Assembly: GCA_029559035.1 (NCBI GenBank) | Contig: JAKQCT010000066.1 | Span: forward strand, 64,832 to 128,831 | Direction: 5' to 3' | Source of the DNA: Acidobacteriota bacterium | GTDB lineage: Bacteria; Acidobacteriota; UBA4820 | DNA length: 64,000 nt | Part shown: in pieces, positions 1 through 64,000 of the stretch | Numbering within the stretch: the stretch's first letter is position 1 | Layout of the letters: each line of letters begins with the position of its first letter | Notes under the pieces: generated by a model | The model's input: only the letters and a program-made list of their open reading frames with translations | Database searches by the model: none | Told to the model about the DNA's origin: nothing | Made by a program: the position numbers and the translations under genes

Positions 1-1
1 G

Positions 2-127
2 GCGAAGCTGGTGGCGAAGAAGGGCGCGCTCCTCAAGGCGATGGTCCCCAAGGGCGAGACGGTCGAAGTCACCGTCCAGAACGTTGACGACGTGACGCAG
101 TCGGAGAAATATTATTTTACGAGGTGA
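2..127 (+). CDS. 3' end (last 41 codons) of a gene that starts upstream of the window; product unknown
   Basis: Frame-2 open reading frame from the window edge to TGA at 125-127 (…VQNVDDVTQSEKYYFTR*). Confidence 0.3.
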   Translation, partial: AKLVAKKGALLKAMVPKGETVEVTVQNVDDVTQSEKYYFTR

Positions 128-135
128 GAAAAGGC

Positions 136-330
136 TTATTTGCTTTCAGGTTTGATTATTTCCAGGTCCTTGCAGATCTTCTCGACAAGCCAGTTGTTGA
201 TCTCCCGGTGTCGGGGAATTGTGGACACCTTTCCTTTTATCCTGTTGACATAGATAGTATGATCAGAGCCTTCCCTCAGGAATTGGCAGCCGTGTTCTTC
301 AAGATGTCTTATCAGGTCTATTCTTTTCAA
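136..330 (-). CDS. hicA: HicA-family toxin (YcfA-like mRNA interferase), copy 1
   Basis: 64 aa, MKRIDLIRHLEEHGCQFLREGSDHTIY…; typical HicA length and motif. Overlaps the upstream hicB stop. Confidence 0.75.
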   Translation of the reverse strand: MKRIDLIRHLEEHGCQFLREGSDHTIYVNRIKGKVSTIPRHREINNWLVEKICKDLEIIKPESK

Positions 331-548
331 GCGGAGAGGCTTAGCTGTTCCCGGATCACTTCTTCTCCGGCAAGCTGAATTTCAGATAGTTCGCGGTTGG
401 CTTCAAGCACGAGCCTGACCGCTTCTTCGAGATTGGTTCTGGTCTCCTCCAGGGTTTCTCCCTGGGTGTTGGCTCCCGGAAGCTCTTCCACGAAGCCGAC
501 ATAACCTTCTTCTACCTTCTTGTAAACCGCGGTGAACATTAACTGCAT
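327..548 (-). CDS. hicB: HicB-family antitoxin (UPF0150), copy 1
   Basis: …MFTAVYKKVEEGYVGFVEELPGANTQGETLEETRTNLEEAVRLVLEAN… matches the HicB N-domain pattern. Start placed at the internal ATG (548); the longer ORF to 638 is probably an overcall. Confidence 0.7.
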   Translation of the reverse strand: MQLMFTAVYKKVEEGYVGFVEELPGANTQGETLEETRTNLEEAVRLVLEANRELSEIQLAGEEVIREQLSLSA

Positions 549-770
549 TTTTAACCTCCACCTATATTGTAGTGCCCGAAGGAGATAAATGCAACGTTTG
601 GGAAGGGAAAAAGGCAGGCAGGCGGGGGCCAGGGGCAAGCAATCCGAATGAACTTTTGTTATCTTGCCCCCGGCCCCCGCCTGCCTGGTCTGGGAAACTA
701 ACTCACAGGAGTCTCATTTCTTTGACATAGTTCCCCTAAAACCTTATATTCTGTTATTAGGAGGAGGAAA

Positions 771-2063
771 GTGCAGAGATTTTCTTTGATCTCCCTAATC
801 GTCTCGCTAATAGTGGCTTTCAATGCCTGTGATGCATATGCCAAGAAACTTATGCCAAAAAAGACAGATCCTGTAATAATCATAGCCGCAGCAAAGGGGG
901 ACATCAAAACACTGAAAAAGCTCGTAGAGCAAGGGGCCGATATAGAAACAAAAGATTCTTTTGAGCGCACACCTTTGTTGTGGGCTGCGATGTCAGGTGA
1001 ATTTGAGGCGGTCAAGTACCTTGTTTCCAACGGTGCAAATATTCATGCAAAAGATAAAATAAATGAAAACACATTGCACGCTGCGGCTCGAGGAGGCACT
1101 GGTGAAATCGCCGAATATTTGATAATGAAAGGACTATTTGCGGATGAAGACGACACACAAGGAAAAACTCCTTTGCACTGTGCAGCGGTGATGGGAAACT
1201 ATGAAGTTGCAAAGGTGTTGATTGACCATGGAGCGAACGTCAATGCCCTTGATAGATTCTTAGGGGTAATGCCGTTGCATGACACTGCTCTCTTGGGAAG
1301 ACCCCACACGATGAAACTGTTGTTGAGCAAAGGAGCAGACGTCAATGCAGTAAATGGTTTCGGGGATACAGTCCTTGGGGTAGCTTGCTCTTCTGGCTGC
1401 AAGGAATGCGTGGAATTATTGCTTGATTATGGAGCAGATTTTGAATATGTTAAAGAAGGAAATGTTGCCATATTGCACAAAGCCGCAGCTGGCGGATTGA
1501 CCGGTATATGCGCCCTTTTACTTTCCAAGGGCGCCGATATTGATGCAAAAGACAGCAGCGGCGAGACCCCTCTGTTTTGGGCCATAAGCAGATGGGCTGA
1601 AGATACAGCCAAATTTTTAATAAAGAGGGGAGCAAGTATCCATATTAAAGACAAGCAGGGATATACTCCACTACAAACTGCCATGTGCCATGCGGAAAAA
1701 AACCTTTGTTATTTTCTTATTTCTTCTGGAGCAGATTTATATTGCAATTCGGGAAATACTACAAATCTCCATCTTGCTGCAGGAGCGGGGTTAAAAGGAA
1801 TATGCAGAAGGCTATTGAAATCTGGTGCAGATGTTAATGCTAAAGATCCAGATGGGGCAACGCCTCTTCATAGCGCCGCCGGCGGAGGCCGGGCGAGCAC
1901 TTGCAGCTACCTCATTTCAAAAGGAGCGAATATAAACGAACAAGACAAAGAAGGGTTGACCCCATTGCATTATGCTGCAAGAGGAGACATTCCACGATTG
2001 AATACGGTAAAAATTCTGGTAAGAAAAGGTGCAGAATTTCAATTAAAGACAATGACGGATTAA
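771..2063 (+). CDS. Secreted/lipoprotein-like ankyrin-repeat protein (~11 ANK repeats)
   Basis: N-terminal signal peptide MQRFSLISLIVSLIVAFNAC. Repeated G-TPLH-AA--G---V-LL--GA-(V/I)NA modules throughout. A further ANK repeat continues in another frame after 2045 (see findings). Confidence 0.8.
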   Translation: MQRFSLISLIVSLIVAFNACDAYAKKLMPKKTDPVIIIAAAKGDIKTLKKLVEQGADIETKDSFERTPLLWAAMSGEFEAVKYLVSNGANIHAKDKINENTLHAAARGGTGEIAEYLIMKGLFADEDDTQGKTPLHCAAVMGNYEVAKVLIDHGANVNALDRFLGVMPLHDTALLGRPHTMKLLLSKGADVNAVNGFGDTVLGVACSSGCKECVELLLDYGADFEYVKEGNVAILHKAAAGGLTGICALLLSKGADIDAKDSSGETPLFWAISRWAEDTAKFLIKRGASIHIKDKQGYTPLQTAMCHAEKNLCYFLISSGADLYCNSGNTTNLHLAAGAGLKGICRRLLKSGADVNAKDPDGATPLHSAAGGGRASTCSYLISKGANINEQDKEGLTPLHYAARGDIPRLNTVKILVRKGAEFQLKTMTD

Positions 2064-2202
2064 CACCCCAAGATCATGCCGAGCTCCGAGAAGTTGCTGA
2101 TTATCTAACGTCTGTCGAAAAAGGCGGCAGGCCTTAACCTGCTGCAATACTTAAAGATCACTTCATAAAAATTGCTTCAAAATCTCTCGTGATGGCGCCC
2201 CG

Positions 2203-3630
2203 CTATCCCTTCAGCACGGCCAGCGGCCTCATCTTTGCGACGACCTTTGCGAGCTTCGCGCCCTCGACGACCCTGATCACCTCGTCTATGTCCTTGTAGG
2301 CCTGGGGGGCTTCCTCCTTGATGGTGTGCCTGTTTTCGCAGATGAGGGTGATACCCTCCATCGAGCGGTTGAACTCCTCGTCGGTTATCGCGCCCTCTCT
2401 AAGGACCTTCCCGTCGCGGTGGCGCACCTTCCCGGCCGCCTGGGTCCTGCTCATCCTTCGGCCCGCCCCGTGGTTCGTGGAGCAGAGCGCGCGGTCGTTC
2501 TCCTCTATCCCGGCGAGAAGGTAGGAGAACGATCCCATCGAACCGGGAATCAGCACGGGCTGTCCCGTCTCCCTGTAACATCCTGCGGACATCCTCGACG
2601 GGGCGAAGGCCCGCGTCGCCCCCTTCCTGTGTACCCACAGCTCCTGACCGAAGTGAGTCTCCGGTTTCGCGATGTTGTGCGGGACGTCGTAAAGGAGCTC
2701 TAAATTCGCGTCCCTGCAATGATGGAAGAAGTTCTTTTTCACCAGAGCGGCCATCGCGTGCCTGTTGGCGAAAGCGAGATTCGCCCCCGCGCGCATCGCG
2801 CCGACGTAGTCCCGTCCCTCTTTCCTGTCGAGCGGGATGTAGCAGAGCTGGCTGGAAGGGTGGGGCTCGCCGTAGCTTCTTGACCTCGCGAATGACATGT
2901 AATCCTCGCCGATCTGGTGGCCGAAGCCGCGGCTTCCCGAGTGGATCATCACGAGAAGCTGGCCTTCGCTTATGCCCCACGCCGCAGCCGTCGCTTCGTC
3001 CCCGACCGAGACCACCTCCTGCAGTTCTATGAAGTGGTTGCCTCCGCCCAGAGTGCCAAGCTGGTTCCGCCCCCGATCTTTCGCCCTCGGCGAGACGGCA
3101 GCGGGGTCGCCCTCCATGGAGCCTCCGTCCTCGATAAGGTTCCTGAGTTCGCTCTTCTCGTGAGGGTCCATGAAATCCCACGCCGGGTGGTCCTTCCGGG
3201 AGATTTCGTAGAGCGCCGGAACCCCGGCTTCAAGGACGAGGTCGAACTCCTCCCTGCTCAGGCGGATGTTCTCCTTCCCCTCGCCGAGCGGGATGTCCCT
3301 TCTTATCGACCTCGCGAGCATCGAAGCGTCCACATCGCGGGCAGTCAGGTTCGTTCTCAGCACCCTCATGCCGCAGTTGATGTCGTAGCCGACAGCGGCG
3401 GGGATGATCACTTCCGATGTGGCGAGGACGCACCCTATCGGGACGCCGTAACCGACGTGGATGTCGGGTGTCGCCACGACCTTCCTGACCGAAGGGACCC
3501 TGCACGCGTCGACGAGTTGGCTCAGCGAATCAGCTTCCAGCCTGATGCTTTCGGAGACGAAAAGGGTCGCCTCGACCCTCATGTCGTCCTTCCTCGGAAT
3601 GTTCGCCTCGAACGCCGACCTTCTTTCCAT
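2203..3630 (-). CDS. rtcB: RNA-splicing ligase RtcB (3'-phosphate/5'-OH RNA ligase)
   Basis: Conserved RtcB blocks: NHFIELQ, GSMGSxSY, HGAGR, CENRHT. Start set at the internal Met (MERRSAFE…) because the 514-aa ORF has a non-homologous N-extension. Confidence 0.9.
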   Translation of the reverse strand: MERRSAFEANIPRKDDMRVEATLFVSESIRLEADSLSQLVDACRVPSVRKVVATPDIHVGYGVPIGCVLATSEVIIPAAVGYDINCGMRVLRTNLTARDVDASMLARSIRRDIPLGEGKENIRLSREEFDLVLEAGVPALYEISRKDHPAWDFMDPHEKSELRNLIEDGGSMEGDPAAVSPRAKDRGRNQLGTLGGGNHFIELQEVVSVGDEATAAAWGISEGQLLVMIHSGSRGFGHQIGEDYMSFARSRSYGEPHPSSQLCYIPLDRKEGRDYVGAMRAGANLAFANRHAMAALVKKNFFHHCRDANLELLYDVPHNIAKPETHFGQELWVHRKGATRAFAPSRMSAGCYRETGQPVLIPGSMGSFSYLLAGIEENDRALCSTNHGAGRRMSRTQAAGKVRHRDGKVLREGAITDEEFNRSMEGITLICENRHTIKEEAPQAYKDIDEVIRVVEGAKLAKVVAKMRPLAVLKG

Positions 3631-3805
3631 TCGTCCCTCAAGAGCAATATAGGGCCAATGCCTCCGCGATGCAACAGGTGCCCGGATCGATATTCGTCGA
3701 TAAGGATGTATAATGGGATCTGGAGAGATACAGGCGCCCGAACTCAACCGGCTGCGGCAGCATCGAACGCGCGCCGAAACAGGGTCCGCTTGAAGGGGGG
3801 AAACA

Positions 3806-6102
3806 TGAGCTGTCCGGCAGGTCTGGCAACAACCGATCTTTCAATTGTAACCCGCAAATCGTTGGTCTGTTTTATGAAGCTGCTGTTGATCGTCCTCGTG
3901 GCGGTCCAGATGAGCGTTCTCGCCCAGGCCGGCGCGGACGGCATAACCCTCGGCATGGGGCAAACGGTCACTGTGAACATCCGGGACTTGGGGACGATCC
4001 TCGCGGTCACCGGAGTCGAACCCGGAGTCAGCGGCAAGGATGGAGCAATTGAGTTCAGTCTGAGCACGATGGGGCAGATGCGTGTGCTCGCGATCTATAA
4101 CAGGACGGGCCGATCGCTGACTTACAGGTGTTTTCTGAAAAGAGGGTCGATGATCGTCGAGACCAACGTGCTTCCGCTGTACGATATGTCGAACATGAAA
4201 CTGAAAGAGACGCCGGCGATGCTGGAGACCTGGCAGGAGCCTTTTGACGCGGTGATCATAAGGGATATCGCCAAATTGAACGACGGTAAAGAAGGGTCGG
4301 AGGAGAAACCCGTGAATGCGCCGGAAACATCTCACCCGCCTGTCGAGAAACTTTCCCCCGAAGCTGTCTCGGGGATGGAAAGATCACTCTCCGCGGCGAG
4401 GCTTTTGTATGAAATGGATACCGCGGGATGGGCGGGAACAGACATGCTTGTGCCTGCACTCCAGGTTAATGCCGGAGAACTTCCGGGGGACGTCAGGGAT
4501 GTCCGTTATGTGGTTTGGAGGGATGAAGGCAGGTGGAGAATCATTTTCTATTATGAGAACTACGCCGGAGATCGTCACCCGATCGTTTCAGCCTCACTGG
4601 ACCAGCCCCTGACAAGGTCAAGCCGTGGAGAGCAGCACCTTTTTGACCTGAAGAAAAAAGAGACGCTGGGCGAGAACGCGGAGTCGCTTGCAAATCTTAA
4701 CCGAAAAGGGGCGTCCCTTTTCGACAAGGCGCTGGGTTTCGCTCTGGCACCCCCTTTCAACTCCTACGCTTTCAAGGCGGAGGATGGAACATTCTGGTTC
4801 TACGCGGTTGCGGGGGACGAGAATTTTTCCGATGCGAGGATAGGGCCCACATACGCCGTTCACTTTGACAGGGATCTTGAAAAAGTGCTTGAAGAAAGGC
4901 GGTCGGTTACAGAGAAGCAGTCGTTCCCGCTGATGGTAAGGGGAGGCGGGACAAGCGCCCCCGGGAAACCTGTGCTGAAGCTCGCCTCGCCTTACATTGA
5001 GAGCGAAGTGATGTTGTTCGTGATGCTGCATCCGGAGCTATCCCCCCTGGTCGCAGTATCTCCCGCGGGGACATGGGTCCTGCGCGCCGGAGTAATGCCC
5101 GAGTTCCGCGCAGGCGAACCGGCAGAATCCGTCATAGCCTCCCTCTCGAAAACACCGTCCCTCCCCGGAGGACCGCCTCCGCCAATTTCCGGAGAACGGT
5201 CAGATACGCCCGGAAAAGCGCAGATGGAAGAGATCCGGGGCCAGATCAGGAACAGGGCGGCGGCGATGTTTTTCACTTCATACATGATAAGGGAGGCAAA
5301 AAAAGCCGTCGCTGGCGGTGTTGACTGTCCCGCCTTTCCTGAGCCTCACGATGTGTTGATAGACGTTCAGGGAGACAACGAGTTCTTTGTCTACTTCGTT
5401 CCTGCCGGCTCATTCTTTCCGTGCATGGCTGTCCGGCCTTCAGGCCCCTTCGGACCGGCGAACGATTGGAAATTCGAAATATTGAAAAATGTGCCGGCGC
5501 CGTCGAAGATCTTCAGGACGAACCTGTCGCTTGTGAGATCCGCGAGAACGAGAGTGGACGAGTTCCTGGGTCCCGGAACTCACATTTACTTCCCCGTTCT
5601 CGAGAATGATGAGATCGGACAAGTTTACGCCTGGTCGGAAATGACTCGCGACGCGGAGATTGGAAAGGGACAGGACCTTTGGCTCGTAGGTTCGTGCGTC
5701 AATATGGTGTTCATAGGCACCGGAGGGATCTTTTCGATAGCAGGGGAATCGGTCATTGATGCGACCACTCCGGGCTGGGATATAAGAGGTCTGAAGAAGG
5801 AAGGGCCTTTCGGGATAATTTCCGCAGCCGACTCTGACAACGGTTATTTCTCCGAGTTCGAGATCCTGCGATGCAGGCTGAACGGCTGGCTCTGTCCGAG
5901 ATTAATGAAGTCGGGCTCCGAGTGGGTCGTGGTCAACAGGGATGGTTCATACAAGTTTCTCGAAAAGAAGGAAGCGAAAAAGATCAAATCCCTGCCCGCA
6001 GAGATGTTTCCATCAAAGATCTTCGTGAATAAAAACCTTGAGGAATACAGTAAGGGTTCTCCTTCCATACTGAACGTAGGAGAAAAACCGGGAAAGAAAT
6101 AG
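3806..6102 (+). CDS. Large secreted hypothetical protein (~765 aa) with N-terminal signal peptide
   Basis: GGGGG Shine-Dalgarno 5 nt upstream of ATG 3806. Hydrophobic h-region KLLLIVLVAVQMSVLAQA. No recognisable catalytic motifs. The upstream part of the 1061-aa ORF overlaps rtcB antisense and was discarded. Confidence 0.55.
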
Positions 6103-6183
6103 AGGCATCGCCGGATTTGTCCCGCTCTAGCTTCCCGGCCAGATCCTCCCGCTTCTCTGATATAATGCCGGAGGGAGGCGTCA

Positions 6184-6465
6184 ATGAAATATCTCGCGGG
6201 TATCGGCTCCGCTCTGCTTCTTCAGGTCGCGGTGACTCTTCTGGTGATCAGGGTGACTGCAGGCGGAGGATCGTTCGTGGGGCTCATCGCGTTCTTGTCG
6301 GCAATCTACGGAATACCCGCCACTCTCGTCGTAAATCTTCTGCTCATCAGGATCTTTTCTCAAAAGCCCCTGAAGACTCATGTCATCCGCTCCTTGCTGG
6401 TCGGGCTCGTTCTTCCCGCCTTCCAGCTGGGGCTTTTCGCGGCAGTGAAATATTTCAGGCTTTGA
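6184..6465 (+). CDS. Small hydrophobic membrane protein (3 predicted TM helices)
   Basis: GGAGG RBS 6 nt upstream; 93 aa almost entirely hydrophobic. Confidence 0.45.
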   Translation: MKYLAGIGSALLLQVAVTLLVIRVTAGGGSFVGLIAFLSAIYGIPATLVVNLLLIRIFSQKPLKTHVIRSLLVGLVLPAFQLGLFAAVKYFRL

Positions 6466-6607
6466 GCTCGAGACGTCGCATCGGAATGCCGGGGACACAT
6501 CGTCGGGAAGCTGTAATCTCTACCCTGGAACTTGACGGAATCGCCATATAAGAGCAGAATAAAAATGTCAGAGGTCTGGGGGTGATCGATCGAAAGGGAG
6601 GATCCCG

Positions 6608-7582
6608 ATGGCGCAGCAGTCGCTTCCGGTGACAAGGGAGGACCTTCTAGTAAGACGGGCGAAGCTCGAAAAGTCCCTTGCCGTCTTCACGGATGATCAT
6701 CAGATAACAAGCCTCATCGACGAGGTCGACTCCGCCCTCGAAAGGATGGACGCGGGAACTTACGGCCTCTGCGAGACCTGCCACGAGCCGATAGAGGACG
6801 AGTACCTTGCGGCGGACCCTCTCGCCAGGTTCTGCATCGAACACCTTTCGACGGCGGAAAAGGACGCGCTCACCAGCGATCTTCTTCTCGCGTCGCAGAT
6901 CCAGGCCGGGCTTCTCCCACAGCAGGGGCTTTGCGCGGCGGGATGGGAGACGGCCTACCTCTACAGGCCCGCGAAGATCGTCGGCGGCGACTACTGCGAC
7001 CTGCTGGTCCACGACGGCAGGCTTTATTTCGCGGTGGGCGATGTGAGCGGAAAAGGCGTTTCGGCGGGACTCCTCATGTCGCACCTTCACGCGACCTTCC
7101 GTGCGCTGGTCGCGCAGGACCTTCCCCTGAACGAGATCCTTTTCCGCGCGAGCCGCGTCTTCTGCGAAAGCTCCCTCAGCGAAAGGTTCGCCACTCTCGC
7201 CTGCGGGATCGCGCGGGACGACGGTCGCGTCGAATTCGCGATAGCCGGCCATACGCCGGTGCTCGTCGCCGGAGCTTCGGGGGTTCAGAAGATCAAGGCG
7301 ACTGGCCTGCCGCTCGGACTGTTCTGCGAGGAACGGTTCTTCACCACCGGGACGAGCCTCGCTCCGGGCGACACGATACTTCTCTACACCGACGGCCTAA
7401 CCGAAGCCGAAAGCCCTTCCGGAGAGGAGTTCGGCATAGACAGGCTCATCGATTGCATCAACCCCGGGAACATTTCATCCCCCCAGGGGACCATAGATGC
7501 CTGCGTCAGGGAGATGGAGGGTTTCAGGAAAAGCAGGAAGCAGAGCGACGACCTCACCATACTGGCGCTGAGAAAAGTCTGA
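6608..7582 (+). CDS. PP2C-type (SpoIIE/RsbU-like) serine phosphatase with N-terminal DksA/TraR C4 zinc finger
   Basis: CETCHEPIEDEYLAADPLARFCIEH zinc-ribbon (DksA/TraR type), followed by PP2C motifs GDVSGKG…, …DGLTEA…, DDLTILALRK. Confidence 0.8.
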   Translation: MAQQSLPVTREDLLVRRAKLEKSLAVFTDDHQITSLIDEVDSALERMDAGTYGLCETCHEPIEDEYLAADPLARFCIEHLSTAEKDALTSDLLLASQIQAGLLPQQGLCAAGWETAYLYRPAKIVGGDYCDLLVHDGRLYFAVGDVSGKGVSAGLLMSHLHATFRALVAQDLPLNEILFRASRVFCESSLSERFATLACGIARDDGRVEFAIAGHTPVLVAGASGVQKIKATGLPLGLFCEERFFTTGTSLAPGDTILLYTDGLTEAESPSGEEFGIDRLIDCINPGNISSPQGTIDACVREMEGFRKSRKQSDDLTILALRKV

Positions 7583-7662
7583 TCTCTGCTTTGACCGCAC
7601 CTTGAGAGCGCGACGATCCGCGCTCTTCGGCATAAGTTTCCTTTAAGGGAGGGATATAACAG

Positions 7663-8634
7663 ATGAGCATGATCTTCCTGCTTCTGCTGGCGGCCGGGAT
7701 AACCTCTTTCATCGTCGGATTTCAGATCACCAAGCTTCCCCAGCCGGACTCCTCAATCATAAAGGCGGGGGAATTGCTGGAAAAGGCGGAGGCGGCATAC
7801 GGCGAGGGAAGCCCCGAGATCGTCCCCTTCCTTTACACTCTCGCCGAGAGGATCATAAAACACCAGAAGAACTACGAAGTGGCATTTCCATACATTGAGA
7901 GAGCCTTCGTCATCAGAAGCAGGCTGGGAGAACCGGAGAGCCTCGAAATGGCCGCAGCTCTTCAGAGGACGGGCGAATGCGCACTTTTCATGGGAAACAC
8001 GCTGCTCGCGGAAGAGAGGACATCGAAAGCGCTCGCGATAAGGCGCGCCAGGCTAGGCGACGACCACCCGATGACCGGGCAGTGCTGGGCGGTGGCGACC
8101 ATGCTCGAACTGCTGAAAGCTCGGCCCGGGATCCAGCCGGTCATGCTGCGTTCGATCATTTCGGTTAACCCGATGATTCCTGCGGCGATGCCGCCGGCCG
8201 CGAAGGAAAATGCGGAAAAGACGCTCGTCTGCATCGATAGAGCTCGCAAGGAGGTTTGGGGTGCCGTGAGCCAGCCGGAGACCACTTTCGGTTACGACGC
8301 CGCCTGGAACGCTTTTGCGAATTGCGATCCCCTTTACGACGAATATATGAAAGCAGTGGATGCGCTGAAAAAAGGTCCGCTGGTTCCCGGCGCCCCGGCC
8401 CAGAATTGTTTCATCGCGACGGCGGTCTACGGCTCTTCTGACTGTCCCGAAGTCCTCTCGTTAAGGAGTTTCAGGGACCGGAAGCTTGCTCCGACGGCCC
8501 CCGGAAGGGTATTCATCGCGTTTTACGGCGCTGTGGGGCCCATCGCGGCGGCGCTTGTCAGGAACCGCCCCGTTCCGAGAAAGCTCTGCCGGATGATCCT
8601 CGATCCTCTCGCAAAGAGATTGGGCCGAGGATAA
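7663..8634 (+). CDS. Membrane-anchored TPR-like protein with conserved C-terminal CFIATAVYGS…LRxFRD module
   Basis: N-terminal TM helix, helical-repeat middle, C-terminal CFIATAVYGSSDCPEVLSLRSFRDRKL… motif. Confidence 0.6.
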   Translation: MSMIFLLLLAAGITSFIVGFQITKLPQPDSSIIKAGELLEKAEAAYGEGSPEIVPFLYTLAERIIKHQKNYEVAFPYIERAFVIRSRLGEPESLEMAAALQRTGECALFMGNTLLAEERTSKALAIRRARLGDDHPMTGQCWAVATMLELLKARPGIQPVMLRSIISVNPMIPAAMPPAAKENAEKTLVCIDRARKEVWGAVSQPETTFGYDAAWNAFANCDPLYDEYMKAVDALKKGPLVPGAPAQNCFIATAVYGSSDCPEVLSLRSFRDRKLAPTAPGRVFIAFYGAVGPIAAALVRNRPVPRKLCRMILDPLAKRLGRG

Positions 8635-8709
8635 GGAGGAGCCAGATCAGAAGCTGAAGGAATCAAACCGGCCACCGGTCGGTTAAGGCGATAAAGGAAG
8701 GCGGTACAA

Positions 8710-9849
8710 ATGACCGGACAAACAAAAACCTCTTTGCCCGAGGAGCTTCTTCTAATCATACTCGATTCGGTTCCGATCCCCGTCTTCATTAAGGGAGCTG
8801 ACCTTCGTTATATCGACGCCAACAAGGCCTGCGCCGATTTCTTCGGACAGGCCAAGGATTACCTGATCGGCAAAACCGCTTTCGATATACTTCCGAAAGA
8901 GCAGGCGGAGATGATCAATCAAAAGGACCTGGAACTCCTGAAAAAGGGAGGCAAGCAGGTCTACGAAGCCGAGCTTAACGATTTCTTCGGGACCGTCCAC
9001 CAGGTCGTCTATCACAAGAAGGTCTTCAGGGACGCCGAGGGAAAAATAGCGGGGATCATCGCCGTGCTTCTGGATATCACCGAACAGAAGATCGCGGAAG
9101 TCAAGCTCAAGGATAACGAAAGGCGCTTCAGGAGCCTTTACGAGAACGCGGTCCTGGGAATATTCCGTTCTACGCCCGAGGGGAAGTTCCTGCTGGCGAA
9201 CCCCGCTTTCGTGGGGATGCTGGGTTACGACTCCTTCAGCGAACTAGCCGCCCTCGATATCGGGCGGGAGGTATACAAGGACCCTGAAAACCGGAATCTG
9301 TTCAGGGAGTCCATGGACAGGACCGGAGAAGTGATAGGCTTCGAAACCGAATGGAAAAGAAGGGACGGAACCATCTGCTTCGTAAGGGAAAGCGCGCGGG
9401 TAATAAAGGACTCTAAAGGCAAGACGATGTATTACGAGGGGACCGCCGAGGACATAACCGAAAAGAAGAAGGCGGAAATGACCCTGCGGGCCCTCGCCCG
9501 GCGCCAGGAAGCGCTTCTCTCGGCGATCCCCGAAATGATCATGGAAGTGGACAACAACAAGGTCTACAGGTGGGCGAACCGGAACGGGCTCGATTTCTTC
9601 GGCGATGACTGCATCGGAAAAGAAGCCGCGTACTATTTCGAAGGCGAACAGAAGGTGTACGAGACGGTCCAGCCTCTTTTCGAAGGAAGCGAAGAGGTGA
9701 TCCGCGTCGAAAGCTGGCAGAGAAGGAAGGACGGCGAAAAGCGCCTTCTCGCCTGGTACTGCACGACGCTCAGGGATGACAGCGGAAAAGTCACCGGAGC
9801 CCTCTCGTCCGCGAGGGACATAACGGATATAAGGAAAGATCACCGCTGA
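8710..9849 (+). CDS. PAS-domain sensor protein (three tandem PAS/PAC domains, no output domain)
   Basis: Three PAS-like modules separated by coiled linkers (…ITEQKIAEVKLKDNERRFRSLYENA…; …ITEKKKAEMTLRALARRQEALLSAIPE…). Confidence 0.8.
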   Translation: MTGQTKTSLPEELLLIILDSVPIPVFIKGADLRYIDANKACADFFGQAKDYLIGKTAFDILPKEQAEMINQKDLELLKKGGKQVYEAELNDFFGTVHQVVYHKKVFRDAEGKIAGIIAVLLDITEQKIAEVKLKDNERRFRSLYENAVLGIFRSTPEGKFLLANPAFVGMLGYDSFSELAALDIGREVYKDPENRNLFRESMDRTGEVIGFETEWKRRDGTICFVRESARVIKDSKGKTMYYEGTAEDITEKKKAEMTLRALARRQEALLSAIPEMIMEVDNNKVYRWANRNGLDFFGDDCIGKEAAYYFEGEQKVYETVQPLFEGSEEVIRVESWQRRKDGEKRLLAWYCTTLRDDSGKVTGALSSARDITDIRKDHR

Positions 9850-9885
9850 GTCAAACGATTTCTGCTTTCAACATTGGAGGCTTTG

Positions 9886-10245
9886 ATGTATGTCACGCTG
9901 GAGATCGAGGAGAAGAAGTTCGTCAACCTGGTGAAGCTCCTGCACCTGGGCAACCACATAGTCAACGGCAACAGGGAGGGAACCCGGGAAGACCCGAAGA
10001 TCGAAAAATACGACGAGCTGGAGGAGCTCATTCTCAAGTTCGCCTTTGGCAACGGCCATCAGGATCTTGTGCGTTTCGACTGCGATTCCGGCAGGCATGT
10101 TCCGACCGAGGACATCGAGCTTGAAGAGGAAATGGTGCAATACATCAGGGAGTACGACGAGTGCGTCCTCTGGGACGAGCTGGGGAACCTCCTGGCGGAG
10201 AGGGACACGGTCGAGGAGATAGGCAACGAGGTGTCGTTCTTATGA
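9886..10245 (+). CDS. Acidic hypothetical protein
   Basis: GGAGG RBS before ATG 9886 (MYVTLEIEEKK…); stop overlaps the next start (ATGA). Confidence 0.4.
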   Translation: MYVTLEIEEKKFVNLVKLLHLGNHIVNGNREGTREDPKIEKYDELEELILKFAFGNGHQDLVRFDCDSGRHVPTEDIELEEEMVQYIREYDECVLWDELGNLLAERDTVEEIGNEVSFL

Positions 10246-10367
10246 CTCAGAAGGAAAAAGAGAAGATCAGGGAAGAGTACAAGGATAAATATTTCAGGGA
10301 GTTCGAAGTGAACGGAGTGAAGAACCTCCGGATCGTCGCTCCAGCGGACAGCCCCGATCCGGAATGA
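10242..10367 (+). CDS. Small (41 aa) hypothetical protein, translationally coupled
   Basis: ATGA overlap with the upstream gene; MTQKEKEKIREEYKDKYFREFEVNG…. Confidence 0.3.
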   Translation: MTQKEKEKIREEYKDKYFREFEVNGVKNLRIVAPADSPDPE

Positions 10368-10380
10368 AAAGGAGTGTCTC

Positions 10381-10710
10381 ATGAAGCTCGCGGGAATTGA
10401 ACACGGGATAACCGACTGGTCCAAGATTGATACGGCTGAGAGCAGGGGCGAGACAGGCTCCGCCCGCCAGCGGGTAAGGCAGTTCGGCGACATCCGGGCC
10501 AGGATCGTCGAGTATTCGCCGGGCTACAAGGCCGACCACTGGTGCTTCAAGGGGCACATCGTCCTCTGCCTCGAGGGCGAGTTCACGACCGAGCTGAAGG
10601 ACGGAAGGAAGTTCGAGCTCAAAGCCGGGATGGGCTACCAGGTCTCCGACGACGCCGAAGCCCACCGCACCTTCACCGAAAAAGGCGCGAAGCTCTACAT
10701 CGTGGACTGA
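10381..10710 (+). CDS. DHCW-motif cupin-fold protein
   Basis: …YKADHWCFKGHIVLCLEGEF…; typical ~110 aa cupin. Confidence 0.7.
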   Translation: MKLAGIEHGITDWSKIDTAESRGETGSARQRVRQFGDIRARIVEYSPGYKADHWCFKGHIVLCLEGEFTTELKDGRKFELKAGMGYQVSDDAEAHRTFTEKGAKLYIVD

Positions 10711-10761
10711 CCAATCAAGAGAAAAAATGCAGGTCCTTCATCGGAAAGGACAGGAGGGAAC

Positions 10762-11649
10762 ATGATAAGAGTCTCCACGATCATCCTCGCGGCGGGAGGT
10801 CTGCTGCTGTTCTGCGTGTCCGCGGCGGCAACAGGAAAGAATGCCGAGAATGAAAAGGCGGTCATCGAGAAAGTCGTCCGCGACAGCATAGGGTGGGCTC
10901 AAACCAAGGACCGTCCTCTCCTTGAAAGCCTCATGGTCCACGACGAGGGGCTTTTCATATTCAATCCCGATTCCGAGGTCACCTCAGGATGGGAAAGCTT
11001 CAAGAAAGGGTTCGATTTCTGGATGGACCCCAGGTTCAAGGCCACATCCATGGATATCAGGGACATGCGCATCAGCGTTTCGCCATCGGGAGAGACGGCC
11101 TGGTGGTCGTGCGTGCTGGACGACCTGTGCGAATGGGAAGGCAGGCCGGTCGGCTGGAAAAACACCCGCTGGACCGGGGTGCTTCAAAAGCGGGAGGGGA
11201 AATGGGTCATAGTCCAGATGCATTTTTCATTCGCTTCCGATAAGGTCCTCACGGAAGCCCGCGAAAAACTGCAGGCTGAGGGCGCAGAGGCTCTCAAGGC
11301 GGCCCAAGATTATGCCGAAGGGAGGGATGAAGGGAACGCGGCAAAGGTCGAACGGGTGCTTCACAAGGATTTTATCAGAAGAGTGCTCGTCTTGACTCCC
11401 GCAGGCGGAGAGACGATCGGGAGCCAGGACCGCGACCGGTTTCTCAAAGAAATTCGCGGAGGAAGCGGCAAAACGGTTCCCATGAAAGAGGGCGGGGTCA
11501 AGGCGACGGTGCGTGACATCGCCAAGACAACGGCCGTGATCCGCGTCGATTCCGCCGGTCATGTGGAATATCTGGACCTCATAAAGCTCAGGGAAGGATG
11601 GCGGGTAATAAGCGCCCTCGCGGAAGATCTCCCAGATCAAAAGAAGTGA
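10762..11649 (+). CDS. Secreted protein with tandem NTF2-like (SnoaL/DUF4440-like) domains
   Basis: Signal peptide MIRVSTIILAAGGLLLFCVSAAA; two ~130-aa halves with NTF2-like hydrophobic pattern. Confidence 0.55.
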   Translation: MIRVSTIILAAGGLLLFCVSAAATGKNAENEKAVIEKVVRDSIGWAQTKDRPLLESLMVHDEGLFIFNPDSEVTSGWESFKKGFDFWMDPRFKATSMDIRDMRISVSPSGETAWWSCVLDDLCEWEGRPVGWKNTRWTGVLQKREGKWVIVQMHFSFASDKVLTEAREKLQAEGAEALKAAQDYAEGRDEGNAAKVERVLHKDFIRRVLVLTPAGGETIGSQDRDRFLKEIRGGSGKTVPMKEGGVKATVRDIAKTTAVIRVDSAGHVEYLDLIKLREGWRVISALAEDLPDQKK

Positions 11650-11863
11650 AAAGAGAGTCTTTCGTCTTCAACAAACCGTCGGAATCCAAGAACTAGCCAT
11701 CATATATTTGCCAAAGAATTAGAAACCATGAGTCGCGCCCGGAGGCAGATTCACTCTGCGACAGGGCGCATTCTTCGCCGGGGAAGCGTTCAGCGCGGCG
11801 AGCTTGCGAGCGGAGCGCCCCCTTCTTCGGGAAGCGCTGGGTTAAAGGTCCCTTCGCGCGCCT

Positions 11864-11904
11864 TGACAAGTTAGGAATAGCTAACTAAAATAGGCGTTCC
11901 TAAC
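11864..11904 (+). promoter_or_regulatory. Promoter (-35 TTGACA) overlapping a DtxR/IdeR-box-like palindrome
   Basis: TTGACAaGTTAGGAATAGCTAACTAAaataggcGTTCCTAAC. Resembles the TTAGGTTAGCCTAACCTAA iron-box, with extended dyad GTTAGGAA…TTCCTAAC. Directly upstream of dtxR-feoABC. Confidence 0.6.
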
Positions 11905-11915
11905 TGGGAGGAGAA

Positions 11916-12386
11916 ATGCCCGGAAGATCAGAATATCTCGGAGAGAGCCTGGAGGATTACGCCGAAGCGATCCTCGAGCTCGAAGGCAAGGAAGGCTCGG
12001 CGAGGGTCACCGACATCTCGAAGAAGCTGGCGGTCTCGAAACCGTCGGTAACGGGAGCGCTCGCTCACCTGAAAGAGAAGGGCATCGTCGAATACGCCCC
12101 CTACTCTTATATCCGCCTCACCGACAAAGGGCGGGCGCTCGCCAAAAAAGTGCGCAGGAGGCACGAGGTCCTTTCTGGCTTCCTGACGGACATCCTCGGG
12201 ATAAGCCCAGAGAAGGCGAACGTCCAGGCGTGCAGGATGGAGCACATCCTCGAGCCGGAGACGATAGAGAAGATGTGCAAGCTCGCCTCCTTCATGAAGA
12301 GGTCCTACGCGAACCCCTCGGCAAAGATAGATTCCGAGCCGTCGTCAAAGCCCCCGAAAAGCGCGGGAAGGGGCGGCGGAAGATGA
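11916..12386 (+). CDS. dtxR: DtxR/IdeR/MntR-family metal-dependent transcriptional repressor
   Basis: N-terminal wHTH (…ARVTDISKKLAVSKPSVTGALAHLKEKG…), metal-site region, GGGAGG RBS. Confidence 0.85.
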   Translation: MPGRSEYLGESLEDYAEAILELEGKEGSARVTDISKKLAVSKPSVTGALAHLKEKGIVEYAPYSYIRLTDKGRALAKKVRRRHEVLSGFLTDILGISPEKANVQACRMEHILEPETIEKMCKLASFMKRSYANPSAKIDSEPSSKPPKSAGRGGGR

Positions 12387-12619
12387 GGGAACTCACGAAG
12401 CTCCTAAACAACGAAGAGGCGGCCGTAGTAGCGCTGAAAGGCGGGCGGTCCTTCACTTCGAGGATGGCCTCGATGGGCCTTACAGTGGGCGTCAGAGTGA
12501 AGATGCTCCAGAACTTCGGCAGGGGCTCGCTCATCATCCTCGTCAGGGACACGCGTATCGCTCTCGGGAGGGGGGAGGCTTCCAAGATATTGATAGGAGG
12601 TTCGACTGGCGACAAGTAG
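12383..12619 (+). CDS. feoA: FeoA ferrous-iron transport protein (SH3-like)
   Basis: ATGA overlap with dtxR. …LKGGRSFTSRMASMGLTVGVRVKMLQNFGRGSLIILVRDTRIALGRGEA… is a typical FeoA. Confidence 0.8.
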   Translation: MRELTKLLNNEEAAVVALKGGRSFTSRMASMGLTVGVRVKMLQNFGRGSLIILVRDTRIALGRGEASKILIGGSTGDK

Positions 12620-12650
12620 GATAAAAGCCGCCCTCATAGGCCAGCCGAAC

Positions 12651-14591
12651 GTGGGCAAATCGACTGTCTTCAACCAGTTGACCGGCCTCAGCCAGCATGT
12701 CGGTAACTGGCCGGGGAAGACCATCGCGCAGAAGACGGGCGAGGTGAGCTTCGAAGGCAGAGACTTTTTCCTCGTAGACCTGCCTGGGACTTACAGCCTC
12801 ACGGCGAACTCGGAAGAGGAGAGGATCGCCCGAGACTTCATCATCAAGGAAAAGCCCGACATCGTTTTCCTGCTCGTGAACGCGGCGGCGCTTGAAAGAA
12901 GCCTCTACCTGCTTTCCGAGATCCTTATCCTTGAAGTTCCTGTCGTCATCGGCCTCAATATGATGGATGTGGCCGAGCGGCGCAAGACGGTAATAGATGT
13001 GAAAAAGCTGGAAAAAGCGCTCGGAGTGCCGGTCGTCCCTCTTATCGCCACAAAGAACCTCGGCCCGGGTCAGCTCCTGAGGAGTGCGGTGGAACAATTA
13101 AGCGGAAATTTTCCCTTCTGTCCCGTTAAGCCCGTCATCAAGAAGAGCCACAGGGATGTCCTCGAAAAAGTAAGCGCGATCGCGAAGGGCAAAGTCCCCG
13201 AACCATATCATCCCGGCTGGGCGTCCGTGAAACTGCTCGAAGGCGACAAAGAAGTGCTGAAGCTCGCGGAGAAATGGCTCGGCGGCGACTGGAAGAAGGT
13301 CCACGACATCCTCGCGGAGCACGAGGACGCCTACCTCGACATCGTCGGCGAAAGATACGGCTGGATCTCAAAGGTGATCCGCGCGGCGGTCAAGAAGCCG
13401 AAGGCGCAGGAGATATCCAAGACCGACAGGATAGACAGGTGGGCCACCCACCCGATCGCGGGGGTTTTCATCCTTCTTCTCATGCTGATGACGGTCTTCT
13501 TTTTCACCTACACGATAGCATCTCCGATATCAGGCCTTCTCGAAACGGCGGTCGGAGGCCTGCAGGAGAAGACGGCCGGCGCTTTATCGTTTCTGCCGCC
13601 GTTCTTTTCGGGCCTACTCACCGAAGGGTTCCTCGGCGGAGCGGGAATGGTCCTCGTCTTTCTTCCCACGCTGATATTGTTCTTCGTGTTCCTGGGACTG
13701 ATGGAGGATGTCGGTTACCTCGCCCGCGTGGCCTATGTGATGGACGCCTTCATGCACAAGATAGGGCTCCACGGTAAGTCGTTCATTCCCTTCTTCCTCG
13801 GCTTCGGCTGCAACGTCCCCGCGATCCTTGGCAGCAGGATCGTGGACGAGAAACGCGGCAGGCTTATGACGATCCTTCTCGCCCCGTTCGTGCCGTGCAC
13901 CGCGAGGATAGCGGTGATCACCTTCCTAGCTCCCGCGTTCTTCGGAAAGAAGGCCGCGTTCGCGATGGCCGCGCTGATGATCCTGAACGTCGCCGTGCTT
14001 TTCATAGTGGGGCTTATTGTCAACAGGTTCTTATTCAAGGGGGAAAAGGGGGCCTTCATAATGGAGCTTCCCATCTACCACAAGCCCAACCTCAAGACCG
14101 TTTCGCTTTACGTGTTCAACAATGTGAAGGACTTCCTGCTTAAAGCGGCTACAATTATAGTCCTCGTTTCGGGGCTGATCTGGTTCCTCGCAGAGTACCC
14201 TTCCGGAAGCGTCGAAAACAGCTACCTCGCATCGTTCGGAAGGAGCCTCGAACCTCTGGGAGCCCTTATCGGCGTTTACGACTGGCGAATCATCGTCGCC
14301 CTCCTGACCAGCATCGTGGCGAAGGAGAACACGATAGCCGCTCTCGGCGTGCTTTACGGCAGTTCCCCGGAACATGGCCTCGCGGAAAGGGTCTCGTCCG
14401 TGATGACGATGCCCTCGGCCTTCGCTTTCCTCGTCGTCCAGATGCTCTTCATCCCATGCGTCGCCTCTCTCGCATCGATAAGGCAGGAGGCGGGATGGCG
14501 ATGGACATTCGTCTCGATCGGCCTTCTTCTTCTGGTGTCGCTCGCGTGCGGTATCGCCGCCTATCACATCCTGGGGCTTTTCGGTGCTTAG
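12651..14591 (+). CDS. feoB: FeoB ferrous-iron transporter (G-protein domain plus permease)
   Basis: G1 GQPNVGKSTVFN, G-domain, multiple TM segments. The annotated GTG start truncates the conserved IKAALIGQPN N-terminus (see findings). Confidence 0.9.
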   Translation: MGKSTVFNQLTGLSQHVGNWPGKTIAQKTGEVSFEGRDFFLVDLPGTYSLTANSEEERIARDFIIKEKPDIVFLLVNAAALERSLYLLSEILILEVPVVIGLNMMDVAERRKTVIDVKKLEKALGVPVVPLIATKNLGPGQLLRSAVEQLSGNFPFCPVKPVIKKSHRDVLEKVSAIAKGKVPEPYHPGWASVKLLEGDKEVLKLAEKWLGGDWKKVHDILAEHEDAYLDIVGERYGWISKVIRAAVKKPKAQEISKTDRIDRWATHPIAGVFILLLMLMTVFFFTYTIASPISGLLETAVGGLQEKTAGALSFLPPFFSGLLTEGFLGGAGMVLVFLPTLILFFVFLGLMEDVGYLARVAYVMDAFMHKIGLHGKSFIPFFLGFGCNVPAILGSRIVDEKRGRLMTILLAPFVPCTARIAVITFLAPAFFGKKAAFAMAALMILNVAVLFIVGLIVNRFLFKGEKGAFIMELPIYHKPNLKTVSLYVFNNVKDFLLKAATIIVLVSGLIWFLAEYPSGSVENSYLASFGRSLEPLGALIGVYDWRIIVALLTSIVAKENTIAALGVLYGSSPEHGLAERVSSVMTMPSAFAFLVVQMLFIPCVASLASIRQEAGWRWTFVSIGLLLLVSLACGIAAYHILGLFGA

Positions 14592-14814
14592 GAACCTGCT
14601 TGAGTTACTAAAGGAAAAAGAGGTCCACTCGCCCAAGGAGCTCGCGAGGAAGCTCGGGGAGAGCGAGGAGATGGTGGCCGTCCTCCTCGACGAACTGGCG
14701 AAGCGCGGCGTGATAACCAGCTCCGAGTTGTGCGCCCCGTCGGCATGCGAAGGCTGTCCCGTCAAGAACGGCTGCAAGAGCTCGAGCGGGAAGATCTACT
14801 TCCTGAAAAAGTGA
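14584..14814 (+). CDS. feoC: FeoC-like winged-helix / Cys-rich FeoB-associated protein
   Basis: Overlaps the feoB stop; …SPKELARKLGESEEMVAVLLDELAKRG… followed by CxxxxCEGC…C cluster. Confidence 0.55.
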   Translation: MLRNLLELLKEKEVHSPKELARKLGESEEMVAVLLDELAKRGVITSSELCAPSACEGCPVKNGCKSSSGKIYFLKK

Positions 14815-14894
14815 AGATCAAAAAACCACATTTGCCGCAGAGATCTCAGGGGACACAGAGAAAGACGATTACAATTCACCAGGATGAACAGGAT

Positions 14895-15124
14895 CGGCAG
14901 GATCTGAAGGCTGAAGGCTGAAGAGCTGAAGTTCAACAAGGAAATTGATTCCACAATTTTAAAATTTAATCTTTAAAATTTGAAATTTAAAATGCAGGCG
15001 TGTCCTGCGAACAGGCTGAAGACTGAAGAGCTGAAGGGTCGATAAGGAAATGGATTCCACAAATTTGAAATTTAATCTTTAAAATTTGATATTTTAAATT
15101 CAGGCGTGTCCAGCCGGGCTGACG
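14895..15124. repeat. Modular repeat block (family B: GCTGAAG(G/T)-rich units plus GATTCCAC..AATTT(A/G)AAATTT modules), two tandem ~110-bp units
   Basis: …gctgaagttcaacaaggaaattgattccacaattttaaaatttaatctttaaaatttgaaatttaaaatgcaggcgtgtcc… repeated at 15035. Related modules recur at 16521, 22495, 36305, 36985, 38495, 39285. Confidence 0.6.
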
Positions 15125-15255
15125 CTTCCCGAAGAGAGGGGCGATCCTCTCCTCTCTTAGGCGCTCCGCTCGCATACTCGCTGCGCTGAACACTCCCCCG
15201 GCAGAGAATGTGCCCTTTCGCAAAATGAATTTGTCTCAGGGCGCAACATTTTGTA
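15125..15255 (+). repeat. Structured ~150-bp repeat, family A, copy 1 of 3
   Basis: cttcccgaagagagg…cctctcttaggcgctccgctcgcatactcgctgcgctgaacactcccccggcag(a/g)gaatgtgccctttcgcaaaatgaatttgtctcagggc(a/g)caacatt. Near-identical copies at 36757 and 39097. Contains hairpins aagagagg/cctctctt and tgtgccct/agggcaca. Confidence 0.65.
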
Positions 15256-15372
15256 AGACGGGATGCTGAATCAAGTTCAGCATGACAACAAATCTGTCAT
15301 TCCGGGCTCGACCCGGAATCTCTATCGCATGGGCGAGCGGCGGTTCGCCCCCCAAACCCCCGATAATATGCT

Positions 15373-16068
15373 CTATTTTGATTGATGAACTTCGCTTTTC
15401 AGGAGAGTGAAAATGGGATCGTCCTCTTGAGGATCAAGAGCGGCGGTAACCTTCTTCTGCCATGAGGGGAGCATGGCACTGTAGGCATCCAGGATCGCCC
15501 CTTTCATTCCTTCTTCGATCATCGCGTTAAGAACGGTCAGCGCTTCCCTCTTTTCCTTTATCCGCTTAACTTCCGTTTTTCTTCGTGCGGAGACGATGAG
15601 CTTGTGAAGCCCGAAAGCCGCCGGGGCTGGGACCCTGACCTTCAATCCGTCCGAAACGACATCAATGCAGTTCTTTGCGAGATAGTCGAGAAAGCGAAGA
15701 GGCTGGGCGTTCATACCAAATGCCGGAAGCGGATACGGCTGGTTTGACCCCTTTCCTCTCTCAGGAACCAGAAATTCGACTATCAGGTCGGGATGTTCCA
15801 GCCTCAGGAATCCGTCCCTGTTGTGGATCACGATGAAGCCGTCTGCTTCCAGGAGGGCGGCCACATCTATTTTCATTTTTGTTTTCAGCGGCAGCGGAAC
15901 AAGGAGATCGATATCCCTTGTCCTTATGGTCGGATGGTAATTAATTTCGCTGAAAAGCTCTTTATAAAAATGCATGCACCAGCTTCCGATGATGATGGTT
16001 TCAACGAGCACGCCGGCTTTGGACAACTTGCCGAGAACTTCAAGAAGCAGTTCGTATTTCTTTTGCAT
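15373..16068 (-). CDS. Nucleotidyltransferase-fold protein (GS…DxD motif), AbiEii/MNT-like putative toxin
   Basis: …IIGSWCMHFY…IRTRDIDLLVP…; 231 aa. Overlaps its small upstream partner by 29 nt. Confidence 0.55.
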   Translation of the reverse strand: MQKKYELLLEVLGKLSKAGVLVETIIIGSWCMHFYKELFSEINYHPTIRTRDIDLLVPLPLKTKMKIDVAALLEADGFIVIHNRDGFLRLEHPDLIVEFLVPERGKGSNQPYPLPAFGMNAQPLRFLDYLAKNCIDVVSDGLKVRVPAPAAFGLHKLIVSARRKTEVKRIKEKREALTVLNAMIEEGMKGAILDAYSAMLPSWQKKVTAALDPQEDDPIFTLLKSEVHQSK

Positions 16069-16372
16069 GAAGGGCTTTCCTCAGGAAGGCAACCTGTTTT
16101 TTGCTTTGCGAAAGAAGTGCTTTGTATTTTCTTCTCAGTTTGATCGATTCCCCGATCTTCTTCGCTTCGCTTTTTGATAGCTTCCCGAGGTAGGAGAACC
16201 TGACCTTGCCGTTCTCCCTGAAAACAAGATAGTAATACTCTCCGCTCCCTATCTTCTTTTTCACGAGCGAGCCGGGAGGCATTTTATCAAGGGCTTTCCT
16301 GTAGGCCGCTTCCTGCCTGAGCGAGCTTTCAAGTTCTTCTTCCAGAACGCCTTTTATCACTTTCATCTTCAA
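16040..16372 (-). CDS. Small basic protein, putative cognate partner (antitoxin/regulator) of the downstream nucleotidyltransferase
   Basis: 110 aa, Lys-rich; operonic overlap. Operator-like inverted repeats lie just upstream. Confidence 0.45.
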   Translation of the reverse strand: MKMKVIKGVLEEELESSLRQEAAYRKALDKMPPGSLVKKKIGSGEYYYLVFRENGKVRFSYLGKLSKSEAKKIGESIKLRRKYKALLSQSKKQVAFLRKALHAKEIRTAS

Positions 16373-16394
16373 TTCCTCTTTACCATACTACACA

Positions 16395-16480
16395 GGATAA
16401 TGATATATATGTATGGTAACATTGTCAAGCGGCCGCATTACCATACAATTGAATGTTATGTGTGCATTGTATGGCAACAT
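16395..16480. promoter_or_regulatory. Operator-like inverted/direct repeats (GTATGGYAACATT) upstream of the nucleotidyltransferase operon
   Basis: taccatac…atGTATGGTAACATTGtcaagcggccgcATTACCATACaattgaatgttatgtgtgcATTGTATGGCAACATTc. Confidence 0.35.
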
Positions 16481-16520
16481 TCACCAGCAAAGCGTTGATT
16501 TAGGCTGATGGCTTACGCCA

Positions 16521-16644
16521 GAACTGAAGTTCAACAAGGAAATGGATTCCTCCATTTTTCACTTTTCAATCTTCACTTTTCATTTTTCAATGCAAGCGCA
16601 GCTTGCCGGGCTGAAGTTCAATAGGGAATGGTTGGTTTTCCGTA
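16521..16644. repeat. Family B modular repeat
   Basis: ctgaagttcaacaaggaaatggattcc…ttttcacttttcaat…gggctgaagttcaatagggaatgg. Confidence 0.5.
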
Positions 16645-16757
16645 GGGGCGATTCACGAATCGCCCGAATTGCCACCCGCCATACCCGCACAGTAAAGAAT
16701 CCTGTCATCACGAGAAAGGCCCGCAGCATTTCAAGCGAAGTGATCTACCTTATCCCG
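16645..16757 (+). repeat. Family C repeat, full copy 1
   Basis: 20-bp palindrome GGGGCGATTCACGAATCGCCC, then gaattgccacccgccatacccgcacagtaaagaatcctgtcatcacgagaaaggcccgcagcatttcaagcgaagtgatctaccttatccc. Second full copy at 22531. Confidence 0.65.
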
Positions 16758-16851
16758 CGAGATTCAAGACTAAAGCCCTGACACCCGAGGTTTGCCCGTC
16801 GGCGAATAATACAACTGCCCAAGCATGAACCCGATCCCCGATCCAAGGTTC

Positions 16852-16880
16852 TTGACCGGCAATAAATTGAATGGTATATA
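16852..16880 (+). promoter_or_regulatory. Sigma70-like promoter for hicBA copy 2
   Basis: TTGACC-N17-TATATA, then RBS GAGGTGA, ATG at 16902. Confidence 0.5.
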
Positions 16881-16901
16881 GTTACTTGAAGAGGTGAGAC
16901 C

Positions 16902-17105
16902 ATGATAATCAAAGTGATTTTAGAACCAAGCGAAGAAGGAGGCTTCACCGCAATTGCTCCCTCCCTTCCCGGATGCATAAGCGAAGGTGACACCAAGGAA
17001 GATGCCCTCAAGAATGTCCGCGAAGCCATTGAACTCTATTTGGAGCCGGTGGAGGACGACCAGACATTTTCCCCCAACTCGGAAATTGTAGATCTTGCAG
17101 TATGA
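16902..17105 (+). CDS. hicB: HicB-family antitoxin, copy 2
   Basis: MIIKVILEPSEEGGFTAIAPSLPGCISEGDTKEDALKNVREAIELYLE… fits the HicB/UPF0150 fold. ATGA overlap with hicA. Confidence 0.8.
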   Translation: MIIKVILEPSEEGGFTAIAPSLPGCISEGDTKEDALKNVREAIELYLEPVEDDQTFSPNSEIVDLAV

Positions 17106-17329
17106 CCATAACACCTAGTCTGGCCTATGACCAGATTATCAAATGTCTGCAAAGGGATGGATGGGTTGTGGTTCGCCAAAAAGGCAGTCACATAAGACTG
17201 CATAAACATACTGCTGACGAAACCATAAAACTTACGGTACCGGCCCATCGCCCGGTCAAGAGAAGCACTCTCTCACATATTTTGAAACAAGCAAGATTAA
17301 CAGTCGAAGAATTCCAGAAACTTCTGTAG
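17102..17329 (+). CDS. hicA: HicA-family toxin, copy 2
   Basis: …IIKCLQRDGWVVVRQKGSHIRLHK… has the HicA dsRBD-like signature. Confidence 0.8.
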   Translation: MTITPSLAYDQIIKCLQRDGWVVVRQKGSHIRLHKHTADETIKLTVPAHRPVKRSTLSHILKQARLTVEEFQKLL

Positions 17330-17640
17330 CTTTTACGGTCATCGCTGGATGACACTTTAGAGGCTATCTGACCCGCAGGGGCATACTGAGAAAAGCCAAC
17401 GGCGATAAGCCCTTGAAGGATCTCATTCCTCTCTAGCTTCAGCTCTTCAGCACTAACTTGATCGATAGGGTTTTGCGGGATCGTGCCTCCTGACGCCAGT
17501 CCTCTCCCTTTCGCAAAGGGGGCACGAGGGGGATTTTCCGCCGACGGTCATCACGAGGATTTCTTAGAAGCCAAGACAAGCGAGGTGATCTGCAATATCC
17601 GGGAAATGCAGTGTTTTACAGGGATGAACAGGATCGGCAG

Positions 17641-17875
17641 GATAAAGAATCCGGTCATCACGAGAAAGCCTCCGCAGCATTTCAAACGAAGTGATTTACC
17701 TTATCCTGAAAATGCATAATGCATGGCCTGACCCCTGGGGCACCTCTAATATTTCTTAATGGACTTTTAGTCTTCAGCACTAATGATAATGTCGTCATTA
17801 CGAGCGCAGCTTCGTAGTGCGGGCAAACGAAGTGATCTACCGTATCCTGAAAATGCATAATGCATGGCCTGACCC
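17641..17875 (+). repeat. Two degenerate tandem family-C copies with ATGCATTATGCAT palindrome extension
   Basis: …ggtcatcacgagaaagcctccgcagcatttcaaacgaagtgatttaccttatcctgaaaatgcataatgcatggcctgacc… and the related …gtcgtcattacgagcgcagc…cgaagtgatctaccgtatcctgaaaatgcataatgcatggcctgacc. Confidence 0.55.
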
Positions 17876-17963
17876 TGCGCGCTTTCACTCTCAATAAAGA
17901 AAAAGGGTGCGGTATTCCGTGCCCCTTTGTAATGGTAATGGTAATAAGATGTTCCTCCATATC

Positions 17964-20900
17964 CTATGGACTGCAAGTGCTCTGTAAGGGGTCTATTTCT
18001 ATAATATTTGAATCATACCCGCTGGGGCCTTCAACTCCACCGCCAAAGGCAGTAACGAGGTAGTAATGGTTTCCCTCGCTCGGGCTTATCTCCACCCGCA
18101 TCTCCCCCGTGCCAAGGTCCTCGACTGTCGCCTGACAGACGCTGCCTGGCTTATTGTCGTGGTGATAGATCCCGTCCCATGGAGAAACGATATCTCCTTC
18201 GTAGATGTTGTAGCCGTCCAAGGAATCCAATCTTTGAAAATACATATAAAAACCTGTTGAAGATGCAACATCTTTTACCAATCTTGCCACGAAGATTGCA
18301 TCTGACGGTGACACTTCCGACGCAGGGCAAAAATCCACAAATACTTGGAATTCGCTTGAAAAGCCCGCACACCCATCAGGATTCATCACTTGAACTTTGT
18401 AATTTCCTGAAGTCTTTGCGTCGTAATTTTGCATTGTTGCGCCTACGATCAAAAAATTGTTCAAGTACCATTGGTAACTACTATAGCTTCCGGTGGCTAA
18501 AGAAACATAAGTTGATGGGCACATGTTTAAATGGTCGCCTGATATGGAAGGTGTGGGAGTTTGATAAACAACAACTTCCTTTCCGCTTGATGTTGCGACG
18601 CAACCGTCCGCAGTTGAAACCCTTACTGCGTATGTCCCACTTAAAACTGCACTATGGTTCTGTCCGGTTGCACCGATAAGATCAGTTCCATTTCGCATCC
18701 ATTGATATGTCGAAAATGCTTGCGTAGATATTTCGACTGAACCACAGCCAGTGCTGTTGCCAATAACCGAAGGATTTGGAGTAGGATATACCGTAATTGC
18801 CTTATCTTGGGAAACACCCACGCATCCGTTTGAATTTGTCACTCGAACTGCAAATACTCCAGTTTCTGATGTTGAATAACTCTGGCTGTTTGCCCCTGGG
18901 ATATCGATCGCATCCTTGATCCATTGGTAACTTTCATATACTTCTGTGGATAATAGGACAGAATCGCATGCGTTATTACCTGAGATTGTTGGAGAAGGAG
19001 AAGCATCTATGGTAACCGCTTTGGCGTTAGAGATTGATGTGCAGCCTCCGATATTGCCTACTCTTACACTGTAATTTCCAGTTGTTGTCGCTATATAAGA
19101 TTGATTGGTTGCTCCAGTAATATCTATTCCATCGCCGATCCACTGGTAACTCGCATAGCTTCCTGTAGAAAGCGCAACGCTTCCACACCCGTTCGACGGT
19201 CCGGTTATTGTCGGTGGTGTGGGGTATGCATACACAGTGAAAATAGGACTGATTGCCTGACACGCATGGGAATCAGTTACTTTGACCGTATAATTGCCTG
19301 GGACCACAGCCTCGTAGTTCTTGCCTGTTGCCCCCGATATAACTGAGCCATTTCTGTACCATTGATAGTTACCGGGAATAATTTCTTGGGTGCTCAAGTT
19401 GGCCGTCTGGCAGGCAGGACTCGGACCTGTAATAACCGGAGAAGGAGCACTCCAGTCATACACATTCACGCCTTCTGTTGATGAAGCATATCCATAACCG
19501 TTCCTGTAAACCACTTGGTACAGATAAGTCTGCCCGTTCTCCCCGGTTAAATCAATATACTCGACATTTCCATAAAGAATACTACTTGCGATCTTGACGC
19601 CATCTCTTGTCACATCATACGAACGCGTTCCGTTCCCATCATCATTCCAATTAAAAGGGTCCTGCTGCCAAGAGATCAATACGCCCGTATCGCCACATCC
19701 ATCAAGATCAACAGCACTATTGTTGATCGTACATTCCGGGGAAGCATGATAGTCATATGCCCATAAAGATTCATTGGATAAAGCGGATTCCACAAAGAAA
19801 TATAGCCGCAGATTCGATGCCGTAAGATTTTGGATGTCTGCGGATAAAGCACCCGGGTTAATGTCCGACACGCGTATTGTGCCAACTCCTGTCCCGTCGC
19901 TTTTCCAAAGCTCCATGCCATTAATGCCATCATCGGCCAAGAAGAAAAGCTCGCCACTCGCATAAGTTAGATATGTCGGATTTGATGAGGAAGCGCCACT
20001 GCGTAAATCCTCAACTATCACAGTGCCGGAAGGAGTGCCGTCGCTTTTCCATAATTCAGTGCCACTTGTATTATCATTGGCGGTAAAGAAGAGAATTCCG
20101 TTTGCATTAATCAAGTTGCTTGGATCTGATGATGATGCCCCGCTTGATATATCTTTTACCAGGGCGGTTCCTGCGGTTGTGCCGTCGCTCTTCCAGAGTT
20201 CACAGCCATTTACGCCGTCATCGACGGTAAAGAATAAAGAGCCGTTCATAGCAACAAGATTGTCAATGCATGGGAATTCGATACTATAGAATCCCTTTAC
20301 GAGAACAGTCCCGGCGGCAGTGCCATCGCTCTTCCATAATTCATTACCCCTTAATGTAAAGAATAATAATCCATCAACGCTTACAAGACCCTCCGGAGAT
20401 GTGTCGAAATGCGAGACCACTACTGTCCCGGCAGTTGTTCCGTCGCTTTTGCATAGATCAGAGTCAGACCAAGCGAGGCCTGCTGTAAAAAATAGTGTTC
20501 CTTCTGAATTCACCAACCTCTCCACTGCTTGATATCCATAATTCATTATGAGAACTGTCCCCGCGTCGGTCCCATCACTTTTCCAGAGCCCATTGGCATT
20601 AGCTGAAGGGTTATGCGCGGCGAAATAAAGAATATCGTTTACATTTGTAAGATATGCCGGACAACTCCCCTCTGCGCCAGGATAAATATCCTTAACTAAT
20701 GCCGTTCCTGGTTCAGTTCCATCGCTTTTCCAAAGTTCCCGTCCATGCAGACCATCATCCGCGGAAAAAACCAATGCCCCGCCGACATCTATGAAGTCCC
20801 TCGGATCGGAGCCATCGGAGCCTGAATAAATATCCTTAACCCTGACAGTACCAGCTTCAGTGCCGTCGCTTTTCCACAGTTCATTATCAATTGTTCCCTG

Positions 20901-22424
20901 ATTTCCTGAAAAATAGAGCGTGTTATTAATGCTCGCCGTAATACGCTCCTGAAAGTTGTAGTAATTGTTCTTGACCATGACGGTTCCGTTCTCGGTCCCG
21001 TCACTTTTCCAGAGCTCTATGCCGTGAGAGCCATCATTGGCACTAAAGTAAAGAACGCCATTTACATTTGTAAGATGATTCGGGTAACTTCCCTTTACGC
21101 CTTCATAAATATCTTTAACTAAAGTGGTTCCAACTTCAGTGCCGTCACTTTTCCACAGTTCAAAATGCAAATTATCATATTCATCCACAGAATCAAAGGT
21201 TCTAAAATATAGTATCCCATTCACATTTGTAAAATTTTGGCTGAAATCGTACCCACCAATACTAACGGTTCCTCCCGCTGTTCCGTCACTTTTCCATAAT
21301 GTTCCACCTGTACAATATATAAATAGCAACCCATCTGCGTTCACGAGACATTTAGCCCCCTCAATATATTTTATTGCCACTGTTCCGGCAGTCGTCCCGT
21401 CGCTTTTCCACAACTCATTTCCCGCGGAAAAATAGAGCGTGCCGTTTACATTTACTAAATTATCAGGCCAAGGATAGGCCGAGATGGTGGTCAATTGCAA
21501 TGTGCCTGCTTCAGTTCCATCGCTTTTCCAAAGTTCGACACTTTCTGTTGTTTCGTCCCGAGCTGTAAAGAAAAGAATCCCATTTACATTTGTAAGGTTA
21601 TCAGGGGGGAAATATTTCCATACGTAACTGGGCATATTTTTTACCAGCACAGTTCCGGACTCTGTTCCGTCGCTTTTCCATATGCTGGAATCTCCTTCTG
21701 AATGATCTTTTGCAACGAAAAAAAGAGTCCCATTAACATCTGTCATACATCTTATATATGCACCATCCGGATTTGTTGTTATGTCTTTTACGACTATTGT
21801 GCCTGTAGAAGTTCCATCACTTTTCCACAGCACCCTCTTAAAAAAATATTCTGGATTCCCCGCAGTGAAGAAAAGTGTACCATTCACATTGATCAGATTC
21901 TCCGGATATGACGGTATCCATCCATTCGATAAAAATTGCTTAACCATTATTGTTCCAGCTTCAGTGCCATCACTCTTCCATAATTCATAGCCGTTCTGGC
22001 CGGAACGCGCTCTAAAAAAAAGAGTCCCGTTCACATTCGTAAGATATTTGGGATAAGAAGATGCTTCCCCCGTATTAATGTCCTTGATCATATATGTGCC
22101 TGTCGCGGTTCCGTCGCTTCGCCATAGTTCCTCACCGTGATGAATATCATCCGCAACATAATAAGCAATATTACCTATTCCTACAATTTCAGTACCAGCT
22201 TCAAGACCGCCCCATGAATCCATCGCTGAAACTGCTTTCACCTGATATGGGTTGATCTCCGAAAGTTCACTGTTTTTATTGATGTATGGTGACTGGTCAG
22301 TTTTAATGGTTTGATAGCCATAATCATTGTTACCAGACATAGTATATTGAGCGTGAGTAACATGAGTAATAATTGAAGAAAGAACGATGAAAGCTATGAT
22401 ATTACCGATTGCACTAAGCTTCAT
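17964..22424 (-). CDS. Giant (1486 aa) secreted surface protein: ~20 ELWxxDGT repeats, ~6 Cys-containing Ig-like ~75-aa repeats, C-terminal domain
   Basis: Signal peptide MKLSAIGNIIAFIVLSSIITHVTHA. Reiterated (E/N)LWKSDGT(E/A)AGT…VKDI modules. Then repeats of …C(G/D)SV.LST..Y.SYQW…G(A/T)…Y.V.V…GC…; lower GC than flanks. Confidence 0.85.
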   Translation of the reverse strand: MKLSAIGNIIAFIVLSSIITHVTHAQYTMSGNNDYGYQTIKTDQSPYINKNSELSEINPYQVKAVSAMDSWGGLEAGTEIVGIGNIAYYVADDIHHGEELWRSDGTATGTYMIKDINTGEASSYPKYLTNVNGTLFFRARSGQNGYELWKSDGTEAGTIMVKQFLSNGWIPSYPENLINVNGTLFFTAGNPEYFFKRVLWKSDGTSTGTIVVKDITTNPDGAYIRCMTDVNGTLFFVAKDHSEGDSSIWKSDGTESGTVLVKNMPSYVWKYFPPDNLTNVNGILFFTARDETTESVELWKSDGTEAGTLQLTTISAYPWPDNLVNVNGTLYFSAGNELWKSDGTTAGTVAIKYIEGAKCLVNADGLLFIYCTGGTLWKSDGTAGGTVSIGGYDFSQNFTNVNGILYFRTFDSVDEYDNLHFELWKSDGTEVGTTLVKDIYEGVKGSYPNHLTNVNGVLYFSANDGSHGIELWKSDGTENGTVMVKNNYYNFQERITASINNTLYFSGNQGTIDNELWKSDGTEAGTVRVKDIYSGSDGSDPRDFIDVGGALVFSADDGLHGRELWKSDGTEPGTALVKDIYPGAEGSCPAYLTNVNDILYFAAHNPSANANGLWKSDGTDAGTVLIMNYGYQAVERLVNSEGTLFFTAGLAWSDSDLCKSDGTTAGTVVVSHFDTSPEGLVSVDGLLFFTLRGNELWKSDGTAAGTVLVKGFYSIEFPCIDNLVAMNGSLFFTVDDGVNGCELWKSDGTTAGTALVKDISSGASSSDPSNLINANGILFFTANDNTSGTELWKSDGTPSGTVIVEDLRSGASSSNPTYLTYASGELFFLADDGINGMELWKSDGTGVGTIRVSDINPGALSADIQNLTASNLRLYFFVESALSNESLWAYDYHASPECTINNSAVDLDGCGDTGVLISWQQDPFNWNDDGNGTRSYDVTRDGVKIASSILYGNVEYIDLTGENGQTYLYQVVYRNGYGYASSTEGVNVYDWSAPSPVITGPSPACQTANLSTQEIIPGNYQWYRNGSVISGATGKNYEAVVPGNYTVKVTDSHACQAISPIFTVYAYPTPPTITGPSNGCGSVALSTGSYASYQWIGDGIDITGATNQSYIATTTGNYSVRVGNIGGCTSISNAKAVTIDASPSPTISGNNACDSVLLSTEVYESYQWIKDAIDIPGANSQSYSTSETGVFAVRVTNSNGCVGVSQDKAITVYPTPNPSVIGNSTGCGSVEISTQAFSTYQWMRNGTDLIGATGQNHSAVLSGTYAVRVSTADGCVATSSGKEVVVYQTPTPSISGDHLNMCPSTYVSLATGSYSSYQWYLNNFLIVGATMQNYDAKTSGNYKVQVMNPDGCAGFSSEFQVFVDFCPASEVSPSDAIFVARLVKDVASSTGFYMYFQRLDSLDGYNIYEGDIVSPWDGIYHHDNKPGSVCQATVEDLGTGEMRVEISPSEGNHYYLVTAFGGGVEGPSGYDSNIIEIDPLQSTCSP

Positions 22425-22461
22425 TTTCCTACCCCCTTTGACAAGATCTTATTATAGGTCC

Positions 22462-22470
22462 ATTGTCAAC
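22462..22470. promoter_or_regulatory. ATTGTCAAC motif in the promoter region of the giant surface-protein gene (same 9-mer as the 38212-38307 direct repeats)
   Basis: ggtccATTGTCAACaaattgacaagg. Confidence 0.3.
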
Positions 22471-22530
22471 AAATTGACAAGGGCTGAAGGCGCAAGGCTG
22501 AAGTTCAATAGGGAATGTTGGTTTTTCTTA

Positions 22531-22643
22531 GGGGTGATTCACGAATCGCACGAATTGCCCCCCCGCCATACCCGCACAGTAAAGAATCCGGTCATCACGA
22601 GAAAGGCCCGCAGCGTTTCAAACGAAGTGATCTGCCTTATCCC
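22531..22643 (+). repeat. Family C repeat, full copy 2
   Basis: ggggtgattcacgaatcgcacgaattgccc…ccgccatacccgcacagtaaagaatccggtcatcacgagaaaggcccgcagcgtttcaaacgaagtgatctgccttatccc. Confidence 0.65.
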
Positions 22644-22747
22644 TTCCCTATCAACCCTTCAGCCTCCAGCCTTCAGCCTTCAGCTCTGGCGCAAGCCTTC
22701 CGCCTTCCGCACCGCCCTTCGGGCATTATCCTTGACACTTTTCCCGG

Positions 22748-24553
22748 ATGGGCTTATGTTGTAAGTGGGCGAGACATCGCGCTGGAGGGCAAGGGGTGGC
22801 CGAAGATAACGGGGGAAAAGACCTCACGAAAGAACGCATCGGGGAACTCGAGGACGCCTACCGGGTGATCGAGGAATACAACAGGATGAAGGAATCCGCC
22901 CCGCAATCCCCGCCTGCCGAGCCGCCTCCAACCGAACCGGCGACGCCGGAACAACCCGCGCCTGAACTTCCGCCCAGGCAGGAGCCTCCGCTTCCGTCCC
23001 CGCCCGCCGGCCATTCGAAACCCGCCGTCGTTCTCAGGGAGATCATAAAGAGCGTCACCCCGAAACCCTCGCCGCAAAAGATGACCAGGGAAGAGCGTCT
23101 GCAGGACAGGGAGCTTCTCTCGCAGTACAAGGGGCCGCGGCTCTACTGGCGGATAATCACCGTACTGACGATGATAATCCCTCCGATCCTGGCCTTCGTG
23201 GCGACGCTCGACCTTTTCAGGGTCAGGAACCACGAACTGCCCAGCCGTTACAAGTTCGCCCTTCACTACTGCATTCTCCTTCTGCTGACGGGCATCGGCT
23301 TCAATTATTTCTTCTTCCAGGACTCTCTGGGAGCCCTGAGCTCCGTCGAACTATGGCAAAGCGTTCTCAGCCTCTTCGCTCTCTTTTTCCCGCCCCTTCT
23401 CATCTGCATAGTGATCGTGGACATGATAAGAAGGCGCAACATGCGCATGGGGCCCTCCTACCTGCTCCACTACATCCTGCTCATCTCGGGCCTGTCGTGG
23501 CTTTTCATCAAGGTGGTGATCGCCCCCGACCTCGACACGCCGGACATCCTCGATATCGTCAACATCCTCCCCGCCATCTACACGGAGATCTTTCCGCCCG
23601 TCCTCTTTCTAATGATAATCCTCGGGCTGATAGGCATCCGCAACAGGCACCTCGCCAGCAGGTACTCCCATACGATCCACTACTGCAGGCTCCTTATCGT
23701 CGCCGGGACGCTCTGGTGGATCCTGCTCGCGACGGGCGAAGAGTTCAACTTCTGGGAGCCGATCAGATCGCCCGCGTCCCCCTCGAAGCTAACCCTTTTA
23801 CGCCTTGACAATTTCCCGGATACCGCGGCCCGGAAGGAGGAGATGACAGGCAGGGATATCGCGCGCGACTACATGCACCTGGTCGCCAAGATAAGCCAGG
23901 TTTACGAATACCGCTTCGCCCCCGGCCAAGGCGGCAATTCAGGGAGCACCGTCGTAATAATGGCCGACGAGCAGAACCTCTATTTCCTCACCTGCGACCA
24001 TGTCGTTGACATGGACGACAACGGAAGTTCCATAAACAACATCATCGACATAGCGATGGAGAACGGCCAGACCTCCCAGGCGAAGGTCATAGGCGCCCAC
24101 AAGAAATACGACCTCGCGTTCCTGCTGGCGCGAAGGGATTCATCAAAAACAGAAATGCCCGCAAAGGATTTTATCCTGCCGATAAGGTCCTCCGAAACGA
24201 TCGAGACGGGAGAACACATCTTTGCCATCGGCCATCCGCTGGGTCGCAACTTTTCCCTATCCGACGGCCTCGTTTCCCAGAAAATTGACCTTAAAGAAAA
24301 AGAGTATAACGGCCTCATCCAGATATCAGCCCCCGTCAGTCCCGGCAACAGCGGCGGACCCGTTTTCGACAGCAGGGGCAACCTGATCGCCATAGCCGCC
24401 CGAAGCTTCTCGCCCATATTCAGAGCTCAGAACCTGAATTTCGCCGTCCGCGCCGACGCCATTTTCGATATCAAAGATTGGGTACTCACCGAAGAAGGAA
24501 AAAAAGCGCTGGAGAAGATCGCCGAGACGCATGGGAAGGGGAAAGATACTTAG
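22748..24553 (+). CDS. Membrane-anchored trypsin-like (S1/HtrA-type) serine protease with Pro-rich linker
   Basis: Pro-rich region (PPAEPPPTEPATPEQPAPELPP), ~8 TM helices, then protease motifs …TCDHVV…, …GHPLG…, GNSGGPVF. Start uncertain between 22748 and 22886. Confidence 0.7.
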   Translation: MGLCCKWARHRAGGQGVAEDNGGKDLTKERIGELEDAYRVIEEYNRMKESAPQSPPAEPPPTEPATPEQPAPELPPRQEPPLPSPPAGHSKPAVVLREIIKSVTPKPSPQKMTREERLQDRELLSQYKGPRLYWRIITVLTMIIPPILAFVATLDLFRVRNHELPSRYKFALHYCILLLLTGIGFNYFFFQDSLGALSSVELWQSVLSLFALFFPPLLICIVIVDMIRRRNMRMGPSYLLHYILLISGLSWLFIKVVIAPDLDTPDILDIVNILPAIYTEIFPPVLFLMIILGLIGIRNRHLASRYSHTIHYCRLLIVAGTLWWILLATGEEFNFWEPIRSPASPSKLTLLRLDNFPDTAARKEEMTGRDIARDYMHLVAKISQVYEYRFAPGQGGNSGSTVVIMADEQNLYFLTCDHVVDMDDNGSSINNIIDIAMENGQTSQAKVIGAHKKYDLAFLLARRDSSKTEMPAKDFILPIRSSETIETGEHIFAIGHPLGRNFSLSDGLVSQKIDLKEKEYNGLIQISAPVSPGNSGGPVFDSRGNLIAIAARSFSPIFRAQNLNFAVRADAIFDIKDWVLTEEGKKALEKIAETHGKGKDT

Positions 24554-24577
24554 CAACATTCTTATTAGGAGGAATGA

Positions 24578-24991
24578 ATGCCTTTTTATCATTTTACTGA
24601 CACAAGGAACCTTCCTTCAATAAAACGTCACGGTCTCCTTAGTTGGTACAACTTACGCAATAGGAACATCGATCATTTTCCTGCATCTAATGATCTATCC
24701 CGTAAACTCGACTTAAAAAAAAGCCTTGAGAATTATGTCCGTCTTTGCTTAAAACCAAATCACCCTATGGCAAGTCGAGCATTATCTGAAGGAAGAATCC
24801 AAAGAATAGCATGGTTAGTTATTGATGACGCAGTGTCGCGGTGGCGATCCACCCTCTATAGCAATACAAATGCAACCGCAAACAATGCCGTAATTGATCA
24901 TGATATTAGAACGATTTACAATAGTTTTGATTCTCAGGCTGAAGTTCTTGTCGAAGGAGGTATTTCTCTCAAATGGATTACATTTCCGTAA
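24578..24991 (+). CDS. darT: DarT-like (DUF4433) DNA ADP-ribosyltransferase toxin, compact 137-aa form
   Basis: MPFYHFTDTRNLPSIKRHGLLS (DUF4433 N-motif), …ENYVRLCLKPNHPM…, C-terminal …SQAEVLVEGGISLKWI (catalytic Glu in QAE[VF]LV context). AGGAGG RBS; first gene of the AT-rich island. Confidence 0.6.
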   Translation: MPFYHFTDTRNLPSIKRHGLLSWYNLRNRNIDHFPASNDLSRKLDLKKSLENYVRLCLKPNHPMASRALSEGRIQRIAWLVIDDAVSRWRSTLYSNTNATANNAVIDHDIRTIYNSFDSQAEVLVEGGISLKWITFP

Positions 24992-25024
24992 TTTGATGGT
25001 TTCATTGAAAGAGCGAGGATAGAA

Positions 25025-25720
25025 TTGGCAGAAAGACCTGTTTTTATTCCTAATCACACCGGCAAGCAACTTGTTATTGAGAAAAATATTTCTTTTCATT
25101 GGAATCCAGGAATGAGCATATCTCAGAAAAGAAAGAACATAGTTGCTTTGCACGAAGCCGCCAGCATGATTGGAGTGTCACCGATTCTTGAAGTATCTAC
25201 AAAGTCCGATCAACAGATTGGCAATAGATTAAGTGCCTTCAACCTCAAAGTTAGAAGGAATACTGGGACACATATTTCTCTGGAATCTGCATTCCAAGGC
25301 AGTAAGGTATTTAAATACGGCGGCCCCTATAGTGACTTATATGGAAAAAGTGGCTTTGAGTGCAAAAAGGACGAGCGATTAAAGAACTCCGGTGAACTGG
25401 TTTCTTTCTGTTATGATGGCATTGAATGGGATCTTTCACCCCATACAGCTTTTTATGATTGGCTATATGTGAACGCAGTCCATTCGGGTCCATGTATTGA
25501 TGATGTGCTTCTTAGATACAACGGGTTCAGCGATATTGAATTCAATCCGGCAAAATCAATCAACTGCCAGGCCCGCTCATGCGCTTTATATGTTTCTCTG
25601 AAGAAAAGAAAACTTCTCGAAAATGCCATTAAAGACAAAGATTGTTTTATTGAACTGGTAAAAAACGGATACATTCAAAAGACCGACTTATCCCAAATGC
25701 ATCAAGGGAGCTTATTTTAG
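25025..25720 (+). CDS. Uncharacterised 231-aa protein in the antitoxin position downstream of darT-like; not a macrodomain
   Basis: 34-nt gap, same strand. No macro motifs (no GGG…AI / GIYG). Weak by-eye NADAR-like pattern FKYGGPYSDLYGKSGF…DGIEWDLSPHTAF. Confidence 0.5.
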   Translation: MAERPVFIPNHTGKQLVIEKNISFHWNPGMSISQKRKNIVALHEAASMIGVSPILEVSTKSDQQIGNRLSAFNLKVRRNTGTHISLESAFQGSKVFKYGGPYSDLYGKSGFECKKDERLKNSGELVSFCYDGIEWDLSPHTAFYDWLYVNAVHSGPCIDDVLLRYNGFSDIEFNPAKSINCQARSCALYVSLKKRKLLENAIKDKDCFIELVKNGYIQKTDLSQMHQGSLF

Positions 25721-25821
25721 CATAAGGAGAATTATATTACGGGGTCTCTAGGAAAGGCATATCAAATAAAACTATTGTCACGACAAAGGAAGACGTTGTC
25801 ATATAATTGTGAATAGCACTG

Positions 25822-26949
25822 CTATTTAATTACGGTACGCTTCATCCATTGGATGTCGCCTTCCTGAGAGTCTTTTCCTGATAACAGTACTTCATATTGT
25901 TCATTTTGAAGTTGACGGAAATACACTCTCCATTTTACCGCCTTAGAATGATACTCCTTCCATCCTTTATTTTGTCCTTCTACTCTCCACCCATCGATTT
26001 GGTTATTTATTATATTATGAATACTCTTTATGGCGTTAATTATTTCCTGGTCAGACAATTCAATTAATGCCATTTCTATGCTGCTCCGAACAAATATTAC
26101 GTTGGGCATTAACACTTCAATTATTGATGTAACTAAGTTCTTTCGGTCTGACAATGATGAATCCTTGTGCATTTTATCAAATATAGTTGTATTATCATTT
26201 TGAAGTCGGCATTTTTCTTGCCTAAGATGAGCGATCTCCATTTCACGTTGTTTTAATTCATTGTCAAATTCACTGATGTAATCGTTTAATTCTTTTTCTT
26301 TTTTCTCTATTTCTATCTTGAAATTAAATATTTCCTTATCTTTATTTTCTATTATTGCTTTGTACTCCGATTCGAGCTTATCTTTAGTTTGACTTTCAAG
26401 TCTCTCCTGGATTTTACTATTCAAAACATCGTTTTCTTCTTTACTTGATCTGAGCGATATTTCAAGTTCCTTCATCTTATTATTTTTACTAGCTATTTCC
26501 TTTTGATATTTTGCCTTCAGGGTTTCAACCTCAATATTTCTTAAAAACAATTCTTTTTCTATCGTTTCAATTCTGTTCAGGGATTCTTTAAGTGATTGAG
26601 ATGTATCATCTGCTTTTTTCTGAATTGCTTCCTGCGGAAGAGCAATATCTTGCTTTTTTTCCTCCTGCAAAGAAGTTTTCGTAAGACGTTGCTTCTTTTT
26701 TAATACTGCTCGCACCACAGCATTAATTTTTGTCTTACTCAATATATTGCTTTCACCTTCAACCCGGAAGTACCAATTGTATTGAATCCCATCAGATGCC
26801 GGACGAAAACTGTAGTTCTTCTTCGTTACTTGAATACCTTTTGATAATAATGCTTTTTCAATCTCATCATAATAGCCTTCAAAGGAGCGAGGAAGTAAAA
26901 GATATTTGAAATAACCTTGTTCGTCATAATACCATTTAGCATCTGACAT
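25822..26949 (-). CDS. Coiled-coil protein (375 aa) with small globular N- and C-terminal domains
   Basis: Long heptad-rich KE-rich middle (…LKAKYQKEIASKNNKMKELEISLRSSKEEND…); AT-rich codon usage. Confidence 0.5.
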   Translation of the reverse strand: MSDAKWYYDEQGYFKYLLLPRSFEGYYDEIEKALLSKGIQVTKKNYSFRPASDGIQYNWYFRVEGESNILSKTKINAVVRAVLKKKQRLTKTSLQEEKKQDIALPQEAIQKKADDTSQSLKESLNRIETIEKELFLRNIEVETLKAKYQKEIASKNNKMKELEISLRSSKEENDVLNSKIQERLESQTKDKLESEYKAIIENKDKEIFNFKIEIEKKEKELNDYISEFDNELKQREMEIAHLRQEKCRLQNDNTTIFDKMHKDSSLSDRKNLVTSIIEVLMPNVIFVRSSIEMALIELSDQEIINAIKSIHNIINNQIDGWRVEGQNKGWKEYHSKAVKWRVYFRQLQNEQYEVLLSGKDSQEGDIQWMKRTVIK

Positions 26950-27163
26950 TCACTACCTCCCCATATGCATCATTAAATGAACATTTTTTCAAAAGTGTTG
27001 TGATCTAACACTACTGAAAATATTTGCCCATCATGCTTCATCAACTCCTCTCCACCATTTTTCACGCCCAATCTATTCTACTCCTATCCTATTTCCAAAA
27101 AAATCCCCCGCCCTTGGGCTTTCGCTTCGGGGCGGGGGTGTCTTCAGCCATCAGCCTTCAGTT

Positions 27164-27898
27164 TTACTGTTTTGCTGCTTTCTTCGCCTTTCTCGTCGCT
27201 GCGGCCTTTTCGGGGGCTTTGCGCTGCGCGGCTGTCTTGCCGTTGCGCTTCAATATGCCCAGCTTTTCAAGAAGCTGGGGCTGGTCCCTCAGGGCGACCT
27301 TTGCGACCTTGATGAACGCGCTCATCCAATAGTCGATCGCTTCCATCGCCTTGTTCTGTTCATAGGTGGCCTGCTGGGCGGCTCCCTTCGCCGATTCCTG
27401 CGCCTGGTTCGCGGCCGTCAGCTCGACGATCTTTCCCCTCTCCTTCGAAAGCTTTTCGACAGTATATCCGTAAGACGACAGGATGTCGGTTATCTCCGCC
27501 GTGTGCGAAGCGTTGTCAAAGAGGGCCGTCGCCATCGTGATGAACAGCGGCAGGGCGTTCGGCATCGCGGCGTTCAACCCCAGAACCGCCAGCTTGGCCT
27601 TGTCCCTGACAAAAGCCGCCCTCGCCACCTGGGCGAGGTTCTGATAAGCCTTTTTCGCCTCCTTCTCGGCAGCCGACAACCTTGCCGTCGAATCCTTCTG
27701 GTCCCCGTAAGCGGCGACCTGCTTCTTTACAGCCGCCTCGGCCGCCTCGTACAAGCCCTTGCCCTCGCTGATCTTTGCCGTCTGGTAGCCGTACTCCCCC
27801 AAAAGCTGTCCGATCTGGGGATCCGAAAGAGCATTCGAAATTGCCACGTTCGCGGAAATCAACCTCTCTGACAAAGCGTTCTTCGGTCTGACCATCAT
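27164..27898 (-). CDS. Alpha-helical protein with C-terminal Lys/Ala-rich histone-H1/AlgP-like tail; candidate DNA-binding protein for the adjacent iteron array
   Basis: C-terminus …KTAAQRKAPEKAAATRKAKKAAKQ. The gene start abuts the 21-bp repeat array. Confidence 0.45.
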   Translation of the reverse strand: MMVRPKNALSERLISANVAISNALSDPQIGQLLGEYGYQTAKISEGKGLYEAAEAAVKKQVAAYGDQKDSTARLSAAEKEAKKAYQNLAQVARAAFVRDKAKLAVLGLNAAMPNALPLFITMATALFDNASHTAEITDILSSYGYTVEKLSKERGKIVELTAANQAQESAKGAAQQATYEQNKAMEAIDYWMSAFIKVAKVALRDQPQLLEKLGILKRNGKTAAQRKAPEKAAATRKAKKAAKQ

Positions 27899-27940
27899 GG
27901 CCTCCTTTCAGAAAAACTACTCTCCTTTGGTATGCGCTTC

Positions 27941-28306
27941 TGCTACTGGATTATCTTTCACTGCTACAACTCTATTTGCCTTTGCTACCGCCCCATTTGA
28001 CACTGCTACAGCCCGATTTCCCACTGCTACCATCCTATTTGTCGTTGCTACGACCCGATTTGTCCTTGCTACCGGGACGACAGCCATTGCTACCACGGTA
28101 GCAACCGCAGACAGGCCGGTAGCAACCATAAAATGACCGGTAGCAATCGTTTTTATGCCGGTAGCAATCACAGAAAGAGCGGTAGCAGCCATTAACATGG
28201 CCGTAGCAGACACAATTATGGCGGTAGCAACAATAATGTTACAGGTAGCGGACATAATTGTGGCGGTAGCAGACACAAACATGCCGGTAGGAATCAAAAA
28301 GAGAGA
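27941..28306. repeat. Non-coding array of 18 exactly 21-bp-phased repeats: 8x TGCTAC(C)… converging on 10x GGTAGCA… (inverted), centre TTGCTACCACGGTAGCAA; iteron / centromere-like (parC-type) site
   Basis: TGCTAC at 27941, 27962, 27983, 28004, 28025, 28046, 28067, 28088. GGTAGCA (or 1-mismatch) at 28097, 28118, 28139, 28160, 28181, 28202, 28223, 28244, 28265, 28286. Each unit also has an AT-rich sub-core (cc.ATTTg). Confidence 0.85.
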
Positions 28307-28482
28307 CTTGTAACAGGCTAACAGGCATAAAGATGTCGTAGAATGGCCACCGAACAAGCAAATATCGGCAAGAATCAATGAACCCCCCACAACCAGTTAA
28401 TAAAATCTATAAATAGTGGTTATCTAAGGGGGAATTATAGAGAGCGCGACGGGAGATGTCAAGAGGGGGGGAGGCCTAAGAT

Positions 28483-29913
28483 TTAGGTTAAGCCCATATC
28501 GTTCTTAATCTCAATAATAACTTCTTCTGTTCTTTCTCTTAACAAAGAATATTTTGACATTTCCTTTGTAGTATCTAGAAAAGATTCGAGTTTTTCCAAA
28601 GCCACAGGTGCGTTGTTTATCTTATAATAATAAAGAAACCCCAGAATAAAAAGAGAAGCATAAAACGTTGGGTTTTGTTGAAAATAGCTCTCGTTAAACC
28701 TGGTGCATCTGTCGATTGCCACAACTTCATTCTTAAAAATGTTGTCCTTTATTCTCGTATAATAGGAATAAGCGGTCTCATAATTCTCTATATACATATT
28801 TAGGAAGGCTTGGTTGTAAAGCCAAGTGCCGTCGCCATCAGAGAGAATTCCCGCCGCTCGACAATAATCCAATGCTTTATAGGCATCTCCATCAATTAGA
28901 AAAGCATAGTAAGCCTTTGATACAACAATAGAGTAATTGTTCTTATCAATTTTCTCAGCTTTAGCAACAAATGCCTTTGCCGATTTAATATCAGCTTTAG
29001 CATAGGCATTAATGGCTTTTTGAATGAGTTCCTCTATCAGCATCGAGCGTGTTCTTTCGTAAATATACACTATATTTGGTGGTTGTGGCTTGAAGTTCGA
29101 TAGATCCGCAAGCAGAGTGTTGTGGATATTATATGCAGTATTTGGATCGCCAGATACTAAGGCTGCCCATCCAATCATATACTGAGATGCCAAAAAGATC
29201 ATTTCCGCAGTGACTTGAAAACCACTAACTTCAAATGCCTCGTCAAACACAACTTCCTTCGGCAAAATTGCGTTGAATTCTTTTGATGCCTCTTTTGTAA
29301 CTGAGAAGTCTTTTGGTACATGTCTCACCATTGCGTTAAAAGTCAAGTAATATTTCTCTTCCCCCTCCTTTCGTTTTATAACGGAACCCCATATATACAA
29401 ATGAAAATGAGTCTTATTAATGAGTTTGCTGTGCATCTTGATTTTCTTGCTTTTTTGAAAGTCTTTTATTCTTTTCGTTTCAAGAAGCTTCTTCATTTCA
29501 TGTTGATATTCCATGAATAATTCATTAGCCATTTGGGCCTTGCACTCTTCAAAACATACTATATTAAGGAGATCGTCCAGTTTTTTCTTTTTACTTACCG
29601 CGTTCATGTTTTTAATAAAATCGTTTTTGATTCTGATTTTTTGATCGTCGTCTTCCGCTGTTATAGAAACGGCAATACCAATTCTATTCTTCAGGTTTTT
29701 AGGGTAGTGTTCTTTCCATAAGTACCAAGTAACAAACCAGCCAAAAAAAAGGATTAGATAAATCACCCATCTCAGCCATACTTCATCCAGAATATCTTTT
29801 AGCAAGCCATCTGTTGGTAATATCACCACCAGATACAACATAATGCAGCCAACGAAAAAGCCAACAGGTTTATTCTTGTATGTGTGGAAATACTCTTTAG
29901 GTAACTCAATCAT
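28483..29913 (-). CDS. Membrane-anchored (2 TM) TPR/Sel1-like helical-repeat protein, last gene of the Type III-like R-M operon
   Basis: N-terminal TM helices (…VGFFVGCIMLYLVVILP…, …WVIYLILFFGWFVTWYLW…); C-terminal TPR-like Ala/Tyr-rich repeats; AT-rich. Confidence 0.55.
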   Translation of the reverse strand: MIELPKEYFHTYKNKPVGFFVGCIMLYLVVILPTDGLLKDILDEVWLRWVIYLILFFGWFVTWYLWKEHYPKNLKNRIGIAVSITAEDDDQKIRIKNDFIKNMNAVSKKKKLDDLLNIVCFEECKAQMANELFMEYQHEMKKLLETKRIKDFQKSKKIKMHSKLINKTHFHLYIWGSVIKRKEGEEKYYLTFNAMVRHVPKDFSVTKEASKEFNAILPKEVVFDEAFEVSGFQVTAEMIFLASQYMIGWAALVSGDPNTAYNIHNTLLADLSNFKPQPPNIVYIYERTRSMLIEELIQKAINAYAKADIKSAKAFVAKAEKIDKNNYSIVVSKAYYAFLIDGDAYKALDYCRAAGILSDGDGTWLYNQAFLNMYIENYETAYSYYTRIKDNIFKNEVVAIDRCTRFNESYFQQNPTFYASLFILGFLYYYKINNAPVALEKLESFLDTTKEMSKYSLLRERTEEVIIEIKNDMGLT

Positions 29914-29958
29914 TCTAGAACCCTTTTAAGATGGATATGATGGACATCAGTACTGCCC

Positions 29959-30309
29959 TCATCCAATCGTCATGATCATGTATTCCATGTTCCTCTGCTT
30001 GCACCATATTTCCGCTGCTTTTCGTTTTCTCTGGACATCGTCGGAATCTATCCGGCTCGGGTCTTTGACTTCAATTATTACTTTCTTCCCATCTTCATAT
30101 TCGACGAAAAAATCCGGCACATACTTTCTTTGATGCTTCTGCCCATCGATCCAGGGAATGGTAATGCCGTGCCTTTTCATCCATTTCTTCACGAAAGGGT
30201 CTTTTTCAAGGCGGTCCATCATTCTTCTCTCAAGATCGCTGTGGTAGTTCTCGAAGTTCCAGGGGCTCTTCTTCGGATTTGCGTATTCACCGCGAATGCT
30301 AATCGCCAT
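29959..30309 (-). CDS. Small PD-(D/E)xK nuclease-fold protein (116 aa), possibly the detached endonuclease module of the upstream Res helicase
   Basis: …YVPDFFVEYEDGKKVIIEVKD… = D…E-V-K core; overlaps the res stop by 11 nt. Confidence 0.5.
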   Translation of the reverse strand: MAISIRGEYANPKKSPWNFENYHSDLERRMMDRLEKDPFVKKWMKRHGITIPWIDGQKHQRKYVPDFFVEYEDGKKVIIEVKDPSRIDSDDVQRKRKAAEIWCKQRNMEYMIMTIG

Positions 30310-32317
30310 ATTCTATTATCCCCCCTATAAGGCCAGGAACCTCTCTCACGTTCCTAAGTACCTGGGTAAGCATTCTCCATGCATAATCAATTTCCTGGCG
30401 ATCTGCAAGCCCGATGGAGTTGCCGTTCATGAATCTTTTCCTGACATGGTGAAGCAGGGCGCTGTAAACCTTGTCTTTTGAAGATGCTGCATACCCTGCC
30501 TCCACAGTCAATGCTTCTGCCATTTCAAGCAACCTTGATTTTAGTGCTTCTCTCACATCATCGTCGCTGATTTCCACTATGGGGATTTGGCCTTCATATT
30601 CCCCGGGAGCGGCATGAACACTTTTCCAGCCTTCCCCACCAAGCTCCTGCCCTGTCACCCCGTTAATCTCAACTTTTGTTATTTCAACAACATTGGGATC
30701 ATACTGGATTGCGTTTAAAGCTTCCTTCCAGTTTTCAAGCGGTTTCGGTGGAGGAGGGACATCCCCGACATCGAATTCGCCCTCATCCTTATAATCAGGG
30801 TCTATCGGAGGAAGATCAATAACGTTGTCAGGTTCGGTCAGTTCCTGTTTCTTTGGCGGCGGCGGCAAATCCTCCGTCTCATCAAAGAGGTCATCGATCT
30901 TGACGCCGACCCTTTTCTTTGCGTTGAAAATATCCCACAGCCATTGATGCTCAAGCTTTGGGTGGTCAACTACCGCGCAAATCTGCGGCTCGGAAGCATC
31001 AACCCCCTTGGCTCGCACCCGTCTAAGACCGCGACCAACAACTTGTTGTCCGTAAACCTTGCTCCCGAATTTTCTAAGAAGCAGTATCACCCCAACCTCA
31101 GGCACGTCCCAACCTTCGCGAAGCATCAGAACACTTACAACCGCGCGATACGGCATTGCGGTCTTCTGCTGTCTTCCAAGCTCTCTTGCCTTCTGCCTGT
31201 CCTCTTCGTCGCTGTCCTCTGTAACCATGAGCGCTTTTACTTTAAAATAGTTATTCAAGGTCTGTGCGGCCTTTTCTGCGTCAGCTTTGCACACCGCCAC
31301 TACAAAAAGAATAGGCTGGTATCGTCCCTTCGCTCGGCCTTCCTGTTCTTCAAGACGCTTTAATGCTATTGCCATCTGTTGGCGCATGGGCTCATCGTCC
31401 GTAACCCACTGTGTCGCGTTCAAGCCCAGCCGGTCTACCTCGTCCCAATCAATTTCCTCAACCTTCCTCTTTTCTCCCGTCTTTGCATCTGTATATGTCA
31501 GCTGAACCGTCTTGATATCAGGCTGATAGACAACCGGTGTCTTGATGATCCCGTCTGACAGCGCGTCTCTTACGCCGTATTCATAGATCATCTCGCTGTC
31601 CGGCACTTTCCCGTCGGCTCTGTCGGGAGTGGCCGTAGTGTCGAGGCGCAGGATGACCTTTTCTCTCATCTTCTTGAGGGTTGCGTCATATTCAGTAGCG
31701 GGCGAGTTGTGGGCTTCATCATTGAATAGGACAAACTCTGGCCCGTTCATGAGCGCAGAAAGGTTACTCTGGCCGCTTTTATTGCTCTGATAGAACTGAT
31801 GAATATTTCCAAGAACAACATCCGCCGAGAAAAGGCTGGCCCATCCCTTCTCCCTGTCAGCCCCAAGAGTAGTAAGAATGAAATCCTTGGATGTGGAATG
31901 CCCCCATTCTGGCAACAGGTCGCGGTCTACGAACACCTTCCCATTCTGAAAATCGTCTTCCAGCCTGTCCCTTACAATGAGATTGGGGCACAGCATGACG
32001 AATTTTCTCGTATCGTAGGCTATCCTTTGCCAGGCAATTACCGCCGCGATAATTGCTGTTTTGCCGCCCCCTGTAACTATGTTCAAAAGAAGGCCGTCAA
32101 GTCCTATCACCGGTTTCTTTAGTATCTCATGCGAATAAATGACTCTGAGAAAAGATTCCCACTGATGAGGCCATAAAGTCCCTTCTCTCGGCAGTTGGTC
32201 GTCATCTTTCGAAGTAAGAAAACCGATATATTTGTACGATTCATCCTTCAGCCCCGGCATCCCGTCACGTCGCCAATCCCTGAAGGCATCCTCATGTCGA
32301 GAGAATTGATTAAACAT
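30299..32317 (-). CDS. res: Type III restriction enzyme Res-like SF2 helicase (DEAH), apparently lacking its own nuclease domain
   Basis: Walker A TGGGKT, motif II FNDEAHNS, helicase C-domain motifs; 672 aa, shorter than typical ~900-1000 aa Res. Confidence 0.8.
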   Translation of the reverse strand: MFNQFSRHEDAFRDWRRDGMPGLKDESYKYIGFLTSKDDDQLPREGTLWPHQWESFLRVIYSHEILKKPVIGLDGLLLNIVTGGGKTAIIAAVIAWQRIAYDTRKFVMLCPNLIVRDRLEDDFQNGKVFVDRDLLPEWGHSTSKDFILTTLGADREKGWASLFSADVVLGNIHQFYQSNKSGQSNLSALMNGPEFVLFNDEAHNSPATEYDATLKKMREKVILRLDTTATPDRADGKVPDSEMIYEYGVRDALSDGIIKTPVVYQPDIKTVQLTYTDAKTGEKRKVEEIDWDEVDRLGLNATQWVTDDEPMRQQMAIALKRLEEQEGRAKGRYQPILFVVAVCKADAEKAAQTLNNYFKVKALMVTEDSDEEDRQKARELGRQQKTAMPYRAVVSVLMLREGWDVPEVGVILLLRKFGSKVYGQQVVGRGLRRVRAKGVDASEPQICAVVDHPKLEHQWLWDIFNAKKRVGVKIDDLFDETEDLPPPPKKQELTEPDNVIDLPPIDPDYKDEGEFDVGDVPPPPKPLENWKEALNAIQYDPNVVEITKVEINGVTGQELGGEGWKSVHAAPGEYEGQIPIVEISDDDVREALKSRLLEMAEALTVEAGYAASSKDKVYSALLHHVRKRFMNGNSIGLADRQEIDYAWRMLTQVLRNVREVPGLIGGIIEYGD

Positions 32318-32318
32318 C

Positions 32319-34334
32319 CTATTTCACCTCAACTTCGCCGGTCCAAATGCCTTCACCGCCCATATCATCCTGGACTTTACAGGCGACCGTAATCTTTCCT
32401 TCTTCGGGGAATTCATACTGAACCGACGACATCGGTTCCTTCTTGTCTGTCTTGGCAAATGCGTAATTGGCAGAGCTAGAAAAGCGATCTTGGTAATCAA
32501 AATCCCACTGAACATTGATTATTTTTGCGCCGGGATTCATAACGATAGTTTCGCTGGCGTCGAATTTATAAACCTTGTGGCTGATTCTCCTCATCCCCAC
32601 TTCTACCTTTGGGGATTGGACGAAGGTAAGGAAATTTTCGTAATCGGCGTGATCGGTGGAGAGCTTGGTGATGTGCTGCCGGAACGGTGGTGAATCAATG
32701 CGCACCATATCGAGCCGGATAAAATTGAGGTCTGTCAACTCCAGTCGTCTTAGCCTCTCAGCAGCTTCAACAGCATCAGGCCTGAACGCCCAGGCAAGCA
32801 TCATTCCGTCCCTTAAGTTGTCCTGCTGATATCTGAGCCCTTTTCTTATAGCATTGGCGAAATCCTGAACATCCTTGGAGGTGACCGCTTTTTTCTGGTC
32901 GGGCGATCCTATCCAGATTGGGATTGCCCCCTTATACCCATGTATCCCTTTTTCATTGCTCTCTATAACAGCGCCGAAAGCTTTTAAAACAAACGCCTGG
33001 AATTCCTTTTCCGGCATCTTCTCCATACGGCGTGCTTCATATACGCCCCAGTGCTCGACAGTGAAGTCGGGAACGGGGAAAAGGTTGCCTATCTTTTCTT
33101 CAACGAGACGCGTCAACCGATCAGCAGTTATTGCCACAGCCACACGGGATTGATCGCAGGCAATCCAGTGACGGCCAAGACGCTGGGCAACTGCGGCTGT
33201 AGTACCGCCACCAGAAAAAACGTCAGCAACTACATCGCCTTCAATTGTGAATGCCTTAATTACCTTTTCAAGCAATTCTTCAGGCTTTTGCGTTGGATAT
33301 CCTATTCTTTCATTTGCTGACTGATTGATAATATCCATTACCCACCAGTCTTTAGGTTTAACACCAACTTTCTCATCAAGATAATCTACTCGACACAGCT
33401 CAGGAGCCTTTGTCAACCATTCAATACCCACATCAGTAGAATTTTGAATTGGGCTCTCTTTAAGATTTCTCCCGTGAAGCCGGAATCTTCTCCCGTCATT
33501 ATCAATATGCTTATATTTTTTAATCGTGACCTCTGAAAAGGTATCGGCTACATTTTTCCAATTGTAACGATAGTGGGGAAAACCACTCTTTGAATACCAT
33601 AATATAGTATCATGTTGTGGGACAAATCGAGAGGTGCTTTGGTAGTAAGTAGTGTTTTTGCACCAAATAATTTCGTTCTTAAACCCAGGTTCTTTGCCAT
33701 CCTTGTCTCCATGACCAAAGATTTTGTCCAACTCCACCTTCACGTAATGGACTGCATGCAAATCAAGATGCACAATAAGCGATCCAGACTTCTTCAACAA
33801 TCTCTTTATTTCATATAGCCTTGCATTAAGCCAGATGAGATATCCTGGCATTCCGCCTTCCCAAATATCCGAGAAGGAGCGCAGTTCATTCTTGTCACCA
33901 AATATCACATTGTAATTCCGCCCAGAGAAGAAAGGCGGGTCAATATAAACTAGGTCAATGCTCTCACTTGGGAGCTGCCTCATCACGTGCAAGTTATCTC
34001 CCCAAAATAGTCTATTGGGTTCGAGATCAGGATGTCCGAATTTGACCCTCTCGACTATCTGGAATGGCAGTGATATTGTCGGAAAGAGCTTCCTGAATCC
34101 TCTCCTTCTATCCCATCCCAGCGGCTCCTTTTCAACCGGAACGCTCCCGAATCTTGTTGGCGGCCGCCAGAAGTCTTCTTGCTCCGGTAACGCTTCAATA
34201 CGCTCTTCTTCCACAGGAACTTCAATCTTTTTGAACTCATCCTCTGAGGTGCCTATCTCGGCAATCAGCGTCTTCTTTCCTTCATCCTTTTTCTTTGTCA
34301 TTATTTTTCCCCATTTGTGCGTAAAGCTGCCCAA
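32319..34334 (-). CDS. mod: Type III-like Mod N6-adenine (or N4-cytosine) DNA methyltransferase
   Basis: Motif IV IDPPF before motif I FSGGGTT (beta-class order); abuts res (1-nt gap). Confidence 0.85.
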   Translation of the reverse strand: MGSFTHKWGKIMTKKKDEGKKTLIAEIGTSEDEFKKIEVPVEEERIEALPEQEDFWRPPTRFGSVPVEKEPLGWDRRRGFRKLFPTISLPFQIVERVKFGHPDLEPNRLFWGDNLHVMRQLPSESIDLVYIDPPFFSGRNYNVIFGDKNELRSFSDIWEGGMPGYLIWLNARLYEIKRLLKKSGSLIVHLDLHAVHYVKVELDKIFGHGDKDGKEPGFKNEIIWCKNTTYYQSTSRFVPQHDTILWYSKSGFPHYRYNWKNVADTFSEVTIKKYKHIDNDGRRFRLHGRNLKESPIQNSTDVGIEWLTKAPELCRVDYLDEKVGVKPKDWWVMDIINQSANERIGYPTQKPEELLEKVIKAFTIEGDVVADVFSGGGTTAAVAQRLGRHWIACDQSRVAVAITADRLTRLVEEKIGNLFPVPDFTVEHWGVYEARRMEKMPEKEFQAFVLKAFGAVIESNEKGIHGYKGAIPIWIGSPDQKKAVTSKDVQDFANAIRKGLRYQQDNLRDGMMLAWAFRPDAVEAAERLRRLELTDLNFIRLDMVRIDSPPFRQHITKLSTDHADYENFLTFVQSPKVEVGMRRISHKVYKFDASETIVMNPGAKIINVQWDFDYQDRFSSSANYAFAKTDKKEPMSSVQYEFPEEGKITVACKVQDDMGGEGIWTGEVEVK

Positions 34335-34341
34335 TAGATCT

Positions 34342-34899
34342 TCAGGTTAGTAATTTAGAGATTTCATCAATTCCCAATTTGAATTCTTTTGCAAGTGCCC
34401 ATATTAATGCTAATAGCTCGGCAACACTTTTTACACTGGAAAGTCCTTTCCTTAATTTTTCCATGAATCCTTTTTGAGGAGTTCCTTCCTTATGAGCATC
34501 TATGTTTTTATCAATGATAGTTCGAATTTCGAGAAGCATTTGTATAGACTGGTTTTGCGACTGGCTTTGAGAAATTACTGTTGACGGACCCCCGCTGAAT
34601 GGCTTTTCTTCGTGGGAAAAATATTTTGCATACAACCTATTAATTAATCCATTAAGTTTCCCTCGGTAATCCGCCAAAGAAATAAACTCAAATCCCCCAG
34701 AGGATGTTGGCACGATCTTAAAACGAGCCATACTATCTCCAGTAAGCTTTTCAAGCTCATCAATAATATGGTTTATATTTTCCCAGCAAGTTTGTGATTG
34801 AGGTGGAAATGAATCTCTTGGATGCACAGGCATGGGGGTCTGGCTAAGATAGCCTTGGAGTTCCTCATATAAAACTTTAATTTCATCTATTTCCGCCAT
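34342..34899 (-). CDS. Hypothetical 185-aa protein, first gene of the R-M operon
   Basis: 8-nt gap to mod; preceded by gggagTATAAT promoter element; no recognisable motifs. Confidence 0.5.
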   Translation of the reverse strand: MAEIDEIKVLYEELQGYLSQTPMPVHPRDSFPPQSQTCWENINHIIDELEKLTGDSMARFKIVPTSSGGFEFISLADYRGKLNGLINRLYAKYFSHEEKPFSGGPSTVISQSQSQNQSIQMLLEIRTIIDKNIDAHKEGTPQKGFMEKLRKGLSSVKSVAELLALIWALAKEFKLGIDEISKLLT

Positions 34900-34976
34900 G
34901 CTTCCCTCCCTTTGCCTCCAAGTCTCTATTATACTCCCCCCCCCGTGTCATTTCGCGCTACAGGTCTTTTCCCCCC

Positions 34977-35282
34977 TCAAAGTACCCTTCCTAGCAGTTC
35001 AACTCTGCTGTCTTCCCACAGGTTCGCGGGGCTTATGAATCCGCGTTTATCGTAGGGGAACTCTATCCCGGCTCTGAGGAAGCATTCATAGACCAGTTCG
35101 GAGCAGATGTATTCGTTGTCCCTTTTCTTTTTCCCCCTGCCTGCTATGATCCTTGCGACGATCAGTTTTAAAATCCTCTTCAAAGGCTCAGTCAATTGTT
35201 TTGTCTTTCTTTCTGCTCCTCGGGACTTTTTTCTCAACCTTTTTCTGAACGTCTTTGATGGCGTCGAGATACGCCTTCTCAA
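34977..35282 (-). pseudogene. Probable C-terminal remnant of a permuted-papain (YiiX/DUF830-like) protein
   Basis: …ICSELVYECFLRAGIEF…RGFISPANLWE… preceded by a Lys/Arg-rich non-homologous N-extension; overlaps the rhuM 3' end. Confidence 0.3.
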
Positions 35283-36231
35283 CCTCGCTTAGATTCTTCG
35301 CTTTGTATTTGCGGAATTCGAGTGCGGCTTTTTCCGCAGCCTTCTCATGGCTTATTGTACCGGCATCGCCTAACAGTTTCCTGCCTGTTGTTCGTAAAAT
35401 ATTGTCCAACTCCCGTATATAATCCGCCATCTTCATCGGTTTATGTTCCATGGCGTTGATCTCAGCCAGGTCAAAATAAGCGGAGACAAGATTGTTAAGG
35501 ACCTTGAGCTCGCTTAATTCCAAAAAGTTCTTGGCGACCATCGCTTCGGCTTGAGTAGGCTGCAAGCCTTTAAAATTTCTCAGCCCAGCAAAGGGCCTGT
35601 CCGAATCCACCCGCAGATAAATCACTTCCGCCGCGGTATGCCCGTGGGCGGCATAATGAAGTTTGTTCTGGACTATTTTAAAGAACTTCAAGGACTCCTC
35701 TGCCCGGGGATCGTAATCAATCGCGGTGGCATAGAGGTCCAGCACCTGGCGATACAGCACTTTTTCACTGCTGCGGATATCCCGGATCTCATCGAGAAGG
35801 TCTTTCCAGTAATTCCCGCCGCCCAATTTCTTCAAACGATCTGAATCGACAGTGAAGCCCTTGACAATATATTCACGTAGGCGGGTCGTCGCCCAGATGC
35901 GGAAACGCGTTGCTACCGAGGATTTTATCCGGTAACCAAGCGAGATAATCATGTCGAGATTGTAATGCTCAACCTCATATGCCTTGCCGTCTGCCGCAGT
36001 TGTTCGGAATTTCCGAACAACTGAATCCCGATCCAGCTCCTTTTCTTCAAAAATATGTTTTATATGTTCACTGACATTTGCTTTGCTTGTCTGAAAAAGG
36101 TCCACAAGCTGGGATTGGGCGAGCCAGGCAGTCTCCCCTTGAAATCTGACATCAACGCTCGTCCTTCCATCGTCGGACTGATATATGACAATTTGGGTGT
36201 CTTGGCTTCCTTCTTTCATGTCATTCTCCAT
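35188..36231 (-). CDS. rhuM: RhuM-family virulence/Fic-DOC-associated protein
   Basis: N-terminus …IVIYQSDDGRTSVDVRFQGETAWLAQSQLVDLFQ… is the canonical RhuM start. The true start may be the second ATG (36219), which has a GGAGA RBS. Confidence 0.75.
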   Translation of the reverse strand: MENDMKEGSQDTQIVIYQSDDGRTSVDVRFQGETAWLAQSQLVDLFQTSKANVSEHIKHIFEEKELDRDSVVRKFRTTAADGKAYEVEHYNLDMIISLGYRIKSSVATRFRIWATTRLREYIVKGFTVDSDRLKKLGGGNYWKDLLDEIRDIRSSEKVLYRQVLDLYATAIDYDPRAEESLKFFKIVQNKLHYAAHGHTAAEVIYLRVDSDRPFAGLRNFKGLQPTQAEAMVAKNFLELSELKVLNNLVSAYFDLAEINAMEHKPMKMADYIRELDNILRTTGRKLLGDAGTISHEKAAEKAALEFRKYKAKNLSEVEKAYLDAIKDVQKKVEKKVPRSRKKDKTID

Positions 36232-36445
36232 TTAATATTCGCAACTAACATTATACTCCCTACCTCTCCCTTCGGGCGGCGCTGAAGGCTGAACCCAGGC
36301 TGATGGCTGAAGGCTTAAGGCTGAAGTTCAAAAACGAGATTGCCGCAGAAGGGTTTACGCTTCGAGGCGCTCTTCGCAATGACGAACCAGGGAAACTCGA
36401 TAAGGAGGCGGTTTTCTCTCTTTTAGTCAAGATAACCTTCCTTTT

Positions 36446-36634
36446 CTAGGAAGACTTTTTCTCTGATGCCACCCCAATGGCAGCGCCCAGGGCCATTCCA
36501 CCGCCGCATCCAACGGCAAGCCAGACAGCCAAAGCCCCGCTCGTGACGCCAATCAAAACCCCAACCAGCGCTCCAGCGGCAAACCCGATCGCAACGCCCA
36601 TAGCTAAATTATTTTTGCTGTTATGATCATCCAC
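36446..36634 (-). CDS. Small glycine-zipper membrane protein (62 aa)
   Basis: GxxxG-rich …GVAIGFAAGALVGVLIGVTSGALAVWLAVGCGGGMALGAAIG…; gggagTATAAT element upstream. Confidence 0.4.
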   Translation of the reverse strand: MDDHNSKNNLAMGVAIGFAAGALVGVLIGVTSGALAVWLAVGCGGGMALGAAIGVASEKKSS

Positions 36635-36756
36635 GGCTTCTCTCCTTTCCCTGCAACTTCAGCCTTAAGCCTTCAGCCTTAAGCCCTTGCGAAGCAATAT
36701 TATACTCCCTCCCCCCTGTCATTTGGAGCAACAGGCCCTCGCTCCGCTTTCGCTAC

Positions 36757-36910
36757 GCTTCCCGAAGAGAGGAGCTATCCTATCCTCTCTTAGGCGCTCC
36801 GCTCGCATACTCGCTGCGCTGAACACTCCCCCGGCAGGGAATGTGCCCTTTCGCAAAATGAATTTGTCTCAGGGCACAACATTCTATGCCCAGTGGGCAG
36901 GCTAAAGGCG
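36757..36910 (+). repeat. Family A structured repeat, copy 2
   Basis: Near-identical to 15125-15255 and 39097-39250. Confidence 0.65.
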
Positions 36911-37130
36911 GAAGGCTTACGCCAGAGCTGAAGAGCTGAAGGCTGATGGCTGAAGCCAGAGCTGAAGGCTGAAGGCGGAAGGCTGAAGTTCAATAGGGAA
37001 AAAGATTCCACAATTTTTCACTTTTCAATGCCGGCGTGTCCTTCGGACAGGCTGAAGGCTTAAGGCTGAAGCGCTGAAGTTCAATAAGGAAATGATTCCA
37101 CGAAGGTGAAATCAGGATGACCCTGTCCTG
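36895..37130. repeat. Family B modular repeat block (GCTGAAGG tandems plus gattccac modules)
   Basis: …gaaggcttacgccagagctgaagagctgaaggctgatggctgaagccagagctgaaggctgaaggcggaaggctgaagttcaatagggaaaaagattccacaatttttcacttttcaat…aaatgattccacgaaggtgaaatcaggatg. Confidence 0.55.
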
Positions 37131-38189
37131 CTATTCCTTGAACAGGATCGGGGCTGTATCGATTTTCGTTTTTTTTGCCTGCCGGATGATCTTTTTTATA
37201 TCGCTGTTAGTGTTGGCCGGAACAAGCTTCACTTCGGGATGGATAGAAGGATAGACTCGGAATATCTCATCCGCAAAGGCGTTCCCGATGGTGTCCACTC
37301 CGGTGAAATCCAGGACGACCACCTTGAAGCGTTCGAACCGCGCCAGGAGCCTCTTGGCCTGCGACCTGGAGATAAGCTGCTCCATCCCGTGTTTTAGAAG
37401 CCGGACCGCTATTATTGTCTTGTTGAACCCGTAGTCTTCCTTCGATGTCTGGTATTTATTGAAAATCTCTTTGGTAGTCCTCGGGCAGAGGTTCCTGCAG
37501 GACATGTAAACCACTGTTCCGGTTTCACCGATCTGTATGTCCCTGTCCCATATCCAGTCTTCTTCCTGTCCGATGTCGTGGGAAAAAAAGACGCCACCGG
37601 AAAATATCATGAAATGGTCGAACATCCGCGACGTGAAGAATATCCCCTCGCCTGTATGCCTCGATGGATCGGTTGTCAGCTTGCCTTTCGCCAGTTCGAG
37701 GATGGCGTGTCTTTCGTCCTCCAGGTTCAATTCATTCTTGATCTTTTTAAATATGCCGATGCCGTTGTCGGCAATGAACATTTCAACGGTGGCGGCGGTC
37801 TTCCGGATGACCACATTCAGATCTGTCCCCGCCGAGTGATCCACCGCGTTGTTCACAATTTCTGAAAACCCATAATTCCAAATATGAATCATGTTTTCAG
37901 GCAGGTCCTTGAGCGAATCGTCAATCTTTTCCCTCCAAAGCTTGTCCTCCTCAAGGTTTTGAAGACTGACTCGAAAGGATTTTGTCTCAAGCAGTTTAAG
38001 TTTGTAGGTTCTCTGGCGGGTTCTCCCTTCAGCCTCGATCAGCCTGTCTTTCACCAGAGCGTTGATATGGTTGATAATCGCCTGGCGGGTCAGGCCGAAT
38101 TTCTCCATGGCTTTCGCCACGACATCCTTTGGATGCTCGGTTATTTCATTCAAGATGAAGTCTCTGATTTCCTTGGTTCGTCTCGCCAT
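37131..38189 (-). CDS. wHTH - GHKL (histidine-kinase-like) ATPase - STAS-like (DUF4325-type) three-domain protein
   Basis: N-terminal wHTH (…KAMEKFGLTRQAIINHINALVKDRLIE…), N-box/G-box …IVNNAVDHSAG…ADNGIGI…, C-terminal ~100-aa STAS-like module (…FKVVVLDFTGVDTIGNAFADEIF…). Confidence 0.7.
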   Translation of the reverse strand: MARRTKEIRDFILNEITEHPKDVVAKAMEKFGLTRQAIINHINALVKDRLIEAEGRTRQRTYKLKLLETKSFRVSLQNLEEDKLWREKIDDSLKDLPENMIHIWNYGFSEIVNNAVDHSAGTDLNVVIRKTAATVEMFIADNGIGIFKKIKNELNLEDERHAILELAKGKLTTDPSRHTGEGIFFTSRMFDHFMIFSGGVFFSHDIGQEEDWIWDRDIQIGETGTVVYMSCRNLCPRTTKEIFNKYQTSKEDYGFNKTIIAVRLLKHGMEQLISRSQAKRLLARFERFKVVVLDFTGVDTIGNAFADEIFRVYPSIHPEVKLVPANTNSDIKKIIRQAKKTKIDTAPILFKE

Positions 38190-38211
38190 ATTCCTCTCGG
38201 ATCAGGGATGC

Positions 38212-38307
38212 TATTGTCAACTATCCCAAGTCTTATTGTCAACTTATTGGGGACAATTGTCAACTAATACCCGACACATTACCAATATATTTCAATGATA
38301 TTGTCAA
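38212..38307. promoter_or_regulatory. Four direct repeats of ATTGTCAAC upstream of the wHTH-GHKL-STAS gene
   Basis: Copies at 38212, 38235, 38255, 38299 (spacing 23/20/44). Reverse complement GTTGACAAT embeds TTGACA. Confidence 0.5.
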
Positions 38308-38402
38308 CCATTAAGACTTTTAACACCGTTAACTTCTTGATTATCAACAATATGAGCAACATTCTCCTTGCAGTCATTCCGTACAACAAACCGCACGGAG
38401 CC

Positions 38403-38480
38403 AGGCCATGCATTATGCATTTGGGGGATAAGGTAGATCACTTCGCTTGAAATGCTGAGGGCCTTTCTCGTGATGACGAT
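38403..38480 (-). repeat. Family C repeat, partial copy (reverse orientation) immediately 3' of hicA copy 3
   Basis: ggccatgcattatgcatttgggggataaggtagatcacttcgcttgaaatgctgagggcctttctcgtgatgac. Confidence 0.55.
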
Positions 38481-38566
38481 CCCTCCGGGCAGCCTCCACG
38501 GCTGAAGATTCAACAGGGAAATGATTCCACGAAGGTGAAATCAGGATGCCATTGCTAGGGGACGGG

Positions 38567-38794
38567 TTATTTTAGAAGCTCACAGAAATCATCAACCGAG
38601 AGAAAGGCATCACGGATCAAGGCTCTCAGCAATCCCCTGTCAAGGGTCTTGTGATCCGGGATGCTAAGGGTGGTAATTGTGCCTTCTTTTTTCAAGATCA
38701 TGTGTCGGCTGCTTCCAACTCTAGCGACCACCCATCCGGCTTTTTCGAAAGCGGCGACAGCTTCCCGGCCGGATATTGAAGGAAGTTTCGACAT
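38567..38794 (-). CDS. hicA: HicA-family toxin, copy 3
   Basis: …AFEKAGWVVARVGSSRHMILKKEG…. Confidence 0.8.
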   Translation of the reverse strand: MSKLPSISGREAVAAFEKAGWVVARVGSSRHMILKKEGTITTLSIPDHKTLDRGLLRALIRDAFLSVDDFCELLK

Positions 38795-39004
38795 TTACAC
38801 AGTCACTTCTACAAATGTCACATCCTTTTGAGGAGGAGTCACCAATTCCCGATCAAGCGCGTTGAGACAGCCGCGGATGGCATCCTTGATGTTCTCGAGT
38901 GCTTCCTCCAAAGATTCTCCCTGAGAGTGACATCCGGGGATTGCGGGACAATGCGCGATGTAGCCGAAATCTTCGCCTTTTTCCAGTACGACTCTGTAAA
39001 CCAT
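38795..39004 (-). CDS. hicB: HicB-family antitoxin, copy 3
   Basis: MVYRVVLEKGEDFGYIAHCPAIPGCHSQGESLEEALENIKDAIRGCL…; start placed at the internal Met (the ORF extends to 39070). Confidence 0.7.
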   Translation of the reverse strand: MVYRVVLEKGEDFGYIAHCPAIPGCHSQGESLEEALENIKDAIRGCLNALDRELVTPPQKDVTFVEVTV

Positions 39005-39096
39005 TGATTCCTCCAGCAATATGATATGGTCAATGCTTTCCGAATGCAAGTGCTTTTCCTGAAAGAGCATCCAGAGCGGATGGCTGAAGGATGACG

Positions 39097-39250
39097 CTTC
39101 CCGAAGAGAGGAGCTATCCTATCCTCTCTTAGGCGCTCCGCTCGCATACTCGCTGCGCTGAACACTCCCCCGGCAGGGAATGTGCCCTTTCGCAAAATGA
39201 ATTTGTCTCAGGGCACAACATTCTATGCCCAGCGGGCAGGCTAAAGGCTG
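39097..39250 (+). repeat. Family A structured repeat, copy 3 (directly upstream of hicBA copy 3)
   Basis: Near-identical to copies at 15125 and 36757. Confidence 0.65.
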
Positions 39251-39357
39251 AAGGCTGACGCCAGAGCTGAAGGCTGAAGGCTGATGGCTGAAGTTCAATA
39301 GGGAAATGATTCCACGATTTTTCATTTTTCAATCTTTAAACCGCGCGGGGTCATGCC

Positions 39358-39440
39358 ATGCATATGAATTTGGGGGATAAGGTAGATCACTTCGCTTGTC
39401 ATGGCTTCGAAGAAATCCTCGTGATGACATGATTCTTTTT
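39358..39440 (-). repeat. Family C repeat, partial copy (reverse)
   Basis: gtcatgccatgcatatgaatttgggggataaggtagatcacttcgcttg…cctcgtgatgac. Confidence 0.5.
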
Positions 39441-39572
39441 CCTGCCGATCCTGTCCATCCTTGTAAATATTCCAAATTATTGACTGTTCGTTTCCGGAAG
39501 AAATATTCGGCTCGCGATGGATGTTGATTGCTTCTTGGTAACTGTGGTAGATTGCGCCTTTCGGGAGAGCCC

Positions 39573-39929
39573 ATGCGCGAAGGAAAAAGATCCGGGAAAG
39601 AGGGAATTGCGGCGCTGAAGATGCCCGTGATCCTTCTTGCCATGATGTTCCTGTTCTTCGCCGCCGACGGCCCTCTGGGTATCGCCCTGGACCTCGGCCA
39701 CCTCTGTCATTCCGAGGACGCGGGATGCCCCGACCGGGACAGCGACGGCCTTCCCTGCGGCCCCGACTGCCCTTGTTCCTGCTGTCCGGGATACCGCGTC
39801 ATGCCGGTCATCGCGTCAGATCCCCTCTTTCTTGCCACTCCCGCCCTGACGAGCACGGTCCAACCCGAAGACAAAACCCCTTCACAGAAAGACATCCCTT
39901 TCACAATATTCCGCCCGCCCGAAGCCTGA
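39573..39929 (+). CDS. Signal-anchored Cys/His-rich small protein (candidate periplasmic metal-binding / metal-sensing partner of the RND pump)
   Basis: GGGAGAG RBS; …MPVILLAMMFLFFAADG… then HLCHSEDAGCPDRDSDGLPCGPDCPCSCCPGY. Confidence 0.4.
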   Translation: MREGKRSGKEGIAALKMPVILLAMMFLFFAADGPLGIALDLGHLCHSEDAGCPDRDSDGLPCGPDCPCSCCPGYRVMPVIASDPLFLATPALTSTVQPEDKTPSQKDIPFTIFRPPEA

Positions 39930-40024
39930 CCCTCTCCACCTTGAACCGTATCGGTCTCCCGCGTTCCCGTTTTCCGCGGAAGCGCCGGAGCGTAACGAAA
40001 TTTCTCAACCGATGGAGTAGGGCA

Positions 40025-41323
40025 ATGATCAAGCGTTATCTTTTGTTGTCGATAATAATAACGGTGTCGGCGTTCTTCGCGGCTTGCGCCGGAGGAAAGG
40101 GATCTGCGGGGCATCCCGGATCGGAGGAATCCAACGGCCACGGACATGAGGAAGCCTCGGACCTGGATACTCCCGTGGAAGAACTTCTGTCGAGGGTGTG
40201 CGAACACGGCATCAAGACATATCTATGCGCGGAATGCCGCTATGAGACCGGCGTCGCGCGTATCCCTCCGGAGCTGGTCAGCGGCGGCCTCGTGAAGACA
40301 TCGAGCCCCGAGGTGAGAAGGATCGATGTGCCCCTGGCGCTCAACGGGGAGGTCCGGTTCGACGACAGGCTGGTCTCTCACATCAGCACGCAGGCGGAGG
40401 GGATCATCAGGAATGTCCATGTCGTGCTGGGCGACCGTGTCAAAAAGGGACAGCCGATATTGGAGCTCGAGAGCGTTCAGGTGGGCGAGGCGGAGGGTTC
40501 TCTCCTCGAAGCGCGGGCCGCGCTCGAACTGGCCCGCAAGGACCACGAAAGGAACGAATCTCTCTACAGGCAGTCCATACTTTCGGAGAGGGATTTCCAG
40601 AAATCCCGGCAGGAGCTGGAGGTTGCCGAGATCAGGGAGAAGACCGCCGGGGGCACCCTCGCGAGGCTCGGCGCGACGGGGCATGACGCGGCCGCGCAGG
40701 CGTCGATCCCGTCGAAGGGGAGGCTCGTCCTGAGGTCGCCCGCCGACGGAACGGTACTCTCCCTCCACGCCGTCCCCGGTGAGGTTGCGAGGGCGGAGGA
40801 GGCGCTCGCGACGGTCGGGGACAACTCCGCCGTGTGGGTGTGGGCAAGCGTTTACGAGAAGGACATCGCCCTCCTGATGAAGAGGCCGCCGGGGAGTGAA
40901 CTGCCCGCGTCGGTCACCGTCAAGGCCTATCCCGGAGAGGAGTTCTCCGGGACGGTGGATTTCGTGAGCCCCGTGATGGACGAGCAGTCGAGGACCGTCA
41001 AGCTGAGGGTCAACGTGAAAAACGACGGCGGCAGGCTTCTTTCGGGAATGTTCGCGGAGGTCCGCCTCTTCTTCCCCGGCGGCGAGAGCGCCCTTTCTCT
41101 CCCCAGCGCGGCGGTCCTGGAGGACGAGGGCAGGAGATTCGTTTTCATCCACCTCGAGGGCGACGACTATATCAGGAGGCCCGTCGAGACCGGCAGATCG
41201 TGGGGCGGGTTCACGGAGATAAAGAGCGGCCTCAAGGGAGGCGAGACGGTCGTCTCGGACGGCTCCTTCCTACTGAAATCCGATGTCCTGCGCTCGAAGA
41301 TGGGCGCGGGCTGCGCCGACTGA
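40025..41323 (+). CDS. Heavy-metal efflux RND periplasmic adaptor (CusB/CzcB-like membrane fusion protein), lipoprotein
   Basis: Lipobox …SAFFAACAGG; His-rich HGHEE segment; HlyD-like coiled-coil and beta-barrel regions. Confidence 0.85.
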   Translation: MIKRYLLLSIIITVSAFFAACAGGKGSAGHPGSEESNGHGHEEASDLDTPVEELLSRVCEHGIKTYLCAECRYETGVARIPPELVSGGLVKTSSPEVRRIDVPLALNGEVRFDDRLVSHISTQAEGIIRNVHVVLGDRVKKGQPILELESVQVGEAEGSLLEARAALELARKDHERNESLYRQSILSERDFQKSRQELEVAEIREKTAGGTLARLGATGHDAAAQASIPSKGRLVLRSPADGTVLSLHAVPGEVARAEEALATVGDNSAVWVWASVYEKDIALLMKRPPGSELPASVTVKAYPGEEFSGTVDFVSPVMDEQSRTVKLRVNVKNDGGRLLSGMFAEVRLFFPGGESALSLPSAAVLEDEGRRFVFIHLEGDDYIRRPVETGRSWGGFTEIKSGLKGGETVVSDGSFLLKSDVLRSKMGAGCAD

Positions 41324-41335
41324 GCGGGGGGATCC

Positions 41336-44300
41336 ATGAAACCGCTCACGTGGATTTTAAAGAACAGGATGCTGATCATCTTCGGCGCCGCGGTCGTGGC
41401 TTTCGGAGGCCTGCTAGCCTGGATGAGGCTTCCCATAGACGCGTTCCCGGACGTGACCAACACCCAGGTGATGATCCTCAGCAAGGCTCCGGGGCTCGCG
41501 GCGGTGGATGTCGAGGAGAGGGTCAGCTATCCGATAGAACTGGCGATGAGAGGCCTTCCCAGGGTGACCCAGGTGCGCTCGCTTTCCAAGGCGGAGCTTT
41601 CCCAGGTCGTGGTGATTTTCGAGGACGGCGCCGAGACCTACTGGACAAGGCAGGTGGTCTTCGAGAGGCTTGCCTCGGTAACGGCGGACCTGCCGCCGGG
41701 AGTCGAGCCCGAGATGGGGCCCATAAGCACCGGCCTCGGCGAGATCTTCCAGTACACGCTCGAAGGAGAGGGCCGCGATCCGATGGAACTCCGGACGATC
41801 CAGGACTGGCTCGTTTCGCCCCTTCTCAAGCCGATCCCCGGCGTCAACGAGGTGAACAGCTTCGGCGGCTTCGTCAAGCAGTACCAGGTGCTGGTCTCCC
41901 CGGAAAAGCTCGTCAAATACGGGCTTACCGTGAACGAGGTTGTCGAGGCGGTCGAGAGGAGCAACGCCAATTCCGGAGGCGGAGTGATCGTCGGCGGCTG
42001 GGAGCAGGTCTATCTCAGGGGCGTCGGCCTTTTCAGGGACATCCCGGACATCGAAAGGACCGTGATAAGGTCGGTAGACGGCGCACCCGTTTACCTGAGA
42101 GACGTCGCGGAAGTTGTCATCGGCTCCGAACAGCGGCAGGGAGCTGTCACCCGCGACGGCAAGGGCGAGGTCGTGGCGGGCATGATCATAATGCTCAAGG
42201 GGGAGAACTCGAGGGAAGTCGTGAACCGGGTCAAGGACGCCGTCGGGAAGATCGGCGGAACGCTTCCTCCCGGCGTGAGGATCAACGCCTTCTACGACAG
42301 GACTACGCTAATACAGGCGTGCATCAGGACCGTCGTAAGGGCCCTTCTGGAGGGCGGCGTGTTCGTGATCCTGGTGCTCTTCCTGTTCGTGGCGGACATC
42401 CGCGCGGCGCTCATCTGCGTCATCTCGCTTCCCCTCACCTTCCTGGCCAGCTTCATCGTGATGGGCTGGAGTGGCATCTCCTCCAACCTGATGAGCCTGG
42501 GAGGTCTCGCCTTCTCGGTGGGGATGGTCGTCGACGCTTCGATCGTCGTGGTCGAGAACGTAAGGAGGCATCTGTCGCGGCCGGGCAGGGAAGGAATGAA
42601 GATGATGATCGTCGCGGAGGCCGTATCCGAAGTGGCGAGGCCGATCGTCTTTTCGGTCGTCATAATCGCGGTGATCCTCGTTCCTCTTTTCACTCTCGAG
42701 GGCATCGAGGGGAAGATGTTCATGCCTCTCGCCTCGACGCTGATGATCGCCCTTCTTATCTCGCTCGCCGTGGCCCTGACGATCGTCCCGGTCCTTTCCG
42801 ACGTTTTCCTGAAAGCGGGGGAGGAGAGGGAATTTCAATTCGCCCGGCGTTTCAGGGAATGGTATCTCCGCGTCCTTCAAAAAGCGCTTGACAACAAGCG
42901 GGCCTGCGCGGCGTGGTCCCTTGCAGCCCTTGCGCTGGCTTCCCTCCTGGTCCCCTTCGTCGGCACGGAGTTTTTGCCTTTCCTCGACGAGGGTGCGATC
43001 GCGATCAACGTCGTGAGGCTTCCGAACGCCTCGCTCGAAGGTTCGGTCAAAGTTGCCGAGTTCATGGAAAAGAGGCTCCTCAAGTTCCCGGAAGTCGAGA
43101 CTGTGGTCAGCAAGACCGGAAGGGCCGAGATCTCCGAAGACCCGATGGGCCCCGAGCAGACCGACCTCCTCATAATGCTCAAACCGAGGCGGATCTTCGG
43201 CGGGTTCAGGAGAAGGGCGTCGCTCGTGGAGGCGATGCAGAAGGACCTTTCCGAGATACCCGGTCTGAGGTTCTCCTTTTCACAGCCGATAGCGCTCAGG
43301 GTGAACGAACTGATATCGGGAGTGAAGAGCGACCTCGCGGTGAAGGTCTTCGGGCCCGATCTCGATGTCCTCAAGGAATTCGCCGACAACGCCGCCGCGG
43401 CGGTGCGGGACGTGAAGGGGATCAGGGACATCAAGGTGGAGCAGGTGTCCGGCATGAGCCAGGCGGAGGCGGTGATAGACAGGGAGGCGGCCGCGAGGTA
43501 CGGGATAGATGTTTCGACTGTCAACGACACGATAGAGACGGCGATCGCCGGAAGGGAAGCGACCACCTTCATAGAGGGGGAATACCGCTTCCCCGTGGTG
43601 GTAAGGCTGAAGGAGGAAGCCCGTTCGAGCATCGAGGGCATCTCCGGATTGCTCGTCCCCGCCCCGGGAGGCGCGAGGGTGCCGCTTTCGGGGATCGCCG
43701 GGATAGGGGTGGTCGAGGCTCCCGCGCAGATATCGAGGGAGAACGGCATGCGGAGGGTGATAGTCGAGGCGAACGTCAGGGGGAGGGACCTCGGCGGGTT
43801 CGTGGACGAGGTGAAGGAAAAGCTTGCCCCTCTCTCGGCGAAACTCCCTTCCGGTTATTTCGTCGAGTACGGAGGGCAGTTCGAGAACCAGCAGAGGGCG
43901 ATGAAGAGGTTCGCGGTGGTGGTGCCGATAACGCTGATCATAATCATGTTCTTCCTCTACCTCGCGCTCGAATCAGTGGCGGGATCGCTCCTCGTGCTTC
44001 TGAACCTTCCCTTCGCGATGGTGGGAGGGGTGATCGCCGTCGTGCTCTTCCGGATGCCTTTGTCTGTTTCGGCCGCCGTCGCTTTCATCGTCCTACTGGG
44101 AATAGCAGTCCAGAACGGAGTCGTTCTCGTCACCTTTTTCAAACAGCTGAAGGAGAGGGGCGCCGGCCCGACGGAAACCGTGACCAAAGGATGCGAGCTG
44201 AGGTTCAGGCCCCTTCTGATGACCGCGCTCACCAGTTTCATAGGGCATCTGCCGATGCTTTACGCGACGGGGTCGGGCGCCGACATCCAGAAACCGCTCG

Positions 44301-44410
44301 CGGTCGTCGTGATGGGAGGACTGATAACTTCGACAGTCCTGACGCTTCTGATAATCCCGGTCATCTGGCACTGGCTTGAAAGCAGGAAAGCAGCTTTTTC
44401 TTGTAATTAG
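41336..44410 (+). CDS. Heavy-metal efflux RND permease (CusA/CzcA, HME family)
   Basis: 1024 aa, 12-TM RND architecture, N-terminus MKPLTWILKNRMLIIFGAAVVAFGGLLAW…PDVTNTQV typical of CusA/CzcA. Confidence 0.9.
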   Translation: MKPLTWILKNRMLIIFGAAVVAFGGLLAWMRLPIDAFPDVTNTQVMILSKAPGLAAVDVEERVSYPIELAMRGLPRVTQVRSLSKAELSQVVVIFEDGAETYWTRQVVFERLASVTADLPPGVEPEMGPISTGLGEIFQYTLEGEGRDPMELRTIQDWLVSPLLKPIPGVNEVNSFGGFVKQYQVLVSPEKLVKYGLTVNEVVEAVERSNANSGGGVIVGGWEQVYLRGVGLFRDIPDIERTVIRSVDGAPVYLRDVAEVVIGSEQRQGAVTRDGKGEVVAGMIIMLKGENSREVVNRVKDAVGKIGGTLPPGVRINAFYDRTTLIQACIRTVVRALLEGGVFVILVLFLFVADIRAALICVISLPLTFLASFIVMGWSGISSNLMSLGGLAFSVGMVVDASIVVVENVRRHLSRPGREGMKMMIVAEAVSEVARPIVFSVVIIAVILVPLFTLEGIEGKMFMPLASTLMIALLISLAVALTIVPVLSDVFLKAGEEREFQFARRFREWYLRVLQKALDNKRACAAWSLAALALASLLVPFVGTEFLPFLDEGAIAINVVRLPNASLEGSVKVAEFMEKRLLKFPEVETVVSKTGRAEISEDPMGPEQTDLLIMLKPRRIFGGFRRRASLVEAMQKDLSEIPGLRFSFSQPIALRVNELISGVKSDLAVKVFGPDLDVLKEFADNAAAAVRDVKGIRDIKVEQVSGMSQAEAVIDREAAARYGIDVSTVNDTIETAIAGREATTFIEGEYRFPVVVRLKEEARSSIEGISGLLVPAPGGARVPLSGIAGIGVVEAPAQISRENGMRRVIVEANVRGRDLGGFVDEVKEKLAPLSAKLPSGYFVEYGGQFENQQRAMKRFAVVVPITLIIIMFFLYLALESVAGSLLVLLNLPFAMVGGVIAVVLFRMPLSVSAAVAFIVLLGIAVQNGVVLVTFFKQLKERGAGPTETVTKGCELRFRPLLMTALTSFIGHLPMLYATGSGADIQKPLAVVVMGGLITSTVLTLLIIPVIWHWLESRKAAFSCN

Positions 44411-44430
44411 GAAGACGGGTGTTACCTTGC

Positions 44431-44472
44431 GGCGGCTTCACGGAACAACATCGTGAAGCCGCTCTTCTTTTC
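44431..44472 (+). terminator. Rho-independent terminator after the RND operon
   Basis: GGCGGCTTCACG-gaacaacat-CGTGAAGCCGC followed by TCTTCTTTTC. Confidence 0.6.
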
Positions 44473-44574
44473 GGGGAGACGCGCCTTTTAAACCATGATG
44501 AGGGCTGAATGGTATCATTGTCCTGCTTCGTTGCAGAGGGGAACGGAGCCGGTATTTCTTAAAGGAGACCTGAC

Positions 44575-45387
44575 ATGGCTGAAAACGACAATTGCCCCAA
44601 GGGACGGACGGCCCTGAATTTCCTGGTCGACCTTGTTTCTTTCGCCGTCCTCATGTTCCTCGTAACGACGGGAATTCTGATGAAATTCATTCTTCCTCCG
44701 GGGACGGGCGGCAAGCTCTCCGTGTGGGGATTGGACAGGCACCAATGGGGAGAGTTCCACTTCTGGCTCGCCGCGGCGTTTTTCGCGCTGATGGCTTATC
44801 ATGTATGGCTTCACTGGAAGTGGATCGTCGCGGTGGTGACGGGGAAAAAGCCTCTCGGGGCCGGAGCTGTCGTTTATCCGGTCGCCGCGGCCGTCGTCAT
44901 TGTCCTGGCCGTCGCTCCCATCTTCTCGCCGGTTAAAAAAGAAGGCGGCGGCCGCAGGGGAGAATTCAAGCTTGAGCGGTCGGGGACATCGGAGACCGCT
45001 CACGCTGCAGCCTTGGAAGATGAATGCGGCAAAAACGGACAACATGGCAGGAGAAAAGGCAATCAGGCAAGTCGAGAAGCATCAAAAGCCGAGACGAAAA
45101 CTGATGAGGCCCAGGTTGAGAATGACGGACACCAAGAAGCCGGTCACCACGGCAAGAGAGAAGGAAACGAAGAGGTCAGGGGGTCGATGACCCTAAGGGA
45201 AGTGGAGGAAGCGACAGGGGTCCCCGCCTCCCATATCATCAGGGAACTGAACCTTCCGCCCTCGGTCACTCCCGACGACAGGCTGGGCCACCTGAGAAAA
45301 AGCTACGGCTTCGAGATGGAAAAAGTGAGGATGATCGTCGAGGCTTACGAAAAGAAAAAGGGGGGCGAAGGAGCGCCCCCCTTGTAA
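44575..45387 (+). CDS. DUF4405-like (cytochrome-b-like) membrane protein with charged His-rich linker and C-terminal helical domain
   Basis: Four TM helices with conserved His/Trp (…HFWLAAAFFALMAYHVWLHWKW…); GGAG RBS. Confidence 0.5.
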   Translation: MAENDNCPKGRTALNFLVDLVSFAVLMFLVTTGILMKFILPPGTGGKLSVWGLDRHQWGEFHFWLAAAFFALMAYHVWLHWKWIVAVVTGKKPLGAGAVVYPVAAAVVIVLAVAPIFSPVKKEGGGRRGEFKLERSGTSETAHAAALEDECGKNGQHGRRKGNQASREASKAETKTDEAQVENDGHQEAGHHGKREGNEEVRGSMTLREVEEATGVPASHIIRELNLPPSVTPDDRLGHLRKSYGFEMEKVRMIVEAYEKKKGGEGAPPL

Positions 45388-45392
45388 AAAAT
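45350..45392. terminator. Bidirectional intrinsic terminator between convergent genes (A-run, GGGGGGCG-aaggag-CGCCCCCC, T/A-run)
   Basis: gaaaagaaaaaGGGGGGCGaaggagCGCCCCCCttgtaaaaaa. The hairpin lies within the last codons of the + gene and is followed by a T-run on the minus strand after osmC. Confidence 0.55.
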
Positions 45393-45403
45393 GAACGATC
45401 CTG

Positions 45404-45808
45404 TCACGCCTTCTTCGCCTTGACGGTGAAGACAGGCCGGGCTTCGATCGCCTTCTTGACGGCGCACTGGGCGACGGCTCGTTCGAGGGCAGGCAGGTAT
45501 TTTTCGTCGAAGGACGCGCCTGCTTCGATCGAAAAGTCGAACTTCGGGGGCTCGCCCTTTTCCTTCATCTCCTTCGTCCATTCGGCGTTCATTTTGATGT
45601 CGAGGGAAGACGGGTCGATCCCCCTCGCGAGGCAAAAGTCGAGGACGAAATAGGAGCCGCAGGTCGAGAGCGCTCCAAGAAAGAGCGCGTAGGGAGAAGG
45701 GGCTGCGTCCTCACCTCCGTCCTTCACCGGCTGGTCGGTGAGGATCTGATGGCCGCCAATTTCGGCCGTAACTTTTCTTCCGCCTTTGAACCCGATCTTT
45801 ATCTCCAT
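45404..45808 (-). CDS. osmC: OsmC/Ohr-family peroxiredoxin-like protein
   Basis: …GGEDAAPSPYALFLGALSTCG… has the OsmC Cys-containing core. Confidence 0.8.
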   Translation of the reverse strand: MEIKIGFKGGRKVTAEIGGHQILTDQPVKDGGEDAAPSPYALFLGALSTCGSYFVLDFCLARGIDPSSLDIKMNAEWTKEMKEKGEPPKFDFSIEAGASFDEKYLPALERAVAQCAVKKAIEARPVFTVKAKKA

Positions 45809-45836
45809 TCCGTTCTCCTTTCAATATTTCTTCGGA

Positions 45837-46280
45837 TCAATCATAGGCTTTCATGATTTCTTCCGAGTCCCTGAAGAGAAGGGGCGCGAGCTTCTCCATC
45901 TCGGACCTCTTCCAGAAGGGGAGCTTCCTGTGCTCCTTCAGGTACTTCATCGGGATCGGGTGGGTGCCGACGACCACTTCCAGTTCATACCTGCTCTTGA
46001 TGAAAGAAACGAAATCGGCCAGCCTCGGACAGGGAGGATAGCCGACGACAAGCCCCGTCGCCAGATGGACCACCTCGACGCCGTTCTTTTTCATCTCTTC
46101 GGGCGCGTACTCGATGTTGCCTCCCGGGCATCCTCCGCAGGATGTGTATCCTGCTATTTCGACTTCTTCCTCCCCGGCATAGCGGGAGAAGGCTCCCGCC
46201 TTTTCCCCGAGAGCGCGGAAGCACTTTCCGCCGGCGCAATTTCCGTACCTGTCGCAGATGATTATGCCGATCTTCTTCAT
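45837..46280 (-). CDS. CGGC-domain protein
   Basis: MKKIGIIICDRYGNCAGGKCF…YTSCGGCPGG… has the CGGC signature. Confidence 0.75.
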   Translation of the reverse strand: MKKIGIIICDRYGNCAGGKCFRALGEKAGAFSRYAGEEEVEIAGYTSCGGCPGGNIEYAPEEMKKNGVEVVHLATGLVVGYPPCPRLADFVSFIKSRYELEVVVGTHPIPMKYLKEHRKLPFWKRSEMEKLAPLLFRDSEEIMKAYD

Positions 46281-46302
46281 CGCGGCACCTCCTTTTATAA
46301 TA

Positions 46303-46956
46303 CTATGGGGTCTTCGAGAACCAGACTGCAGCGTTATTGTGGGCTTCGGCGCGGCCTTCTTCCTTGAGCCCCAGCGAACATAAAAAGCTCGCGGCGGAAT
46401 CGATCGTGCATTTGCTCCTCGGATGTTCCTTCCCTTCTGAACGGTGGACCTTCGCCACCATGCCGAACCCTTCCTCGTTGAAGTCGGCGATGATCAATTT
46501 TCCGTTGGGAGAAAGGACCCTCGTCATTTCTGACAGGACCCCTTCCGCATTATCAAGGTGATGAAGTACCTCCATCATCGCGACGGCCTTGAATTTGCCG
46601 CTCTCGTAGGGAAGGGAGGAAGCGTCCCGGATCGCGAATTCTATCCTTCCCGAGAGAGACCTTTCGGCTGCGAGGAAGCCGGCCAGCTCCGAGTCCTCTT
46701 CGCTTATGTCTATGGAAACTACCTCGAGACCGTTCGAGGCAAGCGCCATGGCAAGGAGCCCCTTTCCCGTTCCCACGTCCAGCGCGGGCGATCCGAGCTC
46801 TCCGGCGCAGCCCGCGACGAAGCGGGCCGCTTCGAACCTGTCGTGGCCGAGAGAAAGGTACTGCTCCGTCCTTCTGTCGAAATCCTCCGCCCGATCTTTT
46901 AAGGGTTTTTTCACGAGAGCCGGATCTGTCACAGAAGCCCCCTGCTTTCCATCCAC
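46303..46956 (-). CDS. Class I SAM-dependent methyltransferase
   Basis: Motif I LDVGTGKGLLAMALA, motif post-I, …PNGKLIIADF…. Confidence 0.7.
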   Translation of the reverse strand: MDGKQGASVTDPALVKKPLKDRAEDFDRRTEQYLSLGHDRFEAARFVAGCAGELGSPALDVGTGKGLLAMALASNGLEVVSIDISEEDSELAGFLAAERSLSGRIEFAIRDASSLPYESGKFKAVAMMEVLHHLDNAEGVLSEMTRVLSPNGKLIIADFNEEGFGMVAKVHRSEGKEHPRSKCTIDSAASFLCSLGLKEEGRAEAHNNAAVWFSKTP

Positions 46957-47909
46957 TGATCGTCGAAGATGTTGCTTAGGTACTTGGACGCCCCGTCGGG
47001 AAATATGGTCGCGATCCTTGCCGACGCCGGAAGATCTTTAGCGATCCCGAGAACGGCGCAGATGGCGGCGCCGCTGGACCCGCCTCCGAGGAGTCCCTCT
47101 TCCTTCACCAGCCTTCGTGCGTGCGAGAAAGCGTCCCTGTCGGACACCTGGACCATGTCGTCGATGACGGAGAAGTCGGCGCATCCGATGATGAACTCGT
47201 CGCCCAGCCCTTCCAGAAAATAGGGGCGTGCGTTCCCCTTTTTGCCGGTGCGGAAGTATTCGGTGAAGACCGATCCTTCGACGTCAACCGCAATTATCTT
47301 TATTTTTGGGTCCTTCTCTTTAAGGAATTTTCCCGCCCCCCCGATCGTTCCGCCCGTTCCCATGCCCGCGACCAGGCAGTCGATCCTACCCTCCATCTGT
47401 TCCCAGATCTCGGGGCCGGTGGTGCTGTAATGGGCTTCGTTGTTCTCCCTGTTATTGTGCTGGTCGGGGAAGTAGCAGTTCTTCGTCTCCCTCGCGAGCC
47501 TGGGGGTTATGTTGTTGTATGAATCGGGAGACTCCGGCGGAAGCGAGGTGTCAGCCTTCACGATCTCGGCCCCCAGCGCCTGGAGCTGTTTCAGCTTTTC
47601 CCTGCTCAGGGTGTCGCGCACCACCACCTTGAGCCTGTAGCCCTTCTGGATGGCCACCATCGCGAGGCTCATGGCCATGTTGCCCGAGGAGTTCTCGATT
47701 ATCGTGTCGCCCGGCTTTATCCTGCCGTCCCGCTCGGCTTTTTGGATCATGTACTTCGCGGTCCTGTCTTTTATGCTTCCGGTCGGATTGGCGAATTCCA
47801 GCTTGGCGAAAACCGAACAGGCTAGCCCCGCGGTGATCTTACGAAGCTTCACCATGGGGGTGTTTCCGATGGCATCAAGGACGCTGTCGTGTTGCCGGAC
47901 GGGCGGCAT
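46929..47909 (-). CDS. PLP-dependent cysteine synthase / cystathionine beta-synthase family enzyme
   Basis: …PTGSIKDR… PLP-Lys motif, GTGGTIGG glycine loop. Confidence 0.85.
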   Translation of the reverse strand: MPPVRQHDSVLDAIGNTPMVKLRKITAGLACSVFAKLEFANPTGSIKDRTAKYMIQKAERDGRIKPGDTIIENSSGNMAMSLAMVAIQKGYRLKVVVRDTLSREKLKQLQALGAEIVKADTSLPPESPDSYNNITPRLARETKNCYFPDQHNNRENNEAHYSTTGPEIWEQMEGRIDCLVAGMGTGGTIGGAGKFLKEKDPKIKIIAVDVEGSVFTEYFRTGKKGNARPYFLEGLGDEFIIGCADFSVIDDMVQVSDRDAFSHARRLVKEEGLLGGGSSGAAICAVLGIAKDLPASARIATIFPDGASKYLSNIFDDQWMESRGLL

Positions 47910-47927
47910 GTTTCCTCCTTGCAGGGG

Positions 47928-49109
47928 TTACGCTTTTTGCAGAGCCTGTTCCAGGTCGGACATGAGGTCGTTTATGTCCTCTATGCCCACCGAATAACGG
48001 ACGAGCCCGTCGCCGATCCCGGCGGCCTCGCGGGCTTCCTTCGACATCCCCGCGTGCGTCATCGAGGCGGGATGCTGGATGAGGGTCTCGACTCCACCGA
48101 GCGAGACGGCAAGGGTCGCGACCTTGACCGCGTCCATGACCTTTCTTCCCGCTTCGATGCCGCCCTTCAGTTCGAAGCTTATCATCGACCCGAAGCCGGA
48201 CATCTGCTTCTTCGCGAGCTCGTGCTGGGGGTGGGATTCGAGCCCGACGTAGCGCACCCATTCGACCTTCGGGTGCGTCTCGAGCCAGCGGGCGATCTTT
48301 ATCGCGTTCTCCTGCGCCCTCTCGACCCTGATGGAGAGGGTCTTGAGGCCGCGGAGGACCAGGAAAGCCTGGTGCGGATCCATGTTGCAGCCGAAGTTCA
48401 CCATTATCGGGCGAATCCGCTTGCAGAGGTCCCTTTCTTTTGTGACGATCACTCCGCCAACTATGTCGGCGTGCCCGTTGAGGAATTTCGTGACGGAATG
48501 AAGGACCACGTCCGCGCCGAGGTCAAGCGGCTTCTGCAGGTAGGGGCTCGCGAAGGTATTATCGACGACCAGCAGACAGTTCCTCGAATGGGCCAGTTCC
48601 GCGACCGCGGCGATGTCGGTAACCAGCATGGCGGGGTTCGAAGGAGATTCGACATAGACCAGCTTCGTCTCGGGTCGGAACGCCGCCTTCACGGCTTCAA
48701 GTTTGGAGGTGTTGACGAACGATGATGTTACCCCGAACCTCGAGAGCTGCTTTTCCACGAGGCCCCGCGACGGCCCGTAAACGGAGTCGGTGCTGATCAT
48801 GTGGTCGCCCCCGGAAAGCAGGGCCAGGAAGACCGTGCTAACCGCGCCCAGGCCGGAGCTCGTCGCTATCGCGTGGGAGCCGTTCTCCAGTTCGGCGATG
48901 TTCTCCTCGAACGCTTTCACGGTCGGGTTGGCTATCCTGGTGTAGATATAGCCCTCTTCTTTTCCGGCGAAGAGCGCGGCGCCGTGCTCGGCGTTCCTGA
49001 ATGCGAAGGTCGAGGTCTGGTAGATCGGGACGTTGACCGTTCCGGTATGGTCGCCGTGAAAACCGGCGTGGATGAGCTTTGTCGCGAAACCCTTGTTCTT
49101 GGTGTCCAT
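47928..49109 (-). CDS. Cys/Met-metabolism PLP enzyme (cystathionine gamma-lyase/synthase or methionine gamma-lyase family)
   Basis: …GAVSTVFLALL…, …DNTFASPYLQ…, SVTKFLNGH (PLP-Lys). Confidence 0.85.
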   Translation of the reverse strand: MDTKNKGFATKLIHAGFHGDHTGTVNVPIYQTSTFAFRNAEHGAALFAGKEEGYIYTRIANPTVKAFEENIAELENGSHAIATSSGLGAVSTVFLALLSGGDHMISTDSVYGPSRGLVEKQLSRFGVTSSFVNTSKLEAVKAAFRPETKLVYVESPSNPAMLVTDIAAVAELAHSRNCLLVVDNTFASPYLQKPLDLGADVVLHSVTKFLNGHADIVGGVIVTKERDLCKRIRPIMVNFGCNMDPHQAFLVLRGLKTLSIRVERAQENAIKIARWLETHPKVEWVRYVGLESHPQHELAKKQMSGFGSMISFELKGGIEAGRKVMDAVKVATLAVSLGGVETLIQHPASMTHAGMSKEAREAAGIGDGLVRYSVGIEDINDLMSDLEQALQKA

Positions 49110-49173
49110 TCGTTCTCCTTTTTCAAAAAAGCCCGTTATCACCGAAAAAACGGGCGAGGGACCGGTATTCAGA

Positions 49174-51417
49174 TCACGGGCGGGTCTCGACGACCCTTCC
49201 TTCCATTTCCGGGTGTGGCTTGACGCCGAGAATGTCCAGGATGGTCGGCGCCACGTCTAGTATGTTGAGCTCGGTATCCATCAGCGTCCTGTTGCAGAAG
49301 AACATTCCCTTGACGCAGTAGGGGTCGAGCGAGCAGTGGTCGCCGCTCCACGGCTTGAGGTTCGGGGCGATCAGCTTGTCGGGGACTCCTCCGAGCGATG
49401 TCTGCCAGGAAACCCTGTACCCCGGGTGGTTGGACACCCTCAGGTCGGGAATGACGTCGGGATCGTAATCCCTGTATATCTCGTCCCTCTTGTAAACCTT
49501 GCAGACGGGAGCTTCGCCCGTCTCGGGATCTACGATCTTGGGAAGCTCCGAGCAGATAGCGTCCATGAGCTCCTCGTATTCGCGCCCGGGGTTTACTATG
49601 CCGTGCTTTTCACGGCCCTTCAGGTTGACGTAGATGTTCCCGAGGCCCAGCCCGTAGGCTTTCGTTTTCGACCAGTCCACGTTCTTGAAGAGCAGCCTGT
49701 CGTCGTCGAACAGGTCGTAAAGAGACATCAACCCGGTGTCCTCTTTAAGCGCCATGTAGCCGTTGTCCACCAGCCACCTGTTGTAGTTGACCTCTTTCCT
49801 GAAGCTTGCGAAGCCGTGGTCGGACAGGACGATCAGGACCGTGTCGCGGGGGATGAGGGACGTCGCCCTGCCCACGATGTCGTCCATGTAGATGTAAGCC
49901 TTTTTCATCTCCTCCCTGTAGCGGGGCGCTTTGACAGGGTCGAAAAGGGGATGCCTTTCGTCCATGTAGCGCCAGAGAATGTGCGACATCCTGTCCGTGT
50001 ATTCGAACACCTGGACATAAAGGTCCATGTCTCCGTCTTTCAGCAGGGCGGCCATCATGTTCTCGTAAGGTTTTTCGGTCTCGTACATGTCGGAGAGGAA
50101 CTGCTCCTCGTCGGAGAGGGAGGACGATATGGTCCAGGTGTCGACCGCCCAGCCCATGGTCTTGAATGCCCCGAAACGGCGGAACAGCTCGCCGGCGTAT
50201 TTCCTCGGGAAAGAGATGTCGAGGTCGTTGTCCGGATGGATCTGGATAGGCGACATGTACATCCTGAACTCGGGTTTGACTTCCACCAGGTAGAACCTGA
50301 CGAGCCCTTTTACCTTAACCAGCCTGCTGAAGCGGAACTCCACCTCCGTCCATTCGGACCATTCCCTCATTCCCAGTTCGAGCCTTTTGCCGGGGACGGA
50401 AAGGGCCACTCGTTCCTTTTCGGGGAGGATCCTTATAGTAAGAGGAAAGGTTTGTATCTCCTTTACCCCCTTCTTTTCCAGTTCCTCTCTGCCCATCACT
50501 CTCAGCGCGTCTTTTGTCGTATCGTCCGTGCAGGCGTTTTCGTATTCGTCCAGGATGTATGTGAAGAATGGCTTGTTGAACGGCCCGGGGATTTCCACCG
50601 TCTTCTCTTCTTCGTAAACGGTCGGGTCGACCGGTACTATTTCGACGGAAAATTCGTTGTCTCTCATCTTGAGGGAATAATCGGTGGTGATTATGTAAGG
50701 CGTGCCCACTCTTCCCCTCATGTCGGGCACTCCAAGGCCCGACAGGAGCCGGCCTTTGAGGAACGGTTTCGCGGGGAAAGTGTCGGGATGTCTTATGACG
50801 ACGGCCTTTACGCCGCTATCCGCCGCGTGCTCCCAGAAGGTGACCCCCTTCAGGTGGTTTATGGCGAAGGGTATCTGCGAGGGGATGTTCTCCGAGATGA
50901 AATCGAGCGCCGCGACGCCGCAGAAAACGCCGAGGACGGCTGAACATCCCATGACGAGCATTCTGACCCTCTTTGGAAGCATCTTCGCCGTCACGAATCC
51001 GGCGGCAAAGAAGAACAGGAAGGCCAGTAAAGCCCCTGCCGCCGCGTTGTACCTTCCCAGAAGGAACCTCTTCTTTCCCTCTTCGTTGAGAGCGAACGAC
51101 GGCTTGTATGTTTCGGGGTTTCTTCTCAGGAAATCGAACACCTCGTTCTTGCCCGGGTTCGTGGATGTCATGAAGGCCGCCCACGAAACGGGGGTCTGCG
51201 GCGGGTTCACGACGCCGAGTTCCCTGAAACAACCCTCGTTTTCAAGCTTCCTGAGGTTGGGCAGCGCTCCTTCGTCCATGTATTGCCTGATGAGCCTGGG
51301 GTCGGCGCCGTCGAAGCCCAGGACAACGACCTTGGGCGCGGAGAAGGCGGGGAAGCTCAGGAAAGCCTGCAACAGCAAAACGAGGAGCCCGGCGATCCCG
51401 GTCGGAAAAAACCTCAT
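49174..51417 (-). CDS. Alkaline-phosphatase-superfamily enzyme (type I phosphodiesterase/nucleotide pyrophosphatase-like) with signal peptide and internal TM insertion
   Basis: …PKVVVLGFDGADP…, metal-ligand Asp/His blocks, …SDHGF…; signal peptide MRFFPTGIAGLLVLLLQAFLSFPAFSA. Confidence 0.7.
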   Translation of the reverse strand: MRFFPTGIAGLLVLLLQAFLSFPAFSAPKVVVLGFDGADPRLIRQYMDEGALPNLRKLENEGCFRELGVVNPPQTPVSWAAFMTSTNPGKNEVFDFLRRNPETYKPSFALNEEGKKRFLLGRYNAAAGALLAFLFFFAAGFVTAKMLPKRVRMLVMGCSAVLGVFCGVAALDFISENIPSQIPFAINHLKGVTFWEHAADSGVKAVVIRHPDTFPAKPFLKGRLLSGLGVPDMRGRVGTPYIITTDYSLKMRDNEFSVEIVPVDPTVYEEEKTVEIPGPFNKPFFTYILDEYENACTDDTTKDALRVMGREELEKKGVKEIQTFPLTIRILPEKERVALSVPGKRLELGMREWSEWTEVEFRFSRLVKVKGLVRFYLVEVKPEFRMYMSPIQIHPDNDLDISFPRKYAGELFRRFGAFKTMGWAVDTWTISSSLSDEEQFLSDMYETEKPYENMMAALLKDGDMDLYVQVFEYTDRMSHILWRYMDERHPLFDPVKAPRYREEMKKAYIYMDDIVGRATSLIPRDTVLIVLSDHGFASFRKEVNYNRWLVDNGYMALKEDTGLMSLYDLFDDDRLLFKNVDWSKTKAYGLGLGNIYVNLKGREKHGIVNPGREYEELMDAICSELPKIVDPETGEAPVCKVYKRDEIYRDYDPDVIPDLRVSNHPGYRVSWQTSLGGVPDKLIAPNLKPWSGDHCSLDPYCVKGMFFCNRTLMDTELNILDVAPTILDILGVKPHPEMEGRVVETRP

Positions 51418-51427
51418 GACGGCACTT

Positions 51428-51766
51428 TCAGTGGTCACAAACGTTGGCTCCGCTTACAAGAGTGCCCGCGAGGAAATCTCCCGCGAGCTTCTCGGGGGAT
51501 TCAGCGGGGGCGCCGATCACCACCTTTATTCCGTTCGCGGCGAAAAGCTCCTGAGCCCTCTGACCCATTCCTCCCGCTATTATCACGTTCGCTCCCCTTT
51601 CGGCGAGCCAGGGAGGAAGAAGTCCCGGCTGGTGGGGCGGAGCGTCAAGGAATTCTTTTCCCAGGATCTTCTTTTCTTTCTCGTCAACCTCGATGACTGC
51701 GAATTTTTCGCAATGGCCGAAGTGCATCGATAACTGTCCGTTCGCAACAGGTATGACTATTTTCAT
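51428..51766 (-). CDS. NifB/NifX-family (dinitrogenase FeMo-cofactor-binding-like) small protein
   Basis: MKIVIPVANGQLSMHFGHCEKFAVIEV…, typical NifX-like. Confidence 0.75.
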   Translation of the reverse strand: MKIVIPVANGQLSMHFGHCEKFAVIEVDEKEKKILGKEFLDAPPHQPGLLPPWLAERGANVIIAGGMGQRAQELFAANGIKVVIGAPAESPEKLAGDFLAGTLVSGANVCDH

Positions 51767-51788
51767 CGTTAGCTTCTCCTTTTGAAGG

Positions 51789-52559
51789 TCATTTCCGCCG
51801 TCTCAGGTCTTTCAACACAAGTTCGGCGGCTTTTAATCCGGACTTCAGCATCCCGCCGAAGATCGGACCCATCCGCGGGCCGCCGTAGTACGAGCAGACG
51901 CTCATCCCCGAGAGGTACAGCCCGGGGTAGACCGCACCCGTCTTTTCCACTACGAAATCCTCGCCGGAGCGGGCGTTCATTATGCCGTCGCCCTTAGGTT
52001 TTCCGAGGAGGTTCCTTTTGGCGAGCAGAGCCGCGGCAACAGCCTCGTGGCCTGTCGCGTCAACGACGGCGCGGCATTCGATCGTTATGGGGTCGACTGG
52101 AAGGTTCTCCCCGATGAAGGTCCTGTTGGCGACCACTCCCGCTATTTTCCTGTCTTTAACGACAAGGTCTTCGAGGTAGACAAGGTTCATTATGGAGGCG
52201 CCGGCTTTCATAGCCTGGTGGATCAGCGCCGCGGCCAGTTCGAAGGCGCTGGTCAGAAGAAGCCCGTCGCCCGTCCTGGAGTGGCCGATGTCAAGATCTT
52301 TGAGGATGGGACTGTCATTTTCCTCCACCACGATCTCGGGCATTCCCATCGCGCCGCCCCATATCCCGCCGCCGGGGGCCAGCCTTTTTTCCAGCAGTGT
52401 CACGCGGACGCCCTTCATCGCGAGCTGTCTCGCGCAGAGGAGGCCGGAAGGCCCCGCCCCGCATATTACCACGTCGCTTTCAAGACATTTGCCGAACCGT
52501 CTGGCATGGGCTTCAAAGATGGCGGTCGATATCTCTCTTTCGAAATTTTTTCTCTTCAT
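51789..52559 (-). CDS. thi4: Thi4-family thiazole synthase (sulfide-dependent type)
   Basis: …DVVICGAGPSGL… FAD/NAD fold, conserved Thi4 core. Confidence 0.8.
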   Translation of the reverse strand: MKRKNFEREISTAIFEAHARRFGKCLESDVVICGAGPSGLLCARQLAMKGVRVTLLEKRLAPGGGIWGGAMGMPEIVVEENDSPILKDLDIGHSRTGDGLLLTSAFELAAALIHQAMKAGASIMNLVYLEDLVVKDRKIAGVVANRTFIGENLPVDPITIECRAVVDATGHEAVAAALLAKRNLLGKPKGDGIMNARSGEDFVVEKTGAVYPGLYLSGMSVCSYYGGPRMGPIFGGMLKSGLKAAELVLKDLRRRK

Positions 52560-52664
52560 CGTTTTAGCTCCATCGAGAGGGCTCCGGGGGGGGTTCAATA
52601 CACGGAGCAAGCTTGAAATGATACCACAAAGGCTGTCCTGTTATCTTCCCCCCCGGGCTTTTTT

Positions 52665-53537
52665 TCAAAGGCCGAGAACCCTCCATACTTCCCTGATATC
52701 CGCGTCGGAATGGGCGCCGGTTTCAACCGCCGCCAGCCCCCTGATCTGGGCAGCCGTAACAGCTCCGTCGTAGCGTATCCTTCCTGCGATCGAAACGCCG
52801 GCTTCGATAGCGCCCCGCTCGATCTCTTCGGTCATGCCGGGGTTGATGTCCCATTTGTTTACACATATAAAGGTCGGTATTCCGAAGTGCTTGGTAAGCG
52901 ATACTATCCTTTCCAGGTCGTGCTTTCCGGAAACGGTGGGCTCCGTTACGACGAGGACTTGAGACGCCCCCGTTACGGAGGCTATGACCGGACATCCTAT
53001 GCCCGGAGGACCGTCCACGATGAGCGTATCCCTGTTCGTTTCTTCCGCTATCCTGCGGGCTTCCCTACGCACAATGGACACGAGCTTGCCGGAGTTCTCC
53101 GCCGCGGCATTCAGCTTCGCGTGGACCATCGGGCCTCTCCTGGTGTCGCTGACCATCCACCTGCCGCAGAGCCTTTCGGGGAAATCTATCGCGCGCTCCG
53201 GACAGCACCAGACGCACACACCGCATCCCTCGCATCCCGTTCTCCCAACTGCGTAAGCTGCGCCCTCTCCTTCGTTTTCATCCCTCCTGATGGCCTCGAA
53301 CCGGCAAACTTCCGCGCAGATCCCGCAGCCGGTGCATTTGTCCCGGACGATGACGGCTTCGTTTCTGCTGTAAAAATCGTGTGTCTCGACCAGGGTCGGA
53401 GTGAGAATCAGGTGCAGGTCGGCCGCGTCAACGTCGCAGTCGGCAAGCACCGCGTTGTTCGCCAGCACGGCAAATGAAGCGGCGATGCTTGTCTTTCCGG
53501 TCCCCCCCTTTCCCGATATTACGATAAGCTCTTTCAT
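52665..53537 (-). CDS. MinD/ParA-superfamily P-loop ATPase with inserted 4Fe-4S ferredoxin domain
   Basis: Deviant Walker A GKGGTGKTS; two CxxCxxC…CP clusters (CTGCGICAEVC…CEGCGVCVWCCP). Confidence 0.8.
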   Translation of the reverse strand: MKELIVISGKGGTGKTSIAASFAVLANNAVLADCDVDAADLHLILTPTLVETHDFYSRNEAVIVRDKCTGCGICAEVCRFEAIRRDENEGEGAAYAVGRTGCEGCGVCVWCCPERAIDFPERLCGRWMVSDTRRGPMVHAKLNAAAENSGKLVSIVRREARRIAEETNRDTLIVDGPPGIGCPVIASVTGASQVLVVTEPTVSGKHDLERIVSLTKHFGIPTFICVNKWDINPGMTEEIERGAIEAGVSIAGRIRYDGAVTAAQIRGLAAVETGAHSDADIREVWRVLGL

Positions 53538-53540
53538 TTT

Positions 53541-54149
53541 TCAGTCTCTCTTCCTTCCCCTCACTACCACGAGAGAAGCGGCGGAAGGATCCGATGTCTC
53601 GAATATGGTTTTACCTCCTATTCCGAGCCTGTAATCGATTTTCGTCTCAAAAAGCATGGCCGCGGCCTCAACCAGCGGAACGGGATCGCTATGCCTTATC
53701 TTTGAAACATGGCTGTCGCTCCTTTGGGACCGTTCCAGAAAAAATGGGGATAAAGGGTTCAGAAGCATCAGCATGAGGCTTCCGCCTTCGCGGAGAACCC
53801 TGGCAGATTCTTTCAACGCTTTCGCGGGATCTTTCATGAACTGAAGGGAGGCGATGAAGATCACGCCGTCGAACGATCTGTCCGGGAAGGGCATCTCCTC
53901 GGCGCTTCCTTCGAACTTTCTCATTTCCTGAGGGGCGCAGGAAAGCGCTTCTCCCGACACGTCCAGCCCCGTCAGGTCGAATCCTCTGGCGAGAAGGATC
54001 CTTTCGACACCCGCGGGGCCGCAGCCGACGCTCAAAAGAGCATCTTTCTTCGTGAAATACTCTTCCGCGTAGGACGCTTCCTTCTGAAACACGGCGTGCC
54101 AGAAGGCGCTCTCGGTTTTCTCCTTGTAATTTCTCGTTTCACGGTTCAT
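53541..54149 (-). CDS. Class I SAM-dependent methyltransferase
   Basis: …LSVGCGPAGVERILLARG…DVS…; Methyltransf_11-like. Confidence 0.7.
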   Translation of the reverse strand: MNRETRNYKEKTESAFWHAVFQKEASYAEEYFTKKDALLSVGCGPAGVERILLARGFDLTGLDVSGEALSCAPQEMRKFEGSAEEMPFPDRSFDGVIFIASLQFMKDPAKALKESARVLREGGSLMLMLLNPLSPFFLERSQRSDSHVSKIRHSDPVPLVEAAAMLFETKIDYRLGIGGKTIFETSDPSAASLVVVRGRKRD

Positions 54150-55110
54150 TCTTGCTTCCCTCTGCGGGGATGTAAAAGATCTGTCCGTTCTTCTCCGTTG
54201 CAGTTATTCTGCCTTCTTTGAACATCTGGCCGGTTCTCTTGAGAGCTTCGTTGGCCGGTATCCCGAGGCCGAGGGCGATGTCCCTTACGGTCACGGGCCT
54301 TCTCCTGACCAGCTCGAGTATCTCTGAATCTGCCGACTCAGGCACCGGTCGCGAGTCCTCCCGGCCTGATCCCTCCTTATATCCGATTATCTCGACAGGA
54401 GTCCGGAAAAATGAGGCGAACTGTTCCATTCTCGGACGGGGGACCTCAAGAGCTTCCGGCTTCGCGGGAGGCCTGACCACGGTGTTCAGTTGCACCTTCT
54501 CGGGCGAGATGTCGTCGACCAGCGCGGCTATCTTCTCAATCTCTGAATCGCTGTCGGTAGATCCTCCTACGACAAGGGATTCCAGCCAGACTCTTCCCTT
54601 GTACCAATCCTTCAGGCTCATCAGGCCTTCAACTACAGAGTCGAACCTGATCTTGCCGTGCGGCCTGTTGACTCTCCTGAACGAGGCGCCGGACCCGGCG
54701 TCAAGCGATGGGATGAGCAGGTCCGTCCCGGAAAGGGCCTCCTTGACCTCGTCCATGAACAGCAGGGACCCGTTCGTGATAACGGCAAGAGGGATCCCGG
54801 TCATGTTCTTTGTTTCACGGACGATCTCTTTCAGCGATCCGTTGAGTGTGGGTTCCCCCGATCCCGCCAGGGTGACATAGTCGGCGTGGATGTTAGTTTT
54901 TAACCTGGCTTCGAGTTCGCAGAGGAGCTTACTTGCCGAGACATATTCCTTTCTATCGACGGTCTTGAGGGTGGTCCCGCCAAGTTGACAGTAAACGCAG
55001 TCGTAGGTGCAGACCTTGAAGGGGACAAGATCCAATCCCAGCGATCTCCCGAGTCGCCTTGAAAATACCGGTCCGTATACGTGTCTCTCTGTCCGACCCG
55101 CGGAGTTCAA
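54139..55110 (-). CDS. Radical SAM enzyme with C-terminal wHTH-like domain
   Basis: CTYDCVYC (CxxxCxxC), preceded by YGPVFSRRLGRSLGLDL. Confidence 0.75.
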   Translation of the reverse strand: MNSAGRTERHVYGPVFSRRLGRSLGLDLVPFKVCTYDCVYCQLGGTTLKTVDRKEYVSASKLLCELEARLKTNIHADYVTLAGSGEPTLNGSLKEIVRETKNMTGIPLAVITNGSLLFMDEVKEALSGTDLLIPSLDAGSGASFRRVNRPHGKIRFDSVVEGLMSLKDWYKGRVWLESLVVGGSTDSDSEIEKIAALVDDISPEKVQLNTVVRPPAKPEALEVPRPRMEQFASFFRTPVEIIGYKEGSGREDSRPVPESADSEILELVRRRPVTVRDIALGLGIPANEALKRTGQMFKEGRITATEKNGQIFYIPAEGSKNEP

Positions 55111-55976
55111 ACCTTTTTCCCTCGTGCGGAGTTTTCCGCCATCTGCCTTATTTTTTTCATCAGCAGAACGAAAAGCTCCCTGTATTCGGGGATCGCGTTG
55201 ACCGCGGCCTCGCCTCTCGAATAAGCTTCGGCGACCCTCCTGTCGTCCGGCAGTTCCATAATCAGGGGTATGTTCCTTTCGCCGCAGTATTTCCCGACCC
55301 TGTCGTCGCCCGACCCCGCCCTGTTGATGACCACGCCGAAAGGTATGGACAGCTCCAAGACGGTATCTACTGCCAGCTTCAGGTCGTGAAGGCCGAAGGG
55401 CGTCGGCTCAGTTACCAGTACTACGCAATCCGCTCCCTTCATCGTCGTTACGACCGGGCATGACGTCCCGGGGGGAGCGTCAAGTATGTTTGTGGCGGCT
55501 TCGTCGATCTTTGTCTTGACCGCCCTGACCAGAGGCGGAGATGTCGGGATCCCGACATCGAGGCGCCCGGTTACAATGGAAAGCCCGTTCGAGGAAAAAT
55601 GGTCCATTATTCCTATCCGCTTCTGTATCTCGCTGATGGCTTTTCGGGGGCAGACGAGCAGGCAGCCTCCGCACCCGTGGCACATTTCGGCGAATATCAT
55701 CGGAACGGAACCGTAGCAGGCTATGACGTTGTAACGGCAGAAACGGGCGCATTCCCCGCAGCCGTCGCAGAGTTTTTCGTCCACTTCGGGGACAGGTATG
55801 GTCACGATCTCCGTTTCTGATGCCGTCCTGTTAAAAAAGAGGTGGGCGTTGGGTTCCTCCACGTCGCAGTCGAGCAGGCGGACGGGCGGCGACGCCGCTA
55901 TGGCAAGGTTCGTCGCGACCGTTGTTTTCCCGGTGCCGCCTTTTCCCGAAGCGATGACTACCTTCAACCCCTTCAT
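55107..55976 (-). CDS. MinD/ParA-superfamily P-loop ATPase with inserted 4Fe-4S ferredoxin domain (paralog of 52665-53537)
   Basis: GKGGTGKTT; CDGCGECARFC…CHGCGGCLLVCP. Confidence 0.8.
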   Translation of the reverse strand: MKGLKVVIASGKGGTGKTTVATNLAIAASPPVRLLDCDVEEPNAHLFFNRTASETEIVTIPVPEVDEKLCDGCGECARFCRYNVIACYGSVPMIFAEMCHGCGGCLLVCPRKAISEIQKRIGIMDHFSSNGLSIVTGRLDVGIPTSPPLVRAVKTKIDEAATNILDAPPGTSCPVVTTMKGADCVVLVTEPTPFGLHDLKLAVDTVLELSIPFGVVINRAGSGDDRVGKYCGERNIPLIMELPDDRRVAEAYSRGEAAVNAIPEYRELFVLLMKKIRQMAENSARGKKV

Positions 55977-56461
55977 TTTTCAAATCCTCTTTTTCCCAGC
56001 CTGCCGGCCGTGTCGTCGTCAACCTCATCCTGCCAGCCGTTCTTTTCGGTGTCTATCTTGTCGAACCTCTCTACGTAGGGCTTGATGTCCAGAAGGGGCG
56101 TTCCGTCCAGGGCGTCAAGCCTATCGACATGGAGGACCATTCCCTCCACGCGGATCAGCCGGACGACGCTCAACCCGATGGGGTTCGGGCGGCAGGGGGC
56201 TCTCGTGGCGAAAACCCCGCGCTCGGCGTCCTGAAGAAAAGGCCTGACAGACAGCCTGGGTTCTCCACATCGGTGAAAGTGATACACGAGGAAAAGGTGG
56301 GAGAATCCCTCCAGATCGCGAAGACCATCCGCGAACTCCGGGAAAACTTCCACCCTCCCCCCGCATCCTTCTGCAAAAACCGGCTGTATCGGAGTCTTAT
56401 CCGGCTCCCTGTGCCTGCTTCGGATGACGCCTATGGGTCTGTAAACGATCCCTTCGGTCAT
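55973..56461 (-). CDS. TsaA/TrmO (YaeB)-family tRNA methyltransferase-like protein
   Basis: …GVFATRAPCRPNPIGLSVVRL…DGTPLLDIKPY…. Confidence 0.8.
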   Translation of the reverse strand: MTEGIVYRPIGVIRSRHREPDKTPIQPVFAEGCGGRVEVFPEFADGLRDLEGFSHLFLVYHFHRCGEPRLSVRPFLQDAERGVFATRAPCRPNPIGLSVVRLIRVEGMVLHVDRLDALDGTPLLDIKPYVERFDKIDTEKNGWQDEVDDDTAGRLGKRGFEK

Positions 56462-56820
56462 GCCCAGTGCCCTTCCACGTCGGCGTCGCAGGCTTCCTTG
56501 AGTTTCCCCTGCCTGTAAAGCGTCAGAGCTTCGGAAACTGTCGCCGCGTCCGTGTTGTATATCTTGACGCCCGCGGCGGAAAGGACCCTGAAAGCCTTGG
56601 GGCCGCAGTGTCCTGTCACGAGGACTGCCGCTCCCTGTTTCACCACAGCCTGGGCCGACTGTATCCCTGCGCCCTGCGGGGCGTTGAGGTTCTGGCTGTT
56701 CTCCAAAACGGTGAATGTGTCACCTTCGAGGTCGTAAACGAGGAAATTTTTCGCCCGCCCGAATCTCATATCAAGGGGGGAATCCAGTCCCGTTCCTTCG
56801 GTAGTGAAGGCTATTTTCAT
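56458..56820 (-). CDS. NifB/NifX-family small Fe-S cofactor-binding-like protein (second copy)
   Basis: MKIAFTTEGTGLDSPLDMRFGRAKNFLVYDLE…. Confidence 0.75.
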   Translation of the reverse strand: MKIAFTTEGTGLDSPLDMRFGRAKNFLVYDLEGDTFTVLENSQNLNAPQGAGIQSAQAVVKQGAAVLVTGHCGPKAFRVLSAAGVKIYNTDAATVSEALTLYRQGKLKEACDADVEGHWA

Positions 56821-57203
56821 CAGGGCGCCTCGTCCTTGCCGGCTCTCGACTCTATTTCGTCCATCCGCTTTTTGACGGCTTCCAGTTCCGACCTGAGAAA
56901 CTCCGCCTTCTCGGCAAGCATCTCTTTCTCGCTTTCCGGGTCGGGAGCGGGAAACCTCGAAGGATAAACCGGCGCGGCTCCATAGCGAGCCCAGCCGGGT
57001 AGTCCGGTCGCGTAGAACATGTTCCTCCGGCCCCTGCCTCCGCATCGCACTGCCATCCCGCGGCCCCTGCCTCTGCCCATTCCCGGTCCGTATCCTGCCG
57101 ATGGATTGGCGTACCCGGGCATTCCATGTCCTGCGCAGTATCCCGCGCCGCGTCCCGTCATCGGTCCCATTCCCATCGGTCCGGTTCTGTCTCCTCCCGG
57201 CAT
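56820..57203 (-). CDS. DUF5320-family protein (Gly/Pro/Met-rich N-terminus, C-terminal coiled coil)
   Basis: MPGGDRTGPMGMGPMTGRGAGYC… is typical of DUF5320. Confidence 0.6.
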   Translation of the reverse strand: MPGGDRTGPMGMGPMTGRGAGYCAGHGMPGYANPSAGYGPGMGRGRGRGMAVRCGGRGRRNMFYATGLPGWARYGAAPVYPSRFPAPDPESEKEMLAEKAEFLRSELEAVKKRMDEIESRAGKDEAP

Positions 57204-57233
57204 TTTGATATCCTCCTTTCAGGATGAAAAGAG

Positions 57234-58001
57234 CTACTCTCTCGTCATCGCGTTTCCGCACTTCGGACATTTTTTCTCTATGCACGGTACTCCCTGCTGA
57301 TGAGGCTCGGCGAACCCGCACTTGGGACAGACGCAGTTCCCTCCGGGTCCTCCGGCGAAGCCTCCGCCCATTCGGCCTCTACCGCCGCCCCTGCCCTGCC
57401 CGCGTCCGCCGCCCTGCCCCTGCCCGCGTCCTCCTCCTCCTCCTTGTCCTCTTCCGCCTCCGCCCTGATTTCGTCCGTTCATGTTTCCGTTCCTTTCTTC
57501 AAGAGTCGTATGAGCTGCAGCGGCTTCTCCGCTTTCCTGAAAACAATTTCCCCTTCTCCATCCCTTCCCGTATCCTCCGCAGCCATGCCCCTGCCCGCGG
57601 ACGGACCTTCGGAGGTCCCGGCTGTCACATTCGGGGCATGATCCCGGCCTCGGTGTTCCGAAGGGGACCTCCCATTCGTTGCTGCATTCGTGACAGAAGA
57701 ATCTTCTCTGGCCCATGACGAGGCTTCCACCGTCGATCTTCAGGACCCTTCCGTTCAGCAGGAAGTCGGCGATCTTTGCGCGTGCAGATTGGATGATGTT
57801 GCCGAAGGTCTGCCTCGATACGTTCATTTCCCGGGCCGCCTGCTCCTGGTACATCCCTTCAAGATCCGCGAGCCTGACGGCTTCCAGTTCGTCGACGGTA
57901 AGTACGGTTTCGTCGAGTTCCGACGAGGGAACGCCGACCGGCTTGAAAGCCACGAAATCGGGGGGGAACCCGACATATCTGCATTTTCTGGGCCTGGGCA
58001 T
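57234..58001 (-). CDS. DUF134 (UPF0251) DNA-binding protein with C-terminal Gly-rich region and two zinc ribbons
   Basis: [12 protein letters not shown]… canonical DUF134 start; sigma-70 region-4-like HTH; CxxC…CxxC pairs. Confidence 0.75.
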
Positions 58002-58154
58002 TTGTCCTCCGCATATATTGGCATATGCCAATAAAGAATATATGCCTGCTTCCGCGCTTTGTCAAGCCGGGTCCTAAACTCAGGAATAGCCTTAAAGCGA
58101 AACTTGTTCAAAAATCGTTGGTTTTGATGTAAAATCCCTGTTTAGGAGGAAAAG

Positions 58155-58388
58155 ATGGCAGGATCGGATTTCGAATCGAAAGTGAAGGAAGTGATCGAAA
58201 AAATAAGGCCGGCTCTCCAGATGGACGGCGGAGACATAGAGATCGTAGCCATCGAGCCCCCGAACCTGAAGGTCAGGCTGAAGGGCGCCTGTCACTGCTG
58301 CCCTTCGGCCTCCTACACTCTCTACCACGGAGTTTACGCCGAGCTAAAGAGAAGCATTCCCGAATTCGGCGAGCTGATAGCCGTCTGA
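58155..58388 (+). CDS. NifU-like C-terminal-domain Fe-S assembly protein (Nfu-type)
   Basis: …IRPALQMDGGDIEIV…LKGACHCCPS… has the CxxC Nfu motif. Confidence 0.75.
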   Translation: MAGSDFESKVKEVIEKIRPALQMDGGDIEIVAIEPPNLKVRLKGACHCCPSASYTLYHGVYAELKRSIPEFGELIAV

Positions 58389-58389
58389 A

Positions 58390-58950
58390 ATGTCACTTTC
58401 CGCGGAGGTCAAGAGCGGCCTTCTGGCCCTCGCCAGGAAAAGCCTGGAGACCCACCTCAGGGAAGGACGGAGGCTTCTCAAGGGCTCCGATTACAAACCC
58501 GTCTCCGAGGAAAAGAGAGGCGCTTTCGTCACTCTGAAAGATGAGAACGGCGGCCTCAGGGGCTGCATCGGCATGATAACCGGATACAAGGCGCTCGACG
58601 AAACGATAATCGACATGGCGATCGCCGCGGGGACCCAGGACCCGAGGTTCCCGAAGGTCGGACCGGATGAGCTTCCCCGCCTTCGCTTCGAGATCTCGGC
58701 CCTTACCCCGCCGAGGCCCGAGAAGGAGATCGGCAACATTACTATCGGGAAGCACGGTCTGATAATGAGCAGCGGCTTCAGCAAGGGGCTTCTTTTGCCG
58801 CAGGTTGCTATGGAGCACGACATGGACAGGACGACCTTCCTCGAGCACGCCTGTCTGAAGGCGGGCCTGGGCAGGAACGCGTGGAAGGATCCGGGGACGC
58901 TTATTGAAACATTCGAAGCGGAGGTTTTCGGTGAAACCGTTCAGGAATGA
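58390..58950 (+). CDS. AMMECR1-domain protein (AmmeMemoRadiSam system protein A-like)
   Basis: …RGAFVTLKDENGGLRGCIGM… is the AMMECR1 signature. Confidence 0.8.
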   Translation: MSLSAEVKSGLLALARKSLETHLREGRRLLKGSDYKPVSEEKRGAFVTLKDENGGLRGCIGMITGYKALDETIIDMAIAAGTQDPRFPKVGPDELPRLRFEISALTPPRPEKEIGNITIGKHGLIMSSGFSKGLLLPQVAMEHDMDRTTFLEHACLKAGLGRNAWKDPGTLIETFEAEVFGETVQE

Positions 58951-60175
58951 GGCGGAATTCGAGATCGAGCTTTTCTGCTGCGGTATGAGGCTCGATCCGT
59001 CCGCACAGGTCGAGTCTTTGCTTTCTGCCAGGACAAGGGCGGGATTGGGTTCGGGCCTCGACATAATAATAGGGAGGCGCAGGAAGAGGCGCCACATAAA
59101 CGTTCCCGTAAAAGAGAAATTCGTCGGGGACTCGCCGTACCGCCTGCTGAAGATAGGGCACGACTTCGTGATCGCAGACGACAGGGACCCCCACGTCAGG
59201 TTCTTCGCCGAGATCCCCTCGCTGCCTTCCTGGTACCAGAAAAAAACCTCATCGGGAAAACTGATGTCACGCGTCGGGGTCATGCAGGGGACCTACCTCG
59301 GGATCTATGTCGGCGACATCTGCAAGTTCTGGAAAGTGACGCCAAAAACAGCCTGCAAGTTCTGCACTACCGGCGTCAACGTGGGGATCAACGAGGACAC
59401 GGAGAAAAAGATCGATGACGTCGTTGAGACGGCCCTCGAGGCGAAGGCGGAATCCGGGATCACTTTCGTCCATCTCAACTCGGGCGAACAGGAAGGGGGA
59501 GGCCTGGAAACCGCGGCCCCCTATGTGAAAGCCATCAAGGAAAGGGTCGGCGCCCTCGTCGGCGTCCAGGTGACCCCCACGAAGGACCTCTGGAAATACG
59601 ACTGGCTGATCGACCTCGGGGTCGACCATTTCTCGTTCTGCTACGAATTCCACAACCCCGAATATTTCGCGAAGTATTGCCCGGGGAAAGCCGAGGCGTT
59701 CGGCCAGGAGACCTTCTTCAGGGCCATGGAATACGTTTCGAAAAAAATGGGAAAAGGGAGGAACAGCGGTGAGATAATCGCGGGACTCGAGCCGGTCGAG
59801 GACACGCTGGCCGCCATAGACTACATCACCGGCGCCGGCTGTTTCCCGACCGTATGCATCTTCAGGCCGCTCGTCGGCGCGGAGCTCGAGGACAACCCGT
59901 CCCCCCGCTACGACGACATGGTCGCCGTCATGCGGCGAGTATATGAATCGTGCATGAGGGATTCGATACCGGTGGGGCTCGCGCCGAACATCGAGGTCTC
60001 CCTTATAGTGAACCCGGACGACGCCCTGGAACTGGTGCCCTTTTCATTCCGCAAGATGCGATACGAAACGAACAGGAAGATGATGAAGCTGCTTGCCTAC
60101 CCGCTGTTCGTGTCAAAGATGAGGAAAAGGAAGGTCTCGGCGGACGCCTACGATCCGTCGAAGTACAAGCGCTGA
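58904..60175 (+). CDS. Radical-SAM-like (BioB/ThiH-type TIM-barrel) protein with non-canonical Cys motif; start uncertain
   Basis: Cx10Cx2C (CKFWKVTPKTACKFC) instead of CxxxCxxC. BioB/ThiH-like …EIIAGLEPVEDTL…GCFPTVCIFRPLVGAELE… block. Confidence 0.45.
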   Translation: MKHSKRRFSVKPFRNEAEFEIELFCCGMRLDPSAQVESLLSARTRAGLGSGLDIIIGRRRKRRHINVPVKEKFVGDSPYRLLKIGHDFVIADDRDPHVRFFAEIPSLPSWYQKKTSSGKLMSRVGVMQGTYLGIYVGDICKFWKVTPKTACKFCTTGVNVGINEDTEKKIDDVVETALEAKAESGITFVHLNSGEQEGGGLETAAPYVKAIKERVGALVGVQVTPTKDLWKYDWLIDLGVDHFSFCYEFHNPEYFAKYCPGKAEAFGQETFFRAMEYVSKKMGKGRNSGEIIAGLEPVEDTLAAIDYITGAGCFPTVCIFRPLVGAELEDNPSPRYDDMVAVMRRVYESCMRDSIPVGLAPNIEVSLIVNPDDALELVPFSFRKMRYETNRKMMKLLAYPLFVSKMRKRKVSADAYDPSKYKR

Positions 60176-60180
60176 GCCTC

Positions 60181-61290
60181 ATGAAAAAAACTCTCCTGCT
60201 TTTATTGTTCATGATGGCGGGGTGCCGGCCGTCCCCGGTCAACGTCGCCGTCATGCTCCCCGGGAACGGCTCCATGGACCATCTTTTCAGGGGCGTGGAA
60301 CTCGCGGCCGCGAAAATGAACGCGGAGGGAGGCATCTACGGGCACATCGTCTCGGTGGAAAGGATCGCCGGGGGAGAGACCATCCCCGGGGGGACATCAG
60401 CGGTCATCCTCGCTACAGGCCGCCGGGAGGCCCTCGATTCCGCGGCCTCGGCCTCGGAGCGGCTCCGCGTGCCGGTGATCCTCGTCAACCCTCTCCGGGT
60501 CAACGAAAAATACCGCCCGGGAATTGTCTGCCTCTCGCGAAGCGCTCTCGAGGAAGCGTCCTTCCTCGGGGATTTCTGCGCTTTTTCGCTCCACGCGTCG
60601 AAAGTCATGGTCCTGCAGGAAGACCCGGCCCTCGCCGCCGCCTTCGAAAAAGGTTTCTGCAGGGAAGGGAAGACAGCCGTGACCATTTCCGCGAAGGAGG
60701 CCGAGACTTTCCCGGCCAGGATCTCCGACGGACTCTGCTCCGATGATCCTCCGCAGGCCGTCTTCTGGGCGTCTTCCAAAGCGCTCCCTCAGGAAGTGTC
60801 GGATATCCTGGCGAAGAAACTGGAAGGAAGGGCCCTGTTCGTCGCCTCGGCCTCCCTGCTCGATCCGGAAGGTTCCTTCCCCGTTCCGACTCTGGCGGCC
60901 CTGCCGTTCTTCGACGGAGGGAAAAAGGCGGCCGGGACGGTCGAGTTCCGCGCGAACTACAAGCAGAGGTACGGCGAAAAGCCTTCCGCGTGGTCGGCCG
61001 TCGGGTGGGAGGCGATGAACCTTATAAAGCAGAGCTTCGAATCGGGCGCGAAAAGCTCGGAGGAGATGGGCGGATTCGTGAAAGACAGGGAAGTGAACTT
61101 CACCCTGCTCGGGAAATTGAACTTCAACGGCGACCGCGAACTCATGATACCGTTCGACATGGCGTCGGTCAGGAAAAAAGGCGTTTTTCCGCTGAAGGAC
61201 CTCGACAGGCAGGTGCTTGTCGACCTCCAGGAGAAGGTGCTCGCCTGCAGGTACGGGAAAAAAGATGGGAAGAATACTGACTCTGAATGA
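60181..61290 (+). CDS. Lipoprotein, periplasmic-binding-protein type-1 (Leu/Ile/Val-binding-like) fold
   Basis: Lipobox LLLLLFMMAGC; alternating beta-alpha pattern of PBP-1 proteins. Confidence 0.6.
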   Translation: MKKTLLLLLFMMAGCRPSPVNVAVMLPGNGSMDHLFRGVELAAAKMNAEGGIYGHIVSVERIAGGETIPGGTSAVILATGRREALDSAASASERLRVPVILVNPLRVNEKYRPGIVCLSRSALEEASFLGDFCAFSLHASKVMVLQEDPALAAAFEKGFCREGKTAVTISAKEAETFPARISDGLCSDDPPQAVFWASSKALPQEVSDILAKKLEGRALFVASASLLDPEGSFPVPTLAALPFFDGGKKAAGTVEFRANYKQRYGEKPSAWSAVGWEAMNLIKQSFESGAKSSEEMGGFVKDREVNFTLLGKLNFNGDRELMIPFDMASVRKKGVFPLKDLDRQVLVDLQEKVLACRYGKKDGKNTDSE

Positions 61291-61735
61291 AGCGGTGAAA
61301 TGGAGGGAGCGTCTAAAGTCCGAAGGGAAGACGCTTGTCTTCACCAACGGCTGCTTCGACATCCTCCACGTGGGTCACACCAGGTACCTTTTCGAGGCGA
61401 GGGCGATGGGCGACGCCCTGATGGTGGGCCTCAACAGCGACGCTTCCACGGCCAGGCTGAAGGGCGAAGGCCGCCCGGTCTACCCCGAGAAGGAGAGGGC
61501 GGAGATCCTCTGTTCGCTGGAAGCGGTAGACGCGGTGGTGATCTTCGGCGAGGACACGCCGTTCTCGCTCATCTCAGCCGTCGTTCCGGATGTCCTGGTC
61601 AAGGGCGGGGACTGGAAGGTCGACGACATTGTAGGGAAGGACATCGTCCTCGCGGCGGGCGGCAGGGTAACGAACATCAGTTACCAGGAGGGCCATTCCA
61701 CTACAGGCATACTGGAGAGAATAGGGAAAGGATAA
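61265..61735 (+). CDS. rfaE: D-glycero-beta-D-manno-heptose-1-phosphate adenylyltransferase (RfaE domain II / HldE C-terminal type)
   Basis: …VFTNGCFDILHVGHTRYL… cytidylyltransferase HxGH motif, …VKGGDW…. Confidence 0.8.
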   Translation: MGRILTLNEAVKWRERLKSEGKTLVFTNGCFDILHVGHTRYLFEARAMGDALMVGLNSDASTARLKGEGRPVYPEKERAEILCSLEAVDAVVIFGEDTPFSLISAVVPDVLVKGGDWKVDDIVGKDIVLAAGGRVTNISYQEGHSTTGILERIGKG

Positions 61736-61737
61736 GC

Positions 61738-64000
61738 GTGGCGGGCGTCTGGCGGGGGCTCATAAACGAACTGACAAAAATCGTGCCCGAAACTCTCTCC
61801 CTGAGAGGGTCGGCGCTTCCCTTCGGCATCGCCGCGGACCTTCTTCGCCATGAAGGCAGCCGGATCTTCATAGCGCCCTCGGAGGAGAGCGCTGCGGGAG
61901 TCCTCGGAACGGTCGAATGCCTGCTCGGGGAAGATTCCCCGCTCCAGACTTTTCCATGCCTCACGGACGATCCCTACGGCCCGCTCGCGCCTCATCCTGC
62001 GGTGGTCGCGGAACGCGCCTCTTCGCTGACGAAGATACTCCACAGTAAACGAATGTCCCTGGTCGTCTCGCCTCAGGCTTTCCTGTGGAAAGTTCCGAAA
62101 CCCGGAACATGGCGCGCTCTCCACGTCCTTCTGGAAGAGGACCGGGAATATTCCCTCAGGGACCTCAAGATGACACTCTGGGCGATGGGTTACAGGAGGG
62201 AGGACCTTGTGGAGGGGCCCGGCGAGTATTCCGTGAGGGGAAGCCTCCTCGACATACTTCCTCCCGAGCTCGACATAGGGCTGAGAGTTGAATTCTTCGG
62301 AGAGACGATCGAGGAGGTCCGTTATTTCGACCCTACCACGCAGAGATCCCTTTCCAGGATGGACGGCAGCTTCCTTGTCGGCCCCCTGTCCGAGGTGACG
62401 AGGAGCGACGAGGCGCTGTCCTGGCTGAAGGCGAAACTCGCGGAAAGCGGGGAGTTCGGCGAGATGAGGCTCGACGGCCTCGCCCGCAGCGGGAACTACC
62501 TGACCCTCCAGGTGGAAGCCAGGGCGGCCGCCGATTTCTGTCCGCTGACCGAATATTTCGCGGACCCGAAAATATACTCGCTCAGCGGAGGAGGCGCGGC
62601 CCTCTTCGAACCACTCAGGAAAAAGCTCGGGGAGGAGTTCCTGTCGAGCGGAAGGCCCGGTTTCCTCTCGCCGGAGAAACTCTTTCCTTCGGAAGAGGAG
62701 ATCGAGAAGAGGATCGAAAGCCTGCCGCAGTCAGCCGTGCCTTTCCCGGTCGAAAGGCCGAGCCTCGTGCCGCTGAGGCCCATCGAAAGCCTGCGGTACC
62801 TCGACGGAAAGGTGAAGGAGGGCTACCGCGTCATCCTCGATTTTTCGAGCGAGGGGAGCCTCGAAAGGTTCAGGGATTTCGCCGCGGGAGAGAATATCGG
62901 CCCCGTTTTCGGCGGGTCGGAACGCGGGGAGTACCCGGCGGGATTGTACTTCGCCAGGGGCGGTTCGGCGGAAAGCCTCATTTTCCCGACGATCAGGTGG
63001 ATCACCGTCTCCGAAAGGGACATCCTGGGCAGGGAAAGGATACAGGCGGCTGCCCCTTCGAAGGGTAGGGAACTCTTTTTCGAGGGGCTGAGGGACCTCA
63101 GGATAGGCGACCACATCGTCCACACCGAACACGGCGTCGGCAGGTATTCCGGGATAGAGACCATAAAGCGGGGCGAGAAGAGCGAGGATTTCCTGCTGAT
63201 CGTTTATTCGGGAGGCGACAGGCTCCTCCTCCCGATGAACCGGATCGACATGATCCAGAAATACAAGGGGCCGGAAGGGTTCGTCCCCGAGACCGACAAG
63301 CTCGGGACCCAGTCCTTCAGGAAAAAGAAGGAACGGGCGAGGAAGTCGGTCAAGGAGATAGCCGGAGAGCTGATAAAGATCTACGCGAAGAGAAGGTCCG
63401 TCGAGGGCGTTCCCGCGCTCGCTGACAGCCCTCTCCAGCGGGAGTTCGAGAACCTCTTTCCCTACGACCTGACCGCCGACCAGGCGAAGGCCCTGCTTGA
63501 AGTCAAGGCGGACATGGAATCGGCGACCCCCATGGACAGGATCGTCTGCGGCGACGTGGGTTTCGGCAAGACCGAGGTGGCGATGCGCGCCGCCTTCAAG
63601 GCGGTCTCCTCGGGAAGACAGGTCGCCCTGCTCTGCCCGACGACGGTCCTCGCTCTCCAGCATTACGAGAACTTCGTCGAGCGCTTCTCCCTTTTCCCCT
63701 CGCGGGTGGAGATGCTCTCGAGGTTCGTCCCCCTCAAGCAGAGGAGGGAGATCGTCAGGGACCTCGGGGCGGGGCTTGTGGACGTCATAGTCGGGACGCA
63801 CAGGCTTCTCTCGAAGGATGTGGAGATACCGAAACTGGGGCTCCTCATCGTTGACGAGGAACAGAGGTTCGGCGTCATGCACAAGGAGCGGATCAAGCAG
63901 TTCAAGGCCGACATCGACGTTCTCACCCTCACGGCGACGCCCATCCCCAGGACCCTCCAGATGGGTCTTTCCAGGATACTCGACATGTCCCTGATCGAGA
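61738..64000 (+). CDS. mfd: Transcription-repair coupling factor Mfd (5' portion; continues beyond the window)
   Basis: Open frame from GTG 61738 to the window end. RNAP-interacting and helicase motifs …GDVGFGKTEVAMRAAF…, …LVDEEQRFGV…. Confidence 0.85.
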   Translation, partial: MAGVWRGLINELTKIVPETLSLRGSALPFGIAADLLRHEGSRIFIAPSEESAAGVLGTVECLLGEDSPLQTFPCLTDDPYGPLAPHPAVVAERASSLTKILHSKRMSLVVSPQAFLWKVPKPGTWRALHVLLEEDREYSLRDLKMTLWAMGYRREDLVEGPGEYSVRGSLLDILPPELDIGLRVEFFGETIEEVRYFDPTTQRSLSRMDGSFLVGPLSEVTRSDEALSWLKAKLAESGEFGEMRLDGLARSGNYLTLQVEARAAADFCPLTEYFADPKIYSLSGGGAALFEPLRKKLGEEFLSSGRPGFLSPEKLFPSEEEIEKRIESLPQSAVPFPVERPSLVPLRPIESLRYLDGKVKEGYRVILDFSSEGSLERFRDFAAGENIGPVFGGSERGEYPAGLYFARGGSAESLIFPTIRWITVSERDILGRERIQAAAPSKGRELFFEGLRDLRIGDHIVHTEHGVGRYSGIETIKRGEKSEDFLLIVYSGGDRLLLPMNRIDMIQKYKGPEGFVPETDKLGTQSFRKKKERARKSVKEIAGELIKIYAKRRSVEGVPALADSPLQREFENLFPYDLTADQAKALLEVKADMESATPMDRIVCGDVGFGKTEVAMRAAFKAVSSGRQVALLCPTTVLALQHYENFVERFSLFPSRVEMLSRFVPLKQRREIVRDLGAGLVDVIVGTHRLLSKDVEIPKLGLLIVDEEQRFGVMHKERIKQFKADIDVLTLTATPIPRTLQMGLSRILDMSLIE

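What the first reader, a model, noticed from the sequence alone, without database searches (positions are those of the whole stretch)
27164..28310. Perfectly phased 18-unit, 21-bp repeat array (two convergent halves) next to a gene with an H1-like Lys/Ala tail
Eight TGCTAC-headed units at 27941, 27962, 27983, 28004, 28025, 28046, 28067 and 28088 are exactly 21 bp apart. They run into ten GGTAGCA-headed units at 28097 to 28286, also exactly 21 bp apart, in inverted orientation. The halves meet at the palindrome TTGCTACCACGGTAGCAA. Each unit also has an AT-rich sub-core (cc.ATTTg / AAAT..gg). A 21-bp period is two helical turns, so all sites lie on one DNA face. This architecture is typical of plasmid or phage centromeres (parC/parS-type), iteron origins or large nucleoprotein operators. 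The array is non-coding; the ORF across it just translates the periodicity as VATA heptads. It sits immediately upstream of the start of a 244-aa alpha-helical protein whose C-terminus (…KAPEKAAATRKAKKAAKQ) resembles histone H1/AlgP-type DNA-binding tails. The array plus this protein, and possibly the adjacent 375-aa coiled-coil protein, may be a partition or silencing module of the mobile island.
Basis: seen in the sequence. Interest (0 to 1): 0.75.

Follow-up and report, generated by a model that had tools for sequence, protein, structure and literature searches.

The report
Protein with its own phased DNA-site array
The 21-bp repeat array is real and is the cognate binding platform of the gene next to it: this is one copy of a widespread, unstudied bacterial module in which a small helical protein appears to read its own upstream repeat array through a few N-terminal residues that co-vary with the repeat sequence.

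Summary
In detail: 8 + 10 units in exact 21-bp register meet at the palindrome TTGCTACCACGGTAGCAA. The array is non-coding.

It is not a local curiosity. The 244-aa protein belongs to NCBIfam NF052641 ("PQLLE family", a name only), with about 3,300 clusters at 50% identity across at least 7 phyla. In 38 of 44 homologous loci a 21-bp-period array lies just upstream of the gene, although the unit sequence differs between loci. No other gene is conserved alongside. Here the unit is a 1.4-kb cassette: a 12/12 sigma-70 consensus promoter, leader, array, gene and terminator.

The key result is covariation between the protein's N-terminal arm (here V-R-P-K) and the array core:
- Core position 6 = C goes with Arg (14/14); G goes with Lys (16/20).
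- Core position 3 = A goes with Thr (13/14); T goes with non-Thr (14/14).
- This pair tops an unbiased scan (z = 16.5), is at amino-acid level and holds in held-out loci.
- It also holds where the array is inverted relative to the gene.

I therefore infer sequence-specific double-stranded DNA binding, probably one protomer per 21-bp unit, with autoregulation. The cellular role is unknown. Plasmid or phage partition is unsupported (no hits in plasmid, phage or viral collections), and the 375-aa neighbour is not part of the module.

The parts
27045..28471 (-). Whole cassette: promoter, leader, array, gene, terminator
   Evidence: The contig L050 encodes a 95%-identical protein. It shares DNA with the window only over 28471-27170 (92%) and 27138-27045 (80%); the flanks are unrelated. 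GC is about 55% against 32-41% in the flanks.
28434..28462 (-). Predicted sigma-70 promoter, TTGACA-17-TATAAT (12/12 match); -35 at 28457-28462, -10 at 28434-28439
   Evidence: It is conserved in L050, and DNA similarity with L050 begins there. This is a sequence prediction only.
28307..28427 (-). Leader between the predicted transcription start and the array
   Evidence: Inferred from the promoter position. It is 89% identical to L050, about the same as the array spacers.
28097..28306 (+). Distal half-array: 10 units of 21 bp, core GGTAGCA(A) on the + strand, so inverted relative to the gene
28087..28104 (.). Junction palindrome TTGCTACC-AC-GGTAGCAA, two cores head to head
   Evidence: The same core palindrome is found in L001, L003 and L051. 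A single inverted unit with the same offset sits at the distal edge of L019, L022, L027, L028 and L041.
27941..28096 (-). Proximal half-array: 8 units, core GTAGCA on the gene's strand, second block CAAAT
   Evidence: Core positions changed at 2/108 sites against 25/258 spacer sites between the window and L050 (Fisher p = 0.008).
27901..27906 (-). Shine-Dalgarno AGGAGG. The spacing favours the second ATG (27895) as the true start, giving the 243-aa form seen in P0001
   Evidence: Read from the sequence. P0001 starts MVRPK.
27164..27898 (-). PQLLE-family gene (244 aa; all-alpha, two internal repeats, basic tail)
   Evidence: NCBIfam NF052641 at 179 bits against a cutoff of 80. AF2 pLDDT 88.6. 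Internal duplication E = 3e-6.
27881..27892 (-). Codons of the N-terminal arm V3-R4-P5-K6, the residues that co-vary with the array core
27167..27250 (-). Codons of the basic C-terminal tail (residues 217-244, net charge +10), conserved KTAAQR..KAAATR.AKK
27097..27138 (-). Intrinsic terminator: CCCCCGCCC / GGGCGGGGG stem followed by a T-run
   Evidence: Read from the sequence. The scan missed it because the loop exceeds 8 nt. It is conserved in L050 and L051.

Best explanation
The array and the gene form a self-contained two-part module. The PQLLE protein binds its own upstream array as double-stranded DNA, in a sequence-specific way, using a short N-terminal arm (x-[R/K]-[P/S]-x; here V-R-P-K) to read the 8-bp core of each 21-bp unit.

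My inferences beyond that:
- Protomers tile head to tail at one per unit, that is, every two helical turns on one face of the DNA. The roughly 84-Å two-repeat helical rod would act as the ruler, and the conserved basic tail would contact the backbone.
- In this lineage two filaments of opposite polarity start from a central head-to-head palindrome.
- Because the array lies between a very strong promoter and the start codon, occupancy should throttle the gene's own transcription (cooperative autoregulation).

Shown: array-gene linkage, selection on the core, phase-preserving indels, and orientation-independent arm-core covariation.

Inferred: binding itself, stoichiometry, roadblock or autorepression, and any further cellular role (chromatin-like organisation or anchoring).
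For: 1. 38 of 44 homologous loci from at least 7 phyla have a 21n-period array within 900 nt upstream. Elsewhere there are 13 short hits in 378 kb. The period is always 21 although the unit sequences diverge.
2. No other gene is conserved within +-6 kb, and the cassette boundaries run from promoter to terminator.
3. The core is under purifying selection (2/108 against 25/258 substitutions, p = 0.008). Between contigs encoding the identical protein, the array differs by exactly one 21-bp unit.
4. Covariation: core position 6 = C goes with Arg 14/14; G goes with Lys 16, Arg 2, Asn 2 (p = 8.6e-8). Core position 3 = A goes with Thr 13/14; T goes with non-Thr 14/14 (p = 7.5e-7). 13 of 14 closest disjoint pairs are concordant for each, including pairs whose protein bodies are 85-92% identical.
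5. These pairs top an unbiased scan of 1,970 column x position pairs (z = 16.5, 10.1, 8.2, against a background of about 6-8).
6. The covariation is at amino-acid level: Arg is encoded by AGA x6, CGA x7 and CGT x1, and Thr by all four ACN codons.
7. Held-out loci fit (L102, L015, L029, L026, L041). So do arrays inverted relative to the gene: L037 has arm AQKSK with antisense CGGAGGAA, the same pairing as sense GGGAGGAA in L006/L054, and L002 has arm TRPK with antisense GGAAGC.
8. Co-resident modules in one MAG use different cores in 6 of 7 genomes, which argues against a shared host factor.
9. The protein has two homologous halves and two 56-residue helices, and each unit has two conserved blocks about 10-11 bp apart.
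Against: - Binding has not been demonstrated.
- I assigned the core registers and consensus sequences myself, and the sequences are phylogenetically related. One held-out locus (L043, a short array next to a truncated gene) breaks the Arg/Lys rule.
- The second arm (MP[K/R] in the inter-repeat linker) does not rise above background in the covariation scan, so one protomer per unit is not established.
- The array is very likely transcribed (promoter upstream), and most arrays keep one orientation, so an additional RNA-level role is not excluded.
- Same-type orphan arrays exist without an adjacent PQLLE gene.
Confidence: 0.6

Rival explanations
1. RNA-level module. The array is functional as the roughly 530-nt 5' leader RNA (or as a separate repeat RNA). 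The protein binds each 21-nt repeat, for translational autoregulation or as a type III toxin-antitoxin-like pair of RNA repeat and protein.
For: - A consensus promoter lies upstream of the array, and promoter-like elements lie upstream of arrays in other lineages.
- The sense strand is purine-rich in most arrays.
- L051 has a terminator-like hairpin between array and RBS, and 4 of 37 loci do.
- The orphan array L073 ends in a hairpin plus T-run.
- The window's leader folds better than shuffles (z = -3.3).
- The architecture recalls ToxIN, with repeats upstream of the protein gene (PMC8860590).
Against: - The same arm-core pairing holds when the array is inverted relative to the gene (L037, L002). 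In those loci the mRNA would carry the complement of the core.
- In bipartite arrays both halves are equally conserved.
- The period is exactly two B-DNA turns.
- The protein is unrelated to ToxN/AbiQ, with no PADLOC or Pfam hit.
- Most loci lack a terminator between array and gene.
- Rfam finds nothing.
Confidence: 0.15
2. Centromere or partition (or chromosome-anchoring) module. The array is a parC/stbS-like site, and the protein is an NTPase-less centromere-binding protein that segregates or tethers the DNA carrying it.
For: - The architecture matches single-protein or CBP systems: the gene is preceded by arrays of direct and inverted repeats that the protein binds and through which it autoregulates. 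Examples are R1 ParR/parC (PMC2241845), R388 StbA/stbS with two sets of five repeats, and pSK1 Par (bioRxiv 10.1101/2022.04.29.490116; PMC5016525).
- The arm-core covariation supports binding.
- The cassette is mobile between contexts.
Against: - There are no hits in plasmid, phage or viral collections.
- Loci are chromosomal and lie next to housekeeping genes such as rpoC, Tex and rRNA.
- Up to four or more copies occur per MAG.
- The mobile unit is only 1.4 kb, with no replicon or NTPase.
- There is no homology to ParR, StbA, TubR or Par.
Confidence: 0.15
3. The array is a coding heptad repeat (21 nt = 7 codons), either an upstream ORF or an N-terminal extension of the protein.
For: - A 157-aa ORF spans the array on the gene's strand, and gene callers annotate it in L050 and L051.
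- In L001, L012 and L018 the array ORF runs in frame into the gene.
- A superficially similar array in L087 is a real coding heptad repeat on the opposite strand.
Against: - Many arrays have stops in all three sense frames (for example L016, L019, L006, L030), some in all antisense frames, and L032 in all six.
- Conservation within units is in contiguous blocks and is not 3-periodic.
- In the window two in-frame stops separate the array ORF from the gene (read).
- The inverted halves argue for a nucleic-acid-level signal.
Confidence: 0.02
4. Iteron-type replication origin of an integrated element, with the protein as initiator.
For: The units are of iteron-like size (21 bp) and are phased and in two orientations, as in P1 and F replicons (from my own knowledge). 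The geminivirus precedent shows iterons upstream of rep co-varying with N-terminal Rep residues (PMC12548392).
Against: - There is no Rep-like fold or family hit.
- The 1.4-kb cassette sits in chromosomes in several copies.
- The family is absent from plasmid and phage collections.
- No DnaA boxes or AT-rich unwinding element stood out in the 27000-28500 sequence; I ran no systematic search.
Confidence: 0.03

Closest known systems
ParR/parC of plasmid R1, and type Ib/III centromere-binding proteins such as ParG/parH and TubR/tubC
   Same: An array of phased direct repeats lies immediately upstream of the gene for the protein that binds it. The protein coats the repeats cooperatively, and the same site acts as operator, so the system is autoregulated (PMC2241845, PMC5016525).
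   Different: - Those proteins have RHH or winged-HTH folds, work with an NTPase motor, and are plasmid- or phage-borne.
- Here the protein is an all-alpha two-repeat rod with no detectable homology.
- There is no partner gene, the units are 21 bp instead of 11-12 bp, and loci are chromosomal and multi-copy.
Single-protein, NTPase-less systems: R388 StbA/stbS and pSK1 Par
   Same: One protein plus an upstream array. stbS has two sets of five repeats, and pSK1 is described as a single-protein system. The protein is both site binder and autorepressor (bioRxiv 10.1101/2022.04.29.490116).
   Different: StbA and Par use N-terminal HTH domains and stabilise plasmids. PQLLE proteins have no HTH, and their specificity tracks a 4-residue N-terminal arm. 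A partition function is not supported here.
Geminivirus Rep and its iterons
   Same: Iterated motifs upstream of the gene are recognised by the encoded protein. Closely related members have different iterons matched by changes in N-terminal residues of the protein (PMC12548392). That is the same comparative logic that revealed the arm-core code here.
   Different: Rep is an HUH endonuclease and replication initiator of ssDNA viruses, with 5-6-nt iterons in small numbers. Here there are 8-26 phased 21-bp units, a bacterial chromosomal setting and no nuclease or replication domain.
Type III toxin-antitoxin systems (ToxIN, CptIN, TenpIN)
   Same: Promoter, then tandem short repeats, then a protein gene, forming a compact mobile two-part cassette often found in defence islands (PMC8860590).
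   Different: In ToxIN the repeats act as RNA, a terminator separates them from the toxin gene, and the toxin is a ToxN/AbiQ endoribonuclease. Here recognition is independent of orientation, which points to DNA. A terminator is rarely present between array and gene (4/37 loci), and the fold is unrelated.
NCBIfam NF052641 'PQLLE family protein'
   Same: The window's protein is a member (179 bits against a cutoff of 80).
   Different: The model gives a motif-based name only. No function, array association or recognition code is attached to it in what the tools show, and no relevant paper contains the term.

Membership tests
NCBIfam NF052641 PQLLE family | HMM score above the curated cutoff over the full profile | tested here: met
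   E = 8.8e-53, 179.1 bits against a cutoff of 80; profile positions 3-211 of 211 matched.
PQLLE module (as defined in this work) | A 21-bp-period non-coding array within about 900 nt upstream of the gene | tested here: met
   Window array at 27941-28306. 38 of 44 homologous loci share the feature.
PQLLE module (as defined in this work) | The N-terminal arm matches the array core according to the covariation rule | tested here: met
   The window has V-R-P-K with GGTAGCAA. Position 6 = C goes with Arg, position 3 = T with non-Thr, and positions 1-2 = GG with Lys.
Type II partition (ParMRC) | Ribbon-helix-helix ParR-type centromere-binding protein | tested here: not met
   The model is all-alpha with no strand. 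There is no Pfam or PDB-sequence hit.
Type II partition (ParMRC) | Adjacent actin-like (or other) NTPase motor gene | tested here: not met
   No gene is conserved with the module within +-6 kb. The window's neighbours are unrelated.
Type II partition (ParMRC) | Phased direct repeats upstream of the operon that also act as its operator | tested here: inconclusive
   Repeats are present upstream. Operator function is inferred only from their position between promoter and ATG.
Single-protein partition (pSK1 Par, R388 StbA) | N-terminal HTH DNA-binding domain | tested here: not met
   No HTH family hit. The fold is a helical rod.
Single-protein partition (pSK1 Par, R388 StbA) | Carried on low-copy plasmids and stabilises them | tested here: not met
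   No tblastn hit in 72,556 plasmids. Stabilisation itself cannot be tested with these tools.
Type III toxin-antitoxin | ToxN/AbiQ-type endoribonuclease toxin | tested here: not met
   No Pfam or PADLOC hit. The all-alpha fold is unrelated.
Type III toxin-antitoxin | The repeats act as RNA, with a terminator between repeats and toxin gene | tested here: not met
   No terminator between array and gene in the window; only 4 of 37 loci have a terminator-like hairpin there. Inverted arrays obey the same protein code.
Iteron replicon | Rep initiator gene next to the iterons | tested here: not met
   No Rep-family or winged-helix hit for the protein or its neighbours.
Iteron replicon | Supports autonomous replication; DnaA boxes and an AT-rich unwinding element adjoin the iterons | not tested
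   I ran no systematic search for DnaA boxes or an unwinding element. Autonomous replication needs an experiment.
CRISPR array | Repeats of 23-50 bp alternating with unique spacers of similar length, with cas genes or a leader | tested here: not met
   The period is 21 bp in total, with an 8-bp core. No cas genes were found among the window proteins scanned against PADLOC, apart from a weak Csa3-like HTH match in the 352-aa HATPase protein.
Coding heptad-repeat protein | A consistently open reading frame through the repeats across homologues | tested here: not met
   Stops occur in all sense frames in many loci and in all six frames in L032.

The most novel reading that the evidence does not exclude
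PQLLE modules are a previously unrecognised, widespread class of bacterial sequence-specific DNA-binding proteins. Their specificity is set by a simple, readable N-terminal arm code (Arg for C:G, Lys for G:C at core position 6; Thr for A at position 3; Lys for GG at positions 1-2). They polymerise on cognate 21-bp phased arrays. Several orthogonal protein-array pairs coexist in one genome, together with orphan arrays. The modules would then act as addressable chromatin, insulator or anchoring elements, not as simple autoregulators, and the code could be reprogrammed for synthetic biology.
Probability: 0.3. Interest if true: 0.85.

Novelty: new variant of a known kind. Interest (0 to 1): 0.72.

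Why it matters
The finding turns a motif-named family of "hypothetical proteins" (about 3,300 clusters at 50% identity in Acidobacteriota, Chloroflexota, Bacteroidota, Ignavibacteriota, Planctomycetota, Verrucomicrobiota and others) into a testable system. Each gene comes with its own predicted binding site array and an apparent residue-to-base recognition rule.

If binding is confirmed, several things follow:
- It adds a new non-HTH, non-RHH fold to the repertoire of sequence-specific DNA binders.
- It gives a natural set of orthogonal protein-site pairs.
- It explains a recurrent cause of assembly breaks, since several contigs end inside these arrays.
- Annotation pipelines could stop calling spurious ORFs across the arrays.

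Tried and rejected
- DNA similarity of the array region to plasmids and phages: no match.
- Protein against plasmids, phages and IMG/VR: no match.
- Pfam, PADLOC and PDB-sequence searches on the protein and on the family alignment: nothing meaningful.
- Rfam on the window region, on 10 related loci and on the side repeat: no family.
- Conserved neighbour search: only frame-shadow ORFs of the gene and array cluster together. The 375-aa coiled-coil and the 476-aa protein are therefore dropped from the module.
- A defence-system reading based on the island context: not general, because contexts are heterogeneous.
- Array-side test in metagenomes with 4x GGTAGCA at 21-bp spacing: the pattern was too permissive. 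It returned 17 7-mer microsatellites and 26 near-perfect tandem repeats, and some hits were coding repeats. Only 1 of 80 loci had a PQLLE gene. The test is uninformative about exclusivity, but it revealed a few same-type orphan arrays.
- Terminator or attenuator between array and gene: seen in 4 of 37 loci only. The recurring stem-loop 36-58 nt upstream of the ATG is mostly within chance expectation for short stems.
- Covariation of the second arm (linker MP[K/R]) with the second block: suggestive by eye but not above phylogenetic background in the unbiased scan.
- Compensatory pairing between the two halves as an RNA rod: only the cores are complementary, and the spacers are not (sequence read by eye; fold).
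Full report
OBSERVATION. The array is exactly as described. On the + strand, TGCTAC heads start at 27941, 27962, 27983, 28004, 28025, 28046, 28067 and 28088. GGTAGCA-type heads start at 28097 through 28286. All are 21 bp apart, and the halves abut at TTGCTACCACGGTAGCAA (28087-28104). Three of the ten right-hand heads are slightly degenerate. GGTAGCAA occurs 9 times in the 64-kb window against 0.83 expected, and 8 of the 9 are in the array. TRF finds no other 21-period array in the window. The array ends 43 nt upstream of the ATG of a 244-aa ORF on the minus strand (27164-27898). The Shine-Dalgarno spacing favours the second ATG, which gives the 243-aa form seen in the closest relative.

CONTEXT. 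The window contains a low-GC island (about 15-39.5 kb) rich in defence-type genes. These are a type III R-M system with a TnsA-like endonuclease, DarT1/NADAR, RhuM, an HATPase+DUF4325 protein and a membrane trypsin-like protein. The array and gene have about 55% GC against 32-41% in their immediate flanks. A contig encoding a 95%-identical protein (L050) shares DNA with the window only from 28471 to 27045, and its flanks are unrelated. That 1.43-kb block is a complete transcription unit:
- a 12/12 sigma-70 consensus promoter (TTGACA-17-TATAAT, 28462-28434, minus strand), lying exactly where the similarity begins;
- a leader of about 120 nt;
- the 18-unit array;
- the RBS and the gene;
- a GC-rich hairpin with a T-run (27097-27138).

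The 375-aa coiled-coil protein and the 476-aa protein next door lie outside this block.

THE MODULE IS WIDESPREAD. The protein has no Pfam, PADLOC or PDB-sequence match. It is a clear member of NCBIfam NF052641, "PQLLE family protein", which is a motif name without a function. No relevant paper uses the term. The family has 387 or more clusters in the 90%-identity database and 3,328 representatives at 50% identity (E <= 1e-3; 2,351 at <= 1e-10). Nearly all are single-domain proteins of 215-250 aa. A scan of one genome per species returned 49 loci in MAGs of Acidobacteriota, Aminicenantes, Chloroflexota, Bacteroidota, Ignavibacteriales, Planctomycetia, Opitutales, Armatimonas and Zhuqueibacterota, often with several copies per MAG.

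In 38 of 44 loci with an intact N-terminus, TRF finds an array of period 21 (or 42/63/84) within 900 nt upstream. Elsewhere in the same loci there are 13 short hits in 378 kb. The period is always 21, although the unit sequences differ. Cores include GGTAGCAA, GGTAGGAA, GGAAGGAA, GGGAGGAA, AGGAGCAA, TCAAGCAA and CTAAGGAA, followed by a second block about 10-11 nt later. No other gene is conserved within +-6 kb. Contexts range from R-M remnants and transposase clusters to rpoC, Tex, rRNA and sugar-metabolism genes. The family is absent from 72,556 plasmids, 50,697 phages and 2.9 M viral contigs.

THE ARRAY IS NON-CODING AND UNDER SELECTION. Many arrays have stops in all three sense frames, others in all three antisense frames, and L032 in all six. 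Within-array conservation falls in contiguous blocks and is not 3-periodic. Between the window and L050, core positions changed at 2 of 108 sites against 25 of 258 spacer sites (p = 0.008). Between contigs encoding the identical protein P0020, the array differs by exactly one 21-bp unit, so indels preserve phase. Several contigs end inside arrays.

ARCHITECTURE VARIANTS. Most arrays run in one orientation, with the purine-rich core on the gene's sense strand. Five Chloroflexota loci add a single inverted unit at the distal edge, with the same offset as the window's palindrome. The Acidobacteriota-type clade (window, L050, L001, L003, L051-53, L056-58) has the full bipartite, convergent form. 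L037, and largely L002, have only inverted units.

KEY RESULT: ARM-CORE COVARIATION. I aligned 34 proteins and wrote each array's core in a common register (for example G1 G2 T3 A4 G5 C6 A7 A8). Two adjacent N-terminal residues then track two core bases.
- At the window's Arg4 column, C6 arrays have Arg in 14 of 14 loci. G6 arrays have Lys in 16 loci, Arg in 2 and Asn in 2 (Fisher 8.6e-8). The two Arg exceptions (L008, L011) turn out to have mixed GGAAG[C/G/A]AA units.
- At the Val3 column, A3 arrays have Thr in 13 of 14 loci, and T3 arrays never have Thr (14 of 14; 7.5e-7).
- Among the closest disjoint pairs that differ in the base, 13 of 14 are concordant for each rule. These include L019/L020 (92% identical bodies), L009/L055 (88%) and L021/L031 (85%).
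- In an unbiased scan of 1,970 protein-column x unit-position pairs, the top signals are residue 4 with position 6 (z = 16.5, MI = 1.0 bit), residue 6 with position 2 (z = 10.1) and residue 3 with position 3 (z = 8.2). The diffuse phylogenetic background lies around z = 6-8.
- The signal is at amino-acid level. Arg is encoded by AGA (6), CGA (7) and CGT (1), Thr by all four ACN codons, and the non-Thr class by nine unrelated codons. This rules out the first codons being a degenerate repeat unit or an RNA pairing partner.
- Loci not used to find the rule fit it (L102, L015, L029, L026, L041, plus near-duplicates L060-62). One short array beside a truncated gene (L043) does not.
- Co-resident modules in one MAG use different cores in 6 of 7 genomes, which argues against a shared host factor.

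DNA OR RNA? The rule holds when the array is inverted relative to the gene. L037 has the arm AQKSK and 12 antisense-strand units CGGAGGAAyC, and the same arm pairs with sense-strand GGGAGGAA in L006/L054. L002 has TRPK and antisense GGAAGC. In those loci the mRNA leader would carry the complement of the core, so the common target is most simply the duplex. The exact period of two helical turns, the half-site spacing of 10-11 bp, the head-to-head palindrome and the equal conservation of both halves in bipartite arrays point the same way. The pattern is also chemically reasonable for a groove-reading arm, from general knowledge of protein-DNA contacts: a G is always present at base pair 6, read by Arg on one strand or by Lys on the other.

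An RNA-level role is not excluded. The array is almost certainly transcribed, and promoter-like elements lie upstream of arrays in other lineages as well. Most arrays keep one orientation. A few loci have a terminator-like hairpin between array and gene. One orphan array (L073) ends in a hairpin plus T-run.

MECHANISM PROPOSED. Protomers bind one per 21-bp unit and tile head to tail along one face of the DNA. In this lineage they spread outward in both directions from the central palindrome. Occupancy between the strong promoter and the start codon gives cooperative negative autoregulation. The basic tail supplies non-specific backbone contacts or bridging. Binding, stoichiometry and repression are all inferred. 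The second arm (linker MP[K/R], homologous to the N-terminal [R/K]P[K]) looked correlated with the second block by eye, but it did not exceed background. The higher-level role is unknown; autoregulated chromatin protein, insulator, anchor or selfish cassette are all possible.

COMPARISON WITH KNOWN SYSTEMS. The logic is that of centromere-binding or operator-array proteins: ParR/parC, ParG/parH, TubR/tubC, StbA/stbS and pSK1 Par (PMC2241845, PMC5016525, bioRxiv 10.1101/2022.04.29.490116). The way specificity evolves resembles geminivirus Rep and its iterons (PMC12548392). Membership in any of these families fails on fold, partner genes and replicon type. Type III toxin-antitoxin systems (PMC8860590) share the layout of repeats followed by a gene, but they differ in molecular level and in fold. 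I found no description of the array association or of the arm code in the searchable literature. That search covers open-access papers only.

CAVEATS.
- I assigned the core registers and consensus sequences myself.
- The sample is about 45 loci from MAGs, and binning and gene-start errors are possible.
- The pairwise-contrast control is approximate.
- The promoter and terminator are sequence predictions.
- The metagenome array-side test used too permissive a pattern. Most of its 80 hits were 7-mer microsatellites, near-perfect tandem repeats or coding repeats. It says little about exclusivity, but it did reveal same-type orphan arrays.

VERDICT. This is a real, conserved and apparently undescribed protein-plus-array module. 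Comparative evidence for cognate dsDNA recognition is strong. Plasmid or phage partition is not supported.

Noticed in passing
window 36746-36988 and 39096-39293; also 14908-15111 and 27142-27162; L051:10075-10271: A lineage-specific repeat of about 200 nt, with a GCTGAAG/CTTCAGC heptamer-rich head, occurs twice near the right edge of the low-GC island, and a related heptamer-rich tandem lies at the left edge (about 15 kb). The same CTTCAGCCATCAGCCTTCAG string sits between the PQLLE stop codon and its terminator. There is no Rfam match. These could be REP/MITE-like elements or island-boundary repeats.
   Followed up: partly
L130:1428-1637, L135:836-1192, L073:314-544, L091:273-650, L114:23-253, L074:1074-1283 (coordinates in the orientation where the core reads GGTAGCA): Orphan arrays of the same type (conserved GGTAGCAA core, variable spacer, 21-bp period, 10-18 units) have no PQLLE gene nearby. 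L073 ends with an inverted copy of its last unit plus a T-run. L074 precedes a glycosyltransferase gene. They may be trans targets of PQLLE proteins or independent elements.
   Followed up: partly
array-to-ATG interval of L004, L005, L007, L011, L018, L019, L022, L025, L027, L031, L041, L051, L055 and others: A stem-loop recurs 36-58 nt upstream of the start codon in many sequence-diverse loci. Only 4 of 37 are terminator-like, and short stems are within chance expectation. The window itself has none.
   Followed up: partly
L087:102-416: A superficially identical GGTAGCAAT 21-bp array is a genuine coding heptad repeat (IATNTSD-type) on the opposite strand of a phage-like gene. Core plus period alone therefore does not identify a PQLLE array.
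   Followed up: no
window 24578-25720: A DarT1-like ADP-ribosyltransferase fragment (137 aa, matching only the N-terminal part of the 201-position DarT profile) is followed by a full-length DarT1-associated NADAR antitoxin (E = 4.6e-88). The toxin may be truncated.
   Followed up: no
window 22748-24553: A 601-aa protein combines a Pro-rich N-terminus, a hydrophobic repeated middle region and a C-terminal trypsin-like domain. The protease domain matches those of PADLOC RT-protease and LmuA models. L050 also has a Trypsin_2 gene near its PQLLE cassette.
   Followed up: no
window 29959-34334: A type III R-M pair (N6/N4 methylase at 32319-34334, Res helicase at 30299-32317) is immediately followed by a 116-aa TnsA-like/restriction-endonuclease-fold protein (29959-30309).
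   Followed up: no
L050:4784-5257, L051:5531-5956, L056:7177-7893: Gene callers annotate spurious 141-238-aa ORFs across the arrays. These will exist in databases as hypothetical proteins with VATxxxx-like heptads.
   Followed up: no
L010, L015, L029 (array at position 1 of the contig) and several loci with the gene 300-700 nt from a contig end: Assemblies frequently break inside these arrays, which suggests repeat-induced assembly failure and under-representation of the arrays in MAGs.
   Followed up: no

What the first reader, a model, noticed from the sequence alone, without database searches (positions are those of the whole stretch)
28483..34899. Type III-like R-M operon with a short Res helicase, a detached PD-(D/E)xK ORF and a TPR membrane protein
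The operon is, in order: a 185-aa unknown, Mod (671 aa, DPPF before FSGGG), Res (672 aa, TGGGKT/DEAH), a 116-aa PD-(D/E)xK protein and a 476-aa 2-TM TPR protein. The genes are abutting or overlapping (gaps 8, 1, -11 and 45 nt). Res is about 300 aa shorter than canonical Type III Res, and its C-terminus shows no D…(D/E)xK block. The small ORF that overlaps its stop carries YVPDFFVEYEDGKKVIIEVK. So either the nuclease domain has been split off (a frameshift remnant or a genuinely split Res), or this is an uncharacterised helicase + MTase + mini-nuclease + membrane-effector defence system that resembles Type III only superficially. The membrane TPR protein at the operon end is atypical for R-M systems and could be an abortive-infection-style effector.
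Basis: partly seen in the sequence, partly recalled or inferred. Interest (0 to 1): 0.6.

Follow-up and report, generated by a model that had tools for sequence, protein, structure and literature searches.

The report
Type III-like restriction system, split nuclease
This is a restriction-modification (anti-phage DNA-cutting) system whose cutting enzyme is naturally divided into a motor protein and a tiny separate nuclease; the division is conserved in about 75 uncultured bacterial species, and the two odd flanking genes are unrelated neighbours.

Summary
Only the middle three form a conserved unit: Mod (32319-34334), a 672-aa helicase-like Res (30299-32317) and a 116-aa PD-(D/E)xK nuclease (29959-30309).

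- **Conservation of the split.** The trio recurs in 76 species-level genomes from about 20 phyla. In all 74 complete junctions the nuclease has its own ATG overlapping the res stop by 11 or 14 nt. It is never fused.
- **Selection.** Synonymous sites are saturated while dN is 0.11-0.29 for both genes. E27, P65-D66, E80-x-K82 and K95 of the nuclease are invariant. The split is therefore genuine, not a frameshift.
- **Origin.** The nearest outgroup Res proteins (825-1156 aa), including a cultured Aminobacter plasmid Mod+Res pair, carry the homologous nuclease fused at the C-terminus. This is a gene fission inside a Type III-like lineage.
- **Specificity.** Mod has a hypervariable target-recognition segment (aa ~205-345) between conserved catalytic blocks, as expected for a working R-M system with diversifying specificity.
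- **Flanking genes.** The 185-aa protein and the 2-TM TPR protein are absent from all related loci and have a lower GC (0.36-0.38 against 0.45-0.50). Their own homologues lie in unrelated contexts.

I found no published description of the split. Verdict: a new variant of a known kind, of moderate interest.

The parts
32319..34334 (-). mod: beta-class amino-methyltransferase (motif IV DPPF at aa 132-135, motif I FSGGG at aa 373-377), with a hypervariable target-recognition segment at aa ~205-345 and a ~260-aa conserved C-terminal extension. The probable true start is the ATG at 34301.
   Evidence: PF01555 E 6.7e-44. PADLOC MTase_II and MTase_III hits. Against 54 homologues, per-block identity is 0.12-0.32 with gaps across aa 226-325 and 0.47-0.49 in the flanking blocks 201-225 and 326-350, against 0.85-0.95 for the catalytic flank (aa 101-175) and 0.86 for aa 376-400. 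Found upstream of res in all related loci where the contig allows.
30299..32317 (-). resH: SF2 helicase-like ATPase subunit (Walker A TGGGKT 82-87, DEAH 200-203, motif VI 424-433), followed by a proline-rich linker (about aa 480-526) and a C-terminal domain (to aa 672). It has no nuclease motif.
   Evidence: PF04851 E 2.2e-14. PADLOC REase_III PDLC03648 E 3.4e-15. NF046055 E 4.5e-23. More than 120 homologues at 77-81 % identity are all 671-673 aa. Full-length representatives down to 35 % identity are 655-714 aa.
30299..30309 (-). 11-nt overlap of the resH stop with the resN ATG (different reading frames), with a G-rich Shine-Dalgarno-like run 10 nt upstream. This is a translational-coupling junction.
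   Evidence: Sequence read. The overlap is 11 nt in 55 related loci and 14 nt in 19, always starts with ATG, and is never fused.
29959..30309 (-). resN: stand-alone 116-aa PD-(D/E)xK nuclease (TnsA-N-like fold family), the detached nuclease domain of Res.
   Evidence: PF08722 E 2.5e-13. It matches the C-terminal nuclease region of fused Res profiles. E27, P65-D66, E80-x-K82 and K95 are invariant in 74 homologues. The profile hits the C-termini of 825-1156-aa outgroup Res proteins and aa 753-853 of an Aminobacter plasmid Res. dN is 0.11-0.27 with dS saturated.
28483..29913 (-). Not part of the conserved system: a 476-aa membrane-anchored protein (2 TM helices, an alpha/beta domain, a C-terminal TPR-like repeat). 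It lies 45 nt downstream of resN and may be co-transcribed here.
   Evidence: No Pfam, PADLOC or NCBIfam hit. Only 7 family members were found in the protein database searched (about 5.8 billion non-redundant sequences). Homologues lie in non-R-M contexts. It is absent from the 76 related loci. GC is 0.358.
34342..34899 (-). Not part of the conserved system: a 185-aa mostly helical protein of unknown function, directly upstream of mod.
   Evidence: No family hit. The family has 38 members of about 185 aa in varied mobile or defence contexts without a fixed partner. It is absent from the 76 related loci. GC is 0.378. The AF2 model has pLDDT 88.6 and no PDB fold match at E <= 0.001.

Best explanation
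The core is a three-gene, Type III-like, ATP-dependent restriction-modification cassette (mod-resH-resN). The ancestral single Res polypeptide has undergone a stable gene fission.

**Shown**
- The three genes are conserved together and in order.
- resN is the homologue of the C-terminal nuclease domain of fused relatives.
- The split junction is conserved.
- Catalytic residues are invariant.
- Both halves are under purifying selection.
- Mod carries a hypervariable recognition segment.

**Inferred mechanism, by analogy with EcoP15I-type enzymes**
1. A Mod dimer reads an asymmetric site through its variable TRD and methylates host DNA. The DPPF motif favours N6-adenine, but N4-cytosine is not excluded.
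2. ResH binds Mod and uses ATP to switch into sliding or translocation along unmodified DNA.
3. ResN is made in step with ResH through the overlapping stop/start. It docks on ResH, most likely on its C-terminal ~150-200-aa domain, which replaces the covalent linker of fused relatives.
4. ResN then cuts the DNA.

**Flanking genes.** The 185-aa gene and the membrane TPR gene are separately acquired neighbours in a low-GC defence island, not subunits of the system.
For: **Gene content and order**
- Mod, Res and the nuclease are present in the same order in 76 distinct genome loci from about 20 phyla.
- The same arrangement appears in metagenome contigs with called genes of 672 and 116 aa.

**The split**
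- 74 of 74 complete junctions keep an ATG-initiated nuclease ORF overlapping res by 11 or 14 nt.
- More than 120 Res homologues at 77-81 % identity are all 671-673 aa.

**Homology to fused enzymes**
- NF046055 and PDLC03648 each match Res and the small ORF in collinear positions.
- 28 outgroup proteins of 825-1156 aa carry the nuclease at the C-terminus. One of them (P0281) is collinear with ResH up to profile position 627.
- The Aminobacter plasmid has Mod of 705 aa plus a fused Res of 895 aa.

**Function retained**
- The nuclease residues E27, PD65-66, ExK80-82 and K95 are invariant.
- Helicase motifs are intact.
- dN is 0.11-0.29 with saturated dS for both genes.
- The TRD region of Mod is hypervariable.

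**Flanking genes are unrelated**
-.
Against: - There are no biochemical or genetic data. Restriction, methylation, the recognition site and a ResH-ResN contact are all inferred.
- Similarity to canonical Type III Res is marginal.
- The nuclease profile finds no solved structure by sequence, so the EcoP15I mechanism may not transfer in detail.
- Co-transcription of the TPR gene (45-nt gap, no terminator found) cannot be excluded.
- All family members found are from metagenome-assembled genomes. No member was found among the 72,556 plasmid records searched.
Confidence: 0.82

Rival explanations
1. The split is an artefact or decay: a sequencing or assembly frameshift, or a recent pseudogenising frameshift in an ordinary fused Res.
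For: The two ORFs overlap by 11 nt in different frames, and a 1-nt deletion within the overlap would join them. A G6 run lies 10 nt upstream of the ATG.
Against: The same two-ORF junction is present in 74 of 74 relatives down to 45 % identity, including CPR bacteria with a different junction sequence. All close homologues are 671-673 aa. Identical proteins occur in several independent assemblies. dS is saturated with low dN in the small ORF, and its catalytic residues are invariant.
Confidence: 0.02
2. All five genes form one new defence system in which the membrane TPR protein is an abortive-infection-type effector and the 185-aa protein is a regulator or sensor.
For: The genes have the same orientation and are tightly spaced (7-40, 1, -11 and 45 nt). 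No terminator-like site lies between resN and the TPR gene. The locus sits in a defence island. Two of six examined 185-aa homologues lie next to R-M or Type IV restriction genes.
Against: None of the 76 related loci has either gene. TPR-family homologues sit beside DUF2188 or unknown genes with no R-M nearby. The 185-aa family has no constant partner. GC is 0.36-0.38 against 0.45-0.50 for the core. Neither protein hits any PADLOC model.
Confidence: 0.07
3. The conserved overlap serves programmed +1 ribosomal frameshifting, so that a fused ResH-ResN polypeptide is the active species, alone or alongside the separate proteins.
For: The overlap is always in the same relative frame, and its length (11 or 14 nt) and sequence are strongly conserved.
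Against: The ATG is invariant, and a G-rich Shine-Dalgarno-like run precedes it at reinitiation distance. No shared slippery codon is present: the codon before the stop is GAT in the 11-nt form, CAG or AAG in most 14-nt forms, and GAG in the CPR form, and none re-pairs in the +1 frame (read). Sequence conservation at the junction is expected from dual coding alone.
Confidence: 0.05
4. The 116-aa nuclease is not the restriction nuclease. It would instead be an accessory repair or mobility nuclease (Vsr-like or TnsA-like), and the helicase-MTase pair would act without cleavage or with another nuclease.
For: The best Pfam hit is the TnsA-like N-terminal endonuclease domain. NCBIfam also lists a TnsA-like subfamily, below its cut-off.
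Against: The protein is homologous and collinear to the C-terminal nuclease of fused Res proteins. No Tn7-type genes are nearby, and the protein lacks the TnsA C-terminal domain. It is strictly coupled to res in every locus.
Confidence: 0.03

Closest known systems
Canonical Type III R-M (EcoP1I / EcoP15I: Mod2Res1)
   Same: The gene order is mod then res. Mod is a beta-class amino-methyltransferase with its own central TRD. Res has an SF2 helicase-like ATPase with DEAH. The nuclease is PD-(D/E)xK and lies C-terminal to the motor in gene order.
   Different: The nuclease is a separate 116-aa polypeptide. ResH is 672 aa against 970 aa. Sequence similarity is limited to the motif VI region (E 0.0035 to 4zcf_C; 28.6 bits against a 564 cut-off for PRK15483). 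Mod matches EcoP15I Mod only at E 1.2e-6.
Fused relatives: NCBIfam NF046055 'BPTD_3080 family restriction endonuclease', PADLOC REase_III PDLC03648, and the Aminobacter sp. plasmid NZ_AP017989.1 Mod (705 aa) + Res (895 aa) pair
   Same: The helicase core and the nuclease domain are homologous and in collinear order. Mod is homologous (E 4.6e-74). The gene order is mod then res.
   Different: In these relatives the nuclease is covalently attached. Scores are far below family cut-offs (81 and 43 bits against 800), so this is a sister clade and not a member. The Aminobacter locus has an extra AAA ATPase gene 5' of mod, as described for some Type III systems in PMC8259958.
CglI / NgoAVII three-gene ATP-dependent R-M (M, R, and the helicase-like N/H protein)
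   Same: This is a characterised precedent for an R-M enzyme whose helicase-like ATPase and nuclease are separate proteins encoded beside a methyltransferase (PMC4267653, PMC5861437).
TnsA N-terminal endonuclease domain (PF08722)
   Same: The 116-aa protein passes the Pfam gathering score (50.8 against 26.5 bits) and has the E...PD...ExK catalytic set.
   Different: It has no TnsA C-terminal domain and no TnsB/C/D genes, and its context is R-M rather than a transposon.

Membership tests
Type III restriction-modification system | The mod gene lies immediately upstream of res in one operon | tested here: met
   There is a 1-nt gap between the mod stop and the res start. The same order holds in all related loci.
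Type III restriction-modification system | Mod is a beta-class amino-MTase (motif IV before motif I) with its own TRD between them | tested here: met
   DPPF at 132-135 and FSGGG at 373-377. PF01555. A hypervariable segment at aa ~205-345.
Type III restriction-modification system | Res contains SF2 helicase-like ATPase motifs | tested here: met
   TGGGKT, DEAH and QxxGRGxR. PF04851 E 2.2e-14.
Type III restriction-modification system | The same Res polypeptide carries the C-terminal PD-(D/E)xK nuclease | tested here: not met
   The nuclease is a separate 116-aa ORF in the window and in 74 of 74 relatives.
Type III restriction-modification system | Sequence membership in the canonical Res family (NCBIfam PRK15483 / EcoP15I Res) | tested here: not met
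   28.6 bits against a cut-off of 564. E 0.0035 to 4zcf_C over about 65 residues.
Type III restriction-modification system | ATP-dependent cleavage needing two inversely oriented unmethylated sites, with hemimethylation of an asymmetric site | not testable with these tools
   This needs a methylome and cleavage assays.
BPTD_3080 family restriction endonuclease (NF046055) | Whole-protein score above the curated cut-off (800 bits) as a single ~970-aa polypeptide | tested here: not met
   Res scores 81.2 bits and the small ORF 42.9 bits. They match collinear parts of the profile (546-619 and 849-943).
PD-(D/E)xK nuclease, TnsA-N-like (PF08722) | Score above the gathering threshold and the catalytic E / D / ExK residues present | tested here: met
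   50.8 against 26.5 bits. E27, D66, E80 and K82 are invariant in 74 homologues.
Tn7-type TnsA transposase subunit | TnsA C-terminal domain and neighbouring tnsB/tnsC genes | tested here: not met
   The protein is only 116 aa. The neighbours are res and unrelated genes. NF033179 scores 42.7 bits against a cut-off of 110.
TPR-repeat protein (the 476-aa neighbour) | Helical-hairpin TPR superhelix | tested here: met
   There is no Pfam TPR hit on the window protein. The AF2 model (pLDDT 87) matches consensus TPR, LapB and OGT TPR domains at Foldseek probability 1.00, E 1e-4 to 1e-3. The distant homologue P0127 carries PF00515/PF07719.

The most novel reading that the evidence does not exclude
In this particular locus the split R-M cassette may have recruited its two flanking genes. 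Under this reading the membrane-anchored TPR protein, co-transcribed 45 nt after resN, acts as a second-line (abortive-infection-like) effector or membrane tether for the restriction complex. The 185-aa protein, whose relatives sometimes sit next to other R-M and Type IV restriction genes, would be a new R-M accessory or regulator. The evidence here shows that neither is an obligate partner, but it does not exclude local co-option.
Probability: 0.07. Interest if true: 0.65.

Novelty: new variant of a known kind. Interest (0 to 1): 0.4.

Why it matters
**What it adds.** Type III enzymes are defined as Mod2Res1 complexes with a single helicase-nuclease subunit. Here a large, strongly conserved clade has the motor and the nuclease as separate proteins joined only by translational coupling. 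It comprises 76 species-level genomes in about 20 phyla and many additional metagenomic sequence clusters, all from uncultured bacteria.

**If it works as proposed, it offers:**
- a natural system for separating ATP-driven DNA communication from cleavage;
- a test of how a nuclease is recruited in trans;
- a reason for annotation pipelines and defence-system finders to recognise a three-gene Type III-like architecture. At present the pieces are named 'DEAD/DEAH box helicase' and 'hypothetical protein'.

**Limits.** It does not open a new category of defence, because fission and fusion of R-M subunits is a familiar theme.

Tried and rejected
1. **Frameshift or pseudogene reading.** Rejected on comparative and selection evidence.
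2. **Solved structures by sequence.**
   - The single 116-aa sequence and a 20-sequence profile gave only chance-level hits, with neither EcoP15I Res nor TnsA among them.
   - Res gave only weak helicase-core hits.
3. **Fold search for the 185-aa protein.** The model has pLDDT 88.6, but no PDB match reached E <= 0.001. Weak MarR-like rows have probability below 0.2 and were not trusted.
5. **Literature.** Nothing was found for 'BPTD_3080'. No description of a split Type III Res turned up in three full-text searches or in PMC8259958, which reports other Type III diversity: m4C methylation and an extra 5' ATPase. REBASE could not be consulted, so prior listing there is not excluded.
6. **Plasmids.** There is no close relative among 72,556 plasmids (best 26 % identity). 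Only 4 IMG/VR contigs carry the Res.
7. **Promoter and terminator scan.** It gave fewer sites than shuffled controls and nothing informative between the genes.
8. **tRNA scan for island borders.** None was found.
Full report
**1. Observation.**
- 185 aa, 34342-34899
- Mod, 671 aa, 32319-34334
- Res, 672 aa, 30299-32317
- 116 aa, 29959-30309
- 476 aa, 28483-29913

The quoted motifs are all in the translations: DPPF before FSGGG in Mod, TGGGKT and DEAH in Res, and YVPDFFVEYEDGKKVIIEVK in the small ORF.

The spacings are 1 nt (mod/res), an 11-nt overlap (res/small ORF) and 45 nt (small ORF/476-aa gene). The first gap is 7 nt with the TTG start. It is probably 40 nt, because an ATG at residue 12 (34301) has a Shine-Dalgarno-like GGGGA upstream, and homologues only align from about residue 10-40.

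Family scans gave:
- Mod: PF01555
- Res: PF04851 (ResIII)
- 116-aa protein: PF08722 (TnsA-like N-terminal endonuclease, a PD-(D/E)xK domain)
- 185-aa and 476-aa proteins: nothing

**2. The small ORF is the detached nuclease domain of Res.**
Two independent profile libraries hold fused Res families that match both window proteins in collinear positions.
- PADLOC REase_III PDLC03648 (871 positions) matches Res at 119-364 and the small ORF at 744-829.
- NCBIfam NF046055, 'BPTD_3080 family restriction endonuclease' (970 positions), matches Res at 546-619 and the small ORF at 849-943.

All scores are far below the family cut-offs, so these are related families, not the same one.

**3. The split is conserved, not a frameshift.**
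- A search of the large protein collection returned more than 120 Res homologues at 77-81 % identity. Every one is 671-673 aa. They are labelled Planctomycetes, Gammaproteobacteria, Chloroflexi and Acidobacteria, among others.
- Called genes on metagenome contigs show Mod, a 672-aa Res and a 116-aa PF08722 protein with the same 11-nt overlap.
- A scan of one genome per GTDB species found 76 distinct loci in about 20 phylum-level groups, all metagenome-assembled, at 45-84 % identity.
- In every one where the contig allows, mod, res and the nuclease gene are present in that order.
- In all 74 complete junctions the nuclease ORF begins with ATG and overlaps the end of res by 11 nt (55 loci) or 14 nt (19 loci). 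A G-rich Shine-Dalgarno-like run lies upstream, and no locus is fused.
- CPR bacteria at 47 % identity have a different junction sequence but the same arrangement.
- Pairwise codon analysis against 12 relatives gives dN of 0.11-0.29 with synonymous sites saturated, for both res and the nuclease gene.
- In the nuclease, E27, P65-D66, E80-x-K82 and K95 are invariant across 74 homologues.

A decaying frameshift remnant would not behave like this.

**4. The ancestral state was fused.**
An exhaustive HMMER search of 1.84 billion representatives shows full-length family members of 655-714 aa down to 35 % identity. Beyond those come proteins of 825-1156 aa that match only the helicase core.

A profile of the 116-aa family hits the C-termini of 28 of those longer proteins. 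One example is P0226, 828 aa, with the helicase at 118-503 and the nuclease at 694-791. In P0281 the ResH profile aligns collinearly up to position 627, just before the nuclease at 685-789.

A fused relative from a named organism sits on Aminobacter sp. SS-2016 plasmid NZ_AP017989.1:
- an AAA ATPase gene;
- a 705-aa methyltransferase homologous to the window Mod (E 4.6e-74);
- an 895-aa 'DEAD/DEAH box helicase family protein' whose residues 753-853 match the nuclease profile (E 4e-13).

An extra ATPase 5' of mod has been described for some Type III systems (PMC8259958). The window family is therefore a fission derivative inside a Type III-like lineage: 672 + 116 = 788 aa, against about 825-895 aa for the closest fused forms.

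**5. It behaves like a working R-M system.**
Across 54 Mod homologues the catalytic and SAM-binding blocks are 85-95 % conserved relative to the window sequence. Residues ~205-345 fall mostly to 12-32 % with many gaps, rising to 47-49 % at the two edges. This is the pattern expected for a target-recognition domain diversifying its specificity. Helicase motifs I, II, III and VI are intact.

By analogy with EcoP15I (established knowledge: Mod2Res1, ATP-triggered sliding, C-terminal PD-(D/E)xK nuclease), I infer the following:
- Mod recognises and methylates the site.
- ResH supplies ATP-dependent DNA communication.
- ResN, translationally coupled to ResH, docks on the ResH C-terminal domain and cleaves.

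These mechanistic steps are inference; none was tested.

**6. Relation to canonical Type III.**
- Similarity to EcoP15I Res is marginal: E 0.0035 over the motif VI region and 28.6 bits against a 564-bit cut-off for PRK15483.
- Mod matches EcoP15I Mod at E 1.2e-6, and CcrM and M.RsrI better.
- The nuclease profile finds no solved structure by sequence.

The system meets the architectural criteria of Type III: mod-res order, a beta-class Mod with its own TRD, and an SF2 Res. It fails the criterion of a single helicase-nuclease polypeptide and fails sequence membership. I therefore file it as Type III-like, not as a member.

**7. The flanking genes are neighbours, not subunits.**

*The 476-aa protein.*
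- Its family has only 7 members in the collection.
- In Bacteroidetes genomes it follows a small DUF2188 gene near ribonucleotide reductase. Elsewhere it precedes an unknown 565-aa gene. There are no R-M genes in either context.
- Its AlphaFold model (pLDDT 87) has two N-terminal membrane helices, an alpha/beta domain and a TPR-like C-terminal half.

*The 185-aa protein.*
- Its family has 38 members, with varied neighbours:
  - GmrSD plus a Type I S gene;
  - an N6_Mtase-Methylase_S fusion;
  - serine recombinases with DUF87 ATPases;
  - HicAB with a caspase-like peptidase;
  - Fic.
- It has no fixed partner.
- Its confident model (pLDDT 88.6) has no PDB fold match.

*Both genes.*
- Neither occurs in any of the 76 related loci.
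- Their GC (0.358 and 0.378) differs from the core (0.45-0.50) and from the host flanks (0.56-0.59).
- Co-transcription of the TPR gene with resN in this locus remains possible, so a locally co-opted role is not excluded, but nothing supports it.

**8. Context.**
The cassette lies in a low-GC island of roughly 15-39.5 kb. The island also carries:
- a DarT-like gene with a DarT1-associated NADAR gene;
- RhuM (PADLOC PDC-S05);
- an HATPase-DUF4325 protein;
- HicAB;
- a trypsin-like protein;
- a 1486-aa ORF without a family.

The 100 % identical database entries are named 'Acidobacteriota bacterium'.

**9. Novelty and score.**
Three full-text searches and a reading of the most relevant Type III diversity paper found no description of a split Res. 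REBASE could not be checked.

This is a new variant of a known kind. It is widespread, strongly conserved and confined so far to uncultured lineages. It would be useful for dissecting Type III-like mechanisms, but it is not a new category of defence. Interest 0.4.

Noticed in passing
Related loci L001, L016, L043, L056, L077, L083, L019, L053, L049, L040 (between mod and res): In about 17 of about 70 related loci the mod-res gap is 340-1890 nt instead of 1-10 nt and holds inserted cassettes. These are MNT/HepT toxin-antitoxin pairs (at least 5 loci), an ImmA/IrrE M78 + DUF4411 pair, a PIN protein, an HD-domain protein and a PDDEXK_3 protein. The mod-res junction looks like an insertion hot spot for TA and defence cargo.
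   Followed up: partly
window 24578-25720 (+): A DarT-like ORF of 137 aa (PF14487, matching only profile positions 1-120 of 201, so possibly truncated) is followed by a DarT1-associated NADAR antitoxin of 231 aa (PF22397, E 4.6e-88). This looks like a DarTG1-type toxin-antitoxin or defence pair.
   Followed up: partly
window ~15000-39500: A low-GC island (0.46 against 0.56-0.59 in the flanks) packed with defence or TA-like genes: RhuM/PDC-S05 (35188-36231), an HATPase + DUF4325 STAS-like protein (37131-38189), HicA/HicB (38567-39070), a trypsin-like 601-aa protein (22748-24553) and a 1486-aa ORF with no family (17964-22424). No tRNA gene was found anywhere in the window; recombinase or integrase genes were not looked for.
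   Followed up: partly
window 28434-28462 (-): A perfect sigma-70 consensus (TTGACA, 17 nt, TATAAT; 12 of 12) lies about 20 nt downstream of the TPR gene stop, pointing towards the 157-aa ORF and the PQLLE-family gene (27164-27898, GC 0.58).
   Followed up: no
window 34936-34944 (-): A G9 homopolymer lies directly next to a TATAAT, 37 nt upstream of the ATG of the 185-aa gene. Homopolymer tracts near R-M operon starts can be phase-variable. This was not examined further.
   Followed up: no
L089 (Aminobacter sp. plasmid NZ_AP017989.1, 33697-44821): A fused relative from a named organism: an AAA ATPase (673 aa), Mod (705 aa) and Res (895 aa, nuclease at aa 753-853). It is annotated only as 'DEAD/DEAH box helicase family protein'. 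The layout resembles the three-component Type III systems with a 5' ATPase reported in PMC8259958.
   Followed up: partly
L093-L096 (IMG/VR contigs): Four contigs classed as viral carry a full-length 672-aa-type Res (65-79 % identity). Whether these are proviruses, phage-borne R-M or misclassified contigs was not checked.
   Followed up: no
L086, L087, L090-L092 and window 34342-34899: The 185-aa protein belongs to a small family (38 clusters, about 180-200 aa, with an invariant Y-x-E-x-x-G-Y-L-S-Q-x-P N-terminal motif). It is found in Bathyarchaeia, CPR bacteria and others, usually in mobile or defence-type neighbourhoods. It has a confident predicted fold with no PDB match.
   Followed up: partly
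window 34977-35282 (-): A 101-aa ORF overlaps the 3' end of the RhuM gene and ends in a sequence (…CSELVYECFLRAGIEFPYDKRGFISPANLWE…) that looks like the C-terminal fragment of a larger protein. It may be a gene remnant and was not analysed.
   Followed up: no
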